In this document: piece after piece, positions 1 through 64,000 of the stretch
How positions within the stretch are numbered: the stretch's first letter is position 1
Layout of the letters: every line of letters starts with the position of its first letter
Assembly: GCA_945861875.1 (NCBI GenBank)
Contig: CAMAWC010000001.1
Span: 41,805-105,804, forward strand
Source: Bordetella parapertussis
GTDB lineage: Bacteria; Pseudomonadota; Gammaproteobacteria; Burkholderiales; SG8-39
Direction: 5' to 3'
Length of the DNA: 64,000 nucleotides
Made by a program: the position numbers and the translations under genes
The notes under the pieces: model-generated
The model's database searches: none
Seen by the model: only the letters and a program-made list of their open reading frames with translations
What the model was told of the DNA's origin: nothing

Positions 1-174
1 AACTATTTTTTGTATTATAAACAATGCATTATTCTATATTTTAGGAATATTTCGGAAAATAAAACCCGGATCGGCTGAATCTGGCCATCGCATTGCAAGA
101 AAAAGTTAAGTAATTGAATTTTATATATTTTACGACTCATTGTTAAATTTTATGCTGCACTGCGCAAATATTTC

Positions 175-202
175 TTGACATGGTTTGTTTTGTCGGTAGA
201 AT
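175..202 (+). promoter_or_regulatory. Putative sigma70 promoter of the phasin gene (TTGACA-16 nt-TAGAAT)
   Basis: TTGACA lies at 175-180 and TAGAAT at 197-202, about 90 nt upstream of the phaP ATG, in an AT-rich intergenic stretch. Read by eye, no score computed. Confidence 0.5.
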
Positions 203-291
203 TTGGGTTGTTGCAGCGCAATATCTATCGACTAACCCAGTAACAAGAGCCTAGACAATGCAGTCCGGGCTCACAGACAAGGAGAATTAAC

Positions 292-846
292 ATGTATGTG
301 ACCCCTGAACAAATCGTCGCCACGAACAAAGCCGGCGTTGACGCCTTCCTGAACCTGGCTTACACCCAGTTTGCCGCGTTCGAGAAACTCTCGGCGCTGA
401 ACTTCAACGCCACCAAAGCCGCTTTCGAAGACAGCGTGGGCATCGCCAAGGCGATCACCGGCGTCAAGGACGTGCAAGAACTGATGAACCTCAACGCTTC
501 GATCGCCCAACCGGCGATGGAAAAAGCGCTGGCCTACTCGCGCAATGTCTACGAAGTCACTTCGGCGACCCAGGGCGAGTTCACCAAGGCCGTTGAAGGC
601 CAGGCTTCCGGTTTCAACAAAGGCGTAGCCGGCATGCTGGACAAGGTTGCCCAGAACGCGCCGGCCGGTTCGGATGTGGCTGTTGCCGCTGTGAAATCGG
701 CCCTGGCCGCCGCCAACACCGCCTATGACAGCATGACCAAGGCTGCCAAGCAGGCGACCGAGATGGCGCAGACCAACTTCGCCACCGCAACCGCTGCCGC
801 AACCAACGCCGTTGCAAGCAAAACGACGGCGAAGAAAAAAGCCTAA
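292..846 (+). CDS. phaP: Phasin (PHA granule-associated protein, PhaP family)
   Basis: 184-aa ORF with an AAGGAG RBS about 8 nt upstream. It is an Ala-rich protein collinear, from memory, with Ralstonia-type PhaP1 (TPEQ near the N-terminus, LAYSRNVYEV, TQGEFTK, NAPAGSD, VKSALAAANTAYDS, C-terminal KTTAKKKA). A strong terminator follows. Confidence 0.9.
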   Translation: MYVTPEQIVATNKAGVDAFLNLAYTQFAAFEKLSALNFNATKAAFEDSVGIAKAITGVKDVQELMNLNASIAQPAMEKALAYSRNVYEVTSATQGEFTKAVEGQASGFNKGVAGMLDKVAQNAPAGSDVAVAAVKSALAAANTAYDSMTKAAKQATEMAQTNFATATAAATNAVASKTTAKKKA

Positions 847-870
847 GCTTTTTCTCCGCAGTACATTAAA

Positions 871-897
871 AAGCCCCGCGTAAGCGGGGCTTTTTTT
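871..897. terminator. Rho-independent terminator between convergent phaP and the CinA-like gene
   Basis: GCCCCGC (873-879), GTAA loop and GCGGGGC (884-890) form a hairpin followed by a T7 run. An A-run on the 5' side makes it usable in both directions. Confidence 0.8.
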
Positions 898-947
898 ATG
901 GCCAACGCGCCAATGTGCCGCAGCGGTACCCGCTCCGGCACCGCCGC

Positions 948-1712
948 TCAATCGATCGCCTTGGCGCCGGCTTCTTCCCAGATTCCCTTGACCGCTTCAA
1001 CACCCATCTTGATGTCGGACATGGCAAGGGCCACCTCGCCCGGCTTGCCCCGCACACCCAGTTCAATATGGCGCCGCGTTCCATCCTCGCCCATATGCGG
1101 CAGGCTGAACACCTTTAGCCCGGAATAGCGCGACTCGATATCCTGCATCAGCGGCGTCAATGTACTTTCGGCCGACTCGTACACAATGATTGACGCCTCA
1201 GCCTCCGGCTCGGCGTTGAACAGGTGCGCGTAACGCGTATCGAGCACCCACTCCACCATCGGCCAGGCCATAACCGGGAATCCAGGCACAAAGTGATGGT
1301 CACCGACGGAGAATCCGGGGATGCGGTTGTACGGATTGGGAATGATGGAGGAGCCAACGGGAAACTCACCCATCTTCAGGCGAAACGGTGTGGTCTCGCC
1401 GCCAAACCGCGCGCGAATCTCGGTCTCGGCATCGGGGTGAAGCCCGATTTCCACACCCGCAGCCGCAGCGGCGCATTGGCGCGTGTGGTCATCCGGTGTC
1501 GCGCCGATGCCGCCGAAACTGAACACGACATCGCCTGCCCCCAGGGTGCGTTTCAACGTAGCCGTTATACGCTCCGGACTGTCACCGATATATTCACACC
1601 ACGCGAGTTTGAGCCCGCGCGCGCCAAGCATGGCGATGAGTTGCGCAAGGTGCTTGTCCTGGCGCTTGCCGCGCATGATTTCGTCGCCGATGATTATTCC
1701 GCCAAAATTCAT
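948..1712 (-). CDS. CinA-like / MoCF-biosynthesis (molybdopterin-binding fold) domain protein
   Basis: 254-aa ORF. The N-terminal half has the MoaB/MogA/CinA-type pattern (IIIGDEIMRG ... VVFSFGGIGATPDDHTRQ). Function not assignable from sequence. Confidence 0.65.
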   Translation of the reverse strand: MNFGGIIIGDEIMRGKRQDKHLAQLIAMLGARGLKLAWCEYIGDSPERITATLKRTLGAGDVVFSFGGIGATPDDHTRQCAAAAAGVEIGLHPDAETEIRARFGGETTPFRLKMGEFPVGSSIIPNPYNRIPGFSVGDHHFVPGFPVMAWPMVEWVLDTRYAHLFNAEPEAEASIIVYESAESTLTPLMQDIESRYSGLKVFSLPHMGEDGTRRHIELGVRGKPGEVALAMSDIKMGVEAVKGIWEEAGAKAID

Positions 1713-1763
1713 ATTTATTCTTTCAATAATAAAAATGTGTGAAGAGCTCGCGTCGCCGCCTGT

Positions 1764-2513
1764 TTAGACCTGCACCGCGATGCCTTCGATCGGACCGGTG
1801 CGAAGCTGCGCCAGGCGGTCGAGGCAATAGTGGATGAAAACCAGTCCGGCGTAGACCGGGGTAAAAAAACCGAGTATCGGTACGTGGCTAACCAGTGAAA
1901 GCAGGATGCCAAGAATGAACAGCGACCCGCGGTTGCGGCTGATGACTGTGTCCATCTCGGCATCGCTCGCGTGTTCGGCCAGCGCATCGTAACGGAATAC
2001 GCGCTGGTTGAGGTAGGCAAAAAGCAGTATGGGCAGGATGGGCCACAACAGCGGCAGCAGCCACAGCGGCAGGGTGAGCAACGCCAGCACCGCAAGAATG
2101 AGCAGCGCGGCGACACTGTTCCACACCGATCCGGCAATGCCGCCGCCGTTGTGGCGCACAAGGCCGGGGTAGTCGCGTTCAGCCACGTGGTTGACCATCG
2201 CCGGCATCGCAAACACGCCGATGATCAGCACCGCGGTGATCAGCACGGCCGGGATAAACAGCAGCGCCAGCACGATCCAGGCAAGGTAGTGCAAACCAAT
2301 GGCGGAAAACGACCAGGTCGTGACGATCAATTCGATGCCCGGCGCGGTACGCACCAGTTCGACCAGCCAGGACAGGGTCTGCGCCCAGAACAGCATCGCC
2401 AGGCCGGCCCAGATCGCCAGAGCAAGCAGCACCGGCCAGATCATCAGGAACAGCATTCTCGGATGCAACAGGCTGATCAAGGCCCCGGTCAGGGCGCGCG
2501 CAATCGGGTTCAT
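1764..2513 (-). CDS. Polytopic inner-membrane protein, EI24/CysZ-like
   Basis: 249-aa ORF with multiple long hydrophobic helices. The overall pattern resembles EI24-domain proteins. Family call is from memory only. Confidence 0.5.
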   Translation of the reverse strand: MNPIARALTGALISLLHPRMLFLMIWPVLLALAIWAGLAMLFWAQTLSWLVELVRTAPGIELIVTTWSFSAIGLHYLAWIVLALLFIPAVLITAVLIIGVFAMPAMVNHVAERDYPGLVRHNGGGIAGSVWNSVAALLILAVLALLTLPLWLLPLLWPILPILLFAYLNQRVFRYDALAEHASDAEMDTVISRNRGSLFILGILLSLVSHVPILGFFTPVYAGLVFIHYCLDRLAQLRTGPIEGIAVQV

Positions 2514-2640
2514 TACCGCGCATTTTATACCGCGCAGTCGATACCTCGCGCCGCGGCAAGCGCCCCTCGCGTACGGGCTTGCTCCAGCACAGCACGCCCT
2601 TTCCTCGTAAGCGGGCGGCAGTAGCGACCGGCCCGCGAGC

Positions 2641-4014
2641 CTAGCGCTCGCGTCCCGCTTCGTGCAGCGTTTTTTGCAACGGGGACAACAGGTAGCTGAT
2701 CACCGTGCGTGTGCCCAGGTGGATTTCGGCGCTCAGTTGCATGCCCGGGGAGATGCGAAATTCCATCCCATCCGAAACGAGCACCGGCACGCGCAAGGCC
2801 ACCAGCGTACGGAAACCCGTCGGCGGCAACATGTGCCCCAGTTCACGCTTTTTTTCACGATTTGCCGCCTCCGGCAGGTCACTGGCATCCGGACTGACAT
2901 GCCTGACCTCCCCCTCGGCCAGGCCGTACTTTTGGAACGGATAGGCGGCAAGTTTTATTTTTACTTTTTGTCCGGCACGCACCAGTCCGGCGTCTTCGTT
3001 GCTTACCCAGATTTCGCACTGCATCGGATCGTCCAGCGGCACCAGCGTCATGACCACGGTACCCGGTCCAACGACACTGCCTACGGTGTGGGTGGCAAGG
3101 TCCTTCACGGTGCCGTCCAGCGGCGCCCTGAGTTCAAGCAGCTCATGACGTTGCGTCAACTTGTCGAGTTCCTGCTGCATGCGATGCTGCTGCGCCTGGG
3201 CTTCCACGCGTTCGTTGTGAAGCTGCTGGCGATAAGCCGAAGTGATCTGGGCAGAGCGCTTTTTGCTTTGCTCGATAGTCGTTGTAAGGCTTTCAATATT
3301 GTGCTCCTGCGCCTTGAGGTCCTGCTCTTTCTCGATACGCTCACGCTGCTTGTCAAGGTAGAGCATGCGTCCGGCGAAACCGTCCCGCGTCAGCTTGTCG
3401 TAGGCCCGCTCCTGTTCGCTGTAGATCGGCATTATTCGCCTCAGCTTGGTCTCCAGCGCCTGGCCGCTGCGCAAATCCTGTTGCGCTTTTGCAAGCACCG
3501 CCTGCTCCGCATCCAGCGCATCCAGATAGGCCTGGCGGCGCGCGCCATACTGCGCCTTCACCTGCGCATGCAAGGCAGGCGAATCGCCGGGCAATAGCTT
3601 TAACGGCCCGCCGGCAAGCTCTGCGTCAATACGGCGCAACTGCAAGTCCTTGAGTCCAAGGTCATTCTGCAACTGGCGCAGATCTGCCGCTGTTGCGCGG
3701 GCATCCATACGGGCAAGAACCTGTCCTTGTCTCACCACACCGCCCTCCCTGACCAAGAGCTCCCGTACGATGCCCGGATCCGAGGGCTGAACAATTTGCA
3801 GGTAGCTAAGGGGGACAACGCGCCCCTGCGCCACGGCAATGATATCCAGGCGCGCGAAAAAGGCCCAAAACAGGAGTGTCCCAAGCAACAGCAACAGCAG
3901 GCAGAGGACGATGCGCGGCATTGGCGACGGCGGCGTCCTCTGCAGGCGCAATATATCGGGAGAAAATGCGGCGGCCTGATCATCGCCCGCTCCCCGTGCG
4001 CCCTGATTACTCAC
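2641..4014 (-). CDS. HlyD-family type I secretion periplasmic adaptor
   Basis: 457-aa ORF with a single N-terminal TM (IVLCLLLLLLGTLLFWAFFA) and a long coiled-coil middle (repeated Q/L/R/E heptads). The C-terminal beta-rich part is typical of T1SS membrane-fusion proteins. It overlaps the upstream ABC gene by 8 nt. Confidence 0.85.
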   Translation of the reverse strand: MSNQGARGAGDDQAAAFSPDILRLQRTPPSPMPRIVLCLLLLLLGTLLFWAFFARLDIIAVAQGRVVPLSYLQIVQPSDPGIVRELLVREGGVVRQGQVLARMDARATAADLRQLQNDLGLKDLQLRRIDAELAGGPLKLLPGDSPALHAQVKAQYGARRQAYLDALDAEQAVLAKAQQDLRSGQALETKLRRIMPIYSEQERAYDKLTRDGFAGRMLYLDKQRERIEKEQDLKAQEHNIESLTTTIEQSKKRSAQITSAYRQQLHNERVEAQAQQHRMQQELDKLTQRHELLELRAPLDGTVKDLATHTVGSVVGPGTVVMTLVPLDDPMQCEIWVSNEDAGLVRAGQKVKIKLAAYPFQKYGLAEGEVRHVSPDASDLPEAANREKKRELGHMLPPTGFRTLVALRVPVLVSDGMEFRISPGMQLSAEIHLGTRTVISYLLSPLQKTLHEAGRER

Positions 4015-6091
4015 GCACCGCCCCCCCTAGCGTGCAGACCGAGTCGAACTTCAAACTGGCGGGCAACTTGTGGGCAATGAAAAGAATACTCATGCCGCCC
4101 TTAAGGCGGCTCACAGTACGTCCGATTTGCTCGGAGGTTTCGATGTCAAGATTGCTCCCCGCCTCATCGAAAATAAGCACCCGCGGCTTTCTCAGCAACG
4201 CCCGGGCGATCGCCAGGCGTTGTTTCTGTCCGCCGGAGAGTCCGACACCGTGCTCCCCGACGCGCGTCTGGTAACCCTCGGGAAGTTGCTCGATGTAGTC
4301 GTGAATCTCAGCCAGCTTGCAGGCGCGAGCCATGTCCTCCATACCCGCATGCGGATCCGCGCTCAGGAGATTGTCGTGCAAGGTACCCGAAAACAGCACC
4401 GTATCCTGCAGGACTACGCCAAAATGCGCGCGCAATTCGCTCACCGGCATGTTGCGGGTATCACAGCCGTTCACAAGAATCCTGCCGTCAGTCGGCATAC
4501 ACGTGCCCAGCAGCAGCCGCGCCAATGTACTCTTGCCGCTGCCCGAGGGGCCCATCAATGCAACACACTCCCCGGGGCCGAGACGGAAATTGAAATCACG
4601 GTACAGATAGGGAAGATTCTCGGCATGTCGAAAGCTGACATCCGAAAATTGAATGGTTGTGTTGTCGGATGGAGGACGGGTCGGCACCAACGAATCGGGC
4701 TCGGGTGGCGCGTTCATCACATCCCCAAGGCGTTGCACTGCGACCGCCGCCTGCTGGAATTCCTGCCATAAGCCGCTCAGGCGCAAAAGCGGCTGGGCAA
4801 GACGGGCGGAGAACATCTGGAATGCAACCAACATGCCAATGGTGAAGCCTTCGTTCTGCATTACCATCCACGCGCCCAGAACCAGAACCGCCAGGGTCAG
4901 CATCTGCTCGATGAAGTTTGCGCACACGCCATAGGCATTGGTGATTTGGCGGGTACTGAAGCCGGCGGCGAGATAGCCGGCGAGAAAGTCGTTGTACTTC
5001 ACCTTTAGTTGCGGCTCCATTTGCAGCGCCTTGACCGTCTCAATTCCGGCGATATGTTCGGTGACAAATGCCTGATTGCGCGCTCCGGCGACAAACTGGC
5101 GATTCAAGCGCGTGCGTATCGCAGGCACTATCGCCAAGCTTAACAACACCACCAATGTGAGCGCGGCGATGACCACCAGCGACAACAACCAGCTGTACCA
5201 GAACATGATGGCGATGAAGACCAGCATAAAAGGCAGGTCAAGCAGCAGCGTGACGGCTGCACCGCTGACAAACTCGCGTATCGTATCGACGCCCTGCAGT
5301 CTTGCGACGACAGTACCGGTCGGACGCTGGTCAAAATAACGGGTTGGCAACGCCATCAGGTGTGCGAACACACGGGAACCGAGCACCGCGTCCACGCGAT
5401 TGCCGGTATGAAGTACGAGGTATTGCCTTATCCAACTCAATGCCGCCGAGAACAACATGAAAATGAACAGGGCAATCGCCACCACGATCAGCGTATTTGA
5501 CGTCTGGTGCACAACCACCCTGTCAATAATCACCTGCGTGCACAGCGGCACCGCCAACGCCATCAACTGGACAGCAAGCGAAGCGGCCAGCACATCGCGC
5601 CAGATGCGCCTGTGCTTGAGCAATTCCGGAACAAACCAAGAGAAACCGAATGAGGGTCGCCCCTTTTGGATGTCATTGTCGGGCTCCCGTCCGGCACGGG
5701 CGAAACGGACAACCTCCCCGTTGAACGCCCTGCTAAATTCTGCAACCGGTTTGATTGACGCGGCTTCACCCAAGGCATTCAGCAGCGTCACTCCTGACTC
5801 CCCGGCCGCGACTACCAGCTCTATGCCACAAGTAGGAGTGGCGGCTTGGTCATCTGCCGAAACGAGCGCAAAACAGGGAAGTTGCCCCGCCAGCAGGGTG
5901 TCAGTCTGCTCGGCCGCAAGCTCTGCCTTAAGTCCGAGTGCGGTTGCGGCAAGAACCAGGCTGTCTGCCGTATAGGGAGGGGAAAAACGCCGACGGACGC
6001 GTTCAAGATCAACCGCCAAGCCCTCGAGCTTGCACGCGCAGCCCAAGGACCAGAGAAAATCTTCGGTCGACAGTATTTGCTTCGCCCTCAC
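4007..6091 (-). CDS. Type I secretion ABC transporter, fused permease/ATPase with N-terminal C39-like domain (HlyB-like)
   Basis: 694-aa ORF with an N-terminal domain of about 130 aa, a six-helix TMD, Walker A GPSGSGKST, signature LSGGQKQR and Walker B LIFDEA. By manual alignment the position of the C39 catalytic Cys is not Cys (region STEDFLWSLG). Confidence 0.85.
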   Translation of the reverse strand: MRAKQILSTEDFLWSLGCACKLEGLAVDLERVRRRFSPPYTADSLVLAATALGLKAELAAEQTDTLLAGQLPCFALVSADDQAATPTCGIELVVAAGESGVTLLNALGEAASIKPVAEFSRAFNGEVVRFARAGREPDNDIQKGRPSFGFSWFVPELLKHRRIWRDVLAASLAVQLMALAVPLCTQVIIDRVVVHQTSNTLIVVAIALFIFMLFSAALSWIRQYLVLHTGNRVDAVLGSRVFAHLMALPTRYFDQRPTGTVVARLQGVDTIREFVSGAAVTLLLDLPFMLVFIAIMFWYSWLLSLVVIAALTLVVLLSLAIVPAIRTRLNRQFVAGARNQAFVTEHIAGIETVKALQMEPQLKVKYNDFLAGYLAAGFSTRQITNAYGVCANFIEQMLTLAVLVLGAWMVMQNEGFTIGMLVAFQMFSARLAQPLLRLSGLWQEFQQAAVAVQRLGDVMNAPPEPDSLVPTRPPSDNTTIQFSDVSFRHAENLPYLYRDFNFRLGPGECVALMGPSGSGKSTLARLLLGTCMPTDGRILVNGCDTRNMPVSELRAHFGVVLQDTVLFSGTLHDNLLSADPHAGMEDMARACKLAEIHDYIEQLPEGYQTRVGEHGVGLSGGQKQRLAIARALLRKPRVLIFDEAGSNLDIETSEQIGRTVSRLKGGMSILFIAHKLPASLKFDSVCTLGGAVRE

Positions 6092-6258
6092 GCAAGCCCT
6101 CCCTTGACGCGCGTGGTTTGTTACGAATGCAGCCAGTGGAGAAAATCCTACACCCAGCGGGCGAAACGGCCTATTAGGCCAAAAGGCCTATTTAACCCAC
6201 CAATAGAAGTGCGGAGTAACGCGAGATATCGGATGAACGCACCGGAGCCCGGCGGGAA

Positions 6259-6969
6259 CTAGCCGATCGCTGCGGTCTTGACCGGTACGGTCGGTGCCGG
6301 CTGCTGGGCGCGCTGTGCCGTCACCAGAAGGCGCTGGTGCTCAGCCATTACTTTTTGCGCGTACTGACTTGACGAGTCGTCAAGCGCGCCGGCGTAGTAT
6401 TGCAACGCCGACTCCACACTACCGGTGCGCCGGATGTACTCCTTAAGAATACGTGATCCGACCATGATGTTGGTCATCGGGTCGAGTACCGCATCCTTGC
6501 CCCCGTGGGCTTCGAGCTTGTCCTGGTGATACTTGGGTATGACCTGCATTAAGCCCTTGGCGCCAACGACACTCTCGGCGATGGGGTTGAAGCGTGATTC
6601 GATTGCCATGACTGCCAGTATCAGCAACGGATCAACGCCGGTTTTGCCGCCCGCCTCGTGCGCCGCACCGACCAATTGCTCGGTAGCGTCTATGGAGACC
6701 TTGTATTTGCGCGAGAGGTAGGTGGCGAGCGCCTTTTGGCGCGGGTTGCTCACCTCATCAGCCGGTTCAAACAGGGAAATCCCGTCATAGCGAATGGTGC
6801 CAAATGCGGGTGCCGAGTTGCGCGCCTTGGCATCGGGCAGCAAACTCCCGCCCTGGGTGAGAATCACCAGAAGAGATGCCAATCCGACCAAGGCCAAGCC
6901 ATTGTGTAGTGCAGCGACGATAATGCCATTGGCCGATTTCGTCAGCTGTTTCAACGCGGTTATGTTCAT
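6259..6969 (-). CDS. Membrane-anchored lytic transglycosylase (SLT domain)
   Basis: SLT motif: ILAVMAIESRFNPIAESVVGAKGLMQVIP. An N-terminal hydrophobic anchor is present. I prefer the ATG at 6969 (GGAGG 8 nt upstream) over the TTG at 6984 used by the ORF track. Confidence 0.8.
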   Translation of the reverse strand: MNITALKQLTKSANGIIVAALHNGLALVGLASLLVILTQGGSLLPDAKARNSAPAFGTIRYDGISLFEPADEVSNPRQKALATYLSRKYKVSIDATEQLVGAAHEAGGKTGVDPLLILAVMAIESRFNPIAESVVGAKGLMQVIPKYHQDKLEAHGGKDAVLDPMTNIMVGSRILKEYIRRTGSVESALQYYAGALDDSSSQYAQKVMAEHQRLLVTAQRAQQPAPTVPVKTAAIG

Positions 6970-7217
6970 AGCATTGACCTCCAAACTTAACTGCCTGCAT
7001 CAGGCGACATAATCTTTTTTAAAATCAAGTTACAAGAGTCCACAGCAGGGTCTAAACCCGGCAAAGAAACCCGCCATTCTTGATTATTGGTCCCAGCCTG
7101 CATTTACTTAGCCGCAGGTCCGGTGCTGCTCAGGTTGTCGTACTCGGGTCCCTCGCCGGGCACCCAGTTTCGCAACGCATCAAAGCAAGCAAAACAGATG
7201 TGATCTAAAGAAACGTT

Positions 7218-7246
7218 ATTATAATGAAACGGTTAGCTTAGGTCAA
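7218..7246 (-). promoter_or_regulatory. Strong sigma70-type promoter (TTGACC-17 nt-TATAAT) upstream of the SLT/T1SS genes
   Basis: On the minus strand TTGACC lies at 7246-7241 and TATAAT at 7223-7218 with a 17-nt spacer. This predicts a leader of about 240 nt before the SLT ATG at 6969. Confidence 0.5.
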
Positions 7247-7272
7247 GCCACCAATAACGCCTCACATGCCAA

Positions 7273-7291
7273 ATTGTTGCTTTGCAACAAT
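7273..7291. promoter_or_regulatory. Perfect inverted repeat ATTGTTGC-ttt-GCAACAAT, candidate transcription-factor site
   Basis: 8-bp arms with a 3-bp spacer, centred about 39 bp upstream of the centre of the -35 hexamer of the 7218-7246 promoter (roughly position -70, an activator-like position). No cognate regulator identified. Confidence 0.35.
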
Positions 7292-7325
7292 AGTTTATCG
7301 AAAGCTTTAAAAAACTATAAAAACC

Positions 7326-7380
7326 CCGGCTGGACCTACCGAGCACCTGATAAGATATCTGTGCTCGGTAGGCCAGCCGG
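7326..7380 (-). terminator. Rho-independent terminator of the H1-like gene
   Basis: 20/21-bp stem (CCGGCTGGACCTACCGAGCAC ... GTGCTCGGTAGGCCAGCCGG) with a 14-nt loop. On the minus strand it is followed by GGTTTTTATAGTTTTTT. A second hairpin (CTGCGGA..TCCGCAG) lies at about 7400-7440. Confidence 0.8.
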
Positions 7381-7463
7381 GCAATCACCCTTGTAGTACG
7401 ACGAATGTCTGCGGATCAGCCGGTGCCGAAACATCGGCTGTCCGCAGTTCATTCGCATCCCGC

Positions 7464-7817
7464 TTAAGGCCGGGAGCCGGTAGGAAACGGCCATGCTGCT
7501 GCCGGATTCAGGGCAGTTTTCACCCCTGGCGTTGCCGCGGTGGACGGTGCTATGTGAGCCATCGTCCGAACCATCGGCACCGCCGCCTTCGCAGCTGGCT
7601 TTTTTGCCGGCTTCTTCGCCGCTATCTTTTTTTTCTTGGCTGGCTTTTTAGCCGCCTTTTTTTTTGCGGGCTTCTTCTTTACCGCTTTTTTTTTGGCTGG
7701 TTTCTTTTTACTAGCCTTTTTTTTTGCGGGTTTTTTCTTTGCAGCCTTTTTCTTTGCAGCTTTTTTGGCTGGCTTTTTCTTAGCAGCTTTTTTCGCGGGT
7801 TTTTTCTTGGTAGCCAT
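7464..7817 (-). CDS. Histone H1-like, Lys/Ala/Pro-repeat nucleoid-associated protein
   Basis: 117-aa ORF with AAGGAG RBS. About 75 aa are KKPAKKAA-type repeats, followed by a non-repetitive tail (..VRTMAHIAPSTAATPGVKTALNPAAAWPFPTGSRP). Confidence 0.75.
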   Translation of the reverse strand: MATKKKPAKKAAKKKPAKKAAKKKAAKKKPAKKKASKKKPAKKKAVKKKPAKKKAAKKPAKKKKIAAKKPAKKPAAKAAVPMVRTMAHIAPSTAATPGVKTALNPAAAWPFPTGSRP

Positions 7818-7879
7818 AGTAAAACTCCTTCTAAAGGTTAAAGGAACAACACAAATTAGCCCGTCCGAACTGGCCCGGA

Positions 7880-8182
7880 CTATCCAACAGCCGGGAAAAA
7901 CCCGGACATGCTGAATTCTTTGCCGCCACTGCCACTTCCCAAAAGATCCTGGTAAAGCGTATCCGGATCAAGTTCGATCCCCGACCCCCAGACCACAGTC
8001 GCCACCTCCGGATCCACACTTGCCTGGCAAAACTGTTCGATATCGCGCCATCCCTTGAACGCCGCGATCTCAAGCAAATTGCCCAGATAAACACTTCCTT
8101 CGAGCCCATCCTCGAACCGCAACCACAGGCGGTAATCCCTGGAGGCCCGGCAATCGGTGATGCGATGCGTGACTGCCTGCAT
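7880..8182 (-). CDS. DUF2442 domain protein
   Basis: 100-aa ORF with a GAGAGAGGG RBS. The pattern ...YRLWLRFEDGLEGSVYL...VDPEVATVVWGSGIELDPDTLY matches DUF2442 as I remember it. Confidence 0.7.
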   Translation of the reverse strand: MQAVTHRITDCRASRDYRLWLRFEDGLEGSVYLGNLLEIAAFKGWRDIEQFCQASVDPEVATVVWGSGIELDPDTLYQDLLGSGSGGKEFSMSGFFPAVG

Positions 8183-8208
8183 TTACCCTCTCTCGCGAAC
8201 CGTGCGGA

Positions 8209-9372
8209 CTATTCCCAACTTAGCGCACCCCCGGTTTGGTACTCAATCACCCGCGTCTCGAAGAAGTTGCGCTCCTTCTTCAGGTCAATCATCTCGCTCA
8301 TCCACGGGAACGGATTGTTCGCCCCCGGATACATCTGGTCGATGCCGATCTGCTGGCAGCGGCGATTGGCGATATAGCGCAGATATTCCTTGAACATCGG
8401 CGCATTGAGTCCCAATACCCCGCGCGGCATGGTGTCCTCGGCGTAGCGATACTCCAGCTCAACTGCTTTTTGCATGATCGCCTGGATCTCCTCGCGAAAC
8501 TGCGCCGTCCAGAGATGCGGGTTCTCCATCTTGATCTGGTTGATGAGGTCAATACCAAAATTGCAGTGCATTGACTCATCACGCAGAATGTACTGGTACT
8601 GCTCCGCAGCGCCGGTCATTTTGTTCTGGCGGCCCATCGCCAGAATCTGCGTAAAGCCGACATAGAAGAACAGGCCTTCCATCACGCATGCAAACACGAT
8701 CATGCTCTTGAGGAGTTGCTGATCAGCCTCCGGTGTGCCGGTCTTGAAGGTCGGATTGGTCAGCACATCAATAAACGGAATCAGGAACTCGTCCTTTTCC
8801 CTGATGCTGGTTACCTCGTGATACGCGTTGAAAATCTCGCCCTCGTCAAGCCCGAGGCTTTCGACGATGTACTGATAGGCGTGGGTGTGGATGGCCTCTT
8901 CAAACGCCTGGCGCAGCAGGTACTGGCGGCACTCCGGTGCGGTGATGTGACGATAGGTCCCGAGCACGATATTGTTTGCAGCCAGCGAGTCGGCCGTGAC
9001 AAAAAAGCCCAGGTTGCGCTTGATGATACGGCGCTCATCCTCGGTCAGGGCATTCGGGTCTTTCCAGGTCGCGATATCGCGACTCATGTTTATTTCCTGC
9101 GGCATCCAGTGGTTGGCGCAGGCGGAGAGATACTTGTCCCAAGCCCATTTGTACTTGAACGGCACCAGTTGATTGACATCGGTGCTGCCATTAATTACCC
9201 GCTTGTCCTCGGCCCTGATGCGGCGCGCCGTGCTCACCGCCGCCTCCAGCTCCCTAGTGGTTTGGGCCGGAGCGGGCGACACGGGCATGAAACCGGCGGA
9301 CGGTTGCATCCCAAGCGCGGCCATCGGCTGCAGGCCGGGCATGGATTTCACATCATCGTCAAAACTCAGCAT
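8209..9372 (-). CDS. nrdB: Class Ia ribonucleotide reductase beta subunit
   Basis: 387-aa ORF with full-length similarity to NrdB. Di-iron/tyrosyl region motifs include [11 protein letters not shown] and EGLFFYVGF. Confidence 0.95.
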
Positions 9373-9431
9373 GGTCTATGCCTCCGTGTCTTGTTGCTGC
9401 ATCAGGCGCACGTGTGTATTCAATACCGGCA

Positions 9432-12296
9432 TCATTGACAGGCCTCGCACTCGGGATCGTCAATGGCGCAGAATTTGACTGCGGCATCGGCGGCGGCGGT
9501 CGCAGCCATCGCGCTTTCGACCCCGCCTTCGGGCACGGCGTTCAACTGTCCCGCCTTGACAGTCGAGCGCTCCGCATGGGTGGCCCCCATGGAACGCAGG
9601 TAATAGGTTGTCTTCAGGCCGCGCTGCCAGGCAAGCTTGTAGGTATCATCCAGTTTCTTGCCCGAGGGCGCGCCGATGTAAAGATTGAGCGACTGCGCCT
9701 GGTCAATCCACTTCTGGCGCCGCCCTGCCGCCTCAACCAGCCAGGACGGATCGACTTCAAACGCCGTTGCATACAAGCGGCGCAGCTCTGCCGGAGCCCG
9801 GTCAATCTTGGCCAGGTTGCCGTCAAAATACTTCAGGTCGGCAATCATCACCTCGTCCCACAGGCCAGCCTTCTTAAGATCAGCAACCAGGTACTCGTTG
9901 ACCACCGTGAACTCGCCCGAAAGGTTCGATTTCACATAAAGATTCTGGTAGGTGGGCTCTATCGAGGCTGACACGCCGATGATGTTCGATATGGTGGCTG
10001 TCGGCGCAATGGCGAGGCAGTTGGAATTGCGCATGCCATGTCGCTTGATGCGTTCGCGCAAGGCCTTCCAGTCCATGCTTTCGGACATGTTGATGTCGAC
10101 GTAACCGCCGCGTTCATCGCGCAGCAGATTGAGCGAATCCTGCGGAAGAATGCCGCGATCCCACAACGACCCCTTGTAAGAGGCATAGCGGCCGCGCTCT
10201 TCGGCGATTTCGGTCGACGCCCAGTAGGCGTAGTAGGCAACCGATTCCATCGACTGGTCGGCAAACTGCACCGCCTCCTCGGAGGCATACGGAATGCGCA
10301 AGGAGTGCAGGCAATCCTGGAAACCCATGATGCCCATGCCCACCGGACGGTGGCGCAGGTTTGAATTGCGCGCTTTTTCCACGGCGTAGTAGTTGATGTC
10401 GATCACGTTATCGAGCATGCGCATCGCCGTTGAGACGGTTTTCTTGAGCTTGACCTGGTCGACCTTGCCGTCCTTGAGGTGCGCCACCATGTTAATCGAG
10501 CCGAGGTTGCAAACCGCGATCTCGTTTTCATTGGTGTTAAGCGTGATCTCGGTGCACAGATTGGAACTGTGGACGACGCCGATATGCTGCTGGGGCGAAC
10601 GGATATTGCACGGATCCTTGAACGTGACCCAAGGATGCCCGGTCTCGAACAGCATGGAGAGCATCTTGCGCCACAGCTGTACTGCTGGCACCTTCTTGAA
10701 CAACTTCATTTCGCCCCTGGCGACCTTGTCTTCATAACCAACGTAGGCTTTTTCGAAAGCCTTGCCATAGGTGTCATGCAGGTCCGGCGCATCAGAGGGC
10801 GAGAAAAGCGTCCAATCCTGATTTTCCATGACCCGTTTCATGAACAGGTCGGGAATCCAATTGGCGGTATTCATGTCATGCGTACGGCGGCGGTCGTCGC
10901 CGGTGTTCTTGCGCAACTCGAGGAATTCCTCGATGTCCAGGTGCCAGGTTTCAAGGTAAGAGCAGACCGCGCCCTTTCTCTTGCCGCCTTGGTTGACCGC
11001 GACAGCGGTGTCGTTTACCACCTTGAGGAAGGGAACGACCCCCTGGCTCTTACCGTTGGTCCCCTTGATGTGGCTGCCAAGGGCGCGCACCGGCGTCCAG
11101 TCATTGCCCAAGCCGCCCGCGTACTTGGCCAGCAAGGCGTTTTCCTTGATCGCCTCGTAGATACCGTCCAGATCGTCCGACACCGTCGTCAGATAACAGG
11201 ACGAAAGCTGCGACCGGTTTGTGCCCGAATTGAACAGCGTCGGGGTCGAACTCATGAAGTCAAACGAAGACAGTACATTGTAAAACTCGATGGCCCTCGC
11301 CTCTCGATCGATCTCCCCAAGCGCGAGGCCCATCGCCACACGCATGAAAAAGATCTGCGGAAGTTCGATGCGCCTGTCGCTGACGTGTAGGAAATAGCGG
11401 TCGTATAGCGTCTGCAAGCCAAGGTAGCCGAATTGCAGGTCACGACTCGCGTCCAGCGCCTTGCCCAGTTTCTTGGCATCGAAGGTGCCCAGCCTGGGGT
11501 CGAGCAATTCCGCCTTTATACCCATCTTGATGAACTGCGGCAGATACTCGGCATAACGCTTTTTCATTTCCGCCTGGGAAACATCCTCTCCAAGCACCTC
11601 ATGACGAATGGTGTTCAGCAGGAGTCGCGAGGTGACATAGCTGTAAGCCGGGTCCTTTTCAATCAGGGCGCGCGAGGACAGCACCGCCGACTTACGCACT
11701 TCGTCCATCGGAACGCCGTCATACAGGTTCTTCAGCGTTTCCTGGAGTATGTGGCTGGCATCGACCGCGGCACCCAGTCCCTCGCAGGCCGATTGCACCA
11801 GGCCGGTAAGGCGATCCATGTCGAGCGGACGCTTCTGGCCGTGCTCGAGCACGTTTATCCGCGATTCAGTGGTGGGTTTGTGCTGCGCTTTTTCCTGGGC
11901 GCGCGCCTTGGAGCGTTGTTCGCGATACAGGACATAGGCCCGAGCGACTTCATGTTCGCCCGAGCGCATCAAGGACAACTCTACCTGATCCTGGATGTCT
12001 TCAATATGAAAGGTCCCGCCTGCGGGCTGGCGGCGCACCAAGGCGCTGACGACGCCTTCGGTCATATTCACAACCAGTTCGCGGACACGGGCCGAAGCCG
12101 CGCCTTGTCCGCCGTTGATGGCGAGAAAAGCCTTGGTTACGGCAACCGAAATTTTGCCCGGCTCAAAGCCGACCACGGCGCCATTGCGGCGAATAACTTT
12201 GTACTGCGAGAACGGGGACTGCAGACCGGTAGAGTCAAGTGGGAGACTCGTGCCCGAGGCAGGAGTGGGTGTTGCGACATCAGCAGCAATTTGCAT
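9432..12296 (-). CDS. nrdA: Class Ia ribonucleotide reductase alpha subunit
   Basis: 954-aa ORF with an N-terminal ATP-cone, catalytic-core motifs (NLCTEI, SSCYL) and a C-terminal Cys pair (..ECEACQ). Confidence 0.95.
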   Translation of the reverse strand: MQIAADVATPTPASGTSLPLDSTGLQSPFSQYKVIRRNGAVVGFEPGKISVAVTKAFLAINGGQGAASARVRELVVNMTEGVVSALVRRQPAGGTFHIEDIQDQVELSLMRSGEHEVARAYVLYREQRSKARAQEKAQHKPTTESRINVLEHGQKRPLDMDRLTGLVQSACEGLGAAVDASHILQETLKNLYDGVPMDEVRKSAVLSSRALIEKDPAYSYVTSRLLLNTIRHEVLGEDVSQAEMKKRYAEYLPQFIKMGIKAELLDPRLGTFDAKKLGKALDASRDLQFGYLGLQTLYDRYFLHVSDRRIELPQIFFMRVAMGLALGEIDREARAIEFYNVLSSFDFMSSTPTLFNSGTNRSQLSSCYLTTVSDDLDGIYEAIKENALLAKYAGGLGNDWTPVRALGSHIKGTNGKSQGVVPFLKVVNDTAVAVNQGGKRKGAVCSYLETWHLDIEEFLELRKNTGDDRRRTHDMNTANWIPDLFMKRVMENQDWTLFSPSDAPDLHDTYGKAFEKAYVGYEDKVARGEMKLFKKVPAVQLWRKMLSMLFETGHPWVTFKDPCNIRSPQQHIGVVHSSNLCTEITLNTNENEIAVCNLGSINMVAHLKDGKVDQVKLKKTVSTAMRMLDNVIDINYYAVEKARNSNLRHRPVGMGIMGFQDCLHSLRIPYASEEAVQFADQSMESVAYYAYWASTEIAEERGRYASYKGSLWDRGILPQDSLNLLRDERGGYVDINMSESMDWKALRERIKRHGMRNSNCLAIAPTATISNIIGVSASIEPTYQNLYVKSNLSGEFTVVNEYLVADLKKAGLWDEVMIADLKYFDGNLAKIDRAPAELRRLYATAFEVDPSWLVEAAGRRQKWIDQAQSLNLYIGAPSGKKLDDTYKLAWQRGLKTTYYLRSMGATHAERSTVKAGQLNAVPEGGVESAMAATAAADAAVKFCAIDDPECEACQ

Positions 12297-12414
12297 ACGC
12301 GGTCTCCTCTTTTCCTAGCGCTTGTGACTCATTAGAAGCTGGGGATGAACACCGCACACTGCCCGACAGCCCCGTTGCTAGCCGAACGTTTGCTCGCGCC
12401 ACACTCCCCGCGAA

Positions 12415-12462
12415 CCACAATATATAGTATCTCACCAAGACCTTGCAACTAATTCTAGTGGT
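12415..12462. promoter_or_regulatory. Two candidate NrdR boxes in the nrdAB promoter
   Basis: CCACAATATATAGTAT lies at 12415-12430 and CAACTAATTCTAGTGG at 12447-12462, with centres 32 bp apart. Both are AT-rich palindrome-like 16-mers with CAC..GTG-type ends, matching the NrdR box pattern from memory. Box 2 overlaps the predicted -10. Confidence 0.6.
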
Positions 12463-12480
12463 GGAATTATGTATATGCAA
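12452..12480 (-). promoter_or_regulatory. Putative sigma70 promoter of nrdAB (TTGCAT-17 nt-TAGAAT)
   Basis: On the minus strand TTGCAT lies at 12480-12475 and TAGAAT at 12457-12452, about 155 nt upstream of the nrdA ATG. Confidence 0.5.
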
Positions 12481-12618
12481 GGTTTTTTTGTGGATAGGCT
12501 GTGGACAGCGTGTGAATTGAACAGGGGAATCGGCGAAGCCGATGGCGCGCCGGGGCTGCGGCACGGCAACACAAAAGAAGGGGGGGCGCCACACAGTTGT
12601 GTGGCACGTTGGCACGCC

Positions 12619-13179
12619 CTAAGTGTCGGACAATGCGCGACGGTAACGCGGCCAGTCAAATGCCCCACCAGGGTCGCTCTTGCGACCGGGAGCGATGTCC
12701 GAGTGCCCCGCCAGGTCTAGGATCGGGTAACGTCGGCGCAAGACGCGCGTCAAATGTGCCAGCGTTTCGTACTGGGCATCGGCGTACGGCAGTTCATCCA
12801 CCCCTTCGAGTTCCACCCCAATCGAAAAATCGTTGCAGCGGTCCCTGCCGCGCCAGTTGGACAGGCCGGCATGCCAGGCACGGTCGAGGCATGAAACAAA
12901 TTGCAGCAGTTCGCCTCCGCGCCTGACCAGGAAATGCGATGAGACGCACAGGCCACGCAGGGTTTCAAAGTAAGGATGGGCGGCGTAATCGAGCGTATTG
13001 CAAAATAGGCGGACAATGCCATCACCACCGAACTCACCCGGCGGCAGACTTATGTTGTGTACGACCAGCAGGCTTATGCCGGCATTCGGGGGGCGGGCGT
13101 CAAAATTGGGGGAGGGGACCCAGATCACACCGCCGGCGCGTCCGGCATCGTCAATTTCGCCAACCGTAGCGCTAGCCAT
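12619..13179 (-). CDS. ampD: 1,6-anhydro-N-acetylmuramyl-L-alanine amidase AmpD
   Basis: 186-aa ORF with amidase_2 pattern (SPNFDARP, LLVVHNISLPPGEFGG, AWHAGLSNW, FSIGVELEG, GHSDIAPGRKSDPG). Confidence 0.85.
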   Translation of the reverse strand: MASATVGEIDDAGRAGGVIWVPSPNFDARPPNAGISLLVVHNISLPPGEFGGDGIVRLFCNTLDYAAHPYFETLRGLCVSSHFLVRRGGELLQFVSCLDRAWHAGLSNWRGRDRCNDFSIGVELEGVDELPYADAQYETLAHLTRVLRRRYPILDLAGHSDIAPGRKSDPGGAFDWPRYRRALSDT

Positions 13180-13196
13180 GCCGGGGAAATCGTGCT

Positions 13197-14579
13197 CTAG
13201 CGTATGTCAAGGCGCTCCATCCGGTAACGCAGCGCCCGGAAAGTGATGCCAAGAAGCTTGGCGGCAGCGGTGCGGTTAAAGCGCGTTTTGTCCAAGACTT
13301 CCAGAATCGCCTCACGCTCCAGGCGATCAAGATAGTCTTGCAGCGGCCACTTTGCGCCAGGACCGGACGGTTCCGCGGCAACCGCGGTTTCGGCAAGCTG
13401 CAGGTCCTCGACTTCGATCTGCTCGGACGCCGCCAGCGCAACGGCGCGCTCCAGTATGTTCTCCAACTCTCGCGCGTTCCCGGGAAAATCATATTGCTGC
13501 AGCGCGGCGACCGCCGCCTGGCTCAGACGGTGGGGTGACGCTCCCGCCGAACCGGCAAGTCGCTCCAGAATCGCTGCGGCGAGTAGCGGAATGTCCTCAC
13601 GGCATTCGCGCAAGGGAGGCAGGTGCAAACCGATGACATTTAGCCGGTAGTAAAGGTCCTGGCGGAATTTTCCTGCCTCAACACAACTTGCCAGATTCTG
13701 GTGGGTAGCACAGATCAGGCGCACGTCCACCGGGTCCTCGTTGGTCGCACCGACCTTGCGGGCGCCTTTTTCCTGGATCGCCCGCAACAGTTTTACCTGC
13801 ATGGCGAGCGGCAAGTCGGCGACTTCATCGAGAAACAATGTGCCGCCGCTGGCCGCCTGGAAAAAACCATCCCGATCCGCCTCCGCGCCGGTAAAGGCAC
13901 CTTTCTTGTAGCCAAAGAATTCGCTTTCCATCAAATTTTCCGGGATGGCGCCACAGTTGACCGGGACGAAGGATTTTCCGCCCCGCGCGCCGTTTTCATG
14001 GATTAATCGCGCCGCGAGTTCCTTCCCGCTGCCCGATTCACCGGAAAGGTAGACGGGCGCCTGGCTGCGAGACAATTTTTCGATCATCGCCCGCACCTGC
14101 GCGATTGGCGGACTGCTCCCCAGCAAACGGCGCCCGGAGGGAGAGTCCACCGCGCCCTTGGGGGTAACAGGCAACGCCAGCGCCGATTTGATCAAGCTGC
14201 GCAACTGGTCGAGCGATATCGGCTTGGACAGGTAATCGAATGCGCCCGCCTTGAGTGCGGCGACCGCGCTTTCGGTGCTGCCGTAAGCGGTAATTACGGC
14301 CACCGGGGTATCAACGCATGCTGTCGATATGTGACGCACCAGCTCAATTCCCTCCCCGTCGGGCAGGCGCATGTCGGTCAGGCACAGATCGTACTCACGC
14401 AACCCCAAGAGGCGCTTGGCCTCGCCCACCGTGCCGGCGCTGTCCACGCCCAGCCCCATGCGGACAAGCGTCAGCTCCAGGAGTTCGCGAATATCCGCCT
14501 CGTCATCGACCACGAGCACGGTGGACGCAAGCCCCGGGCCACGCCGCTCCTGGGATTTTACTGTCGATGTGACGGCCAT
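13197..14579 (-). CDS. Sigma54-dependent two-component response regulator (PilR/NtrC class)
   Basis: Contains a receiver domain (VLVVDDEADIRELL), an AAA+ domain with GESGSGKE and the GAFTGA loop (KKGAFTGA), and a C-terminal Fis-type HTH (AAKLLGITFRALRYRMERL). The start is placed at ATG 14579, a 22-nt overlap with the kinase gene. The track's longer start at 14645 is unlikely. Confidence 0.85.
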   Translation of the reverse strand: MAVTSTVKSQERRGPGLASTVLVVDDEADIRELLELTLVRMGLGVDSAGTVGEAKRLLGLREYDLCLTDMRLPDGEGIELVRHISTACVDTPVAVITAYGSTESAVAALKAGAFDYLSKPISLDQLRSLIKSALALPVTPKGAVDSPSGRRLLGSSPPIAQVRAMIEKLSRSQAPVYLSGESGSGKELAARLIHENGARGGKSFVPVNCGAIPENLMESEFFGYKKGAFTGAEADRDGFFQAASGGTLFLDEVADLPLAMQVKLLRAIQEKGARKVGATNEDPVDVRLICATHQNLASCVEAGKFRQDLYYRLNVIGLHLPPLRECREDIPLLAAAILERLAGSAGASPHRLSQAAVAALQQYDFPGNARELENILERAVALAASEQIEVEDLQLAETAVAAEPSGPGAKWPLQDYLDRLEREAILEVLDKTRFNRTAAAKLLGITFRALRYRMERLDIR

Positions 14580-16141
14580 TGGATCCTGAATTGGGCGCCC
14601 GGGCCCCGGTCTATGTAATCCAGCACGGCACCATTCGCCGCACACAATTCCCGGGCGATATACAAACCGAGCCCGGTGCCTCCGCTGTAGGTGGTGAAGA
14701 AGGGCTCGAACAGTTGCGCCTGCAATTCACGGGCAACCCCCGTGCCATCGTCTGACACGTGCAATTCTACCCGATTCAAATGGCGCAAAACCTGCACTCT
14801 CACGCTGCCCGGTTGACTGCGGCAGTGACGCGTCGCGTTGCGCAGCAGGTTCCATATGACCTGGTGCAGATGGACAGGATCCGTCTCCACAACGGCGCCC
14901 TCGACCAGATCGAGCTCAATGCAATCCTCGGCAATTCCCTCCTGCGCGACGAACTCTTGCACAAATGACGGCAGGAACACACCGATATCAAGAGCTTCCG
15001 GTTGCACCCGGTCGCGCCGGGAGAGTTCAAGCACATCGCGAACCATCCGGTCCAGGCGCTGGGCATTGTCGCGAATGATCGCGGTAAGACGCGCCTGCCC
15101 TTCGGCACGTTGCTCCTCACACAGGAGGTCGCTGGCATGTGTGATCGCCGAAAGGGGATTGCGGATCTCGTGCGCAATATTCGCGGTCAGACGCCCCAGG
15201 GCCGCCAGTTTCAATTGCTGCGCCTGCTCCTGCAGGCGCGACATGTCATCAAGGAAAACAAGTGTAAAACTGCCCCCTTCGATGCCGGCCTCGACAAACC
15301 GGGCTCGCACCAGTTTTCCGCTTTCGACGTGCCTGAGCGTATTGCGGGACGCCCCGCCGCGGCGCCAATCGAGCAGCAGGGCCGCCAGCTCGTGCGAATA
15401 ATCCTCGACCTGCGCCAGTTCCGGGGTGGCTCCACCCAACAGCATCGTCACCTGCGGATTGCTTTGGCGCACAAGACCGTTGTTGTCGACCACCAGCACG
15501 CCATCCTGCACGTCCTGTATGACCAGTTGGTTGATACGAAGCTGGTTGGCAAGGTCGATGCCCCGCTGGCGGGCCAGCCTCTCGTTGGTAATGACCCGTT
15601 GCGCCAGCTGGTTCGTTATCAGGGCCGTGGCAAAATAGCCAATTGACAACAGGCCGGGCTGCACAAATCCTGCCGTTGTCTGATCATAAACAAGAACCCA
15701 GAACGCCTGTTCGAGTAATACTGCTATCGACGCAAGGGCGGCGTAAAACAACATCAGCTTGCGCTTGCTGACCAACGCAGCGGCGGCGAGGGAAATGAGC
15801 AGCATTACGCCAAGTCCGCTGCGCATGCCGCTCGAGGCATTCATCAGCAACACTGTTGCCACGATATCCGTTATCACCTGCAGCGAAAGTTGCAGGTCAA
15901 AGTAAGCCCGATAGCGCTCAAGCAACAGTTGATACGCCACCGCGAGCATGAGATAGCCCATGCTGACGTAGGTAAAACGGCTCAGCGAGTAGGTGCCGAA
16001 ATTGAGCGCGTCCTCAAAGACCAGCACTGCCAGCAGGAACATCCCCGCCACAAGCAGGCGATAAATATTGAAGTAACGAAGCGAAACCCAGAAAGAGTCT
16101 GGTCGCTGCTCCTCCGGATACCGCCAGTCAGCGGTTCGCAT
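14558..16141 (-). CDS. PilS-like sensor histidine kinase with polytopic N-terminal domain
   Basis: About six N-terminal TM helices (FWVSLRYFNIYRLLVAG...), a PAS-like linker, H-box HEIRNPLSAI and G-box GGTGLGLYIAREL. The start is placed at M38 of the track ORF (16141). Confidence 0.8.
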   Translation of the reverse strand: MRTADWRYPEEQRPDSFWVSLRYFNIYRLLVAGMFLLAVLVFEDALNFGTYSLSRFTYVSMGYLMLAVAYQLLLERYRAYFDLQLSLQVITDIVATVLLMNASSGMRSGLGVMLLISLAAAALVSKRKLMLFYAALASIAVLLEQAFWVLVYDQTTAGFVQPGLLSIGYFATALITNQLAQRVITNERLARQRGIDLANQLRINQLVIQDVQDGVLVVDNNGLVRQSNPQVTMLLGGATPELAQVEDYSHELAALLLDWRRGGASRNTLRHVESGKLVRARFVEAGIEGGSFTLVFLDDMSRLQEQAQQLKLAALGRLTANIAHEIRNPLSAITHASDLLCEEQRAEGQARLTAIIRDNAQRLDRMVRDVLELSRRDRVQPEALDIGVFLPSFVQEFVAQEGIAEDCIELDLVEGAVVETDPVHLHQVIWNLLRNATRHCRSQPGSVRVQVLRHLNRVELHVSDDGTGVARELQAQLFEPFFTTYSGGTGLGLYIARELCAANGAVLDYIDRGPGAQFRIQWPSHRQ

Positions 16142-16152
16142 GAGGGGACGGC

Positions 16153-16380
16153 TCAACGCGGCCCGAGTCTGCGGTGCGCCTCTCCGCAGAAATACGCCCC
16201 ACCCTCTTTGAGCGCCTCGATCTGGGGCAGGTTGACACCGCAATGAGCACAACCGACCATGCGCTCGCCTTCAGTCGAGGCATGCGCCTCCGGCTTTCGT
16301 GCCGACGCCTTGCGGCCAAACCCCTTTACCAACAGGTAGAGGACGGCCGCTGCCAGAATAAGGAGGAGTAGCTTGCTCAA
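16153..16380 (-). CDS. PP0621-family small protein (N-terminal TM helix plus C-terminal Cys/His zinc-ribbon-like motif)
   Basis: C-terminal motif CAHCGVNLPQIEALKEGGAYFCGEAH; hydrophobic segment SKLLLLILAAAVLYLLV. A TTG start at 16380 is preferred to the ATG at 16467. The gene lies 11 nt upstream of the kinase gene. Family name is from memory. Confidence 0.55.
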   Translation of the reverse strand: MSKLLLLILAAAVLYLLVKGFGRKASARKPEAHASTEGERMVGCAHCGVNLPQIEALKEGGAYFCGEAHRRLGPR

Positions 16381-16478
16381 TTTGGGGAACTCCGGCGAGA
16401 TTGCCTGCGGACGCTTGCCACGCCACGGCGGGTTATCCCGCAAGCGCCATTCATATGCGGAAAACAAACGGATATCCC

Positions 16479-16555
<77 letters not shown>

Positions 16556-16620
16556 AGAAATCCAACTGCAAACACGCACAAACCTTGCTTACTTGATACA
16601 GATACCCTCAGCGCGATCGG

Positions 16621-17613
16621 TCAGTGGTCACGTTCCGCCGCAAAGGATGCTAATTCTACCAAAGAATCCTTGAATGCTGACTCCGGCAGCACGGCAATCG
16701 CCGCACACGCCATCTGCGCTTCGCGCCTTGCCTGATTGCGGGAGTAGTCAAGCGCCCCGGTCGAGTGTATCGCCGCCAATACCTCGTCAAAGGAATCCCG
16801 GCCGCCTTTCTCGATCGCATCGCGCACAACCCGCACCTGCTCGGCGGTTCCGCGCAACATGACGTGTATCAGGGGAAGGGTGGGCTTGCCTTCGTTAAGA
16901 TCGTCCCCAAGATTCTTGCCGGTCTGCTCCAGATCCCCGGAGTAATCGAGCACGTCGTCAAGCAACTGAAAAGCAGTGCCCAGATGCGCACCGTAGCGGG
17001 ACAAACCCTCCTCCACCGGTTGGGACGCTCCACCGATAATCGCCCCGAGCCGGGCTGCCGCCTCAAACAGCTTGGACGTCTTGCGACGAACCACCTCAAG
17101 GTAACGGGCCTCATCGACATCGGCGTCATGCACATTGAGTAGTTGCATGACTTCCCCCTCCGCGATGATATTTGTCGCATCCGCCAGAACCTCCAGTACG
17201 CGAAGATTGCTCAGGCCGACCATCATCTGAAACGACCGCGAGTAAAGGAAGTCCCCGACCAGCACGCTGGCCGGGTTGCCGAACCGGGCGTTGGCGGTAT
17301 CCCGGCCGCGACGCAACTCGGATTCATCGACCACATCGTCGTGCAACAGTGTGGCGGTGTGGATAAACTCCACCACCGCGGCAAGTTCATGATGATCTTG
17401 ACCGCGGTAGCCAAGGCCGCCCGCCGCCAGAAGGACCAGGGCCGGCCTGAGGCGCTTCCCGCCACCGGCAATGATGTACTCAGAGATCTGGCTGATAAGA
17501 ACAACGTCCGAATCCAGGCGCCGCCGAATCAGCAGGTCCACCGCCTGCATATCGGCACCAATGAGTTTTCGCACCGCGTCCAGGGCCGGGCTAACGCCCT
17601 GAGTTGAAAGCAT
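16621..17613 (-). CDS. ispB: Octaprenyl-diphosphate synthase
   Basis: 331 aa from ATG 17613 (MLSTQG..). Both polyprenyl synthase Asp-rich motifs are present (LLHDDVVDES and LLDDVLDY). The upstream 120 codons of the track ORF are non-coding-like. Confidence 0.9.
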   Translation of the reverse strand: MLSTQGVSPALDAVRKLIGADMQAVDLLIRRRLDSDVVLISQISEYIIAGGGKRLRPALVLLAAGGLGYRGQDHHELAAVVEFIHTATLLHDDVVDESELRRGRDTANARFGNPASVLVGDFLYSRSFQMMVGLSNLRVLEVLADATNIIAEGEVMQLLNVHDADVDEARYLEVVRRKTSKLFEAAARLGAIIGGASQPVEEGLSRYGAHLGTAFQLLDDVLDYSGDLEQTGKNLGDDLNEGKPTLPLIHVMLRGTAEQVRVVRDAIEKGGRDSFDEVLAAIHSTGALDYSRNQARREAQMACAAIAVLPESAFKDSLVELASFAAERDH

Positions 17614-17667
17614 AAATTTTATAAAATTGTGGGTTATTTCAGCGCACAGAGCATAGCACAGCACACT

Positions 17668-17697
17668 TTGACCTTGTTGCCATACTTCCTGTATAAT
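17668..17697 (+). promoter_or_regulatory. Putative sigma70 promoter of rplU-rpmA (TTGACC-18 nt-TATAAT)
   Basis: TTGACC lies at 17668-17673 and TATAAT at 17692-17697, 35 nt upstream of the rplU ATG. Confidence 0.55.
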
Positions 17698-17731
17698 GTT
17701 TGGTTTCCTGCAATATAGTTTGGAGTCGCAC

Positions 17732-18043
17732 ATGTATGCGGTCGTCAAGACTGGTGGTAAGCAGTATCGCGTTGCTGCCGGCGAAAAATTCAAGGTAGAA
17801 AAACTGACGGCGGAAGTCGGCAGTGAGGTCGTACTTGACCAGGTTCTGATGGTCGGCGAAGGCGACAACGTGAAGGTTGGCGCCCCGCTCCTCAGCGGCG
17901 CTGCCGTCAAGGCGACAGTGGTTTCCCACGGGCTCGGCGACAAGGTCAAGATTTTCAAATTACGCCGCCGCAAGCACTATCAAAAGCACCAAGGTCACCG
18001 CCAGGCCTACACGGAATTGCAGATCACCGGGATTTCGGCCTAG
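17732..18043 (+). CDS. rplU: 50S ribosomal protein L21
   Basis: [14 protein letters not shown]... is the canonical L21 N-terminus. 103 aa from ATG 17732. Confidence 0.95.
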
Positions 18044-18075
18044 TCGGCACGACTTCGCCCTAAGGAGAGAAACTC

Positions 18076-18333
18076 ATGGCACATAAAAAGGCAGGCGGCA
18101 GTTCCCGTAACGGTCGCGATTCCCAGTCCAAACGTCTCGGCGTAAAGCGCTACGGCGGTCAAGCCGTCAACGCCGGCGAAATTATCGTTCGCCAGCGTGG
18201 CACGCGAATCCATCCCGGGTTCAACGTCGGGATGGGCAAAGACCACACCCTGTTTGCCAAGGTCGCTGGAAAAGTGGCCTTCGGCGTCAAGGGCCCAGCC
18301 GGACGGAACATCGTAAGCATCGTTACAGCCTGA
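18076..18333 (+). CDS. rpmA: 50S ribosomal protein L27
   Basis: [16 protein letters not shown].. is the canonical L27 N-terminus. 85 aa. Confidence 0.95.
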
Positions 18334-18353
18334 TCTGCGCGCGCCGCATAAAA

Positions 18354-18382
18354 AGCCCTGTCGATGCGACGGGGCTTTTTTG
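18354..18382 (+). terminator. Rho-independent terminator after rpmA
   Basis: AGCCCTGTCG-ATG-CGACGGGGCT forms a hairpin followed by T6. Confidence 0.8.
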
Positions 18383-18408
18383 TTTCCACCGGCGCAATGC
18401 ATGATTAG

Positions 18409-20597
<2,189 letters not shown>

Positions 20598-20652
20598 GCA
20601 GCGACTCTCCGCGGAATGGCGGTTGGCGGGCCGCACTTCGCCGGGCCAAACT

Positions 20653-21165
20653 CTAGCGGCGCGCCCGGGGATGGCCCCACTGCAATGCGTCAATGCCCTC
20701 TTTAGGGTCGCGGATTATGGTTCCACCGGGACAGAAATAGTCGCTCGCAAGGGTGATGTATTGCGGAATCCTTCCGGCAGCATCAAACAAGGTCCACGCA
20801 TTGCTGCGCGCTTTTGACCAGGATTGGTCGGGACGCCCAAAAGCATAGGTGCGGCGCTCGCGCGTGCTGCAGCGAATGCCCTCGTAGGTCACGTTCTCAC
20901 CCCCGCCCGCCCCCTTCGCCACAAGGGTAAATCGCACGACACCATCTTTGGCGACACTGAGCGAATCCGCGTCGACAAAAAATTCAAAATTGGAAGCTGT
21001 GACCTTGAAAGGGATCAACTTCCCGGACTTGGGGTAAGGCGGAATTTCTGCCGTTATTTCCGTCCAGCCCTTGGTTTCATAGTCTTCTTCGAAGCGCAGG
21101 GGGGGGGCCGGCTGGGCTTGCGCGATCCCGCCCCACAATGCAAGCATCGCAACGAACCAACGCAT
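20653..21165 (-). CDS. CNP1-like periplasmic protein
   Basis: The start is placed at ATG 21165, giving a signal peptide (MRWFVAMLALWGGIAQA). The conserved block DADSLSVAKDGVVRFTLV...NVTYEGIRCSTRE..YAFG...DYFC matches the CNP1-like family from memory. It starts 4 nt after the DUF3501 stop. Confidence 0.7.
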   Translation of the reverse strand: MRWFVAMLALWGGIAQAQPAPPLRFEEDYETKGWTEITAEIPPYPKSGKLIPFKVTASNFEFFVDADSLSVAKDGVVRFTLVAKGAGGGENVTYEGIRCSTRERRTYAFGRPDQSWSKARSNAWTLFDAAGRIPQYITLASDYFCPGGTIIRDPKEGIDALQWGHPRARR

Positions 21166-21169
21166 GCCC

Positions 21170-21763
21170 TTAGGCCAGATCCTGCACCAGCGAAGCACGA
21201 ATATGCTCTGGCACCGCATCAACAAGGGCCTGATAGCGGGGATGGTCAATACCCATTGCAATGGCCACCCCGTATTTGAGCGCCTGTACCATTTCCTCGG
21301 TCAATTCAAAGCGCAGAAAATGCACCGACGACGTTTTCTCGTCATTTTCACGGTCGAGATCTTCATCGGCAATCGCAAAAACCCGTTCGCAACCTTCCAC
21401 CTGCACCCAGACTCGATCCTCGATGCCGATCAGTTTCGCCAACGCTTCCGCACGTTCAACCGGATCGGGGTACTCGACCATCATGGTTGCCTTGAAGTTA
21501 CGCCCATCCGGAATGAGCGGCGTATAGGCCTGCAGTTCGTCGGCAATGCCCTCTTCTTCAAAAATCCGCTCGACCCTGAGCATCTCCTGGATCTGGTAGC
21601 GAATTGTCAGCTCGTCCTCGAAAATCAGCGTCACGTGGCCACCCAGGGCAACCTTGCGATTTTTCTTGTGCGCCAGCACCTTGGCGCGAAACGCCTTGCG
21701 CTCGCGCGAGTAGGCCTCTAGCGTAAGCAGGCTGGAGCGTTCAATCTTGGGCATGGTCATCAT
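21170..21763 (-). CDS. DUF3501 family protein
   Basis: ...PKIERSSLLTLEAYSRERKAFRAKVLAHKKNRKVALGGHVTLIFEDELTIRYQIQEMLRVERIF... matches DUF3501 from memory. The start is ambiguous (ATGs at 21778, 21763, 21760, 21754). Confidence 0.7.
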   Translation of the reverse strand: MMTMPKIERSSLLTLEAYSRERKAFRAKVLAHKKNRKVALGGHVTLIFEDELTIRYQIQEMLRVERIFEEEGIADELQAYTPLIPDGRNFKATMMVEYPDPVERAEALAKLIGIEDRVWVQVEGCERVFAIADEDLDRENDEKTSSVHFLRFELTEEMVQALKYGVAIAMGIDHPRYQALVDAVPEHIRASLVQDLA

Positions 21764-21767
21764 CTCT

Positions 21768-23096
21768 TCAAAGTCCATAGGCAATGCGAATGAGGGAAAG
21801 CGGATGTTCCTTTTGCGCGCGGGTTTCCCCCATCCCCTGCTCAATGTGGCGCGCCGCAATTGCGCAATCCGAACTAATGTAATCAGGATCGGGCGCGGCC
21901 ATTGCCTTGAATACCGGGCGCCCTATTTTCATCGAATTGTCGAAATATTCCGTCTTCACCCCCCAGGTGCCGTCGTGACCTGAACAGCGCTCGACGGTGG
22001 TGATTTGCGTCCCCGGCACCAGTTGCAGCATTTCACGCGTCTTTTGACCGACATTCTGGACACGGGAATGACAGGGAATGTGATACGACACCTTGCCCAG
22101 CGGTGTCTTGAAGTCTGTCTTGAGCAAGCCATCCCGGTTGCGCAGGACCATGTATTCAAACGGGTCAAACATCGCCTGCGATACCGCCTTGACGTCGGCG
22201 TCCCCGGGGAAAAGCAGGGGCAGTTCGGATTTAAACATCAGCGTGCAGGAGGGTACGGCAGTAAGAATTGCGTACCCTTGCCTGGCAAGCGCCGCTAGCG
22301 GCGGAATATTAACCGCCTTGAGCCGCCCTACCGCATCCAGATCACCGAGCTCGAGCTTGGGCATGCCGCAACAGGCTTCCTTTTCCACCAGCACGAAGGG
22401 AATTTCATTGTGTTCGAGCACCTTGAGCAAGTCGTGCCCGATTCCCGGCTCGTTGAAGTTCACATAGCAGGTGGCATAGATCGCCACTTTACCCGGGGTA
22501 TTCTTGCCATCGCGCACCTGATGGTCGCTGCTCTTGCCTGCCGTTGCGCGAAACCGCGTCGGGCTGTACTCGGGCAACTTCCTGTCCTTGTGGACGCCAA
22601 GGGCGCCATCCATAAGCGCGCGCGCCGTATGGTTGCGGTTCACCGCATTGACCGTCTGCGCCACCACCGGTATGGCGGCGAGTTTGCCAATGGCATCGGT
22701 CGATGAGAGCAGCTTGTCCCTGAAGCTTACCTCGCCCTTCTTGAACTTGATCGCCTTGCCGCGAAGCATCAGGTGCGGAAAATCGACGTTCCATTCATGC
22801 GGGGGAACGTAGGGACATTTGGTCATGTAACAAAGATCGCAGAGGTAACACTGGTCCACAACCTTCCAGTAGTCTTTTTTCTCCACTCCGTCCATCTCCC
22901 CGGTCTTGCCCTCGTCGATCAGGTCGAACAGGGTGGGGAAAGAAGTGCAAAGACTCACACAACGACGGCAGCCGTGACAAATGTCGTAGACGCGATGCAG
23001 CTCGTCTAAAAGCTTTTCCTCGTTGTAAAAATCGGGGGAATTCCAGTCGATCGGGTGCCTTGTCGGCGCCTCGAGACTGCCTTCACGTGAGGCCAT
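21768..23096 (-). CDS. HdrD/GlpC-like iron-sulfur protein (two 4Fe-4S ferredoxin motifs plus two CCG cysteine-rich domains)
   Basis: Ferredoxin motifs CHGCRRCVSLC and CYLCDLCYMTKCP. CCG-type motifs: ATCYVN...ACCGMP and a variant second copy IPCH...RCSGHDG. Confidence 0.8.
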   Translation of the reverse strand: MASREGSLEAPTRHPIDWNSPDFYNEEKLLDELHRVYDICHGCRRCVSLCTSFPTLFDLIDEGKTGEMDGVEKKDYWKVVDQCYLCDLCYMTKCPYVPPHEWNVDFPHLMLRGKAIKFKKGEVSFRDKLLSSTDAIGKLAAIPVVAQTVNAVNRNHTARALMDGALGVHKDRKLPEYSPTRFRATAGKSSDHQVRDGKNTPGKVAIYATCYVNFNEPGIGHDLLKVLEHNEIPFVLVEKEACCGMPKLELGDLDAVGRLKAVNIPPLAALARQGYAILTAVPSCTLMFKSELPLLFPGDADVKAVSQAMFDPFEYMVLRNRDGLLKTDFKTPLGKVSYHIPCHSRVQNVGQKTREMLQLVPGTQITTVERCSGHDGTWGVKTEYFDNSMKIGRPVFKAMAAPDPDYISSDCAIAARHIEQGMGETRAQKEHPLSLIRIAYGL

Positions 23097-23124
23097 CGGA
23101 TCAATTCCTGATAAAAGGGAACGC

Positions 23125-23170
23125 TTCGCAGGTTGAATCGCATTGAAACAATGCTCTCAACCCGCGAAGT
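23125..23170 (-). other. Intercistronic three-segment hairpin between rubrerythrin and the Fe-S gene
   Basis: CTTCGC-a-GGTTGA-atc-GCATTG-aaa-CAATGC-tc-TCAACC-c-GCGAAG gives 18 paired positions. On the minus strand it is followed by CGTTCCCTTTTATC. It may be a partial terminator or an RNA-stabilising element. Confidence 0.4.
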
Positions 23171-23199
23171 CAGTGCACTACTTGCACCAATCGCTTACC

Positions 23200-23619
23200 T
23201 CAATCGACCAGCGCGTCGAGGGCTTTCTGGAAACGGTTGGCATGGGACCGTTCGGCCTTGGCCAGGGTCTCAAACCAGTCGCCAATTTCATCGAACCCTT
23301 CCTGGCGCGCGGTTTTGGCCATGCCCGGGTACATGTCAGTGTACTCGTGCGTTTCGCCGGCAATTGCCGCCTTGAGGTTGTTGCGCGAACTGCCAATGGG
23401 CAGGTCTGTCGCCGGGTCGCCGCAACTTTCCAGATACTCAAGATGCCCGTGGGCATGGCCTGTTTCGCCCTCAGCCGTGGAACGGAACACCGCCGCGACA
23501 TCATTCTGGCCTTCCACATCAGCCTTGGCTGCGAAGTACAAGTAGCGGCGGTTTGCCTGCGATTCCCCGGCAAACGCTGCTTTCAGGCTTTCCTGGGTTT
23601 TTGATCCTTTGAGTTGCAT
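23200..23619 (-). CDS. Rubrerythrin-family di-iron protein (ferritin-like domain only, no rubredoxin domain)
   Basis: 139-aa ORF with AAGGAG RBS and di-iron ligand motifs ([36 protein letters not shown]). Confidence 0.9.
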
Positions 23620-23648
23620 TGCAGTCTCCTTCGGTTGATGAAATTTTC

Positions 23649-23673
23649 ATGATTTAGACTTAATCTAAATCAT
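23649..23673. promoter_or_regulatory. Perfect 10-bp inverted repeat ATGATTTAGA-cttaa-TCTAAATCAT, candidate operator of the rubrerythrin operon
   Basis: Located 30-54 nt upstream of the rubrerythrin ATG. The arm that is upstream in the direction of transcription (23664-23673) contains the best -10 candidate (TAGATT, minus strand), with TTCAAT 17 nt upstream. Confidence 0.45.
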
Positions 23674-23788
23674 TGGAAGAGTATATTGAACCGGGTTTCC
23701 GGCTGTCAAGACATACCTTGTAATCCGGTCGAGACCGCCATCTGGCCGCGTCCGTCGTACCGGCACTGGGCCCGCGCTACCCGGTGCG

Positions 23789-24313
23789 CTAACTTCCGTC
23801 GGCAACCCGAGGAGGGTCCCGCTTGGCGGGACGCACGTCCTCACGCCCCAGATAGCGCGCCAGTTCCGACAACGCCTGTTGATAAACATCGCGCTTGAAT
23901 TCAATCACCGCGTCCGAGGGAATCCAGTATTCATGCCAGCGCCAGGCATCGAATTCCGGCTTCTCACAGGCGCGCAAGGACACATCGCTGTCGCGCCCGA
24001 CCAGCCGCAGCAAGAACCATATTTGTTTCTGGCCACGGTATGAACCGCGCCATTCCCGGCGCACCCAATGTGACGGCACTTCGTAACGCAACCAGTTGCG
24101 GGTTCGTCCAAGGATCCTGACATGATCGGGCATCAATCCGACCTCTTCATGCAGTTCGCGGTACATCGCCTGCTCCGGCGTTTCGCCATGCTTGATTCCG
24201 CCCTGCGGAAACTGCCAGGAGTGTTCGCGAACCCTTTTACCCCAGAAAACCTCGTTCCTCGCGTTACAAATAATGATGCCGACGTTAGGGCGGTAGCCTT
24301 CACGGTCAAGCAT
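23789..24313 (-). CDS. rppH: RNA pyrophosphohydrolase
   Basis: [15 protein letters not shown].. with Nudix box [23 protein letters not shown]. The start is placed at ATG 24313. Confidence 0.9.
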
Positions 24314-24440
24314 GTCAATTCCTGCAAAAAGTCTTTGCCTGATTCTTCCACAATTCAGGCCGTATTGAAAGAACGGCGGGAACCGTGCCACCCATCGCAG
24401 TTAAAGTAAAATTGCGGCTTTACCGCCCAGATACCCTCCC

Positions 24441-26162
24441 ATGCGCGTTTCGCAGTTTTTTCTCTCCACGCTTAAAGAAGCGCCCTCAGACGCCGAACTC
24501 ATCAGCCACCAACTCATGGTGCGCGCGGGACTGATTCGCCGACTTGCCGGCGGCATCTATACCCAAATGCCCATGGGGCTTCGGGTGGTGCGCAAAGTCG
24601 AAGCCATTGTGCGCGAGGAAATGAACCGGGCTGGCGCGATTGAACTGGCCATGCCGGTGGTCCAACCGGCGGAACTGTGGCAGGAATCCGGGCGCTGGCA
24701 AGCCTACGGGCCCGAGTTGTTGCGCTTCAAGGACCGTCACGACCGGGCCTTTGTCATCCAGCCGACCTCGGAAGAAGTCATCACCGACATCGCCCGCAAT
24801 GAACTGAAGAGTTACCGCCAGCTGCCGGTGAATTTCTACCAGATACAAACAAAATTTCGCGATGAGCGCCGACCGCGCTTTGGCGTCATGCGCGGGAGGG
24901 AGTTCGTCATGAAGGATGGCTACTCGTTTCACGCGAGCTACGGCGACCTGCAACGCGAATATGACAGCATGTTTGATGCCTATACGCGCATTTTTTCACG
25001 TCTGGGGCTGCAGTTCCGTGCTGTAGCTGCCGACACCGGATCGATCGGAGGCACCGGATCCCATGAGTTCCACGTATTGGCCGACTCCGGCGAGGACGCG
25101 ATCGCGTATTGCCCGGAATCCGACTACGCCGCCAACGTCGAACTGGCCGAGGCACTCGCCCCCTCAGGCGTGCGCGCGCCGGGCTCCGCCAAGATGACCA
25201 AAGTTCCGACGCCGGGGAAGAAGACCTGCGAGGACGTGACTGCGCTGCTTGGAATGCCGCTTAACCGTTCGGTGAAGGCGATTGCCCTGGTACGGCAGGA
25301 AGAAGGATTGGAGACCATACAGTTCCACCTGCTGCTGCTGCGCGGCGACCACAACCTGAACGAAGTGAAGGCTGCCAAGATTCCGGGCCTCGCCCCGTTT
25401 CGCTTCGCCACAGAGGCGGAAATACGCGAGCATATGGGCTGCGAACCCGGCTACATCGGCCCGGTCGGCGCGGGAAAATCGGTCAAGGTAATCGCCGACC
25501 GCACCGTTGCCGCGATGAGCGATTTTGTCTGCGGTGCAAACGAGGCGGACTACCATTTACGCGACACCAACTGGAGCCGCGACCTTCCCGAACCCGCGCT
25601 GGTTGCCGACATCCGCGATGTTGTCGCCGGCGATCCGTCCCCCGACGGCAACGGCACGCTTGAGTTGTGCCGCGGCATTGAAGTGGGCCACATTTTCCAG
25701 TTGCGCACGAAATATTCCGAAGCGCTTAAGTGCAATTTTCTCGACGAAACCGGAAAGCAGCGTCCTGCCGAAATGGGCTGTTACGGCATAGGCATCACCC
25801 GCATCGTCGCCGCCGCAATTGAGCAGGGTCATGATGATCGCGGGATCATCTTCCCGGATTCGATAGCACCTTTTCAGGTCGCGGTCGTGCCCATCGGCTA
25901 CAAGAAAAGCGCGGCGATACGCGAGGCCTGCGACAAACTCCACGACGATTTGTGCGCCGCCGGCCTTGAAGTATTGCTAGATGACCGCGACGAGAGGCCC
26001 GGAGTGATGTTCGCAGACATGGAGTTGATCGGCATCCCGCATCGCGTCACGATCGGCGAACGCGGTCTCAAGGAGGGCAAGCTTGAGTATCAGCACCGTC
26101 GCGACCGTTCGGCAACCGCGCTTACCGCCGCAGAAATTTTGGACAGGCTAAAACCCGGTTGA
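24441..26162 (+). CDS. proS: Prolyl-tRNA synthetase
   Basis: 573-aa ORF with full-length bacterial-type ProRS, including the insertion (editing) domain. Confidence 0.95.
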
Positions 26163-26764
26163 TGCCACGCCTGCTCCTTGCCTTGACGTTGGCCCTGGGT
26201 TGGTTGCCGCTTGCAGCGCTAGCCGGCGCCCAACAATACGAGCGGCTCGCCGCAAGCGTGCAAGCGGCGATGTCAGCCGATATCGCCGACCGCGCACCGG
26301 TTTCCCTGCAATTTGAACGATCGGAGGACGGCCGAAAATGGCTTGCCGACATGTCGGTGCGGTTGCTGCGCCGCATTCCGGACCGCAAGACGCGCACGGA
26401 CTTTCTTGCCGCCGTGCACTACGAAGCGCGTCGTGCCGGCCTTGATCCACAGATGGTGCTCGGATTAATACAGGTCGAGAGTGGTTTCAAAAAATACGCC
26501 GTATCGAGCGCCGGGGCACGCGGCTTCATGCAGGTAATGCCCTTCTGGGTTGGAATTATCGGCAAGAAAAACGACAACCTTTTCAGCCTGCGCCTTAATC
26601 TTCGTTACGGTTGTGTCATCCTGCGGCACTACTTGGATATCGAAAAAGGCGACTACTATCGCGCCCTCGGCCGTTACAACGGCAGCCTCGGGCGCCCGGA
26701 GTACCCAAACGCGGTGCAGGCGGCCTGGAAGACGAACTGGCGTTACGACGGCAAGTTAAGCTGA
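26159..26764 (+). CDS. Lytic transglycosylase (SLT domain), secreted
   Basis: Signal peptide plus [30 protein letters not shown]. 4-nt overlap with proS. Confidence 0.8.
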
Positions 26765-26775
26765 CCGCAGTCGAC

Positions 26776-27507
26776 TCACGTCTTGAAGATGCCGGCGATG
26801 GTTGTCTGAATCGCTTCTGCCGCGGCGCGAGGGTCGACGGCCTGGCGGATCGGCCGGCCAACCACGATATAGTCGGCGCCATTGGCAAAGGCCTGTGCCA
26901 CATCGACCGTGCGTTTTTGGTCGTCCGCCGGCCGGTTCTCCACCGGTCGAATCCCCGGTGTCACCACCATCACCCTTTCGCCCAGTTCCCCCTTGAGCGC
27001 CGGTGCCTCAAGCCCGGACGATATTACGCCGTCACACCCGGCCGCAAGGCAGCGTCGTGCCCGCGACAACACAAGTTGCTGCACATCGCAGGCAAAACCG
27101 AGGTCATCAAGGTCAGCGCGATCGAGGCTGGTAAGTACCGTCACTGCGAGAATCTTGACATCCCCCTTCTCGGCACCCGCCGCCTCCATTACCGCCTGGT
27201 TGCCATGGACTGTCGCAAAAGTGACACCGCGGTGTCGTAATCCCCGCACTGCCGCCCGAACAGTCTCCGGCACGTCAAAGAATTTAAGGTCGACGAAAAC
27301 TTTCTTTTTGCGGGCGACAAGCCAGTCAATCAGCTCAAAGTAGCCACCGGCCATAAACAGCTCAAGTCCAACTTTGTAGAACTCCACGGAGTCACCCAGA
27401 AGTTCGACAAACGCCCTGGCCTCCTCTGTACGCGGCAAGTCAAGGGCACAGATAAGGCGCTCGCGGCGGGGAATGGGTTTGCGGGAAACGAGTCCGTCTG
27501 GCATCAA
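26776..27507 (-). CDS. pyrF: Orotidine-5'-phosphate decarboxylase
   Basis: 243-aa ORF with motifs VDLKFFDVPETV, ATVHG and ILAVTVLTS. Confidence 0.9.
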   Translation of the reverse strand: MMPDGLVSRKPIPRRERLICALDLPRTEEARAFVELLGDSVEFYKVGLELFMAGGYFELIDWLVARKKKVFVDLKFFDVPETVRAAVRGLRHRGVTFATVHGNQAVMEAAGAEKGDVKILAVTVLTSLDRADLDDLGFACDVQQLVLSRARRCLAAGCDGVISSGLEAPALKGELGERVMVVTPGIRPVENRPADDQKRTVDVAQAFANGADYIVVGRPIRQAVDPRAAAEAIQTTIAGIFKT

Positions 27508-27639
27508 AGGTCCTTTCGAACAGGGGCATAAAATGCCGCGAGACTGCGGCTCGGAACCGCAGTAGCAAAGACAGATTAACCGACTGATTTAATGTGTTTT
27601 TTTAAAAACAGGGAATATGTCACGGTCATAAATATACGA

Positions 27640-27655
27640 TGGCACGGGAGTTGCG
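27640..27655 (+). promoter_or_regulatory. Sigma54 (RpoN) -24/-12 promoter, TGGCACgggagTTGCg
   Basis: Matches the TGGCAC-N5-TTGC consensus at every conserved position with correct GG/GC spacing. Located 55 nt upstream of the ATG at 27711 in the pyrF-divergent intergenic region. Confidence 0.6.
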
Positions 27656-27710
27656 ACATTCCACAATAGCAAAACCATCTACCATACAGACACCGTCATT
27701 TTAGCCGAAC

Positions 27711-29222
27711 ATGCCGCCGCTCCTCACGCTTCCCGCCATCGCCTCCCATCCGAGCCGGCGCTTTGCGCTTTCGGTCGCCGAAACCCAGGATTGGCTGGCC
27801 TCGCTGCCGGCGAACAATGCCGTTGAGACGGGTCGCTGCATAGCAGAACAGGTGACCGCACTCAATCGCAGCCGCACCCCACTGCGCGAACGGCTGGTGC
27901 TTACCGCGCTTTTGCGGGATGCAACCGAACAACTGCTTCCCGATCTGGATGCGCAGATCGCCGGCGCACATGTCCCGCTGCAACCCAAAACACGCGCAGT
28001 CGCGCGGTTGATCGATGATCTGCTAAGCGAATTTGCCTACGCTTACAAACTCGCAGTAAGCGAACTTGCCCAGCGCTGGTTTCGCTTCGGGATGGCACGG
28101 CGACTGCACCTGCCGGTAACGCGCGCACTGCAGATGCTGGCGCGCCGGCTGATTCTTGCCCATCGCATTTACGCCCCGGCACCACCGATGGTCTGGCTGG
28201 AAATGCACCAGCTGTTTGGCATCGCACGCCAACATCACATTGGAAAACTCCAGCTATCCGGCCCGCAGGACAGCCCGCTGGCAATTTACCGCGAGGCCCT
28301 CACACTTTCCTTCGCCGGGCCGCACAAGCTGATGCAGGGCGAACTTGATGTTGTATTGAAGTTCATCTCGGACAACGCCGAGCTGGCGACCTTCATCGAC
28401 GCAGTTCCGCAGGATCCCGTGGACGGACTTTTCCTGATACAGCCCGGACGGGATGCGCCAGGCACGGCATGGGGCAAACGCAACACCCCTAAGCACGCTG
28501 GCAAGATTAACGCCGGCGAGTTAGTGCTCAATACTTCGCGTCTCGCCGATCACGCCTCGGGACGGGCAGAATTTGAACAACCGGCAGGCGCGCACGATGC
28601 CGGTGAAGCCAGACTTGCGCCGACAGGCCTGATGCGCCGGCTGGAGCGCTACTGGACGGGCTCTGCCAATCGCCAATACAGCCGATTACGCCGCCAGACT
28701 CGCGTAGACATCTGCGTCGGGTTGCATGGCATCTGGCGTTTCTTGAGCCAGAGTGGTCCCGATGGTGGAATACAGACCAGCGAGTGGATGGTAAACAACG
28801 AAAGCCCGGGTGGTTTCGCCCTGATGCATGTCAGCGGGCCGGTCGAATCCGTACAAGTGGGGGAATTACTGGGGGTGCGCAGCCGCGACAGCGATCGCGT
28901 GCACATATGCGTCGTACGCTGGGTGCTCTCCGAGAGCCCGGAGCACGTGGAATTGGGGCTCGAGGAACTTGCGCCCAACGCCAAACCGGTTTCCATCGCG
29001 AAACTTGCGAGCTCCGGGCGTTACGAAGCCGACACCAAGCCGGGGCTGCTGTTGCCGGAAATCCCGGCGTTAAGGCGTGCCGCGGCAATCCTTGCACTTC
29101 CCGGCAGCCTGGCTTCGGCGAGTGAATTCCACCTCGCCGAGCCCGATCAGCGCGTACGCACAACACAACTTCTGGAACAGACTCTGTCACTGGAGCTGTA
29201 CCGTTTCAGTACAGTGAACTGA
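27711..29222 (+). CDS. Large uncharacterised protein with C-terminal PilZ (c-di-GMP-binding) domain
   Basis: 503-aa ORF. It has RRQTR (aa 327-331, RxxxR) followed 31 residues later by NESPGG (aa 363-368, D/NxSxxG), then a beta-rich segment. The N-terminal ~310 aa are helical with no family I can name. Confidence 0.6.
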   Translation: MPPLLTLPAIASHPSRRFALSVAETQDWLASLPANNAVETGRCIAEQVTALNRSRTPLRERLVLTALLRDATEQLLPDLDAQIAGAHVPLQPKTRAVARLIDDLLSEFAYAYKLAVSELAQRWFRFGMARRLHLPVTRALQMLARRLILAHRIYAPAPPMVWLEMHQLFGIARQHHIGKLQLSGPQDSPLAIYREALTLSFAGPHKLMQGELDVVLKFISDNAELATFIDAVPQDPVDGLFLIQPGRDAPGTAWGKRNTPKHAGKINAGELVLNTSRLADHASGRAEFEQPAGAHDAGEARLAPTGLMRRLERYWTGSANRQYSRLRRQTRVDICVGLHGIWRFLSQSGPDGGIQTSEWMVNNESPGGFALMHVSGPVESVQVGELLGVRSRDSDRVHICVVRWVLSESPEHVELGLEELAPNAKPVSIAKLASSGRYEADTKPGLLLPEIPALRRAAAILALPGSLASASEFHLAEPDQRVRTTQLLEQTLSLELYRFSTVN

Positions 29223-29229
29223 GTTTAAG

Positions 29230-31503
<2,274 letters not shown>

Positions 31504-31543
31504 GGGCCGATGCAATTGCCATTTCCCGCAGCCGCATCGGCCC
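31504..31543. terminator. 10-bp perfect stem hairpin between convergent DUF2069 and leuA genes
   Basis: GGGCCGATGC ... GCATCGGCCC with a 20-nt loop. There is no clear U-run on either side, so its terminator function is uncertain. Confidence 0.35.
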
Positions 31544-31604
31544 GAAATCCGCGACTGGCGCGGGTTTCATGAAACACATGCTGGAGAATTTTCCGGTTTA
31601 TCCG

Positions 31605-33161
31605 TCAGATTGACTCCGATGTCTGAGGATTGACACGCTCCGACTTGTTCTCGACCTTGTTCAGTGCCGCAATATAGGCCTTTGCCGAAGCCACCACGAT
31701 GTCGGTATCGGCTCCGACACCGTTGACGATGCGGCCGGCACGCGACAGGCGTACCGTCACCTCGCCCTGCGACTCGGTCCCCTGGGTAACCGCATTGACC
31801 GAGTAAAGCAGTAGTTCGGCACCGCTCTTGGCCAGTGACTCTATCGCCTTGAACACCGCATCCACCGGTCCATCGCCCTCGGAATCGGCACGCCGCTCGA
31901 CACCACCCTCATTTACCACGACGCTGGCATGCGGACGCTCGCCCATCCCGCTCGCCTGCGTCATGTGCACCAGTTTCCAATGCTCGTTTTCGGCGGTCAC
32001 CGACTCATCGGACACCAGCGCCTGGATGTCCTCGTCGAAAATTTCCGATTTCTTGTCTGCAAGGTCCTTGAATCGCTGGAAGGCGGCGTTCACCATCTCC
32101 TCGGATTCGAGTTCGATGCCCAGCTCCCTGAGGCGTTGCTTGAAAGCATTGCGCCCCGACAACTTGCCAAGGACAATCTTGTTGGCCTTCCAGCCAACGT
32201 CCTCGGCCGTCATTATTTCGTAGGTATTGCGCGCCTTGAGCACCCCATCCTGGTGGATGCCGGAGGCATGGGCGAAGGCATTTGCCCCGACCACGGCCTT
32301 ATTCGGCTGCACGACAAATCCGGTGATCCCCGATACCAGGCGCGACACCGGAACAATCTGGGTGGTATCGATTCGCGTGTCCAAGTCGAAAAAGTCCTTT
32401 CGCGTCCTCACCGCCATTACCACCTCTTCAAGCGAGGTATTGCCGGCGCGCTCGCCGAGGCCGTTGATGGTGCACTCGATCTGACGGGCCCCGCCGATCG
32501 TCACCCCGGCCAGGGAATTGGCCACCGCCATGCCAAGGTCGTTATGGCAATGCACCGACCAAACCGCCTTGTCCGAGTTGGGAATGCGCCGGCGCAGGTC
32601 GCGGATGAATTCGCCAAACTGCTCCGGCACCGCATAACCGACGGTATCGGGTATGTTGATGGTTGTCGCACCTTCCGCAATCACGGCTTCCAATACACGG
32701 CAGAGGAAATCCGGATCCGAACGGCTGGCATCTTCGGGCGAAAACTCAATATCGCCGCAATGCTTGCGCGCAAAGCGCACCGCGAGCTTGGCCTGTTCGT
32801 AGACCTGGTCCGGGCTCATGCGCAGCTTTTTCTCCATATGCAGGGCGCTGGTGGCAAGAAAGGTGTGGATGCGCCAGGACTTGGCCAGCTTTAGCGCCTC
32901 GATGCCGCGACTGATGTCGCGATCGTTGGCGCGACAAAGTCCGGCGATGGTCGAGTCCTTGATCACGGCGGCGATGGCCTTCACCGCCTCGAAATCACCG
33001 TTGGAGGCGGCCGGGAAACCAGCTTCGATCACGTCGACACGCAGACGCTCAAGCTGCTTGGCAATGCGCAGCTTCTCCTCGCGGTTCATCGATGCGCCGG
33101 GGCTTTGCTCACCATCGCGCAATGTGGTGTCGAATATGATCAATCGCTGGGTCGTGCTCAT
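31605..33161 (-). CDS. leuA: 2-isopropylmalate synthase
   Basis: 518-aa ORF: [30 protein letters not shown] and a C-terminal LeuA regulatory domain. Confidence 0.95.
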
Positions 33162-33352
33162 GTGACTCTCCTGTAATGCTCCATGGAACGGGTACAGCTA
33201 CTCGGCAGCGCTTTCGCTCTGCGAACCGGGGACTGCCAAATTGGGGGGTAGGTTATGTGCGCGCGGGGCGCAGCAGCAGTGCGGACAGGGTGTCACCCAG
33301 CCGGCTGCTGTTGGGGGAGATCAGCGAGTTATAAGCGCTAAACATGCGGGCC

Positions 33353-33381
33353 AATATAGCGGGTTTCTGCAAGCCTTGCAA
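33353..33381 (-). promoter_or_regulatory. Putative sigma70 promoter upstream of leuA (TTGCAA-17 nt-TATATT)
   Basis: On the minus strand TTGCAA lies at 33381-33376 and TATATT at 33358-33353, about 190 nt upstream of the leuA ATG. Confidence 0.45.
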
Positions 33382-33409
33382 CAACAGGCCAAAGTCGACC
33401 GCCTACCGT

Positions 33410-34171
33410 TCAGAAAGGCTGCCGCGACGCACCGTGCCTGCGCATGGCCCACATTACGTAACCAGACAGGGAATAGGCGACGAACAGCAGGAACAGCACC
33501 AACGGCGGATTGCTTGATATCAGCACCAGCGCGACAACGATCAGCAACACGCCCCAGAAGGGCACGCTGCGTCGGAAGTTGAGATCCTTGAAACTGTAGA
33601 ACGGCAGGTTGGTCACCATGGTAACGCCGGCAAAAAAAGTCATGACGCAGGCGATCCAGCGCAGTACATCCACGCGTGCAATGCCAAAATCGTCACTGAC
33701 CCAGATAAAACCGGCCACCACCGCCGCCGCCGCCGGACTTGGCAGCCCCTGGAACCAGCGCTTGTCGACGACGTCAATATTGGTATTGAACCGGGCAAGA
33801 CGCAGGGCGGCGCAGGCGCAATAGACAAACGCGGCAATCCAGCCGGCGCGGCCCAAATCCTTAAGCGCCCACTCGTACATCACCAGGGCCGGTGCCGCGC
33901 CGAACGACACCATATCGGAAAGCGAGTCATATTCGGCGCCAAATTCGCTCTGCGTGCGCGTCATGCGCGCCACGCGCCCATCCAAACCGTCGAGCACCAT
34001 GGCGACAAAAATCGCCACCGCCGCCAGCTCAAAGCGCTGGTTCATCGCCTGCACGATGGCGTAAAACCCGGCGAATAAGGCCGCGGTCGTAAACAGATTG
34101 GGCAAAAGATAGATGCCTCGCCGGCGAAACTCGGCGTTAAGCAAAGGGCGGCGCGGCTTGCGTTCAAGCAT
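33410..34171 (-). CDS. pssA: CDP-diacylglycerol--serine O-phosphatidyltransferase
   Basis: CDP-alcohol phosphatidyltransferase motif [28 protein letters not shown]; polytopic. Confidence 0.9.
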
Positions 34172-34817
34172 GTTCGGGAAGAATCGCGAGAGTGGTGCTT
34201 GAAGCGCTCACTTTATCACCCAGCGCCGCCTTCACCACCGAACCGGGCGGAAGATAGACATCGACGCGCGAGCCAAAGCGTATGAAGCCATAACGCTCGC
34301 CGCGGGCGAGTCTATCCCCGGCCTTGGCGTAACACAGTATGCGCCGCGCAATCAGCCCAGCCACCTGCACGCATGTGATGTCATGGCCCCTGGCCGTCTT
34401 CAGCCATAAGGCGTTGCGTTCATTCTCGAGGGACGCCTTGTCCAGGGCGGCGTTAAGAAAAGAACCTGCGTGATACCAGACTTGCTTGACCTCGCCATCG
34501 ACCGGCGCCCGGTTGGAATGCACATTGAAGACGTTCATGAAAACGCTGATCTTTATCGCCGGGCGCTTGAGGTAGGGGTCCTCCGCATTCTCGACGACGA
34601 CAATGCGCCCGTCCGCCGGAGACACCACCGTTTGCGCGTCCCCCGGAATATCGCGCGCCGGGTCGCGAAAAAACTGCAGAACAAAAAGCGCGGCAATCCA
34701 CAGTGGCAGCGACCACCATCCGGCAAACCAGGCAACCGCGGCCGCCATTGCGACACTGATCGCAAGAAACGGCCAGCCCTCACGGGCGATGATCGGATGG
34801 GGATACTGCTTGCTCAT
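34164..34817 (-). CDS. psd: Phosphatidylserine decarboxylase (short, PSD-A-like type)
   Basis: 217-aa ORF with two N-terminal TM helices and a C-terminal FGSR processing-site-like motif. 8-nt overlap with pssA. Confidence 0.85.
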
Positions 34818-35014
34818 GGTTTTTTATCGCCCTCGTCTTTCGCCCTCTCAGACGCTTTGTTCATCGCATCGCCCACACCCGCGGCCGCCTTGTCGACGGT
34901 TTGCTTGGGCGCATTGCCGACCTGCTTCGCGGCCTTTGATTCGGGAACCTTGTCACCGCATCCGGCGAGGAGAAAAAACGCGCTCAGCAGCAGGACCTTG
35001 CGCATGGTATGCAT
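34814..35014 (-). CDS. Small lipoprotein, function unknown
   Basis: [20 protein letters not shown] contains a lipobox (LAGC). The mature part is Lys/Ala/Asp-rich. ATGA overlap with the psd start. The start is placed at 35014, downstream of the ilvC terminator hairpin. Confidence 0.6.
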
Positions 35015-35036
35015 CAAATAACACCCCTTTAACGGC

Positions 35037-35060
35037 AAAACGGGCACGTTGCCGTGCCCG
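35037..35060 (-). terminator. Rho-independent terminator downstream of ilvC
   Basis: Minus strand: CGGGCACG-GCAA-CGTGCCCG followed by TTTT. Confidence 0.6.
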
Positions 35061-35064
35061 AACT

Positions 35065-35140
35065 ATGCTCTCTGCCCGATTAGACCGGAAAACTCAGTTA
35101 CGCGACTGGTCAACCAACTTGTTTTTCTTGATCCAAGGCA
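35065..35140. repeat. Distal copy of a 76-bp direct repeat (relic of the ilvC 3' end plus 3' UTR)
   Basis: About 68 of 76 positions are identical to 35215-35290, exactly 150 bp away. On the minus strand it reads ..[14 protein letters not shown]-stop, the same as the real ilvC C-terminus. Confidence 0.85.
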
Positions 35141-35214
35141 CGGAGGGCGGGGTTTCGCGAGGCATGCCTCGCGCCGCCCGACGCCCCGTGCGCACGCGCG
35201 CGCGCGGGGGGATG

Positions 35215-36338
<1,124 letters not shown>

Positions 36339-36830
36339 TCAAACTTTCAGTGTCCGTTCCCCACGGGCGATGCCGGATGCGCCGGTGCGTACCGTCTCCA
36401 GGATCGCGCTTCGATCCAGGGCCTGCAAAAACGCATCAAGCTTTTCCCCGGTCCCGGTCAGCTCCATCGTGTACGTGGCGTCGGTGACATCGAGAATGCG
36501 GCCGCGAAAAATATCGGCCATGCGCATGAGTTCCTCACGATCCTTTCCAATCGCCCGCACCTTGATGAGCATCAACTCACGCTCGATATGCGGCGCCTCG
36601 GCGAGATCGGAAAGCTTCACCACCTCCACCAGCTTGTTCAACTGCTTGGTGATCTGCTCGATCACGTCATCCGAACCGGCGGTAACGATGGTCATGCGCG
36701 ACAGCGACGGATCTTCCGTCGGCGCCACGGTCAGCGACTCGATGTTGTAACCGCGAGCGGAGAACAAGCCGGATACGCGGGAAAGCGCACCGGCCTCGTT
36801 TTCAAGCAAGATGGAAATGATGTGTCGCAT
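36339..36830 (-). CDS. ilvH: Acetolactate synthase small (regulatory) subunit
   Basis: MRHIISILLENEAGALSRVSGLFSARGYNIESLTV.. is the ACT domain. 163 aa. Confidence 0.9.
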   Translation of the reverse strand: MRHIISILLENEAGALSRVSGLFSARGYNIESLTVAPTEDPSLSRMTIVTAGSDDVIEQITKQLNKLVEVVKLSDLAEAPHIERELMLIKVRAIGKDREELMRMADIFRGRILDVTDATYTMELTGTGEKLDAFLQALDRSAILETVRTGASGIARGERTLKV

Positions 36831-36890
36831 GTCGTGGTGTGTCGTGGTGTGTCGTGGTGTGTCGTAGTGTGTCGTAATGTGTCGTAATGT
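36831..36890. repeat. Tandem 10-bp repeat, six units (GTCGTGGTGT x3, GTCGTAGTGT, GTCGTAATGT x2) with degenerate partial units on both flanks
   Basis: Read directly from the sequence. On the minus strand it reads (ACATTACGAC)2 ACACTACGAC (ACACCACGAC)3 and runs straight into the ilvH ATG (36830-36828). Confidence 0.9.
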
Positions 36891-36969
36891 ATCGTGAACT
36901 GGTGACCCGTGAAACAGACCGGTTTATGCGGCGGGACCGGTTCGCCACGCTAAAGGAACTGCCCGGCCG

Positions 36970-38694
36970 TCAGAGCTCTTCGGCGAGGATCATCTCCGAA
37001 ATACCCTTGCCGCCGGGGACCATTGGAAAGACGTTCTCCTTCTGGTCGGTGATGAAATCCATGAATACCAGGTCGTCCTTGCGCGCAAGCGCCTCCTTCA
37101 GGGCCGGCTCGATGTCACCGGGTTTTTCGATTTTCATGCCGACGTGGCCGTAGCTCTCCGCCAGCTTTACAAAATCGGGCAGCGCATTCATGTACGACTC
37201 GGCGTAGCGGTTGCCATGGAAGAACTCCTGCCACTGCCGCACCATGCCCATGTAGCGGTTGTTCAGGTTGATGATCTTCACCGGCAAGTGATATTGCTTG
37301 CAGGTGGAAAGCTCCTGTATGCACATCTGTATCGATGCCTCGCCGGTAATGCAGGCGACAGTCGCCCCCGGGTTTGCAAGGATCGCGCCCATCGCATACG
37401 GCAGGCCCACGCCCATGGTGCCGAGGCCGCCGGAATTGATCCAGCGACGGGGCTTGTCGAATTTGTAAAATTGCGCCGCCCACATCTGGTGCTGGCCGAC
37501 ATCGGAGGTGACGATGGCATCGCCGCCGGTGAGTTCGTAGAGCTTCTCGATCACGGCCTGCGGCTTGATGATTGCGCTGGTGCGGTCGTACTTGAGGCAA
37601 TCACGCGAGCGCCATTTCTCGATCTGCGCCCACCAGTCCTTGAGCGCGCGCTCATCCGGCCTGGTCTTTGCCTCCTGCAACAGTTTTATCATCTCGTCGA
37701 GTACGTCGGTCACGTTGCCCACGATGGGCACGTCGACCTTGACGCGCTTGGAAATCGACGACGGGTCGATGTCGATGTGGATGATCTTGCGCGGGTTCTG
37801 CGCGAAGTGCTCCGGGCTGCCGATGACGCGATCATCGAAGCGCGCGCCGACGGCAAGCAACACATCGCAATTTTGCATCGCCATGTTGGCTTCGTAGGTC
37901 CCGTGCATGCCCAGCATGCCGAGGGACTGGGGGTCGGTGGCAGGATATCCGCCAAGGCCCATAAGCGTATTGGTGCAGGGGAAACCAAGCTGCTTCACAA
38001 ATGCGGTGAGTTGCGGCGCCGCCTCGGACAGGATGACGCCGCCGCCGGCATAGATCATCGGCCGCTCGGCCTCGAGCAGCAACTGCACCGCCTTCTTGAT
38101 CTGCCCCGGATGCCCCTTGGTGACCGGGTTGTAGGAACGCATGGTCACCGTTTCCGGATACTCGAAGCGGGCCTTTGCGATGGTGATGTCCTTGGGAATG
38201 TCGACCAGGACCGGCCCGGGACGCCCGCTGCTGGCGAGGTAAAACGCCTTCTTCATTGTCGCGGCGATGTCCTTGGCGTCCTTCACCAGGAAATTGTGCT
38301 TAACGCAGGGACGGGTGATGCCCACCGTATCGACTTCCTGGAACGCGTCCTCGCCGATCGCGCGCGTCGGGACCTGCCCGCTGATGATCACCATCGGGAT
38401 GGAATCGAGGTAGGCGGTGGCAATACCGGTCACCGCATTGGTGAGTCCCGGGCCGGAGGTAACCAGGCACACGCCGACCTTCTTGCTCGAACGCGCGTAC
38501 CCGTCGGCGGCGTGCGCCGCGCCCTGCTCATGGCGCACCAGCACATGCTTGACCTTGTCCTGCTTGAAAATCTCGTCGTACAAATACAGCACCGCCCCGC
38601 CGGGATAGCCGAAAATAAACTCGACCTTCTCCTCCTGCAGGCATTTGATGACGATCTCAGCGCCGGTAAATTCCAAAGTCGGTCCGCGGTCCAT
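36970..38694 (-). CDS. ilvI: Acetolactate synthase large (catalytic) subunit
   Basis: 574-aa ORF with FGYPGGAVL, a ThDP-binding motif region (GLGTMGVGLPYAMG ... NLNNRYMGMV) and full-length AHAS similarity. Confidence 0.95.
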   Translation of the reverse strand: MDRGPTLEFTGAEIVIKCLQEEKVEFIFGYPGGAVLYLYDEIFKQDKVKHVLVRHEQGAAHAADGYARSSKKVGVCLVTSGPGLTNAVTGIATAYLDSIPMVIISGQVPTRAIGEDAFQEVDTVGITRPCVKHNFLVKDAKDIAATMKKAFYLASSGRPGPVLVDIPKDITIAKARFEYPETVTMRSYNPVTKGHPGQIKKAVQLLLEAERPMIYAGGGVILSEAAPQLTAFVKQLGFPCTNTLMGLGGYPATDPQSLGMLGMHGTYEANMAMQNCDVLLAVGARFDDRVIGSPEHFAQNPRKIIHIDIDPSSISKRVKVDVPIVGNVTDVLDEMIKLLQEAKTRPDERALKDWWAQIEKWRSRDCLKYDRTSAIIKPQAVIEKLYELTGGDAIVTSDVGQHQMWAAQFYKFDKPRRWINSGGLGTMGVGLPYAMGAILANPGATVACITGEASIQMCIQELSTCKQYHLPVKIINLNNRYMGMVRQWQEFFHGNRYAESYMNALPDFVKLAESYGHVGMKIEKPGDIEPALKEALARKDDLVFMDFITDQKENVFPMVPGGKGISEMILAEEL

Positions 38695-38832
38695 GTTTGG
38701 GGCATCCTGTGGCTTGTGTGCGCGCCTTGCCTAGGCACAAATACGCGATGCGGCGAAAACCCAACAGGTTAAATCCTAAGGCTTGATTGGTCAAGTTTTT
38801 TTGCCCTTTAGCCGAACATTTGAAACGCCGTT

Positions 38833-39477
38833 TTGGTACTATGTTTTGATACCATCCTGAGCGACGGCTGCATAAAGCCGCGCACCCATAACAAAATAAA
38901 GGGGCCGACCCTGGCTTCACGCAAGGAACTTTCCGAATTTCTCGCCAGCGTGGAACGACGCGCCTTCAAGCAGGCGGTCTTTGCCGTGCGCGACGAGGAA
39001 CACGCCCTTGACATCGTCCAGGACTCGATGTTGAAGCTGGCCGAAAAGTACGGGGCCAAGCCGGTCGCGGAATGGCCGATGCTGTTCCAGCGTATCCTGC
39101 AAAACACCATTCGCGACTTTTATCGTCGCCAGAAGGTGCGTTCGCGCTGGACCACGCTGTTTTCCGCGCTTTCGCCCAAGCACGAAGATGAAGATTTCGA
39201 TCCACTTGAAACTCTTTCGCCAAGCGACGACTCCAACAAGCCCAAACAACCTGGAGATACGCTGGAGCAGGCACAAGTACTTGAAATTATTGAGAACGAG
39301 ATCCGCAAGCTGCCACCACGTCAACGCGAAGCCTTTCTGCTGCGTTATTGGGAAGAGCTCGACGTTGCCGAGACGGCTGCGGCTATGGGTTGCTCCGGGG
39401 GCAGCGTAAAGACGCATTGCTCTCGTGCCACACACGCCCTCGCCGTGGCGCTACGTGCAAAAGGAATCGAATTATGA
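38833..39477 (+). CDS. ECF-type RNA polymerase sigma factor
   Basis: Region 2 (ALDIVQDSMLKL..FQRILQNTIRDFYRR) and region 4 HTH (LPPRQREAFLLRYWEELDVAETAAAMGCSGGSVKTHCSRA). The N-terminal 30 codons of the track ORF look non-coding, so the true start is uncertain. Confidence 0.8.
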   Translation: MVLCFDTILSDGCIKPRTHNKIKGPTLASRKELSEFLASVERRAFKQAVFAVRDEEHALDIVQDSMLKLAEKYGAKPVAEWPMLFQRILQNTIRDFYRRQKVRSRWTTLFSALSPKHEDEDFDPLETLSPSDDSNKPKQPGDTLEQAQVLEIIENEIRKLPPRQREAFLLRYWEELDVAETAAAMGCSGGSVKTHCSRATHALAVALRAKGIEL

Positions 39478-39854
39478 ACGAAGAAACCGTATTCGCAAAT
39501 AAAATCAGGAAGTTACTGAACAAAAACCTGACCCTCAAGTCGGATCAGGTGGAGCGCCTTCGCGCCGCGCGCGAACAAGCCCTGACACACCAGCGCACGG
39601 CGCAGCCGGCATTGGCCATGACTGTTTCCGATCGCGTGACCGCCGTGCTTGGCGGCGGACCGGGTTTTGTGTCGCAAATGGCGATGGCCGTACTGTTCCT
39701 CGTCGTCGGCCTGATCGGGATCACCTACTGGAACAATACCCAGAGAGTCGCCGACATTGAAGAAATCGATGCTGCGTTACTTACCAGCGACCTTCCGATT
39801 GACGCCTATCTGGACAAGGGCTTCGACGCATGGCTAAAGCGCTCCTCGCCCTAG
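39474..39854 (+). CDS. DUF3619 membrane protein (candidate anti-sigma partner)
   Basis: 126 aa from ATG 39474 (ATGA overlap with the sigma gene stop), with a single central TM (MAMAVLFLVVGLIGITYW). Family name from memory. Confidence 0.7.
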   Translation: MNEETVFANKIRKLLNKNLTLKSDQVERLRAAREQALTHQRTAQPALAMTVSDRVTAVLGGGPGFVSQMAMAVLFLVVGLIGITYWNNTQRVADIEEIDAALLTSDLPIDAYLDKGFDAWLKRSSP

Positions 39855-40312
39855 CGCTGGGCGCGCTTTGCCTGATCTCGTCTTTCGCCCACGCGGCAAC
39901 CGAGAAAAAGCAGCCGGCCTGGGCCGAACTCAAAACCGAGCAAAAGCGGATTCTCGCGCCGCTTGAGCCCGACTGGGACCAGATGGAGCCCCAGCGCAAG
40001 AAAAAATGGATAGGCATCGCCAATCGCTATCCAAAAATGAAGCCGGACGAGCAAAAGCGCGTGCAGCAGCAAATGAGCGCCTGGGCGAAACTCACGCCTG
40101 AAGAGCGTCGCGTCGCGCGCGAGCGCTATCAAAAACTCTCCAAGCTCCCGCCGGAGCAAAAAAAGGCGGTGAACAAGCAATGGCAGGAATACCAGCAACT
40201 GCCCGAAGAGCAGAAACAACAGTATTTGACCGGCGCCAAGGCTGCCCCACCGGCCAAAGTGCCGGCTGCGCCCCCCGCCGCGGTACCGGCCGTCGCTCCG
40301 GCGGCACGCTGA
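39830..40312 (+). CDS. DUF3106 periplasmic protein
   Basis: Signal peptide (..LISSFAHA), repeated xxEQ/ER..W helical motifs (KTEQKRIL, PQRKKKW, PDEQKRV, TPEERRVARERY, PPEQKKAV, PEEQKQQY) and a Pro/Ala tail. Confidence 0.7.
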   Translation: MAKALLALALGALCLISSFAHAATEKKQPAWAELKTEQKRILAPLEPDWDQMEPQRKKKWIGIANRYPKMKPDEQKRVQQQMSAWAKLTPEERRVARERYQKLSKLPPEQKKAVNKQWQEYQQLPEEQKQQYLTGAKAAPPAKVPAAPPAAVPAVAPAAR

Positions 40313-40322
40313 CCCAAACAGC

Positions 40323-40868
40323 GTGACAACCGGCGTCACCCGGCCGGCTGCGGCTCAATTGTGGCGGCGCCTCGCATCCCTTTGCTACGAAGCCCTGCTG
40401 GTCGCCGCCCTGCTTCTGGCGACCACGGTGTTTTTTTACATTGTCTTTCCCAGCTTGATCAGCGGCGCTTTGCGCCTGCTGTTGCAATTGACCCTGGCAG
40501 CGGTATTGACCGCCTATTTCCTCTGGTGCTGGTGCCACGGCGGCCAGACCCTGCCGATGAAGGCCTGGAAAATCCGGCTGGTGGATGGCGCGGGAATACC
40601 ACCGTCGCCCTCGCGTGCGCTGACCCGCTTCGTGCTTGCGGCATTGACCCTTGGCTCAGCTTGCGCCGGCCTCGCAGTCTTGTGGAAAAAACCTCACGAG
40701 GTGCTCGGCTGGAGCCTGCTCGCGCCGGGCCTGGCCAGTCTCGTCTGGGCGCTGCTTGACCGCGACCGGCAGTTCCTGCACGACCGGCTGGCCGGCACGC
40801 ACATCGTCAGCACGGTGCCGGCACAACCCGAACACCAGCCCAAGCGCGGGCAGGCGCCCGCAGACTGA
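40323..40868 (+). CDS. RDD-family membrane protein
   Basis: 181-aa ORF with a GTG start. It has WRRLASLCYEALLV, three TM helices and the motif LLDRDRQFLHDRLAGT. Confidence 0.7.
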   Translation: MTTGVTRPAAAQLWRRLASLCYEALLVAALLLATTVFFYIVFPSLISGALRLLLQLTLAAVLTAYFLWCWCHGGQTLPMKAWKIRLVDGAGIPPSPSRALTRFVLAALTLGSACAGLAVLWKKPHEVLGWSLLAPGLASLVWALLDRDRQFLHDRLAGTHIVSTVPAQPEHQPKRGQAPAD

Positions 40869-40874
40869 GTCGCG

Positions 40875-41948
40875 CTAGCGCCGCTCCACCCACCACATCA
40901 TCACCAGGGCCGCCGACAGGAACAGCATGCTGGGCAGAATGGCGCTGGTCAATGGCGCCCAGTTTTGCAGCAATCCCAGATGGGAAAACAGGCTGTTGAG
41001 CATGTGAAACAAGACGCCGAGCATGATGCCCAGGAAAATCTTCACACCAACCCCGCCCGCACGCGTATGCAGGTACGCAAACGGCAGGGCCAGCGCCATC
41101 ATCACCAGGGCGACAAAGGGGTAGATGAGCTTTTTCCACAACGCTATCTCGAAACGCTCGGTCTTTTGCTTGTTGTTGTCCAGATGCCGGGTGTACTGGT
41201 AGAGGTTCCACGCCGACATGCGTTCAGGCTGGACAATCAGCACCGAGAGCATGTCCGGCGTCAGCACTGAGGTCCACATCATCTCGGGCAGTTTTTCCAG
41301 CGCAACCGTTTTGCTGTCAAAGCGCGTGCGCACAACCGCCGACAGCCGCCAGACGTTATCGGCCTGGTAATCGCCGCGCGCGGCCTCACTGATAGAGAGC
41401 AGGCGGAATTCGCTGTCAAAGTCATAGACCTTGATGTTCTTGATCGTTGCATCGGGCAGCACCTCGCGCACATTGACGAAGCGCGTATCGTCCTTAACCC
41501 ACAGCCCGGTGCGCAGGTCCTGCGCCAGGGAAGAGCTCAGGGCGGACAGGCGCAGCTGTTGCGCCGCCTTCTCGGCGTACGGGGTGACCAGCTCGCCGAA
41601 CACCATGGTCAACACGACAAACACAATGCCAATGCGCCCCAGCATCAGCGCCGCCCGCATTGAGGAGAGCCCCGACACGCGCATCACCGTAAACTCCGAA
41701 TTGGAAGCGAGCTGGGACAGTGAATACAGCGTGCCAATCAGCACCGCGATGGGCGCCAGTTCATAGACGTGTCCGGGCACGTTCAGCAGAACATAGAGCA
41801 GGATGTGCGGCAGCCGGTAATTACCCTTGCCCAGCTCCCCCAACTCATTGATCAGGTCAAAAAACGCGAACAGTGCCAGAAAGGACAGGAACACAAAGGC
41901 GGTTGAATAATAAATGTCGCGCGCTATGTAGCGGCGAACGGTGTTCAT
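40875..41948 (-). CDS. lptG: LPS export ABC transporter permease LptG
   Basis: 357 aa from ATG 41948 (MNTVRRYIARDIYYSTAFVFL..), YjgP/YjgQ family. 4-nt overlap with lptF. The upstream 93 codons of the track ORF are rejected. Confidence 0.85.
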   Translation of the reverse strand: MNTVRRYIARDIYYSTAFVFLSFLALFAFFDLINELGELGKGNYRLPHILLYVLLNVPGHVYELAPIAVLIGTLYSLSQLASNSEFTVMRVSGLSSMRAALMLGRIGIVFVVLTMVFGELVTPYAEKAAQQLRLSALSSSLAQDLRTGLWVKDDTRFVNVREVLPDATIKNIKVYDFDSEFRLLSISEAARGDYQADNVWRLSAVVRTRFDSKTVALEKLPEMMWTSVLTPDMLSVLIVQPERMSAWNLYQYTRHLDNNKQKTERFEIALWKKLIYPFVALVMMALALPFAYLHTRAGGVGVKIFLGIMLGVLFHMLNSLFSHLGLLQNWAPLTSAILPSMLFLSAALVMMWWVERR

Positions 41949-43078
41949 CGGCGCCACCGCAGCAGGGAACCCAGGCTCATCCTGCGCCAGAACAAAAACG
42001 CCAGGACCGCCAGCATCAGCGCATGCACCAGCCACCAGCCCGCGGCAAAGCTGATCTTGCCCTGGCCCACCCAGGCCTGGGTTACGCTCACAAGATTGCT
42101 GTAAGTCATGTAAGTGAGCACCGCGAAGACCAGGTTCACCGAACGGCTGGCACGCGGATTGACAAACGACAGCGGTATCGCCAACAGGGCAAGATTCACC
42201 GCGGCGAGGGGCAGGCCAATGCGCCACAGCAACTCGGCCAGGTTTCCCCTGACCGGATCGGTCAGCAGCGTCCAGGTCGACAAGGCCTTGCTTGACACAG
42301 AACCGGTCTTCGCCTCCTTGGTTTCGATGCGCGTGGCATAGCGCTCGAAGTCCATGACACGGTACTCGGTGGTGCCGACCTCGCCGTCATAACGGCGCCC
42401 GTCCAGCAGCACGGCAAAACGGTCGCCGTTGGGCGCCGTCTCCAGAAAACCGCGCCGGCTTACCAGGATGCCCTGGTTGCCGTGCAGGAAAGTGGAAATG
42501 AACACGTTCCTGACATTGGTGGCATCACCGGCGACGGATTCGACAAAAAATACCTTGTCGCCGCTGGCCGCCTCGCGAAACACGCCCGGGGCGATGCGTG
42601 ACACCTCATCGCGATTGTCCATTTGCTGGCGATAGAGCTCGCTCTTGTTGATCGCCCACGGTGCGAGAAAAAACGAGAGCCCCGCGATCAGCACCACCAG
42701 CGGCGCTGCGAACACCAGCACCGGCCGGATCCATGCGGTGAGGCCGAGCCCGCAGCTGAACCAGACCACCATCTCCGAATCACGGTAACTGCGCGTGAGC
42801 GTCATCAACACGGAAATGAACAGCGTCAGCGACAGCAGCACCGGCAGGTAATTGAGCGCCGAAAAGCCGAGCAGCGCGAGCACCGCCTCGGAGGGCAGCT
42901 TGCCATTGGCCGCCTGGCCAAGGAAACGGATAAGCTGGGTGGTCAGGGTGATCGCGAAAAGCGTGGCAAACACGGCCAGGGCATGGTTACCGAATTCGCG
43001 CAGCAGCGAACGCTGAAAAATGGTATTCAACGGATCCGGGCCGGGATTTGCCACAGTGTTTTGACTTGCTCGGAGCAA
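41945..43078 (-). CDS. lptF: LPS export ABC transporter permease LptF
   Basis: ..IFQRSLLREFGNHALAVFATLFAITLTTQLIRFLG.. identifies the YjgP/YjgQ family. An alternative TTG start at 43030 (MNTIFQRS..) is plausible. Confidence 0.8.
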   Translation of the reverse strand: MLRASQNTVANPGPDPLNTIFQRSLLREFGNHALAVFATLFAITLTTQLIRFLGQAANGKLPSEAVLALLGFSALNYLPVLLSLTLFISVLMTLTRSYRDSEMVVWFSCGLGLTAWIRPVLVFAAPLVVLIAGLSFFLAPWAINKSELYRQQMDNRDEVSRIAPGVFREAASGDKVFFVESVAGDATNVRNVFISTFLHGNQGILVSRRGFLETAPNGDRFAVLLDGRRYDGEVGTTEYRVMDFERYATRIETKEAKTGSVSSKALSTWTLLTDPVRGNLAELLWRIGLPLAAVNLALLAIPLSFVNPRASRSVNLVFAVLTYMTYSNLVSVTQAWVGQGKISFAAGWWLVHALMLAVLAFLFWRRMSLGSLLRWRR

Positions 43079-43132
43079 AGCGTGGATAATCGGCCTTGTC
43101 GAACAGCATCAATATCGGACGGAAAAAACATC

Positions 43133-44629
43133 ATGGAATTTAGCACGAAAGTCAGCCCACCGGAATTATGCGCCGGCCCCTGTGTCGCGGTCGGCGTCTA
43201 TGAAGCGGGGCGCCTGTCGGCGGCCGCGCAGGCAATCGATCGCGCCAGCGGCGGCGCACTGCGCGACCTCGCCGGCAAAGGTGACCTGCCGGGTCGGGTC
43301 GGGGCCACACGGGTGCTCTATGGGCTTGCCGGCGTGGCGGCCGAGCGCGTCCTCCTCGTCGGCCTCGGCAAGCAGGAGGATTTCGCGGCGCGCGGGTATC
43401 TGCTTGCCGCCAAGGCCGCAGTACAGGCGCTGGCCGAAACCGGGGCGCAAAGCGGCGTGCTCTATTTCGCCGAATTGCCGGTCCAGCGCCGCGATGCGAT
43501 CTGGAAAGCCCGCCATTTCATGCTCGCCGCCGGTGACGCAAGCTACCGCTTCGAACAGCTTAAGAGCGAAAAAAGCCAGCCGCGCCCGCTCTCGACGCTG
43601 GTACTGGGCTGTATCAGCAAAGCCAACGCCACGGCGGTTGCAAAAGGCGCCGCGGAAGGCAATGCCATTGCCGCCGGCGTTGCCCTGGCCAAAGACCTCG
43701 GCAACCTGCCCGGCAACATCTGCACGCCCACCTATCTAGCCAGCGAGGCCGCAAGACTCGCGCGCGCATGGAAACTCGGCATAGAGGTGCTGGAACAGCG
43801 CGACATGGAAAAGCTCGGCATGGGGTCGCTGCTCTCGGTATCAAAGGGCTCGCGCCAGCCACCTAAACTGATCATCCTGCGCTATAACGGCGGCGCGAAA
43901 AAAGAAAAACCCGTCGTCCTCGTCGGCAAGGGCATTACCTTCGACACCGGTGGCATCTCGCTCAAGCCGGCGCCCGAAATGGACGAGATGAAGTTCGACA
44001 TGTGCGGCGCGGCAAGCGTGCTCGGCTCGCTGCTGGCGGCTGCGCAAATGAAACTGCGGATCAACATCATCGGCATGATCCCGACCTGCGAAAACATGCC
44101 AGGCGGGGCGGCCTCCAAGCCTGGCGATGTTGTCACAAGCCTGTCCGGCCAGACTATCGAAATACTCAATACCGACGCCGAAGGCCGGCTGATCCTGTGC
44201 GATGCGCTCACTTATGCAGAACGATTCGAACCGGCCGCCGTGGTCGACATCGCCACCCTCACCGGCGCCTGCGTGATTGCCCTCGGGCACGTCGCCAGCG
44301 GACTGTACTCCAACCGCGACAGCCTTTCGCGCGAACTGGCCGCAGCCGGCGAGGAATCATGGGACCGCGCCTGGCCAATGCCCTTGTGGGATGACTACCA
44401 GGACCAGCTCAAGTCCAATTTCGCCGACATGGCCAACATCGGTGGCCGGCCTGCCGGCAGCGTTACCGCCGCCTGCTTTTTGTCGCGCTACACGGCAAAG
44501 TACGACTGGGCCCACCTTGACATCGCCGGCACGGCCTGGAAATCAGGCAAGGAAAAGGGGTCGACCGGCAGGCCGGTTCCGCTGCTGACCAGCTTCCTGA
44601 TGAAGCGGGCCGGGAAACTCAAACGGTGA
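43133..44629 (+). CDS. pepA: Leucyl aminopeptidase (M17)
   Basis: 498 aa from ATG 43133 with the M17 signature NTDAEGRLILCDAL and VGKGITFDTGGISLKP. The 170 upstream codons of the track ORF are antisense to lptF and are rejected. Confidence 0.9.
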   Translation: MEFSTKVSPPELCAGPCVAVGVYEAGRLSAAAQAIDRASGGALRDLAGKGDLPGRVGATRVLYGLAGVAAERVLLVGLGKQEDFAARGYLLAAKAAVQALAETGAQSGVLYFAELPVQRRDAIWKARHFMLAAGDASYRFEQLKSEKSQPRPLSTLVLGCISKANATAVAKGAAEGNAIAAGVALAKDLGNLPGNICTPTYLASEAARLARAWKLGIEVLEQRDMEKLGMGSLLSVSKGSRQPPKLIILRYNGGAKKEKPVVLVGKGITFDTGGISLKPAPEMDEMKFDMCGAASVLGSLLAAAQMKLRINIIGMIPTCENMPGGAASKPGDVVTSLSGQTIEILNTDAEGRLILCDALTYAERFEPAAVVDIATLTGACVIALGHVASGLYSNRDSLSRELAAAGEESWDRAWPMPLWDDYQDQLKSNFADMANIGGRPAGSVTAACFLSRYTAKYDWAHLDIAGTAWKSGKEKGSTGRPVPLLTSFLMKRAGKLKR

Positions 44630-44713
44630 AAACAAGAGTGCGCTGCATGCATACGCGCGATTGCCGCGTGCGCGCGCTTGGCCCGCCGTCCCCGCACCGG
44701 ATACGCGCCTGAA

Positions 44714-45139
44714 ATGACCCGCATCAATTTTTATCACGACGCCCCGGACAAGCACCTCGCCGCATGCAAGGTGGTGGCCAAAGCGGTTCAGCAAAAATTG
44801 CGCGTGCTGATCTATGCCCGCGACAAGGCCGTAATCGACCATGTCGACAGACTGCTCTGGACCTGGCAGGCGAACGGCTTTGTGCCCCACTGCGCGGCCT
44901 CCCACCCGCTGGCCGCTCAAACGCCGGTACTGTTGAGCCAGGACTGCGCCACTCTCGCGCACGACGAAGTGCTGCTCAACCTTGACAGCGAATGCCCGCC
45001 TGGTTTTGCGCGCTTCCAGAGACTGGTGGAAATCGTCGGTGTCGACGAAACCGAGCGCAACAGCGGCCGCGAACGTTTTCGCTTCTACCGCGAGCGCGGC
45101 TACCCGATACAGGCGCACCGGCTGGGCGGCGCCGATTGA
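44714..45139 (+). CDS. holC: DNA polymerase III chi subunit
   Basis: MTRINFYHDAPDKHLAACKVVAKA...LLWTWQANGFVPH. 141 aa, in the conserved position after pepA. Confidence 0.8.
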   Translation: MTRINFYHDAPDKHLAACKVVAKAVQQKLRVLIYARDKAVIDHVDRLLWTWQANGFVPHCAASHPLAAQTPVLLSQDCATLAHDEVLLNLDSECPPGFARFQRLVEIVGVDETERNSGRERFRFYRERGYPIQAHRLGGAD

Positions 45140-45181
45140 CTCGATGAGCACAACCACCACCATCTCCGTCCGGGGAATTTC

Positions 45182-45610
45182 GTGACCGATACGGACAAAG
45201 CGGACGAACTCCTCGGCAAGGCCGATGCCCTGCTCGGCCGCTACCGCCACGGTGCGCCGGCGACGCTGTCGGAAGCGAGCGCCGATTTTCCCGTCCTGAC
45301 CGAAGTCGTGGAGCTTCCGGCTGATCCTGTCACGACGACAGCCGAATCGCGCGGCCCCGCCGGCACCGGCGCTGAAATAGACGCGGTGCAACTGCGTGAA
45401 CAGATTCTCGCCACCCTCGCTCCCGAACTGGAAAAGCGCCTCACCGACACGCTCAAACCGCGCACCGCAGAGTTGCTCGACTATGCAATGCAGACGGTGC
45501 AGCTTGAACTCGGGCTGAGCATCCGCGCCGCCGTTCGAAGCGCCGTTGCCGAAGCCGTGGACGAAGCCCTGGCAGCACGGCACCACGGCAAAATCGCGAA
45601 CGCGCCTTAG
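45182..45610 (+). CDS. Hypothetical acidic Ala-rich protein
   Basis: 142-aa ORF with a GTG start between holC and valS. No recognisable motif. Coding status rests only on ORF length and codon-like composition. Confidence 0.4.
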   Translation: MTDTDKADELLGKADALLGRYRHGAPATLSEASADFPVLTEVVELPADPVTTTAESRGPAGTGAEIDAVQLREQILATLAPELEKRLTDTLKPRTAELLDYAMQTVQLELGLSIRAAVRSAVAEAVDEALAARHHGKIANAP

Positions 45611-45859
45611 ACCCTTACGCACCCCGGCCGGCGGGAAGCACAATCGGCTGGAAACCCGCACCAGCCGGGCATCTTCAGTCATCGGCGTCTCGCGGCAGGC
45701 CGTTCGCGTGAAGGTCGACCGGTGATTCGAAGCCATCGGCGAGGATCGATTCCCGGCTGCCCTCCGTTATAATCGGAGGCTATCGGCGCGTTGGCAGCCG
45801 CAAGTTCATGCCAGACGCGCTTTTTTCATTGTGTATCGCATCCGCAGGCCAGGCACTTC

Positions 45860-48673
45860 ATGGAACTCCCCAAAAGCTTTGATCCGCACGCCATAGAACG
45901 CCACTGGTACCCGGAGTGGGAATCGCGCGGCTACTTTGCGCACTCGGGCAAGAATTCGGACAAGGACGCGGGCAACGGTGTGGGGGGCGCCTATTGCATC
46001 CAGTTGCCGCCGCCCAACGTCACCGGCACGCTGCACATGGGACACGCCTTCCAGCAAACGCTGATGGATGCGCTCATCCGCTACCACCGCATGCTCGGGC
46101 AGAACACCAACTGGGTGGTCGGCACCGACCACGCCGGCATCGCCACGCAGATCGTCGTCGAGCGCCAGTTGCAGGCCGAGGGCAAGACACGCCACGACCT
46201 CGGGCGCAAAGCTTTTCTCGAGCGCGTCTGGGACTGGAAGCAGGAGTCCGGCGCCACCATCACGCGCCAGATGCGCCGCATCGGCGCCTCGGCAAACTGG
46301 ACCTACGCCGACACCGAGGGGCAGGGGGCCGGCTACTTCACCATGGATGAAACCATGTCGCGTGCCGTCGCCGAGGTGTTCGTGCGCCTGCATGAGGAGG
46401 GGCTGATCTATCGCGGCAAACGGCTTGTCAACTGGGACCCGGTGCTTGGCACCGCGGTATCCGACCTTGAGGTGGACAGCGAGGAGGAAGACGGGAAAAT
46501 CTGGGAGATCCGCTACCCTTTCGAGGACGGCAGCGGATCGTTGGTGGTGGCCACCACACGTCCCGAGACCATGCTTGGCGACGCCGCCGTTGCGGTCAAC
46601 CCCAAGGACGAGCGCTACGCTGCCATGATCGGCAAGCGCATCACACTGCCGCTCACCGGCCGCAGCATTCCGGTCATCGCCGATGACTACGTCGACCCGG
46701 CCTTCGGCACCGGTTGCGTGAAAATCACCCCGGCGCACGATTTCAACGACTACCAGGTCGGCCAGCGGCACCAGCTGGCGCTGATCAACATGCTTACCCT
46801 TGATGCGAAAATCAGCGACGACGCTCCGGCGGCATACCGCGGACTCGACCGTTTTGATGCGCGCAAGAAAATGCTCGCAGACCTGCAGACCCAGAACCTG
46901 CTTGTTTCCGAGAAGCCCTACAAGCTGCGCGTGCCGCGCTCCGGCCGCACCGGCGTCATCGTCGAACCGATGCTAACCGACCAGTGGTTCGTAAAAATGG
47001 ACGGCCTGGCAAAACAAGGCCTCGATGCGGTGGCAACCGGTGCGGTCAAATTCCACCCCGAGCACTGGGCCACCACCTACAACCACTGGCTGGAAAACAT
47101 CCAGGATTGGTGTATCTCGCGCCAGCTCTGGTGGGGACACCAGATCCCGGCCTGGTACGACGGGGCGGGCAACATTTACGTCGCGCGCACCGAAGGAGAT
47201 GCAAAAAAACAGGCGGCGGCAAAAGGGCACCAGGGCGAACTAAGGCGCGACGAGGACGTGCTCGACACCTGGTTCTCCTCGGCACTGGTGCCTTTCACCT
47301 CCCTTGGCTGGCCGGCGAAAACCCGCGACCTTGCGGCCTTCCTGCCCTCCTCCGTCCTGGTTACCGGCTTTGACATCATATTTTTCTGGGTCGCCCGGAT
47401 GATCATGATGAGCCTGCATTTCACCGGCAAGGTGCCGTTCCGCGATGTCTATATCAATGCCCTGGTGCGCGACGCCGAGGGCCAGAAGATGTCCAAGTCC
47501 AAGGGCAATACGCTCGATCCGCTCGACCTGATCGACGGCATCACCCTCGACGCGCTGCTGGAAAAATCCACGGTCGGGTTGATGCGCGCCGACCACAAGG
47601 CAAAAATCGAGAAGTACGTGCGCAAGAACTACCCCGATGGCATTGCCTCATTCGGCTCGGATGCGCTGCGCTTCACCTTCGCCTCGCTAGCCACCTTTGC
47701 CCGCACCCTCAACTTCGACCTGTCGCGCTGCGAGGGCTACCGCAACTTCTGTAACAAGCTGTGGAATGCCACGCGCTTTGTGCTGATGAACACCGAGGGC
47801 AAGGACTGCGGCGTCGACGAATCCCTGCCGATCGAACTGTCGGCCGCCGACCGCTGGATAATCAGCCTGCTGCAACGCACCGAAGCAGAGGTGGCGAAAG
47901 GCTTTGCCGAGTACCGCTTCGACAACGCCGCAGCCGCAATCTATAAATTTGTCTGGGACGAGTACTGCGACTGGTATGTCGAACTGGCCAAGGTGCAATT
48001 GGCCGAAGCGCAAATGAGCGGCAATGAGGCGCAGCAGCGCGGCACCCGTCGCACGCTGGTGCGCGTGCTGGAGGCGGTCCTGCGCCTGGCACACCCCATT
48101 ATCCCGTTTATCACCGAGGAGCTTTGGCAGACCGTCGCCCCGCTGGCCGGGAAAACCGGCGCCAGCATCATGCTCGCGCCCTACCCGCAATCGCAGCCGG
48201 AAAAAATAGACGCCGCTGCCGAGGCCGACATGACCTACCTCAAGGATCTGATCCTCGCCTGCCGCAACCTGCGCGGCGAAATGAAACTCTCGCCGGCCGA
48301 ACGCGTTCCGTTGCTCGCCAGCGGCGACAAATCGCGGCTCGAAGCCGCCTTTCCCTACCTCAAGGCGCTGGGCAGGCTGTCAGAAGCCAGTGTCGAGACG
48401 GTACTGCCGGAGGCCGACGCGCCGGTCGCGGTGGTCGGTGACACGCGGCTGATGCTGAAGATTCAAATCGACGTCAACGCCGAGCGCGACCGCCTGGGCA
48501 AGGAAATCACCCGTTTGGAGGGTGAAGTCACCAGGGCGAATGCGAAGCTTTCCAACGCGAGTTTTGTCGAACGCGCCCCGGCGAACGTGGTGGCACAGGA
48601 AAAAGAACGCCTTGCCGGCTTTGTCGCGACGCTGGACAAGCTGCGCCAGCAGCTCGGAAAACTCAAGGGCTAG
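45860..48673 (+). CDS. valS: Valyl-tRNA synthetase
   Basis: 937 aa from ATG 45860 with HIGH-type motif (LHMGHAF), KMSKS (KMSKSKGN) and a C-terminal coiled coil. Confidence 0.95.
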
Positions 48674-48677
48674 GCGC

Positions 48678-49940
48678 ATGAAAACGCCGGCGGCCCTGCG
48701 CGCGTTCCGGCATCCGAATTTCCGCCTGTTCTTCGTCGGCCAAAGCGGGTCGATGATAGGCACCTGGATGCAGCAGATCGCCGTGAGCTGGCTGGTCTAC
48801 CGGCTCACCGGTTCGGCGCTTTTGCTCGGCCTTGTCGGCTTTGCCTCGAATATCGCCTACCTCGTAGTGTCCCCGGTGGTGGCCATTTTCATCGACCGCT
48901 ACGACCGCCGCCGCCTGCTCATGGCGGCGCAGGGCGCCAGCGCCCTGCTTTCATTGCTGCTTGCTGCCCTGACTTTTTTCGGTGTCGTCAGCGCATGGCA
49001 CATCATCGCCATCATGCTCGGGATCGGCGTGGCCACCGCGCTTGAAACACCGACGCGCCACGCCTTCATCCTGGACCTCGTCGAACACAAGGAGAACCTG
49101 CCCAACGCGATCGCCCTCAATGCGTCACTGTTCCAGATGGCGCGCTTCGTCGGGCCCGCCCTCGCCGGCGTCTTTATTGCCGCGTTCGGCGAGGCCTGGT
49201 GTTTTGTCGTCAACGCGGCCTCCTACGCCTGGATCCTGCTGGTCCTGACACGCATCAAGACCCTGCCACGGCCGGAAACGACGCAACGACGCGACTGGGC
49301 CGAAGACTTGCGCGCCGGCTTTCGTTTCGTATTCGGCATGATGCCCTTGCGGCGCCTGGTCATCATGCTCGGGGTGGTAAGCGTGTTCGGCGCGTCCTAC
49401 CAGATGCTGATGCCGCTCGTGGCAGCGCAGGTTTTCGGCGGCGACTCCAGCACCTTCGGATTCCTGATCGGCTGCTCGGGCCTGGGCGCGCTGTGCGGGT
49501 CGCTTTACCTGGCGGGGCGCAAACGGGTACCCGGCCTGGGACGCTTTGTCGCCGCCGGGCCGCTGATCTCCGGCACCGGGTTGGTGCTCATCTCGCAAAC
49601 CGGCACGGCACCGTTTGGAATGGCCTGCATGCTGCTGATCGGCTTTGGCATCATCATTACCGCGGCCTCGACCAACACCCTGCTACAAAGCGTCGCCGAC
49701 GAGGACAAGCGCGGACGCGTTGTCGGCATTTACGTGATGATATTTCTGGGCATGCAACCGCTGGGCAATCTCGCCGCCGGGACCCTCGCCGACATGCTGG
49801 GTGCACAAAACGCGCTGCTGCTCAACGGACTGGTGGCGATTGCCGTTTCATTGTGGTTCATAGCCGGGTATGGCGCGTGGCGGCGCGCGATGCGCCCGCT
49901 TTACGAGCGCGCCGGCCTGCTGGAACAGAGGACCGGTTAG
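48678..49940 (+). CDS. MFS transporter (12 TM)
   Basis: 420 aa from ATG 48678 (MKTPAALRAFRHPNFRLFFVGQSGSMIGTWMQ..), 4 nt after the valS stop. Substrate unknown. Confidence 0.8.
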   Translation: MKTPAALRAFRHPNFRLFFVGQSGSMIGTWMQQIAVSWLVYRLTGSALLLGLVGFASNIAYLVVSPVVAIFIDRYDRRRLLMAAQGASALLSLLLAALTFFGVVSAWHIIAIMLGIGVATALETPTRHAFILDLVEHKENLPNAIALNASLFQMARFVGPALAGVFIAAFGEAWCFVVNAASYAWILLVLTRIKTLPRPETTQRRDWAEDLRAGFRFVFGMMPLRRLVIMLGVVSVFGASYQMLMPLVAAQVFGGDSSTFGFLIGCSGLGALCGSLYLAGRKRVPGLGRFVAAGPLISGTGLVLISQTGTAPFGMACMLLIGFGIIITAASTNTLLQSVADEDKRGRVVGIYVMIFLGMQPLGNLAAGTLADMLGAQNALLLNGLVAIAVSLWFIAGYGAWRRAMRPLYERAGLLEQRTG

Positions 49941-49994
49941 CAAGGAATTGACGAAGGGGGGCGCCCCTTTGAATCCCCCGCTTCATGGAAAATC

Positions 49995-50026
49995 AATAAC
50001 GGCCTGCTCGATTCCCGTTATTTTTT
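49995..50026. terminator. Hairpin terminator shared by convergent MFS and tusA genes
   Basis: AATAACGG-12 nt-CCGTTATT followed by TTTT on the plus strand. The stem includes the tusA stop codon. A second GC hairpin (AAGGGG-ggcg-CCCCTT) lies at about 49953-49970. Confidence 0.5.
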
Positions 50027-50245
50027 CTGCATGAAAAAAGTGAATTCCTTGTCATTGGCCGATTGATCGACCAGCGCATTGCCAGTTTGCCTGGCGAAGG
50101 CCTGAAAATCCTTAACCGACCCCGGATCGGTCGCGACGATGCGCAGCACCTGCCCGCTTTGCATGTCGGTGAGCGCCTTCTTGGTACGCAGGATGGGCAG
50201 CGGGCAGTTGAGTCCGCGGGCATCCACTTCTTTGTCGAAATTCAT
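50018..50245 (-). CDS. tusA: TusA/SirA-family sulfur-carrier protein
   Basis: 75-aa ORF with the conserved Cys motif DARGLNCPLPILRTKKAL. Confidence 0.85.
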   Translation of the reverse strand: MNFDKEVDARGLNCPLPILRTKKALTDMQSGQVLRIVATDPGSVKDFQAFARQTGNALVDQSANDKEFTFFMQKK

Positions 50246-50398
50246 CGGCAGGTCCTCGTTGCGGCGGCATGGTGCACGCCATCAGCAGTCAAGCGGGTCA
50301 CTATACCAAATCGGCCTGCTGGCGTAAGCCCCCGCTGCGCCGACGGCGGTTACAGCCCGGGTTGCAAAACCGAAGCGCCAAACCTAAACTTCCCCTTG

Positions 50399-50414
50399 TG
50401 GCATCCTGATTGCG
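50399..50414 (+). promoter_or_regulatory. Sigma54-like -24/-12 element, TGGCATcctgaTTGCg
   Basis: GG and GC are at the consensus spacing, with one mismatch (T for C at the sixth position). Located 112 nt upstream of the chrB-like ATG. Its -12 half is the first unit of the 12-bp tandem array. Confidence 0.4.
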
Positions 50415-50477
50415 AGGCTGATTGCGAGGCTGATTGCAAGACTGATTGCAAGTCTGATTGCGAGGCTGATTGTAAGG
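50406..50477. repeat. Tandem 12-bp repeat, six units (CTGATTGCGAGG x3 plus CTGATTGCAAGA, CTGATTGCAAGT and CTGATTGTAAGG variants)
   Basis: Read directly from the sequence. It lies in the 280-bp divergent intergenic region between tusA and the chrB-like gene. Confidence 0.9.
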
Positions 50478-50525
50478 CCGACGCCAACCGGTGGCAGGCG
50501 TTAACAGATCCCGAAAAAGGCAGCA

Positions 50526-51494
50526 GTGGCTACCGAAAAGAACACGACCGATGGCGAGCGCTGGCTGGTGTACGTGACCACGCTTCCTGTCGATGACCCT
50601 GCCGCGCGCATGCGCATACTGCGCACCCTCGATTCGCTCGGCTGCGCCGCCATGCGCGAGGGTGTGTTTGTGCTTCCCGACTCGCCGGCCAACCGCCTGG
50701 GCCTGTCCCGCTTGTCCGAGCATGTGACGCGCATCAACGGTACCGCCCACCTGCTGCAAGTCGCCAGCGACCGGGCACAGGCACAGGTGTTTCGCGGCTT
50801 TTTCGACCGCTCGGATAAATACGACGAGCTGATCAAGGCCGTCGAGGGACTGCGATTGGCCTTTGGCATTTCAGACCCGGGCGCGATCGCCCGCGTACTG
50901 AACAAGCACAGGCGTGAATTCGACGAACTTTCCGGTCTCGATTTTTTTCCGTCAGTGGCACGCGAGCGGGCGGCGAAAATTTTGACGGGAATTGAGTCGC
51001 AAGTGCATGCCTTGATGTTCCCGGACGCGCCAAAGGAAGGCCACACCGCCGCCTCCGACCAGCAATATTTCAACAGCGTCTGGGCGACAAAAAAGCCCGT
51101 CTGGACCGATCGCCTGGCCTCGGCCTGGCTGATCCGGCGATTTATCGACCCCGAGGCGACACTCATCTGGCTGGAAAAAAGCCAGGCCTGCCCCCCCTCG
51201 GCAGTCGGCTTTGCCTTCGAGGGGGCGCAGTTTTCAAACAGCAAGACACGGGTGACTTTTGAGGAGTTGCTGGTCAATTTCGGGCTGACCGGCAACGCCG
51301 CGCTGGTGCGCATAGGCAAACTGGTGCATGCCCTGGATACCGGCGGGGCGACGGTGCCGGAAGCCGCCGGCGTGGAGACACTGCTGCAGGGGGCGCGCCG
51401 CCGCAGCACCAGCGATCCGGAGTTGCTCGCGGAAAGCGAAAAGACCTTCGACCTTTTATTCGAAGCGTATTTCGAGGCGCCGGGAAAAACCTGA
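50526..51494 (+). CDS. ChrB-family (chromate-resistance regulator-like) protein
   Basis: 322-aa ORF. WLVYVTTLPVDDPAARMRILRTLDSLGCAAMREGVFVLP at the N-terminus and WATKKPVWTDRLASAWLIRRFIDPEATLIW..GFAFEGAQFSNSKTRVTFEELL at the C-terminus match ChrB N- and C-domains from memory. No chrA is present in the window. Confidence 0.75.
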   Translation: MATEKNTTDGERWLVYVTTLPVDDPAARMRILRTLDSLGCAAMREGVFVLPDSPANRLGLSRLSEHVTRINGTAHLLQVASDRAQAQVFRGFFDRSDKYDELIKAVEGLRLAFGISDPGAIARVLNKHRREFDELSGLDFFPSVARERAAKILTGIESQVHALMFPDAPKEGHTAASDQQYFNSVWATKKPVWTDRLASAWLIRRFIDPEATLIWLEKSQACPPSAVGFAFEGAQFSNSKTRVTFEELLVNFGLTGNAALVRIGKLVHALDTGGATVPEAAGVETLLQGARRRSTSDPELLAESEKTFDLLFEAYFEAPGKT

Positions 51495-51533
51495 ACTAAA
51501 CACCGTTGCGCCGCATGGCGCGCCGTCGCGGGT

Positions 51534-52982
51534 TTACGGTTTTTTACGCGACTCGGCCTGGAGTTTGGCGCGCAACTCGCGCAGCCGGGCATCGACCCCG
51601 GACATTTGGTAAAAATCGCCGTCCCCGCCTTTTTGCGCCATTTCCAGCTGCTCGATGGCCGCGGAAAGCCTGCCCTGAAGAATATAGAGCTGCGCCTGCG
51701 CCTGGTGTTGCAGCAGGCGCCTGCCCAGGGCGGCATATGACCTGGCCTGCATGCCGTAGAGCCGCGCATCATCCGGATGACCGCGCAGCATTACGCTGAT
51801 TCCGTCAAGCGCCTCCTGGTGCAACCCGCCCGCCTGCTGCATCTCGATGTAGGCATAGTTCAGCGGACGGTTGTCCGGGTTCTGCACCAGCGCCTCGCGC
51901 AGCGTTGCGCGCGCCGCGGCGGCATCCCCGGCGTCGCGCTTCACCCTGGCGCTGAGGGCCACCACCATCGGCGGCAACCGCCCCTGGGCGCGCAGCGTTG
52001 CAATCTCGCGCTCGGCGCGCGGGAACTCCCGCGCCCGGGCAAGCGCGACCGCATAGCCATAGCGCGCCGCAAACTCGGTGGCAAAACGCCGTTCACGCAG
52101 GGATTCTTCAAAATACACCACAGCATCGTGCGCGCTGCCCTGCTCGGCACGCAACTTGGCGCGAACCAGCTGGAAATCCACACTGTCTGGCACCTGGCGG
52201 TAGGCTTCATCCTTGACGCGGTTTTGCATGTCGGCGACGCGTTCCCCGCTCAGCGGGTGGGTGCGCAGGTAGGCTGGTGCGTTGCTCTCGGCCAGGCGGG
52301 AGTTTTTCTGCAAACGCTCGAAAAACGCGGCCATGCCCTGGACGTTGAAATTGGCGCGCTGCAGTGTCTGGAACCCGGTCCGGTCGGCTTCGCGCTCAAA
52401 ATCGCGGCTGAAATTGAGCTGTGCCGCCACCGCCCCGGCCTGCGTGCTCATGGCCGCAACCTGTCCCGCTTCGCTGCTCACGCGAGAGGCGACTAGGGCC
52501 AGCGCAAGGCCCGCCAGCGCCATGGTGGAGAGCTGGCTTTGATTGCTGATCTGCCGCGCCAGGTGGCGCTGGGTGACGTGGGCGATCTCGTGCGCGAGCA
52601 CCCCGGCCAGTTCCGATTCGGACTGGGCGGCCATGATCAGGCCGGTATGCACGCCGATATAGCCGCCGGGCATGGCAAAGGCGTTCAGCGTCGCGTCACG
52701 GATGATGAAAAACTCGAATTCCTGGCGCGCATCGGCGCTGACCGCGACCAGGCGATAGCCCAGGGTATTGAGGTAGTCGGCCAGTTCCGGATCATCGTTG
52801 AAGCTCAGGTCACGCCGTATATCGTGCATGATATTTTCACCCAGGCGTTTTTCCTCCAGCGCCGAAAAGGTGGCCTGCGAATTATCCCCAAGGTCGGGCA
52901 AGTCCTGCGCCGCCCCCTGTGGCAGCCACAACACCAGCGCCAGCGGCGGCAACAACAACAACAAGAAGTAAGTAATGCGCAT
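51534..52982 (-). CDS. Periplasmic M48 metalloprotease with C-terminal TPR domain (BepA/YfgC-like)
   Basis: Signal peptide, zinc motif HEIAHVTQRH and C-terminal TPR-like repeats. Confidence 0.85.
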   Translation of the reverse strand: MRITYFLLLLLPPLALVLWLPQGAAQDLPDLGDNSQATFSALEEKRLGENIMHDIRRDLSFNDDPELADYLNTLGYRLVAVSADARQEFEFFIIRDATLNAFAMPGGYIGVHTGLIMAAQSESELAGVLAHEIAHVTQRHLARQISNQSQLSTMALAGLALALVASRVSSEAGQVAAMSTQAGAVAAQLNFSRDFEREADRTGFQTLQRANFNVQGMAAFFERLQKNSRLAESNAPAYLRTHPLSGERVADMQNRVKDEAYRQVPDSVDFQLVRAKLRAEQGSAHDAVVYFEESLRERRFATEFAARYGYAVALARAREFPRAEREIATLRAQGRLPPMVVALSARVKRDAGDAAAARATLREALVQNPDNRPLNYAYIEMQQAGGLHQEALDGISVMLRGHPDDARLYGMQARSYAALGRRLLQHQAQAQLYILQGRLSAAIEQLEMAQKGGDGDFYQMSGVDARLRELRAKLQAESRKKP

Positions 52983-53025
52983 CGCAATATGATACCGTTA
53001 GTATCCTTAAAGTTCCCGAAAACGC

Positions 53026-53541
53026 TTGCAAAACAATCCGATGGCAAAAACCGACCCGGCAAACGCGCTGACCCATTTCGATGCCCACGGCCAGGCACAC
53101 ATGGTCGATGTAGGCGGCAAGCAGGAAACCCACCGCGTGGCGCGCGCGCGCGGCATTATTCGCATGCTGCCGGCGACATTCGAACTGGTGCGCTCCGGAT
53201 CAAGCAAAAAAGGCGACATCATCGGCATTGCCCGCCTCGCCGCCATTCAGGCTGCCAAACGCACCGCCGACCTCATCCCGCTTTGCCATCCGCTTGCCAT
53301 AACCCGCATTGCCGCCGAGTTCGAACTCGATGCCCCGGGCGCCGGCGTAAGCCTCGAGGTCACGGTCGAGACCTTCGGCCGTACCGGCGTCGAAATGGAA
53401 GCGCTCACCGCGGTAAGCGTCGGCCTTCTGACCATTTATGATATGTGCAAGGCCGTAGACCGCGGCATGCACGTCGAGGAAATCCGGCTGCTGGAAAAAT
53501 CCGGCGGCAAATCGGGACGCTTCCTGCACAATTCCCCCTGA
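53026..53541 (+). CDS. moaC: Cyclic pyranopterin monophosphate synthase accessory protein
   Basis: [18 protein letters not shown].., ..[14 protein letters not shown].., ..[21 protein letters not shown]... The start could be 53041 instead. Confidence 0.9.
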
Positions 53542-53639
53542 AAGTTCACCGCCCTGCCCGGTCGACACACTTTGTTACCCCCTTCCGCGGCAGGCACGGC
53601 TAGACTGTCGGCACCTTCCGCATTCCCCGCAGATTTAAC

Positions 53640-55211
53640 ATGAGCAAACGAAGTCTCGTTCTTTGGTCGCTGGTCGTCCTCACGCTTGCCGCCGCCGCGG
53701 GCGGTTGGGCTTACTGGCGCTCGCGCGCCGACGCACCTTCGGAATTCCGTTTTGCCAAGGCCGAACGCGGGTCGCTCGTCGCCGCAGTGGCCGCGACCGG
53801 CACCCTCAACCCGGTGACATCGGTACAGGTCGGCTCCCAGGTCTCGGGGCAGATCAAGGAGTTGTATGTCGACTTCAACTCCGTCGTGAAAAAGGACCAG
53901 GTCATTGCGCGCATCGACCCCGAGGCGTTTGAACTGCAGGTGCGCCAGGCCACGGCAGACCTCGAGGCGGGCCGAGCCACGGTACTCACGCAAATGGCGG
54001 CGATCGGTGCGCAGCGTGCCGCGGTTTCCAAGGACGAGGTCAACCTCGCCGACATGAAACGCGACTATGACCGCAAACTGACGCTGTTCGAAAAGAATTT
54101 CATTTCCGCAGCTGATCGCGACAAATCAATGGCGCTGTTCAACGGCGCGCAAGAACAGCTGAAAAGCGCAAACGCACAACTGGGCGTGGCGCAGGCCCAG
54201 ATCAAGAACGGCGAAGCCGTGGTGCAGCAGCGCGAAGCGCAGCTGGCGCAGGCCAAGGTCAACCTCGACCGCACCATGATCCGCTCGCCGGTAAACGGCA
54301 TTGTCATCAAACGCAGCGTCGATGCCGGCCAGACCGTCGCCGCCAGCCTGCAGGCGCCGGAGTTGTTCATCATTGCGCAGAACCTCACCGAAATGGAGGT
54401 CGGCGCCTCGATCGACGAGGCCGACGTGGGACGCATCCGTGTCGGGCAGAAAGCCACGTTCACCGTCGACGCATTCCCCGGACGCAGTTTCAGCGGCGAG
54501 GTAAAACAGGTGCGCAAAGCCGCCCTGACCGTTCAGAACGTGGTGACCTACACGGTTGTGGTGGGCGCCGCCAACCCCGACCAGGTGCTGCTGCCGGGGA
54601 TGACCGCCAACGTGCGTATTGTCACCGATGAACGCGCCAGCACGCTCAAGGTGCCCAACGCGGCATTGCGCTTCCGTCCGGCCGGTGTGAACGAGCCTTC
54701 CGCGGGAAGCGGCGGTGGAACCGCCGCCCCCGGCGCTGCCGCGCCGGCCGGCGGCCCGGGCGCAGCGGCCCAGGCGCTGCGCCAGCGCCTGGTCACAGAA
54801 TTGAAACTTGATGCCGACCAGCAAACCAAGCTTGAGGCGATTTACGCCGAGGCGCGCCAGAAAATGGCCGGCCTGCGCGACCTGCCCGAAGCCGAGCGGG
54901 CGCGCGCCCTGGAACGCAATCGCGCGGAAATTCGCGCGCGCATCACCGAGATCCTGACGGCGGAGCAAAAGCCGCGTTACGAAACCATCGCCGCCGAACA
55001 GTCCGGGCGCACCGGCGCGCGCGGCCGCGTATTCGTTGCAGGTGAGGACGGCAAACCCAAGGCCGTTTCGCTGCAACTGGGCCTGTCCGATGGCAGCATG
55101 ACCGAGGTAATCTCGGGCGACATCAAGGAAGGCGACCAGATCATCGTCGGGACGGCGCAAGCCTCGAGCGCGTCCCCGACCGCACCGCGCGGACCGCGCA
55201 TGCCGTTCTAG
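53640..55211 (+). CDS. MacA-like periplasmic adaptor (membrane-fusion protein) with a ~115-aa insertion
   Basis: 523-aa ORF with an N-terminal TM, lipoyl/hairpin/beta-barrel order (VSGQIKELYVDFNS.., coiled coil, IRSPVNGIVIKRSVDAGQ). An insertion follows, and the membrane-proximal strands resume at ..GRVFVAGEDGKPKAVSLQLGLSDGSMTEV. Confidence 0.85.
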   Translation: MSKRSLVLWSLVVLTLAAAAGGWAYWRSRADAPSEFRFAKAERGSLVAAVAATGTLNPVTSVQVGSQVSGQIKELYVDFNSVVKKDQVIARIDPEAFELQVRQATADLEAGRATVLTQMAAIGAQRAAVSKDEVNLADMKRDYDRKLTLFEKNFISAADRDKSMALFNGAQEQLKSANAQLGVAQAQIKNGEAVVQQREAQLAQAKVNLDRTMIRSPVNGIVIKRSVDAGQTVAASLQAPELFIIAQNLTEMEVGASIDEADVGRIRVGQKATFTVDAFPGRSFSGEVKQVRKAALTVQNVVTYTVVVGAANPDQVLLPGMTANVRIVTDERASTLKVPNAALRFRPAGVNEPSAGSGGGTAAPGAAAPAGGPGAAAQALRQRLVTELKLDADQQTKLEAIYAEARQKMAGLRDLPEAERARALERNRAEIRARITEILTAEQKPRYETIAAEQSGRTGARGRVFVAGEDGKPKAVSLQLGLSDGSMTEVISGDIKEGDQIIVGTAQASSASPTAPRGPRMPF

Positions 55212-55298
55212 GCATGTGCGACGCCCGTGCCATCGGCTGGAAACGCCCTACTGGCGCGGCTTTCCAGCCATATACATCCCGGGTTATTGCGGCCGACC

Positions 55299-56045
55299 AT
55301 GTCTGAATCGCTGATCCGCACCCTCGCCCTGACCAAGGAATACCTGGTGGGAGAGCAGACCGTCGCCGCCTTGCGCGGCGTATCGGTCGATATCGGCGCC
55401 GGCGCCTTCGTCGCGGTGATGGGCCCGTCCGGCTCGGGCAAGTCAACCTTCATGAACCTGCTTGGCTGCCTCGACCATCCGAGCTCGGGTGAATATTTCC
55501 TTGCCGGCGAAAAAGTATCGGTACTGGACAACGATGCACTTGCGGTGATTCGCAACCGGCGTATCGGCTTTGTCTTCCAGCAGTTCAACCTGTTGCCGCG
55601 CACATCGGCCCAGGACAATGTCGAACTGCCGCTGCTCTATGGCGGCGTCGCGGCGGCCGGCCGGCGTGAGCGGGCCATCCGGCGCCTCACCCAGGTCGGC
55701 CTTGCCGACCGCATGCACCACCATCCGGCGCAGTTATCCGGCGGACAGCAGCAGCGCGTGGCCATCGCAAGGGCGCTGGTCAACGATCCGGTGCTGATCC
55801 TCGCCGACGAACCCACCGGTGCGCTTGACTCACAAACCAGTCTTGAAGTGATGGCGCTGTTGCAACAACTGAACCGTGAGGGCATGACCGTCGTACTGGT
55901 CACGCACGAACCGGACATGGCGGCTTTCGCGAGCCGCGTCATCCTGTTCCGCGATGGGCGCGTGGTGGAGGATCGCGAGCAGGTTCCCAAGGATGCGGTT
56001 GCCCTGCTGGAACAATCCAGGCCAGCCGCAACGCAAGCCGCATAG
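55299..56045 (+). CDS. MacB/LolD-type ABC ATP-binding protein
   Basis: 248 aa from ATG 55299 with GPSGSGKST, LSGGQQQRVAIARAL and ILADEPTGALD. Confidence 0.9.
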   Translation: MSESLIRTLALTKEYLVGEQTVAALRGVSVDIGAGAFVAVMGPSGSGKSTFMNLLGCLDHPSSGEYFLAGEKVSVLDNDALAVIRNRRIGFVFQQFNLLPRTSAQDNVELPLLYGGVAAAGRRERAIRRLTQVGLADRMHHHPAQLSGGQQQRVAIARALVNDPVLILADEPTGALDSQTSLEVMALLQQLNREGMTVVLVTHEPDMAAFASRVILFRDGRVVEDREQVPKDAVALLEQSRPAATQAA

Positions 56046-57277
56046 TGAACATACTCGCGACCCTGCGCATTGCCCTGCGCGCCCTGCGCGTGAACAAGCT
56101 GCGCTCCGGCCTGACCATGCTGGGCATTATCATCGGTGTGGGCGCCGTCATCACCATGATCGCCGTTGGCGGGGGCGCGCAGGCGCGCGTCGAAGAGCAA
56201 ATCCGCAGCCTAGGCTCCAACTTGATGATAGTAATACCCGGTTCGACCACCGCCGGTGGCGTGCGCCTCGGCGCAGGGGCGGCGCAAGGGCTTACAGAGG
56301 ATGACGCCTGGGCGATGATGCGCGAGATACCCTCCGTGCAGGCAGCCGCGCCGTCGCAGCGCGGCAGCGGCCAGATCATCGCGGGCAACAGCAACTGGTC
56401 GACGAGCATACAGGGCGTGACACCGGAGTACTTTGAGGCGCGGGACTGGCCGATCGTATCCGGTCGCGGTTTTGAACCGGCCGAACTCGCCGGCGCCGGC
56501 AAGGTGGCGATCATCGGCGTTTCCACCGCCAAACAGCTGTTCGGCGACACTGATCCGGTTGACCAGCAGGTGCGCATCCGCAGCGTGCCCTTTACCATCA
56601 TCGGCGTGCTCGACCGCAAGGGCCAGAGCATGATCGGGCAGGATCAGGATGACGTGGTGATGGTGCCCTTGTCCACCGCTCGCAACCGCCTTTTCGGCGC
56701 GCCCCAGGGCAAGCTGCGCCGCGTCGGCCTGATTACGGTAAAAGTGCGCGATGGCCAGGACATGAAAGAAGCCGAGGAGCGCATACGCGAACTATTGCGC
56801 CAGCGCCACAAACTGCAATCGGGCGCCGACGACGACTTCACCATCCGCAACCTCACCGAAATACTGCAGGCACAGGAGGCGTCCAGCAAAATCCTGACCA
56901 TACTGCTCGCCGCGGTCGCTTCGGTATCGCTGCTGGTGGGCGGCATCGGCATCATGAACATCATGCTGGTTTCGGTCACCGAGCGAACGCGCGAGATCGG
57001 CTTGCGCATGGCCGTCGGTGCGCGCGGCCGCGATATCCTGACGCAGTTTCTGGTCGAGGCGGTGACGCTCGCCCTTATCGGCGGACTGCTTGGCACCCTC
57101 GCCGGAATCGCCGGCTCGGCGGCCGTCGGACAACTGGCCGGCTGGCGTACGGAAATGCAGCCCGAGGCGATTGTGCTGGCGGTGGGTTTCGCCGCAGCTA
57201 TCGGCGTCTTTTTCGGCTTTTACCCTGCGCGCAAAGCGGCGCGACTGTCACCCATAGAAGCGCTGCGCTACGAATAA
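56045..57277 (+). CDS. MacB-type ABC permease (FtsX-like, large periplasmic domain)
   Basis: 410-aa ORF whose GTG start overlaps the upstream stop. It has an N-terminal TM, a ~230-aa periplasmic domain and a C-terminal three-helix FtsX bundle (..ERTREIGLRMAVGAR..). Confidence 0.85.
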   Translation: MNILATLRIALRALRVNKLRSGLTMLGIIIGVGAVITMIAVGGGAQARVEEQIRSLGSNLMIVIPGSTTAGGVRLGAGAAQGLTEDDAWAMMREIPSVQAAAPSQRGSGQIIAGNSNWSTSIQGVTPEYFEARDWPIVSGRGFEPAELAGAGKVAIIGVSTAKQLFGDTDPVDQQVRIRSVPFTIIGVLDRKGQSMIGQDQDDVVMVPLSTARNRLFGAPQGKLRRVGLITVKVRDGQDMKEAEERIRELLRQRHKLQSGADDDFTIRNLTEILQAQEASSKILTILLAAVASVSLLVGGIGIMNIMLVSVTERTREIGLRMAVGARGRDILTQFLVEAVTLALIGGLLGTLAGIAGSAAVGQLAGWRTEMQPEAIVLAVGFAAAIGVFFGFYPARKAARLSPIEALRYE

Positions 57278-57309
57278 TTCCGCGGCTGCGCCTGCCTTTC
57301 CTGGAATAA

Positions 57310-59097
57310 TCAGAGCGTTGCAATAAACAGCTTCAGCCAGCCCGGATCGAGTTCGATGTCGCATTCATCATGCCGGGCGTGCGAGTCGAACAGCGGCCGG
57401 CCCTGCATATAGCAAAAACGATGGCCCAACTGCGCCGACAGGCGCCACGCCCTGGTGTTTTGCATGCCCTCGGCAACAATGACACCCACCCTGGCACCCT
57501 GCGGAACAATGAACAAGTCCGCCATGGCCTCATCGTCGATACCGATGATCACCGAGGCGTGTTCGAATGTCGCAAGACGCTCCCGCCAGCCGATACTGGC
57601 GGCGTCGACGACCTCAAACCCGTTTGCCTCGAACTGCGGCAGCAGCGCATCTTCATTGGCGATGCGACGCGATGTGAAATTGCGGCGCGACATGAATATG
57701 CGCCGACCGGGTCCGGCGCCAAGTCCGCCGGTGGAAAACTTGCGCCGCAAGTACTGGATGCCCACCTGCGAGACCGTCTCGGCGAGAACCAGCAGGGATG
57801 ATACCGCCAGCTCGTCCACTTTCACTCCCTGCCCGGCGGGGACGCTGATCAACTGCGGCTCGGCACCGCAGGCGACGCGCAGCATTTCGCGCTCGTCCCG
57901 CCCGAGTTCAGCGGCGACCACCAGCGGCAGCCCGCGCAATGCGGGGATTTGCTCGACAAACCACAAGCGCGCAAGCGATTCATACAGCCAGCGGTAGCGG
58001 TCACCGCCCTCGCCGAGCAGGAACGCGCCGCCCGCGTGATGCGGAGGATCGGCCATCAGGTCAAGGAGCATACGCCCGTCGTCGGCGTTAAATCGTACCG
58101 GGCCGTCGCCGTACGGGTAGTGCAGATACTCGGCGACGATGCCTTCGAGGAGAATTTCGCGCCCGTCCGCGATCACCGCAAAGCCCGGGCGCACCACCTC
58201 GGCTGTGCGGACAAAACCCATAAAAGCAGGCGGCACGACCGCTTTGCCCGGCGGCCAGCTGGCGGCAAACGATTCGGGCAGGGTCGGCGGGCGAAGGCCG
58301 AGAGGCAACACCTGCTTTTCCCCCATATCGCGGTAGTCCGCCTGATGGAAAGCACACCACCTCTCCAGGGTACCCTCATGCACAGTGATTACACGCGTGT
58401 GTTGCGGCTGCATCTCGCAATAGCCTTTTACCGCCAAAGCCTCCCACGCCATTTCGAAGCGTAGTCGGGTCAGCTCGAGCAATGCCTCGGCATAACCGAG
58501 TGCCAGCGCCCGCTCGTGCGCGGCGATGGCCCCAAGCGTATCGCCGCAATAAGCAAGCGCCCCACCGAGAAGATAGTAAGCGTCCGCCTGGCCCGGACTA
58601 AGCGCCACGACGCTCCTCATGCATTCAACCGCCTCGCGGTTACGATCCTCGTCTATATACAACCGGCCGAGTTCCATGTGCGCCTTGGGCAGGTCCGGAA
58701 ACAACATGATTGCCTGTAACAAGAAATGCTCGGCCTCGCGCATCATGCCTTGCGCCCGCATCAGCACCCCGAGATTAAGGTGCGCCACGGGCAAGGTTGG
58801 CTCCAGTTCCAGCGCGCGCTTGAAGTGCCGGAATGCCCCGGCGAGATCCCCCGTCCTGCGGTAGGCCTCTCCGAGGTTGCTGTGCATGTTCGCGTCATCA
58901 TCACGCCGCTCGATCGCCCGTCCGATAAGTGCGATGGCTTCGGCATAACGGCTGCGCGCCAGTTCAACCAGCCCGTATTGATGCAAGACCCGGGCGTCGT
59001 CCGAACCGGAGGACAACAATTCCAGGTAGATTCTCTCGGCCTCATCGAGCCGGCCAGCGCGCTGATGAGCAATCGCCGCCGCCATCTTTGCTTCCAT
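57310..59097 (-). CDS. TPR-repeat protein fused to a DUF563/GT61-like glycosyltransferase domain
   Basis: About six TPRs (aa ~10-230), then a C-terminal domain with a YRWLYESLARL-type motif and ..FMSRRNFTSRRIANEDAL..ASVIIGIDDEAMADLFIVPQGARVGVIV. The start is placed at ATG 59097 (GAGGGTGG RBS); the track start at 59211 overlaps the upstream gene by 44 nt. Confidence 0.6.
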   Translation of the reverse strand: MEAKMAAAIAHQRAGRLDEAERIYLELLSSGSDDARVLHQYGLVELARSRYAEAIALIGRAIERRDDDANMHSNLGEAYRRTGDLAGAFRHFKRALELEPTLPVAHLNLGVLMRAQGMMREAEHFLLQAIMLFPDLPKAHMELGRLYIDEDRNREAVECMRSVVALSPGQADAYYLLGGALAYCGDTLGAIAAHERALALGYAEALLELTRLRFEMAWEALAVKGYCEMQPQHTRVITVHEGTLERWCAFHQADYRDMGEKQVLPLGLRPPTLPESFAASWPPGKAVVPPAFMGFVRTAEVVRPGFAVIADGREILLEGIVAEYLHYPYGDGPVRFNADDGRMLLDLMADPPHHAGGAFLLGEGGDRYRWLYESLARLWFVEQIPALRGLPLVVAAELGRDEREMLRVACGAEPQLISVPAGQGVKVDELAVSSLLVLAETVSQVGIQYLRRKFSTGGLGAGPGRRIFMSRRNFTSRRIANEDALLPQFEANGFEVVDAASIGWRERLATFEHASVIIGIDDEAMADLFIVPQGARVGVIVAEGMQNTRAWRLSAQLGHRFCYMQGRPLFDSHARHDECDIELDPGWLKLFIATL

Positions 59098-59167
59098 TTT
59101 TACCACCCTCTGGCAGGCATCCTGCCGGCGCCAAGCCATTGCCGGCCGAAATATTGCATACAGGTCT

Positions 59168-60754
59168 TCAGGATAATTCCGCGCGCCAGATTGCGGCGAC
59201 GGCCTCTTCAAAGCGGCGCGCGAATCCGGCCGCGTCGCATAATGCCGATACCTCCAGGCGCTGACGCATCACCGATCTCAGCTGCGCAAGCTTCGCCCGA
59301 TCCAGCGCGAGCCCGACAGCCTTGCTGAGGTATTCCTCCGGGCTTGCCGCAATCCATTCGCCAAAGCCCGAGCAGGCCAGCAGGCTAGCGCCGGAACGGG
59401 CAAAACCATGGTGCCCGGCCAGCGTGATGACCGGCACCCCCATCCACAAGCATTCACATGTGGTCGCACCGCCGTTATACGGGAAAGGGTCGAGCGCGAC
59501 ATCGGTGCGTGCGATCAGGTCGCGAAACCGGCCGCTTGGCAGCCGCGGTTGGAATTCCAGGCGTGCCGGATCCACTCCGGCACCGCGCATCGACACGACT
59601 ACTCTCTCGCGACCCTCCCCGGCGGCGAGCCCGGCCACAACCAGCTTGCTTGCCGGCACGCGCAACAGCAATTCCGCCCACAGACGGAGTACGGAGTCGT
59701 TTAATTTTGCCGGGTGATTGAATGATCCAAAAGTGACCGGCGCATCCGGCTTCCGCGGCCCCGGCGCCGGCACATCCCGCGGCGGACTGAAGGTCCACAA
59801 GGCCGAGGGCAGGCGCAGCACGCGCTCACTATGCACCGCGTCGCTGAGCCCGACCGGGTCGGCCATCGTGTCGCTGAAACGATAGTCCATCGCCGCCAGG
59901 CCGGTCGTCTTGAGATAGCCCAGCCAGCTCACCTGGAGCGGTGCCGGCTTGCGTGCGATTACCAACAGCCGATTGTCACGGGTATGACCGGAAAGATCGA
60001 CAAGAACATCAACGCCGTCGCCGTGAATGCGACGCGCCACGGACGCATCATCCACCCCATGTACATTGTGCCAGTGCGCGGCAAGCGCCTGCAGGCGGCG
60101 CGTACCCTCGTCATGGACCGGGGTACTGGAATAACAGGAGACATCGAACCGTTCCCGGTCGTGATGCTCAAGCAGGGGCTCAAGAAAGGCGAGCGTGGCG
60201 TGATCACGAAAATCGCCGGACAGGTAGGCCAGCCGGATCGGTCCCGCGGCGTGCCGCGGCTGCGCGGGCAACCGGGGGATGTTGTCAGCATGACGCCGCG
60301 CCCATTGTCGATGAGCAAGAAACAAGGCGTCCGGTGTGATATCCGCAAGGACATTCATGGCAAACAGGGCGTGCTGTCCTGCGTCAAGATGATCTGGTTC
60401 GCGATCAAGAACCTCGTTAAAGCACCGCAAAGCCGCCGCCGCATCACCCATTTCGTATAGGCACGAGCCGAGTTGGACGCGCACGTTGTGCAGATTCGGG
60501 TCGCGCTGCAAGGCCGCGCGATAATGCGTTGCGGCAAGCACATAGTCGCCGAAGTGCTCGCGCAGCACATGACCCAGGTTGACTGTCGCGGCAAGATGGC
60601 CATCGTCAACGGCCAGCGCAGACTCAAATGCCGCGCGCGCCGCACCCGGGTCGCCGGCAGCAAGCGCATCAAGGCCGCGCCCGACCCATTGCTGCGCCAA
60701 ACGTGAATGCGCATCACCGTCGCGCCAGAATCGCGAAAACAGCTTAGCGAGCAT
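59168..60754 (-). CDS. TPR-repeat O-GlcNAc-transferase-family (GT41, SPINDLY-like) glycosyltransferase, paralog A
   Basis: 528-aa ORF with N-terminal TPRs and motifs YLSGDFRDHA, FGSFNHPAKLND and LDPFPYNGGATTCECLWMGVPVITL. Its ATG lies 11 nt inside the 3' end of the upstream gene. Confidence 0.75.
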   Translation of the reverse strand: MLAKLFSRFWRDGDAHSRLAQQWVGRGLDALAAGDPGAARAAFESALAVDDGHLAATVNLGHVLREHFGDYVLAATHYRAALQRDPNLHNVRVQLGSCLYEMGDAAAALRCFNEVLDREPDHLDAGQHALFAMNVLADITPDALFLAHRQWARRHADNIPRLPAQPRHAAGPIRLAYLSGDFRDHATLAFLEPLLEHHDRERFDVSCYSSTPVHDEGTRRLQALAAHWHNVHGVDDASVARRIHGDGVDVLVDLSGHTRDNRLLVIARKPAPLQVSWLGYLKTTGLAAMDYRFSDTMADPVGLSDAVHSERVLRLPSALWTFSPPRDVPAPGPRKPDAPVTFGSFNHPAKLNDSVLRLWAELLLRVPASKLVVAGLAAGEGRERVVVSMRGAGVDPARLEFQPRLPSGRFRDLIARTDVALDPFPYNGGATTCECLWMGVPVITLAGHHGFARSGASLLACSGFGEWIAASPEEYLSKAVGLALDRAKLAQLRSVMRQRLEVSALCDAAGFARRFEEAVAAIWRAELS

Positions 60755-62375
60755 TGCACCACTCGCGCCACATGTCCCGGTATGCCGACTCCAGGTCGCG
60801 CATAAAACCTTTTTCGTCCATCAGGGTTGATGCGCGCATTCGCTCGCGCAGGCCGGCGCGAAGGTCCGTCAGGCCGGCAAGATCCGTGGCGCAGCGGCGC
60901 GCAATCTCAACATAACCGTCATGGTCGCGGGCAACGAACGATTCCAGCCCGAGCTGTGACAACAGGGACACCCCGATACGCCCGATCGGGGCGGCGCCGG
61001 CCAGGGAAATGACCGGCACGCCCATCCATAGCGCGTGCAGGCTGGTAATGCCGCCATTTTGTGGAAACGGGTCGAGCAATACATCCACAGAATGGAGCAA
61101 CTGCAGGAAACCCGCCATCGGCCGTCGCCCGGCGATCTCAAGACGCGATGGATCAAGACCGGATGCCGCAAAGCGCGCCGCCACCATCCTCTGGATATCC
61201 GGCAGTTCGCCATGCTCTATCACCACCAGCAATCGCGAGCGCGGCACAGAGCTGATCAGGCGCGCCCACAATGCCACGACCGCGTCGTTGATCTTGTGGC
61301 CGCTGTTGACCGAGGCAAAGGTGATTCCGCAGTCGATCCCGCCGGCAAGCGCCGGCAACGGACCCACGGCAGGGCTGTCCGGATGCGGTCGGAAACAGGC
61401 GTAGGAATGCGCCAGTCTCATCAGCCGTTCGCAACTGAGGCGCTCGGTCAGCCCCGGCGGATCGATATGCTCATCGGTAAGACGCCAGTCAATGGCTTTC
61501 ATGCCGGTGGTCTGCACCGCGCCGAACCAGGTCACCTGCACCGGTGCGGGCTTGCGCGCCAGGGCAAGCAGGCGGTTGCCACGGGTGTGTCCCGAAAGGT
61601 CGACCAGGATGTCGATGCCATCGGCGCGCATCATCGCCGCCGCATCGGTGTCCGACATGCCGGCGATATCGCGCCAAAGGTCCGTCATGGCCCGCAAACG
61701 TCCGGTGGTCTCATCCGCGACGGGCGCACTGCTGTAGCAGACGATGCGATGGCGCGCGCGGTCATGCCCCGCCAGGACGGGCTCGATAAAGTAACGCACG
61801 GCATGTTCGCGCAAGTCGGCCGATACATAACCGATGGTCAGCGGCCGGTCAGGATCGCGGCTATTTGCATACAGAACGGTTTCGGGCATCAACGCATCGG
61901 CCACCCTCTGCCCAAAAAAGCAATGTGCGGCACAGACCTCGTCCGAAGACACATGGTCGCAACAGCCGATGACAAACAAAAGATTGGAATGCACCCGCGC
62001 CGAGTCCGGATCGAGTGCCAGCGCGCGCTGCAGGACGGACAGAGCCTCGCGATGGCGGCCGACACTGGCCAGAAAACCGCCATAGTCCTTGAGGTAGGCC
62101 GGTTTCGCACCGCCTTTTTCTATGGCTTGCTCAAGATAGGCAATGGCGATGTCCCAGTCACCGCGTGCATAGCTCACCACGCCGGCCAGATACAGCGCGT
62201 CCGGGTCGTGCGGCGCGCTGCCCAGCGCGAGTTCGCCCGCCCGCGCGGCGCTCTTCAGGTCCCCCGCCATGAACGCGGCCATGCCATCGCTCAGCACTTT
62301 CCCAAGATCAAGCGCCGGCGACAGCACAGCGGGCGACCGCTTCAGATGCTGCAGCAATGCACCCAGCAGTTTCAC
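60744..62375 (-). CDS. TPR-repeat O-GlcNAc-transferase-family (GT41) glycosyltransferase, paralog B
   Basis: 543 aa from GTG 62375 (GTGA overlap with the upstream stop). Motifs YVSADLREHA, FASVNSGHKIND and LDPFPQNGGITSLHALWMGVPVISL. Confidence 0.75.
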   Translation of the reverse strand: MKLLGALLQHLKRSPAVLSPALDLGKVLSDGMAAFMAGDLKSAARAGELALGSAPHDPDALYLAGVVSYARGDWDIAIAYLEQAIEKGGAKPAYLKDYGGFLASVGRHREALSVLQRALALDPDSARVHSNLLFVIGCCDHVSSDEVCAAHCFFGQRVADALMPETVLYANSRDPDRPLTIGYVSADLREHAVRYFIEPVLAGHDRARHRIVCYSSAPVADETTGRLRAMTDLWRDIAGMSDTDAAAMMRADGIDILVDLSGHTRGNRLLALARKPAPVQVTWFGAVQTTGMKAIDWRLTDEHIDPPGLTERLSCERLMRLAHSYACFRPHPDSPAVGPLPALAGGIDCGITFASVNSGHKINDAVVALWARLISSVPRSRLLVVIEHGELPDIQRMVAARFAASGLDPSRLEIAGRRPMAGFLQLLHSVDVLLDPFPQNGGITSLHALWMGVPVISLAGAAPIGRIGVSLLSQLGLESFVARDHDGYVEIARRCATDLAGLTDLRAGLRERMRASTLMDEKGFMRDLESAYRDMWREWCNAR

Positions 62376-64000
62376 TGCGGCTCGCCGACGGTAAAAGCCA
62401 GCGGTGGCCGGCCGGCCAGATGGTGACGCCACATCACTTCGTAGGCCCGTTCCAGGTTGCGCACGAATCGCAGGGTATCAAACAAGGGCAGTTTTTCGTG
62501 CTGGCCGGATAAATGCCGGCGCAACGCGCCAAGTTCTTCGGGCACGCGGGCCAGCCGTACTGCGGTCTCCTCGTACTGCCCCATACTGGCGCAAACCAGT
62601 TGCGGCAGCCCGGCAGCACAAAGCAGGCTGGCACCCACGCGCGAAGGGAAACTCTCTTGCGGGCAGCTTATCAGCGGAACCCCCGCCCATAACGCGTCAC
62701 TCGCACCGGTATGCGCGTTCACCAGCAAGGTGTCGAGAAACAAATCAGCGCGCGACAGGCGCGCCAGATGGGCAGGCTTGGGCAGGGTTCCAGCGAAAAT
62801 GAGGCGTTTTGGATCGATGCCGCGGGCCGCCGCTTCGCGCCCGAGATTGTCCCGCGCCAGGGTATTGCTCTGGTACAGCCACAGCACGCTGCCCTCCACC
62901 CTGGCGAGAATGCGCATCCAGCAATCGAACATCACCGCATCTATTTTGTAAACATGGTTGAAGCAGGCAAATACAAAACCATGCTCCGGCAAGCCCAATT
63001 CACGCCTTGATGGCGGCGCATCGGCTATCACCTGATGATTATCATTGATCTGGTATGAATCGGGCATGCGGACAAGCTGCTCGCCGAATTGCGCCACATG
63101 CCCGGGCGGCGCGACGACTGTGTCGACAATCGCGTAATCGTTGATTCCCTTTCCTGTGGAGCCCGGATAGCCAAGCCAGGCGACGCGCAAGGGCGCCGGT
63201 CGAAGCGCGAAAACCTCCGGCCTCGCCTCATAGGTGAAGCCCTTCAGATCAACCAGGATGTCTATGCCGTCGTCAAAGATCCGCTGCGCCGAGCCGGCCG
63301 CACTTTCGTTGCGAATGTCGTGAAAATAATCCGCTTCGGCCACCACCCGCCGGCGATAGTCGCTGCCGTCGTCAATGCCGATGGAATAAGCGCTGACCTC
63401 GAATCGCGCGCGGTCGTGCAGCCCGAACAGGCCGTTCATCAGGTGCATGGTCGGATGGCCGTGGTAATCAGCGGAAACATAGCCGAGGCGAATCCGACCG
63501 CCGGGCTTGCGCGACGAGAAATCAAAGCGGGGGCGCGCAGCCCCCAGCCCGGCCTGTACGCGTGCAGCATGGGCGTCGGTTACCGCACTCCGGAGAGCCT
63601 GGGGCAGTGCAAACTGGTACGCCACAAAGGGGTGCAGCCCGGCAAACTCAGGGGCCAGCGGCGCACTTGCCCAGCGGCCAAGGACTCGCGACAGCGCGCC
63701 CAGGTCGTGATGCCAGTCACACGCCCAGGTGCGCACGCGCTCCAGCGCAAGCACCATTTCCGGGTCGTCCGGTCGCAAGGCCAGCCCCCGTTCGTAACAC
63801 GACAAGGCCTCGGCCAGATGGCCGAGCTCGAACTCAAGCTTGCCAGTCAGTTTCAGTACATCAATCCAGTCCGGCCTGTCCGATAGCGCCTGCCGGGCCC
63901 ATTGGAGCGCTTCTGCGTAGACTCCACGCTGAAACAGGATGTTCCCGAGGTTATGGGCAAACTCGGCCCGGTCTGGCACCAGACTTACCGCCTCGCGGGC
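62372..64000 (-). CDS. TPR-repeat O-GlcNAc transferase homolog (GT41, eukaryote-OGT-like subtype), 5' end outside the window
   Basis: The reading frame is open to the window edge. The catalytic region is collinear with metazoan OGT from memory (YVSADYHGHPTMHLM, EVFALRPAPLRVAWLGYPGSTG, FACFNHVYKID, NAHTGASDALWAGVPLIS, ..LERAYEVMWRHHLAG). Confidence 0.8.
   Translation of the reverse strand, partial: AREAVSLVPDRAEFAHNLGNILFQRGVYAEALQWARQALSDRPDWIDVLKLTGKLEFELGHLAEALSCYERGLALRPDDPEMVLALERVRTWACDWHHDLGALSRVLGRWASAPLAPEFAGLHPFVAYQFALPQALRSAVTDAHAARVQAGLGAARPRFDFSSRKPGGRIRLGYVSADYHGHPTMHLMNGLFGLHDRARFEVSAYSIGIDDGSDYRRRVVAEADYFHDIRNESAAGSAQRIFDDGIDILVDLKGFTYEARPEVFALRPAPLRVAWLGYPGSTGKGINDYAIVDTVVAPPGHVAQFGEQLVRMPDSYQINDNHQVIADAPPSRRELGLPEHGFVFACFNHVYKIDAVMFDCWMRILARVEGSVLWLYQSNTLARDNLGREAAARGIDPKRLIFAGTLPKPAHLARLSRADLFLDTLLVNAHTGASDALWAGVPLISCPQESFPSRVGASLLCAAGLPQLVCASMGQYEETAVRLARVPEELGALRRHLSGQHEKLPLFDTLRFVRNLERAYEVMWRHHLAGRPPLAFTVGEPQ

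Follow-up and report, generated by a model that had tools for sequence, protein, structure and literature searches.

A pilin-linked array of TPR-glycosyltransferase genes in an uncultured betaproteobacterium: a candidate cytoplasmic pilin glycosylation cassette

Organization of the array

The window (the whole stretch of DNA that was analysed, 64,000 nucleotides) ends in four consecutive minus-strand genes that each fuse TPR repeats to a glycosyltransferase domain, as a sequence-only reading had proposed. This is borne out by their open reading frames and by significant matches of all four genes in searches with GT41, GT61 and TPR profiles (three GT41 proteins and one GT61 protein). Their order on the minus strand is C (62372-64000), B (60744-62375, 543 aa), A (59168-60754, 528 aa) and finally D (57310-59097, 595 aa), which is convergent with a macB-like gene ending at 57277. 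Gene C is truncated by the window edge: its frame stays open through base 64000, and the window holds the 3' 542 codons plus the stop of a 649-aa reading frame.

At the C/B junction the TGA of C is overlapped by the GTG start of B (cagGTGAaa), and at the B/A junction the ATG of A sits within B (aATGCTCGCTAAg; listed under gene A as ATGCTCGCTAA) with an overlap of 11 nt. Both junctions, already noticed in the earlier reading, are seen in the sequence, and coupled translation with fixed stoichiometry is plausible from these overlaps. The same 543-aa B product is called by gene callers on four independent assemblies. The sole non-overlapping junction lies between A and D: its minus-strand spacer of 70 nt (59098-59167, read directly from the sequence) contains a Shine-Dalgarno-like agaGGGTGGtaaaaATG 5' of D, and a terminator-like site was sought in these 70 nt but none was found. 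Gene callers put the start of D at 59097 in most assemblies. Hydrophobic segments and signal peptides are absent from A-D, which means that the enzymes would act in the cytoplasm.

Three diverged GT41 proteins

Gene C encodes TPRs and a GT41 domain of the OGT/SEC type (Pfam PF13844, E 1.4e-94 for the part in the window and 3e-94 for the full-length protein). Its best solved relative is human OGT (E 4e-127) in an alignment spanning the TPRs and both catalytic lobes, where VSADYHGHPTMHLM, FNHVYKID and NAHTGASDALWAG are aligned to the His498, Lys842 and His920-Thr921 motifs, in agreement with the earlier reading. Equivalents of these residues of metazoan OGT and plant SECRET AGENT are thus present in C, but the intervening domain of metazoan OGT is missing, only about 5-6 TPRs are found, the donor-gate residue (position of human OGT C917 and SPINDLY Y744) is Val, which is kept in orthologues, and Gly occurs at the Thr922 position.

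Genes A and B each encode about three TPRs followed by a GT41 domain (PF13844 Glyco_transf_41, E 7.9e-46 and 3.6e-42, respectively). They had been regarded as a divergent OGT subtype; membership in GT41 holds, but the closest solved relatives are SPINDLY and the T. terrenum “OGT” (5DJS) and not OGT itself. In detail, A matches SPINDLY at 1.4e-87, 5DJS at 9e-85 and human OGT at 1.5e-57, while for B the corresponding values are 5.9e-98, 1.3e-99 and just 4e-41. SPINDLY, from Arabidopsis, is a protein O-fucosyltransferase. The Thermobaculum terrenum OGT, to which B is closest among solved structures, showed no O-GlcNAc activity (PMC9715652).

The catalytic Lys and His are retained in A, B and C, with Lys in SFNHPAKLND and His in DFRDHA of A, and Lys in SVNSGHKIND of B. 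Of the three motifs formerly claimed to be kept in A and B, the phosphate loop has to be revised: it reads NGGAT in A and NGGIT in B, i.e. the NG-x-x-T loop common to SPINDLY and 5DJS, instead of the OGT-type NGHTT. The gate residue is Tyr in A (FPYNGGATT), shared with Tyr744 of SPINDLY, but Gln in B (FPQNGGITS; kept in the loci L011-L013), so that this position is paralogue-specific (Val in C) and conserved in orthologues. SPINDLY residues S496 and T748, important for fucosyl transfer, are replaced by Ala and Ala in A and by Ala and Ile in B. Since the identity between A and B amounts to only 38%, and that of either with C to about 30%, the three genes are not recent duplicates.

A divergent GT61-fold protein

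Gene D scores above the Pfam threshold for PF04577 Glyco_transf_61 (E 1.2e-13, 51.9 bits with a cut-off of 27 bits). Its residues ~1-230 (58408-59097) form seven TPR-like helical hairpins and residues ~231-595 (57313-58407) a divergent GT61-fold domain, predicted by AlphaFold2 with a pLDDT of 94.1 overall and 95.7 within the glycosyltransferase domain. All 16 Foldseek matches of this model at E <=0.001 are chains of POMGNT2, a GT61 member (best E 6.4e-12, TM ~0.5), and the GT9 enzymes WaaC/TibC follow at E ~2e-3 to 4e-3.

The structural comparison thus supports the GT61 fold, but several hallmark residues are absent. Arg471/472, Arg477 and Asn481-Glu482 are retained; of the N-R-R constellation known from POMGNT2 and EOGT, D has both Arg but an Asp in place of Asn. 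Where GT61 members usually have N-x-x-H, D has G-D366-R-Y-R369-W, so the proposed catalytic His (H166 in POMGNT2) is replaced by Arg369, which is variable among orthologues. Similarly, E506-R507 stands for the usual E-Q, and the uridine-binding, near-invariant Gln (equivalent to EOGT Q412, the mutation of which abolishes activity; PMC13123520) is lost. Finally, the HGAG-L-T-(N/H) motif is missing: as pointed out previously, G519-I-DDEA-M-A-D527 (GIDDEAMADL) substitutes for G-x-HGAG-L-x-N, and D orthologues share this replacement. The substituted residues Asp366, Asp521, Asp522 and Glu523 are conserved, and clear purifying selection acts on D. Because several residues defining active GT61 enzymes are missing, the status of D as an enzyme is unproven.

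Pilin genes upstream and conservation of the synteny

Beyond base 64000 the locus could be followed in metagenome contig L001, which matches the window at 100% identity along 13,257 nt. Here the full C (649 aa, 8055-10004 of L001) comprises 107 N-terminal residues beyond the window, and it is the first gene downstream of two 138-aa type IVa pilin genes (N_methyl and Pilin domains, leader MK(A/T)MQKG|FTLIELM). Only 109 nt separate the end of the last pilin gene from the ATG of C. The best solved relative of this pilin is Neisseria PilE; it is well conserved and unusually rich in Ser/Thr (24%). A strong intrinsic terminator between the pilin genes and C means that the glycosyltransferase genes are not simply co-transcribed with pilin.

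Upstream of the pilin genes a TPR/GT9-like gene and then a gene for a 225-aa weakly GT8-like protein are found. The whole cassette reads: GAF-MshEN-T2SSE pilus-type ATPase, GAF-HD protein, a small conserved opposite-strand ORF, GT8-like, TPR/GT9-like, type IVa major pilin (one or two genes with a terminator apiece), C, B, A and D. Conservation of the module includes the GAF-MshEN ATPase and the GAF-HD protein. With the GT9-like and the weakly GT8-like gene upstream of the pilins, the module exceeds the four genes of the earlier reading.

The layout of pilin followed by GT41 genes is met again in betaproteobacterial MAGs, where an array contains 2-7 GT41 paralogues. C homologues led to 39 genome loci. 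In 10 of them a gene of this pilin family immediately precedes the first GT41 gene in the same orientation, and in some of these 10 C is only 33-43% identical; an eleventh pilin-linked locus was confirmed by upstream walking. In the reverse direction, all three further pilin homologues that were examined (73-75% identity) lie in the same module, followed by 4-7 TPR-GT41 genes, and a D homologue of 34% identity closes a pilin-GT41-GT41-GT61 array. In every array with a visible start the pilin is located 100-350 nt upstream of the first glycosyltransferase on the same strand, with the exception of the long array L018, where pilin is absent from the 1.36 kb visible upstream. The other 29 C-homologue loci (~429 kb) contain no prepilin gene, and no pilin was found near many C-type homologues with 55-58% identity (L016, L017, L031, L040) or near any of the more distant ones. 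The target, which had been described as unknown, can now be proposed from pilin genes adjoining C in a synteny conserved across diverged genomes.

Putative function of the cassette

A protein-glycosylation module, as first suggested, is still the best reading of this array. We best understand the four genes as the downstream section of a pilin-linked cassette that is conserved and chromosomal and belongs to an uncultured betaproteobacterium. We consider it probable (roughly 0.6) that this is a multi-enzyme cassette for O-glycosylation of pilin in the cytoplasm, with pilin as the candidate target by gene adjacency. Before or during its membrane insertion, the Ser/Thr-rich prepilin would be recognised by the TPR superhelices and receive O-linked sugars from the GT41 domains, each paralogue possibly using a different donor or site as its residue at the proposed donor-sugar-size position is distinct. 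D, and possibly also the GT8- and GT9-like proteins, may extend the protein-linked sugars or serve as a non-catalytic binding subunit; export and assembly of the glycosylated pilin would follow. As the globular domain of pilin ends in the periplasm, cytoplasmic modification must come before SRP/Sec insertion, an unusual order of events among pilins. Lineages differ in array size (2-7 GT41), which suggests that pilus glycoforms have diversified, e.g. under pressure of pilus-binding phages.

The pilin spacing described above is tighter than loose co-regulation predicts, the precedent of Synechococcus elongatus favours the pilin itself, and the pilin sequence is well conserved with an unusually high Ser/Thr content. 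We therefore regard as unlikely a general cytoplasmic O-glycosylation regulator (O-GlcNAc or O-fucose-like) with cytosolic targets, e.g. the c-di-GMP-linked pilus ATPase or machinery, for which the pilin adjacency would reflect co-regulation. Still, several observations fit such a regulator: many nucleocytoplasmic proteins are modified by characterised OGT and SPINDLY, multiple Yersinia proteins are O-GlcNAcylated by the bacterial GT41-family HmwC (PMC11329713), A-D have no export signals, a terminator separates pilin genes from enzymes, the GAF-MshEN ATPase and GAF-HD protein are kept in the module and many C-type homologues occur without pilin.

Somewhat more doubtful still is that D and possibly others are TPR adaptors or pseudo-glycosyltransferases, binding pilin or glycan and holding the active GT41s in a complex, or pilin chaperones, so that fewer than four catalysts would be present. 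The loss of the His of N-x-x-H, the near-invariant Gln and HGAG in D under clear purifying selection points in this direction, as does Arg in place of the catalytic Lys in one GT41 paralogue class of related long arrays, but D is confidently modelled with a GT61 fold, retains the Arg pair and Asn-Glu of the nucleotide-phosphate site and could build a different, e.g. metal-dependent, site from its conserved acidic residues, and A, B and C have those residues that GT41 enzymes are known to require.

An ordinary cell-envelope polysaccharide or LPS locus with glycosyltransferases carrying TPRs by chance is very improbable, even if JGI annotation labels D homologues “capsular polysaccharide biosynthesis protein” and glycans are substrates for most GT9, GT8 and GT61 members, since all characterised GT41 enzymes modify proteins, all proteins here are predicted to be soluble, the conserved neighbour is pilin and not an envelope-polysaccharide gene, and no Wzx/Wzy flippase/polymerase, ABC polysaccharide exporter, initiating phosphotransferase or sugar-nucleotide gene (nor any lipid-linked pathway gene) is encoded within 10 kb on either side, which extends the earlier observation on this point.

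Comparison with known glycosylation systems

Metazoan OGT has thousands of substrates, whereas the gene context of C points to one dedicated substrate. POMGNT2 and EOGT are protein-directed GlcNAc transferases, and POMGNT2 extends protein-linked O-mannose; in contrast with them, D is predicted to be cytoplasmic and is fused to TPRs. HMW1C acts in the cytoplasm ahead of Sec export, and TibC is a distinct dodecameric iron enzyme. With HMW1C/NGT and TibC/Aah the proposed cassette would share soluble cytoplasmic glycosyltransferases, a surface substrate (there an adhesin) modified before Sec, and a gene beside the substrate gene. HMW1C also forms bonds between sugars: according to a published summary (PMC9715652), this GT41 enzyme glycosylates an adhesin, and N-linked hexoses and glucose-glucose links are among its products. 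However, HMW1C has no TPRs and the hexoses it attaches are N-linked, and A and B match it weakly (E 1e-3 to 2e-7).

In the PilO/TfpO, PglL and TfpW systems a glycosylation gene is likewise found immediately downstream of pilA and the product is an O-glycosylated type IVa pilin, but these are polytopic membrane oligosaccharyltransferases or GT-C proteins using lipid-linked glycans in the periplasm, and no such protein is encoded at this locus. Caulobacter FlmG, the TPR domain of which binds flagellin (PMC7591256), follows the same modular logic of an N-terminal TPR binding the filament subunit and a C-terminal glycosyltransferase modifying it in the cytoplasm, and both genes are linked to a filament system. 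It differs in being a single enzyme of another glycosyltransferase family with flagellin, exported by the flagellar type III system, as substrate, whereas the candidate here is a Sec/SRP-inserted pilin.

The closest precedent qualifies the earlier claim of an undescribed system. In Synechococcus elongatus PCC 7942 Ogt (Synpcc7942_0051) adjoins the pilA genes 0048/0049 (Suban et al. 2022, PMC9306852); this TPR-GT41 protein with its catalytic Lys is required for GlcNAc modification of PilA and normal piliation, and a cytoplasmic site was proposed for the glycosylation (PMC9306852). Both systems have TPR-GT41 proteins without secretion signal beside tandem major-pilin genes. There, a single enzyme operates in a cyanobacterium and GlcNAc was detected; here, three diverged GT41s (C similar to OGT, A and B to SPINDLY), a GT61-fold protein and two further putative glycosyltransferases are encoded in Betaproteobacteria. 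The cassette is best read as a probable expansion of the Ogt-dependent glycosylation of PilA in Synechococcus, a route that has until now been shown for one enzyme of one cyanobacterium only.

The four-gene array in the window

The sequence-only reading had placed four consecutive TPR–glycosyltransferase genes on the minus strand, and open reading frames are indeed present at these positions, in transcription order C (62372-64000, cut by the window end), B (60744-62375, 543 aa), A (59168-60754, 528 aa) and D (57310-59097, 595 aa). All four match TPR models. In the profile searches the curated thresholds are exceeded for Glyco_transf_41 (PF13844, cut-off 25 bits) by C (317.7 bits, E 1.4e-94), A (156.9 bits, E 7.9e-46) and B (144.8 bits, E 3.6e-42) and for Glyco_transf_61 (PF04577, cut-off 27 bits) by D (51.9 bits, E 1.2e-13). 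No in-frame stop occurs in C up to base 64000. The junctions were also read as described: C and B meet in cagGTGAaa, and B and A overlap in aATGCTCGCTAAg. D is preceded by a spacer of 70 nt with a Shine-Dalgarno-like GGGTGG. The same products are called by independent gene callers on several metagenome assemblies, and sequence analysis finds no export signals in A–D.

An origin of the array from a mobile element or plasmid can be dismissed, since the window contains ribonucleotide reductase, ProRS, ValRS, LeuA, LptF/G etc. with even GC, and is ordinary chromosome. Among the housekeeping genes there is also a 503-aa open reading frame (27711-29222, plus strand) for which Pfam gives nothing at E up to 1e-4, and a 12-nt tandem repeat, CTGATTGCGAGG (50406-50472, 5.6 copies, 90% matches), lies between TusA-like and ChrB-like genes.

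Genes C, B and A

The alignment of C with human OGT (7NTF) extends across the TPRs and the two catalytic lobes (E 4e-127); C lacks the intervening domain. The OGT motifs named for this gene in the sequence-only reading fall into place at His498, Lys842 and His920-Thr921. In the UDP loop C has N-A-H-T-G versus N-G-H920-T921-T922 in OGT, which means that the histidine and the first threonine are kept and the second threonine is glycine, and its gate residue is valine versus Cys917. Loop and gate would be compatible with UDP-GlcNAc as donor but are not proof of it.

The best solved relatives of A are SPINDLY (298 bits) and TtOGT of Thermobaculum terrenum (5DJS, 288 bits), against 198 bits for human OGT, and the corresponding scores of B are 332, 337 and 144 bits. 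A was aligned to SPINDLY (7Y4I) over residues 42-524 and B to TtOGT (5DJS) over 25-541. The fusion of TPRs with a GT41 domain in A, B and C is borne out by these end-to-end alignments, which are collinear with solved members composed of TPRs and a two-lobed GT-B unit. The essential active-site lysine (K842 in human OGT, K665 in SPINDLY, K445 in Synechococcus elongatus Ogt, SeOgt) is found in YKID of C, HKIN of B and AKLN of A, and the N-lobe histidine (H498 in human OGT, H495 in SPINDLY) in GHPT, EHAV and DHAT, respectively; both residues are conserved in the orthologues of three homologous loci (L011-L013).

A recent local duplication of these paralogues is contradicted by the low mutual identity (38% between A and B, about 30% between either of them and C) together with 1:1 orthologues of all three at 64-74% in L011-L013, so that A and B are old paralogues. 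SPINDLY of Arabidopsis is a protein O-fucosyltransferase. By overall similarity A and B belong to the SPINDLY/TtOGT clade, but S496 and T748 are not kept, and for this reason they are not called fucosyltransferases here. In SPINDLY the residues S496, K665, Y744 and T748 matter for fucosyl transfer according to mutagenesis (PMC9715652); their equivalents are Ala, Lys, Tyr and Ala in A and Ala, Lys, Gln and Ile in B.

The gate position (Y744 in SPINDLY, C917 in human OGT) was proposed by Zhu et al. to set the size of the donor pocket (PMC9715652). It is occupied by Val in C, Gln in B and Tyr in A, each kept in its own orthologues, and in the longer arrays of other genomes successive paralogues show Met, Tyr, Met/Cys, Cys/Ser, Cys, Cys and then Ile/Val in the C-type gene. 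This pattern looks like specialisation and not redundancy. The arrays with six to seven genes additionally contain one conserved GT41 class with Arg for the catalytic Lys (SF[CS]SFPRISN; L014 2115-4010, L021 2901-4748, L023 1187-3058, L024 1086-3089, L053 12303-14198), which may be a pseudo-enzyme or have altered chemistry. The array of the window has no such member.

Gene D

A word-indexed search with full-length D was swamped by TPR proteins (12 true full-length relatives), so the glycosyltransferase domain was searched alone, and TPR matches also dominated Foldseek with full-length D and the PDB profile search, which were rerun with the model of this domain and a TPR-free DUF563 profile, respectively. 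Phmmer against PDB with D and with the 443-aa and 225-aa proteins encoded upstream of the pilins yielded TPR matches or noise only, and an NCBIfam scan only below-threshold TPR look-alikes such as PrsT, MamA and PilW.

AlphaFold2 gives confident models, with a pLDDT of 95.7 for the glycosyltransferase domain alone and 94.1 for complete D, in which seven TPR-like hairpins are seen. All 16 PDB matches of this domain at E up to 0.001 (Foldseek) are POMGNT2, a GT61 member (best E 6.4e-12, TM ~0.5), followed by GT9 enzymes at E ~2e-3 to 4e-3. Fold and Glyco_transf_61 score agree with the original assignment of D as a TPR protein with a GT61/DUF563-like domain. Among 1.84 billion representatives the domain has 3,495 relatives, 26 of them with E below 1e-30, and about 25 of the closest 30 are proteins of ~550-640 aa matched in their C-terminal part, as in D.

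Typical bacterial DUF563 proteins show the motifs N-Y-x-H-W, S-R-R-x4-R-R-x2-N-E, E-Q and G-x-HGAG-L-x-N, and in the alignment of the DUF563 profile to EOGT the residues R372/R377, Q412 and H432 fall on the second, third and fourth of them. In GT61 enzymes N245/R372/R377 of EOGT form an N-R-R constellation for the UDP phosphates, H166 of POMGNT2 (H248 of EOGT) is the proposed catalytic histidine, and Q412 of EOGT the uridine-binding glutamine (PMC13123520). Mapped by sequence profile and not by superposition, D keeps the arginine pair R471/R472 and R477, followed by N481-E482, and has G-D366-R-Y-R369-W, E506-R507 and G-I-DDEA-M-A-D527 in place of the other motifs. The asparagine position is Asp366, invariant in the orthologues, and the GT61 histidine (Arg369; R/K/G/C/A in orthologues), the glutamine (Arg507) and HGAGLTN (DDEAMAD) are absent from D, whereas typical bacterial DUF563 proteins retain His, Gln and the G-x-HGAG-L-T-(N/H) motif. 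The loss of the usual G-HGAG-L-N stretch, already seen in the sequence-only reading, is shared by the orthologues, and with the exception of position 369 the other replacements are conserved as well. This conservation points to a GT61-fold protein under selection, with an active site that is either reorganised or dead. We regard D as a divergent member of this fold with doubtful catalytic status.

Pilin genes and the region beyond base 64000

The same locus was located on longer contigs by exact-protein look-up. L001, an ENA contig of 164 kb, matches the window at 100% identity across 13,257 nt and reaches 8.4 kb beyond its end, and with this extension the complete C (649 aa, L001 8055-10004) and its upstream genes became visible. 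Directly upstream of C and on the same strand there are two genes for 138-aa pilins with 95% mutual identity, the second ending 109 nt before the ATG of C. One of them spans L001 6815-7231. Both products have N_methyl and Pilin domains and the leader MK(A/T)MQKG|FTLIELM, among solved structures they come closest to Neisseria PilE and other type IVa major pilins, and Ser/Thr make up 24% of the mature pilin. Together with its upstream region and terminator, the pilin gene forms a unit of ~715 bp that is duplicated in tandem (L001 6592-7306 and 7307-8021, window-equivalent ~64355-65784). A strong intrinsic terminator follows each pilin gene, one of them (L001 7998-8025) lying ~30 nt before C. One pilin copy is present in four assemblies of the same organism (L006, L007, L008, L010), two in L001 and three in the relative L012; either real copy-number variation or assembly collapse accounts for this difference.

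Sigma-54-like (A/G)GGCATGGTCCTTGCT sites of the pattern GGCAT-N5-TTGCT are found 57-72 nt before each pilin ATG (L001 6743-6758 and 7458-7473). They would tentatively fit control by PilR. However, the locus does not contain this pattern more often than shuffled sequence, and one site is a duplicate of the other. The window also encodes, ~47 kb from the cassette, a PilS-like sensor kinase (PF25323 6TM_PilS, E 1.4e-27, with HisKA and HATPase) and a sigma-54-dependent PilR-type regulator (13197-16252, minus strand), a pair that governs pilA transcription in other bacteria.

Further upstream in L001 a 443-aa TPR protein matches GT9 weakly (PF01075, 17.6 bits, cut-off 22). Among six scanned homologues those of L038 (25.1 bits) and L045 (25.5 bits) exceed the cut-off, that of L051 (17.6 bits) stays below it, and those of L050, L053 and L027 give no GT9 match at E up to 0.01; a different TPR protein of L051 (4316-6184) reaches 26.6 bits. 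The single internal hydrophobic stretch of the TPR/GT9-like protein (maximum 19-residue hydropathy 2.41) is taken to be a buried strand of a Rossmann-type domain. The neighbouring 225-aa protein, which like A–D has no hydrophobic segment, shows a weak GT8 match around the DxD-like TDCDM. A conserved, divergently oriented 105-aa open reading frame on the minus strand of the locus (L001 4004-4321, 74-89% identity, no Pfam family) always lies between the GAF-HD and GT8-like genes in the complete modules L011, L013, L029, L050, L051 and L053. The module is headed by genes for a GAF-MshEN-T2SSE ATPase and a GAF-HD (HD-GYP-like) protein (L001 1-3882, also in L051 and L053). The former is an extension ATPase of pilus or MSHA type, and its MshEN domain binds c-di-GMP. 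The conservation of both genes suggests that the pilus may be under cyclic-nucleotide control.

The lack of an ordinary polysaccharide pathway, first noticed in the window, extends to 10 kb on either side of the array, where genes for sugar-nucleotide synthesis, flippases, polymerases, oligosaccharyltransferases and exporters are absent.

Association of pilin and GT41 genes across genomes

A forward scan with an alignment of C homologues against one genome per GTDB species revealed 39 loci. In L011, L012 and L013 the order small open reading frame, GT8-like, TPR/GT9-like, one to three pilins, C, B, A and D is kept at 62-88% protein identity, and L029 has the same module with four GT41 genes. 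In L032, L038, L039, L045 and L049 C is only 33-43% identical, with a pilin of the same family (64-67%) directly upstream and a B-type gene after it. In L014 a pilin fragment precedes five SPINDLY-like GT41 genes, and a C-type gene comes last; L021, L023, L024, L026 and L027 contain six SPINDLY-like genes followed by the C-type gene, and their arrays start outside the 10-kb flank. The seven-gene array of L021 begins with two pilin genes, as became visible when a pilin homologue of that contig was looked up. A version with C and B is present on OZ257137.1, a complete MAG chromosome. In the 29 loci of the forward scan that lack this pilin (~429 kb) there is no prepilin-type gene of any kind. Synteny of TPR-GT41 genes with the major pilin is kept in L011-L014, L029, L032, L038, L039, L045 and L049, and also in L050, L051, L053 and L055. 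In the reverse test three of three further pilin homologues (73-75% identity) were found in the same module, followed by 4-7 TPR-GT41 genes.

Exceptions exist. C-type genes at 55-58% identity (L016, L017, L031, L040), like every more distant one, are solitary, and the 1.36 kb that can be seen upstream of the L018 array contain no pilin. The association therefore belongs to particular clades, within which it is tight and position-specific. A rule of exactly one C-type gene per array does not hold, since L055 has two SPINDLY-like genes and D and no C-type gene. A D homologue at 34% identity closes a pilin-GT41-GT41-GT61 array at the same chromosomal spot, beside moaC and an M48 peptidase gene. 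In the window a MacA/MacB-type tripartite efflux set (membrane-fusion protein, ABC ATPase and FtsX-type permease; 53640-57277, plus strand) lies between D and moaC; as the D homologue abuts moaC directly in L055 and L056, these efflux genes look like an insertion or a loss there.

L011, L013, L016 and L017 are cassette-bearing freshwater MAGs deposited as “Bordetella parapertussis” or “uncultured Bordetella”, and L027 was deposited as “Enterobacteriaceae”. Such labels look wrong in view of the gene content and relatives of these MAGs, which point to uncultured Burkholderiales or other Betaproteobacteria.

Proposed pathway and comparison with known systems

The earlier interpretation as a four-enzyme protein glycosylation module stands in part and can be sharpened: the type IV pilin encoded next to the array is the likely target, A and B resemble SPINDLY and TtOGT, and catalysis by D is doubtful. 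We assign a probability of roughly 60% to the reading that the array glycosylates this pilin. The Ser/Thr-rich prepilin would be recognised by the TPRs and modified while still in the cytoplasm. With a donor-gate residue of its own, every paralogue would attach a different sugar or be responsible for a different site, and D together with the GT8- and GT9-like proteins encoded upstream might extend the sugars or act as scaffolds. The modified pilin would then take the Sec/SRP route, which glycosylated HMW1 and AIDA-type adhesins pass as well. Three difficulties stand against pilin glycosylation by the array: a terminator separates the pilin genes from C, the mature pilin domain is located in the periplasm, and TtOGT, the closest solved bacterial relative, is not known to be active.

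A broader proposal, which we consider rather speculative and somewhat improbable as a whole, is that type IV pilins in a broad group of uncultured Betaproteobacteria undergo cytoplasmic multi-enzyme O-glycosylation by an expandable GT41 array (usually one OGT-like and one to six SPINDLY-like enzymes) with GT61/GT9/GT8-like auxiliaries. If true, this would be a third route of pilin glycosylation, independent of lipid carriers and oligosaccharyltransferases, and would provide a naturally occurring set of GT41 variants that differ in donor specificity, possibly as a result of pressure from pilus-binding phages. In Pseudomonas pilus glycans block pilus-specific phages, and variable arrays could therefore matter for phage–host dynamics in freshwater and groundwater. 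To our knowledge most bacterial GT41 proteins, though abundant, are without known substrate, and for XcOGT and TtOGT structures have been solved while we know of no native substrate. Here gene context nominates a concrete GT41 substrate, and with paralogues differing at the proposed gate, donor and acceptor specificity of GT41 would become directly testable.

Known mechanisms of pilin glycosylation use periplasmic oligosaccharyltransferases acting on lipid-linked glycans, and the soluble OGT-type route rests, as far as we know, on one cyanobacterial genetic study. A full-text literature search for pilin with GT41, O-GlcNAc transferase or SPINDLY likewise returned the work on S. elongatus as sole functional precedent. 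A conserved expandable TPR-GT41 array beside pilins would show that the soluble route is widespread and can involve several enzymes. In the PilO/TfpO, PglL and TfpW systems membrane enzymes (Wzy_C oligosaccharyltransferases or GT-C) are encoded next to pilA; these are absent here, and up to 10 kb away in both directions no gene falls into a polytopic Wzy_C or GT-C Pfam family. The proposed TPR-guided cytoplasmic modification resembles that of flagellin by FlmG (PMC7591256) and of PilA by SeOgt (PMC9306852). The gene arrangement of the S. elongatus Ogt type, a TPR-GT41 gene adjoining the major pilin gene or genes, is found in this locus, which may represent an expanded, multi-paralogue and mixed-family version of OGT-dependent pilin glycosylation, so far seen only in uncultured Betaproteobacteria.
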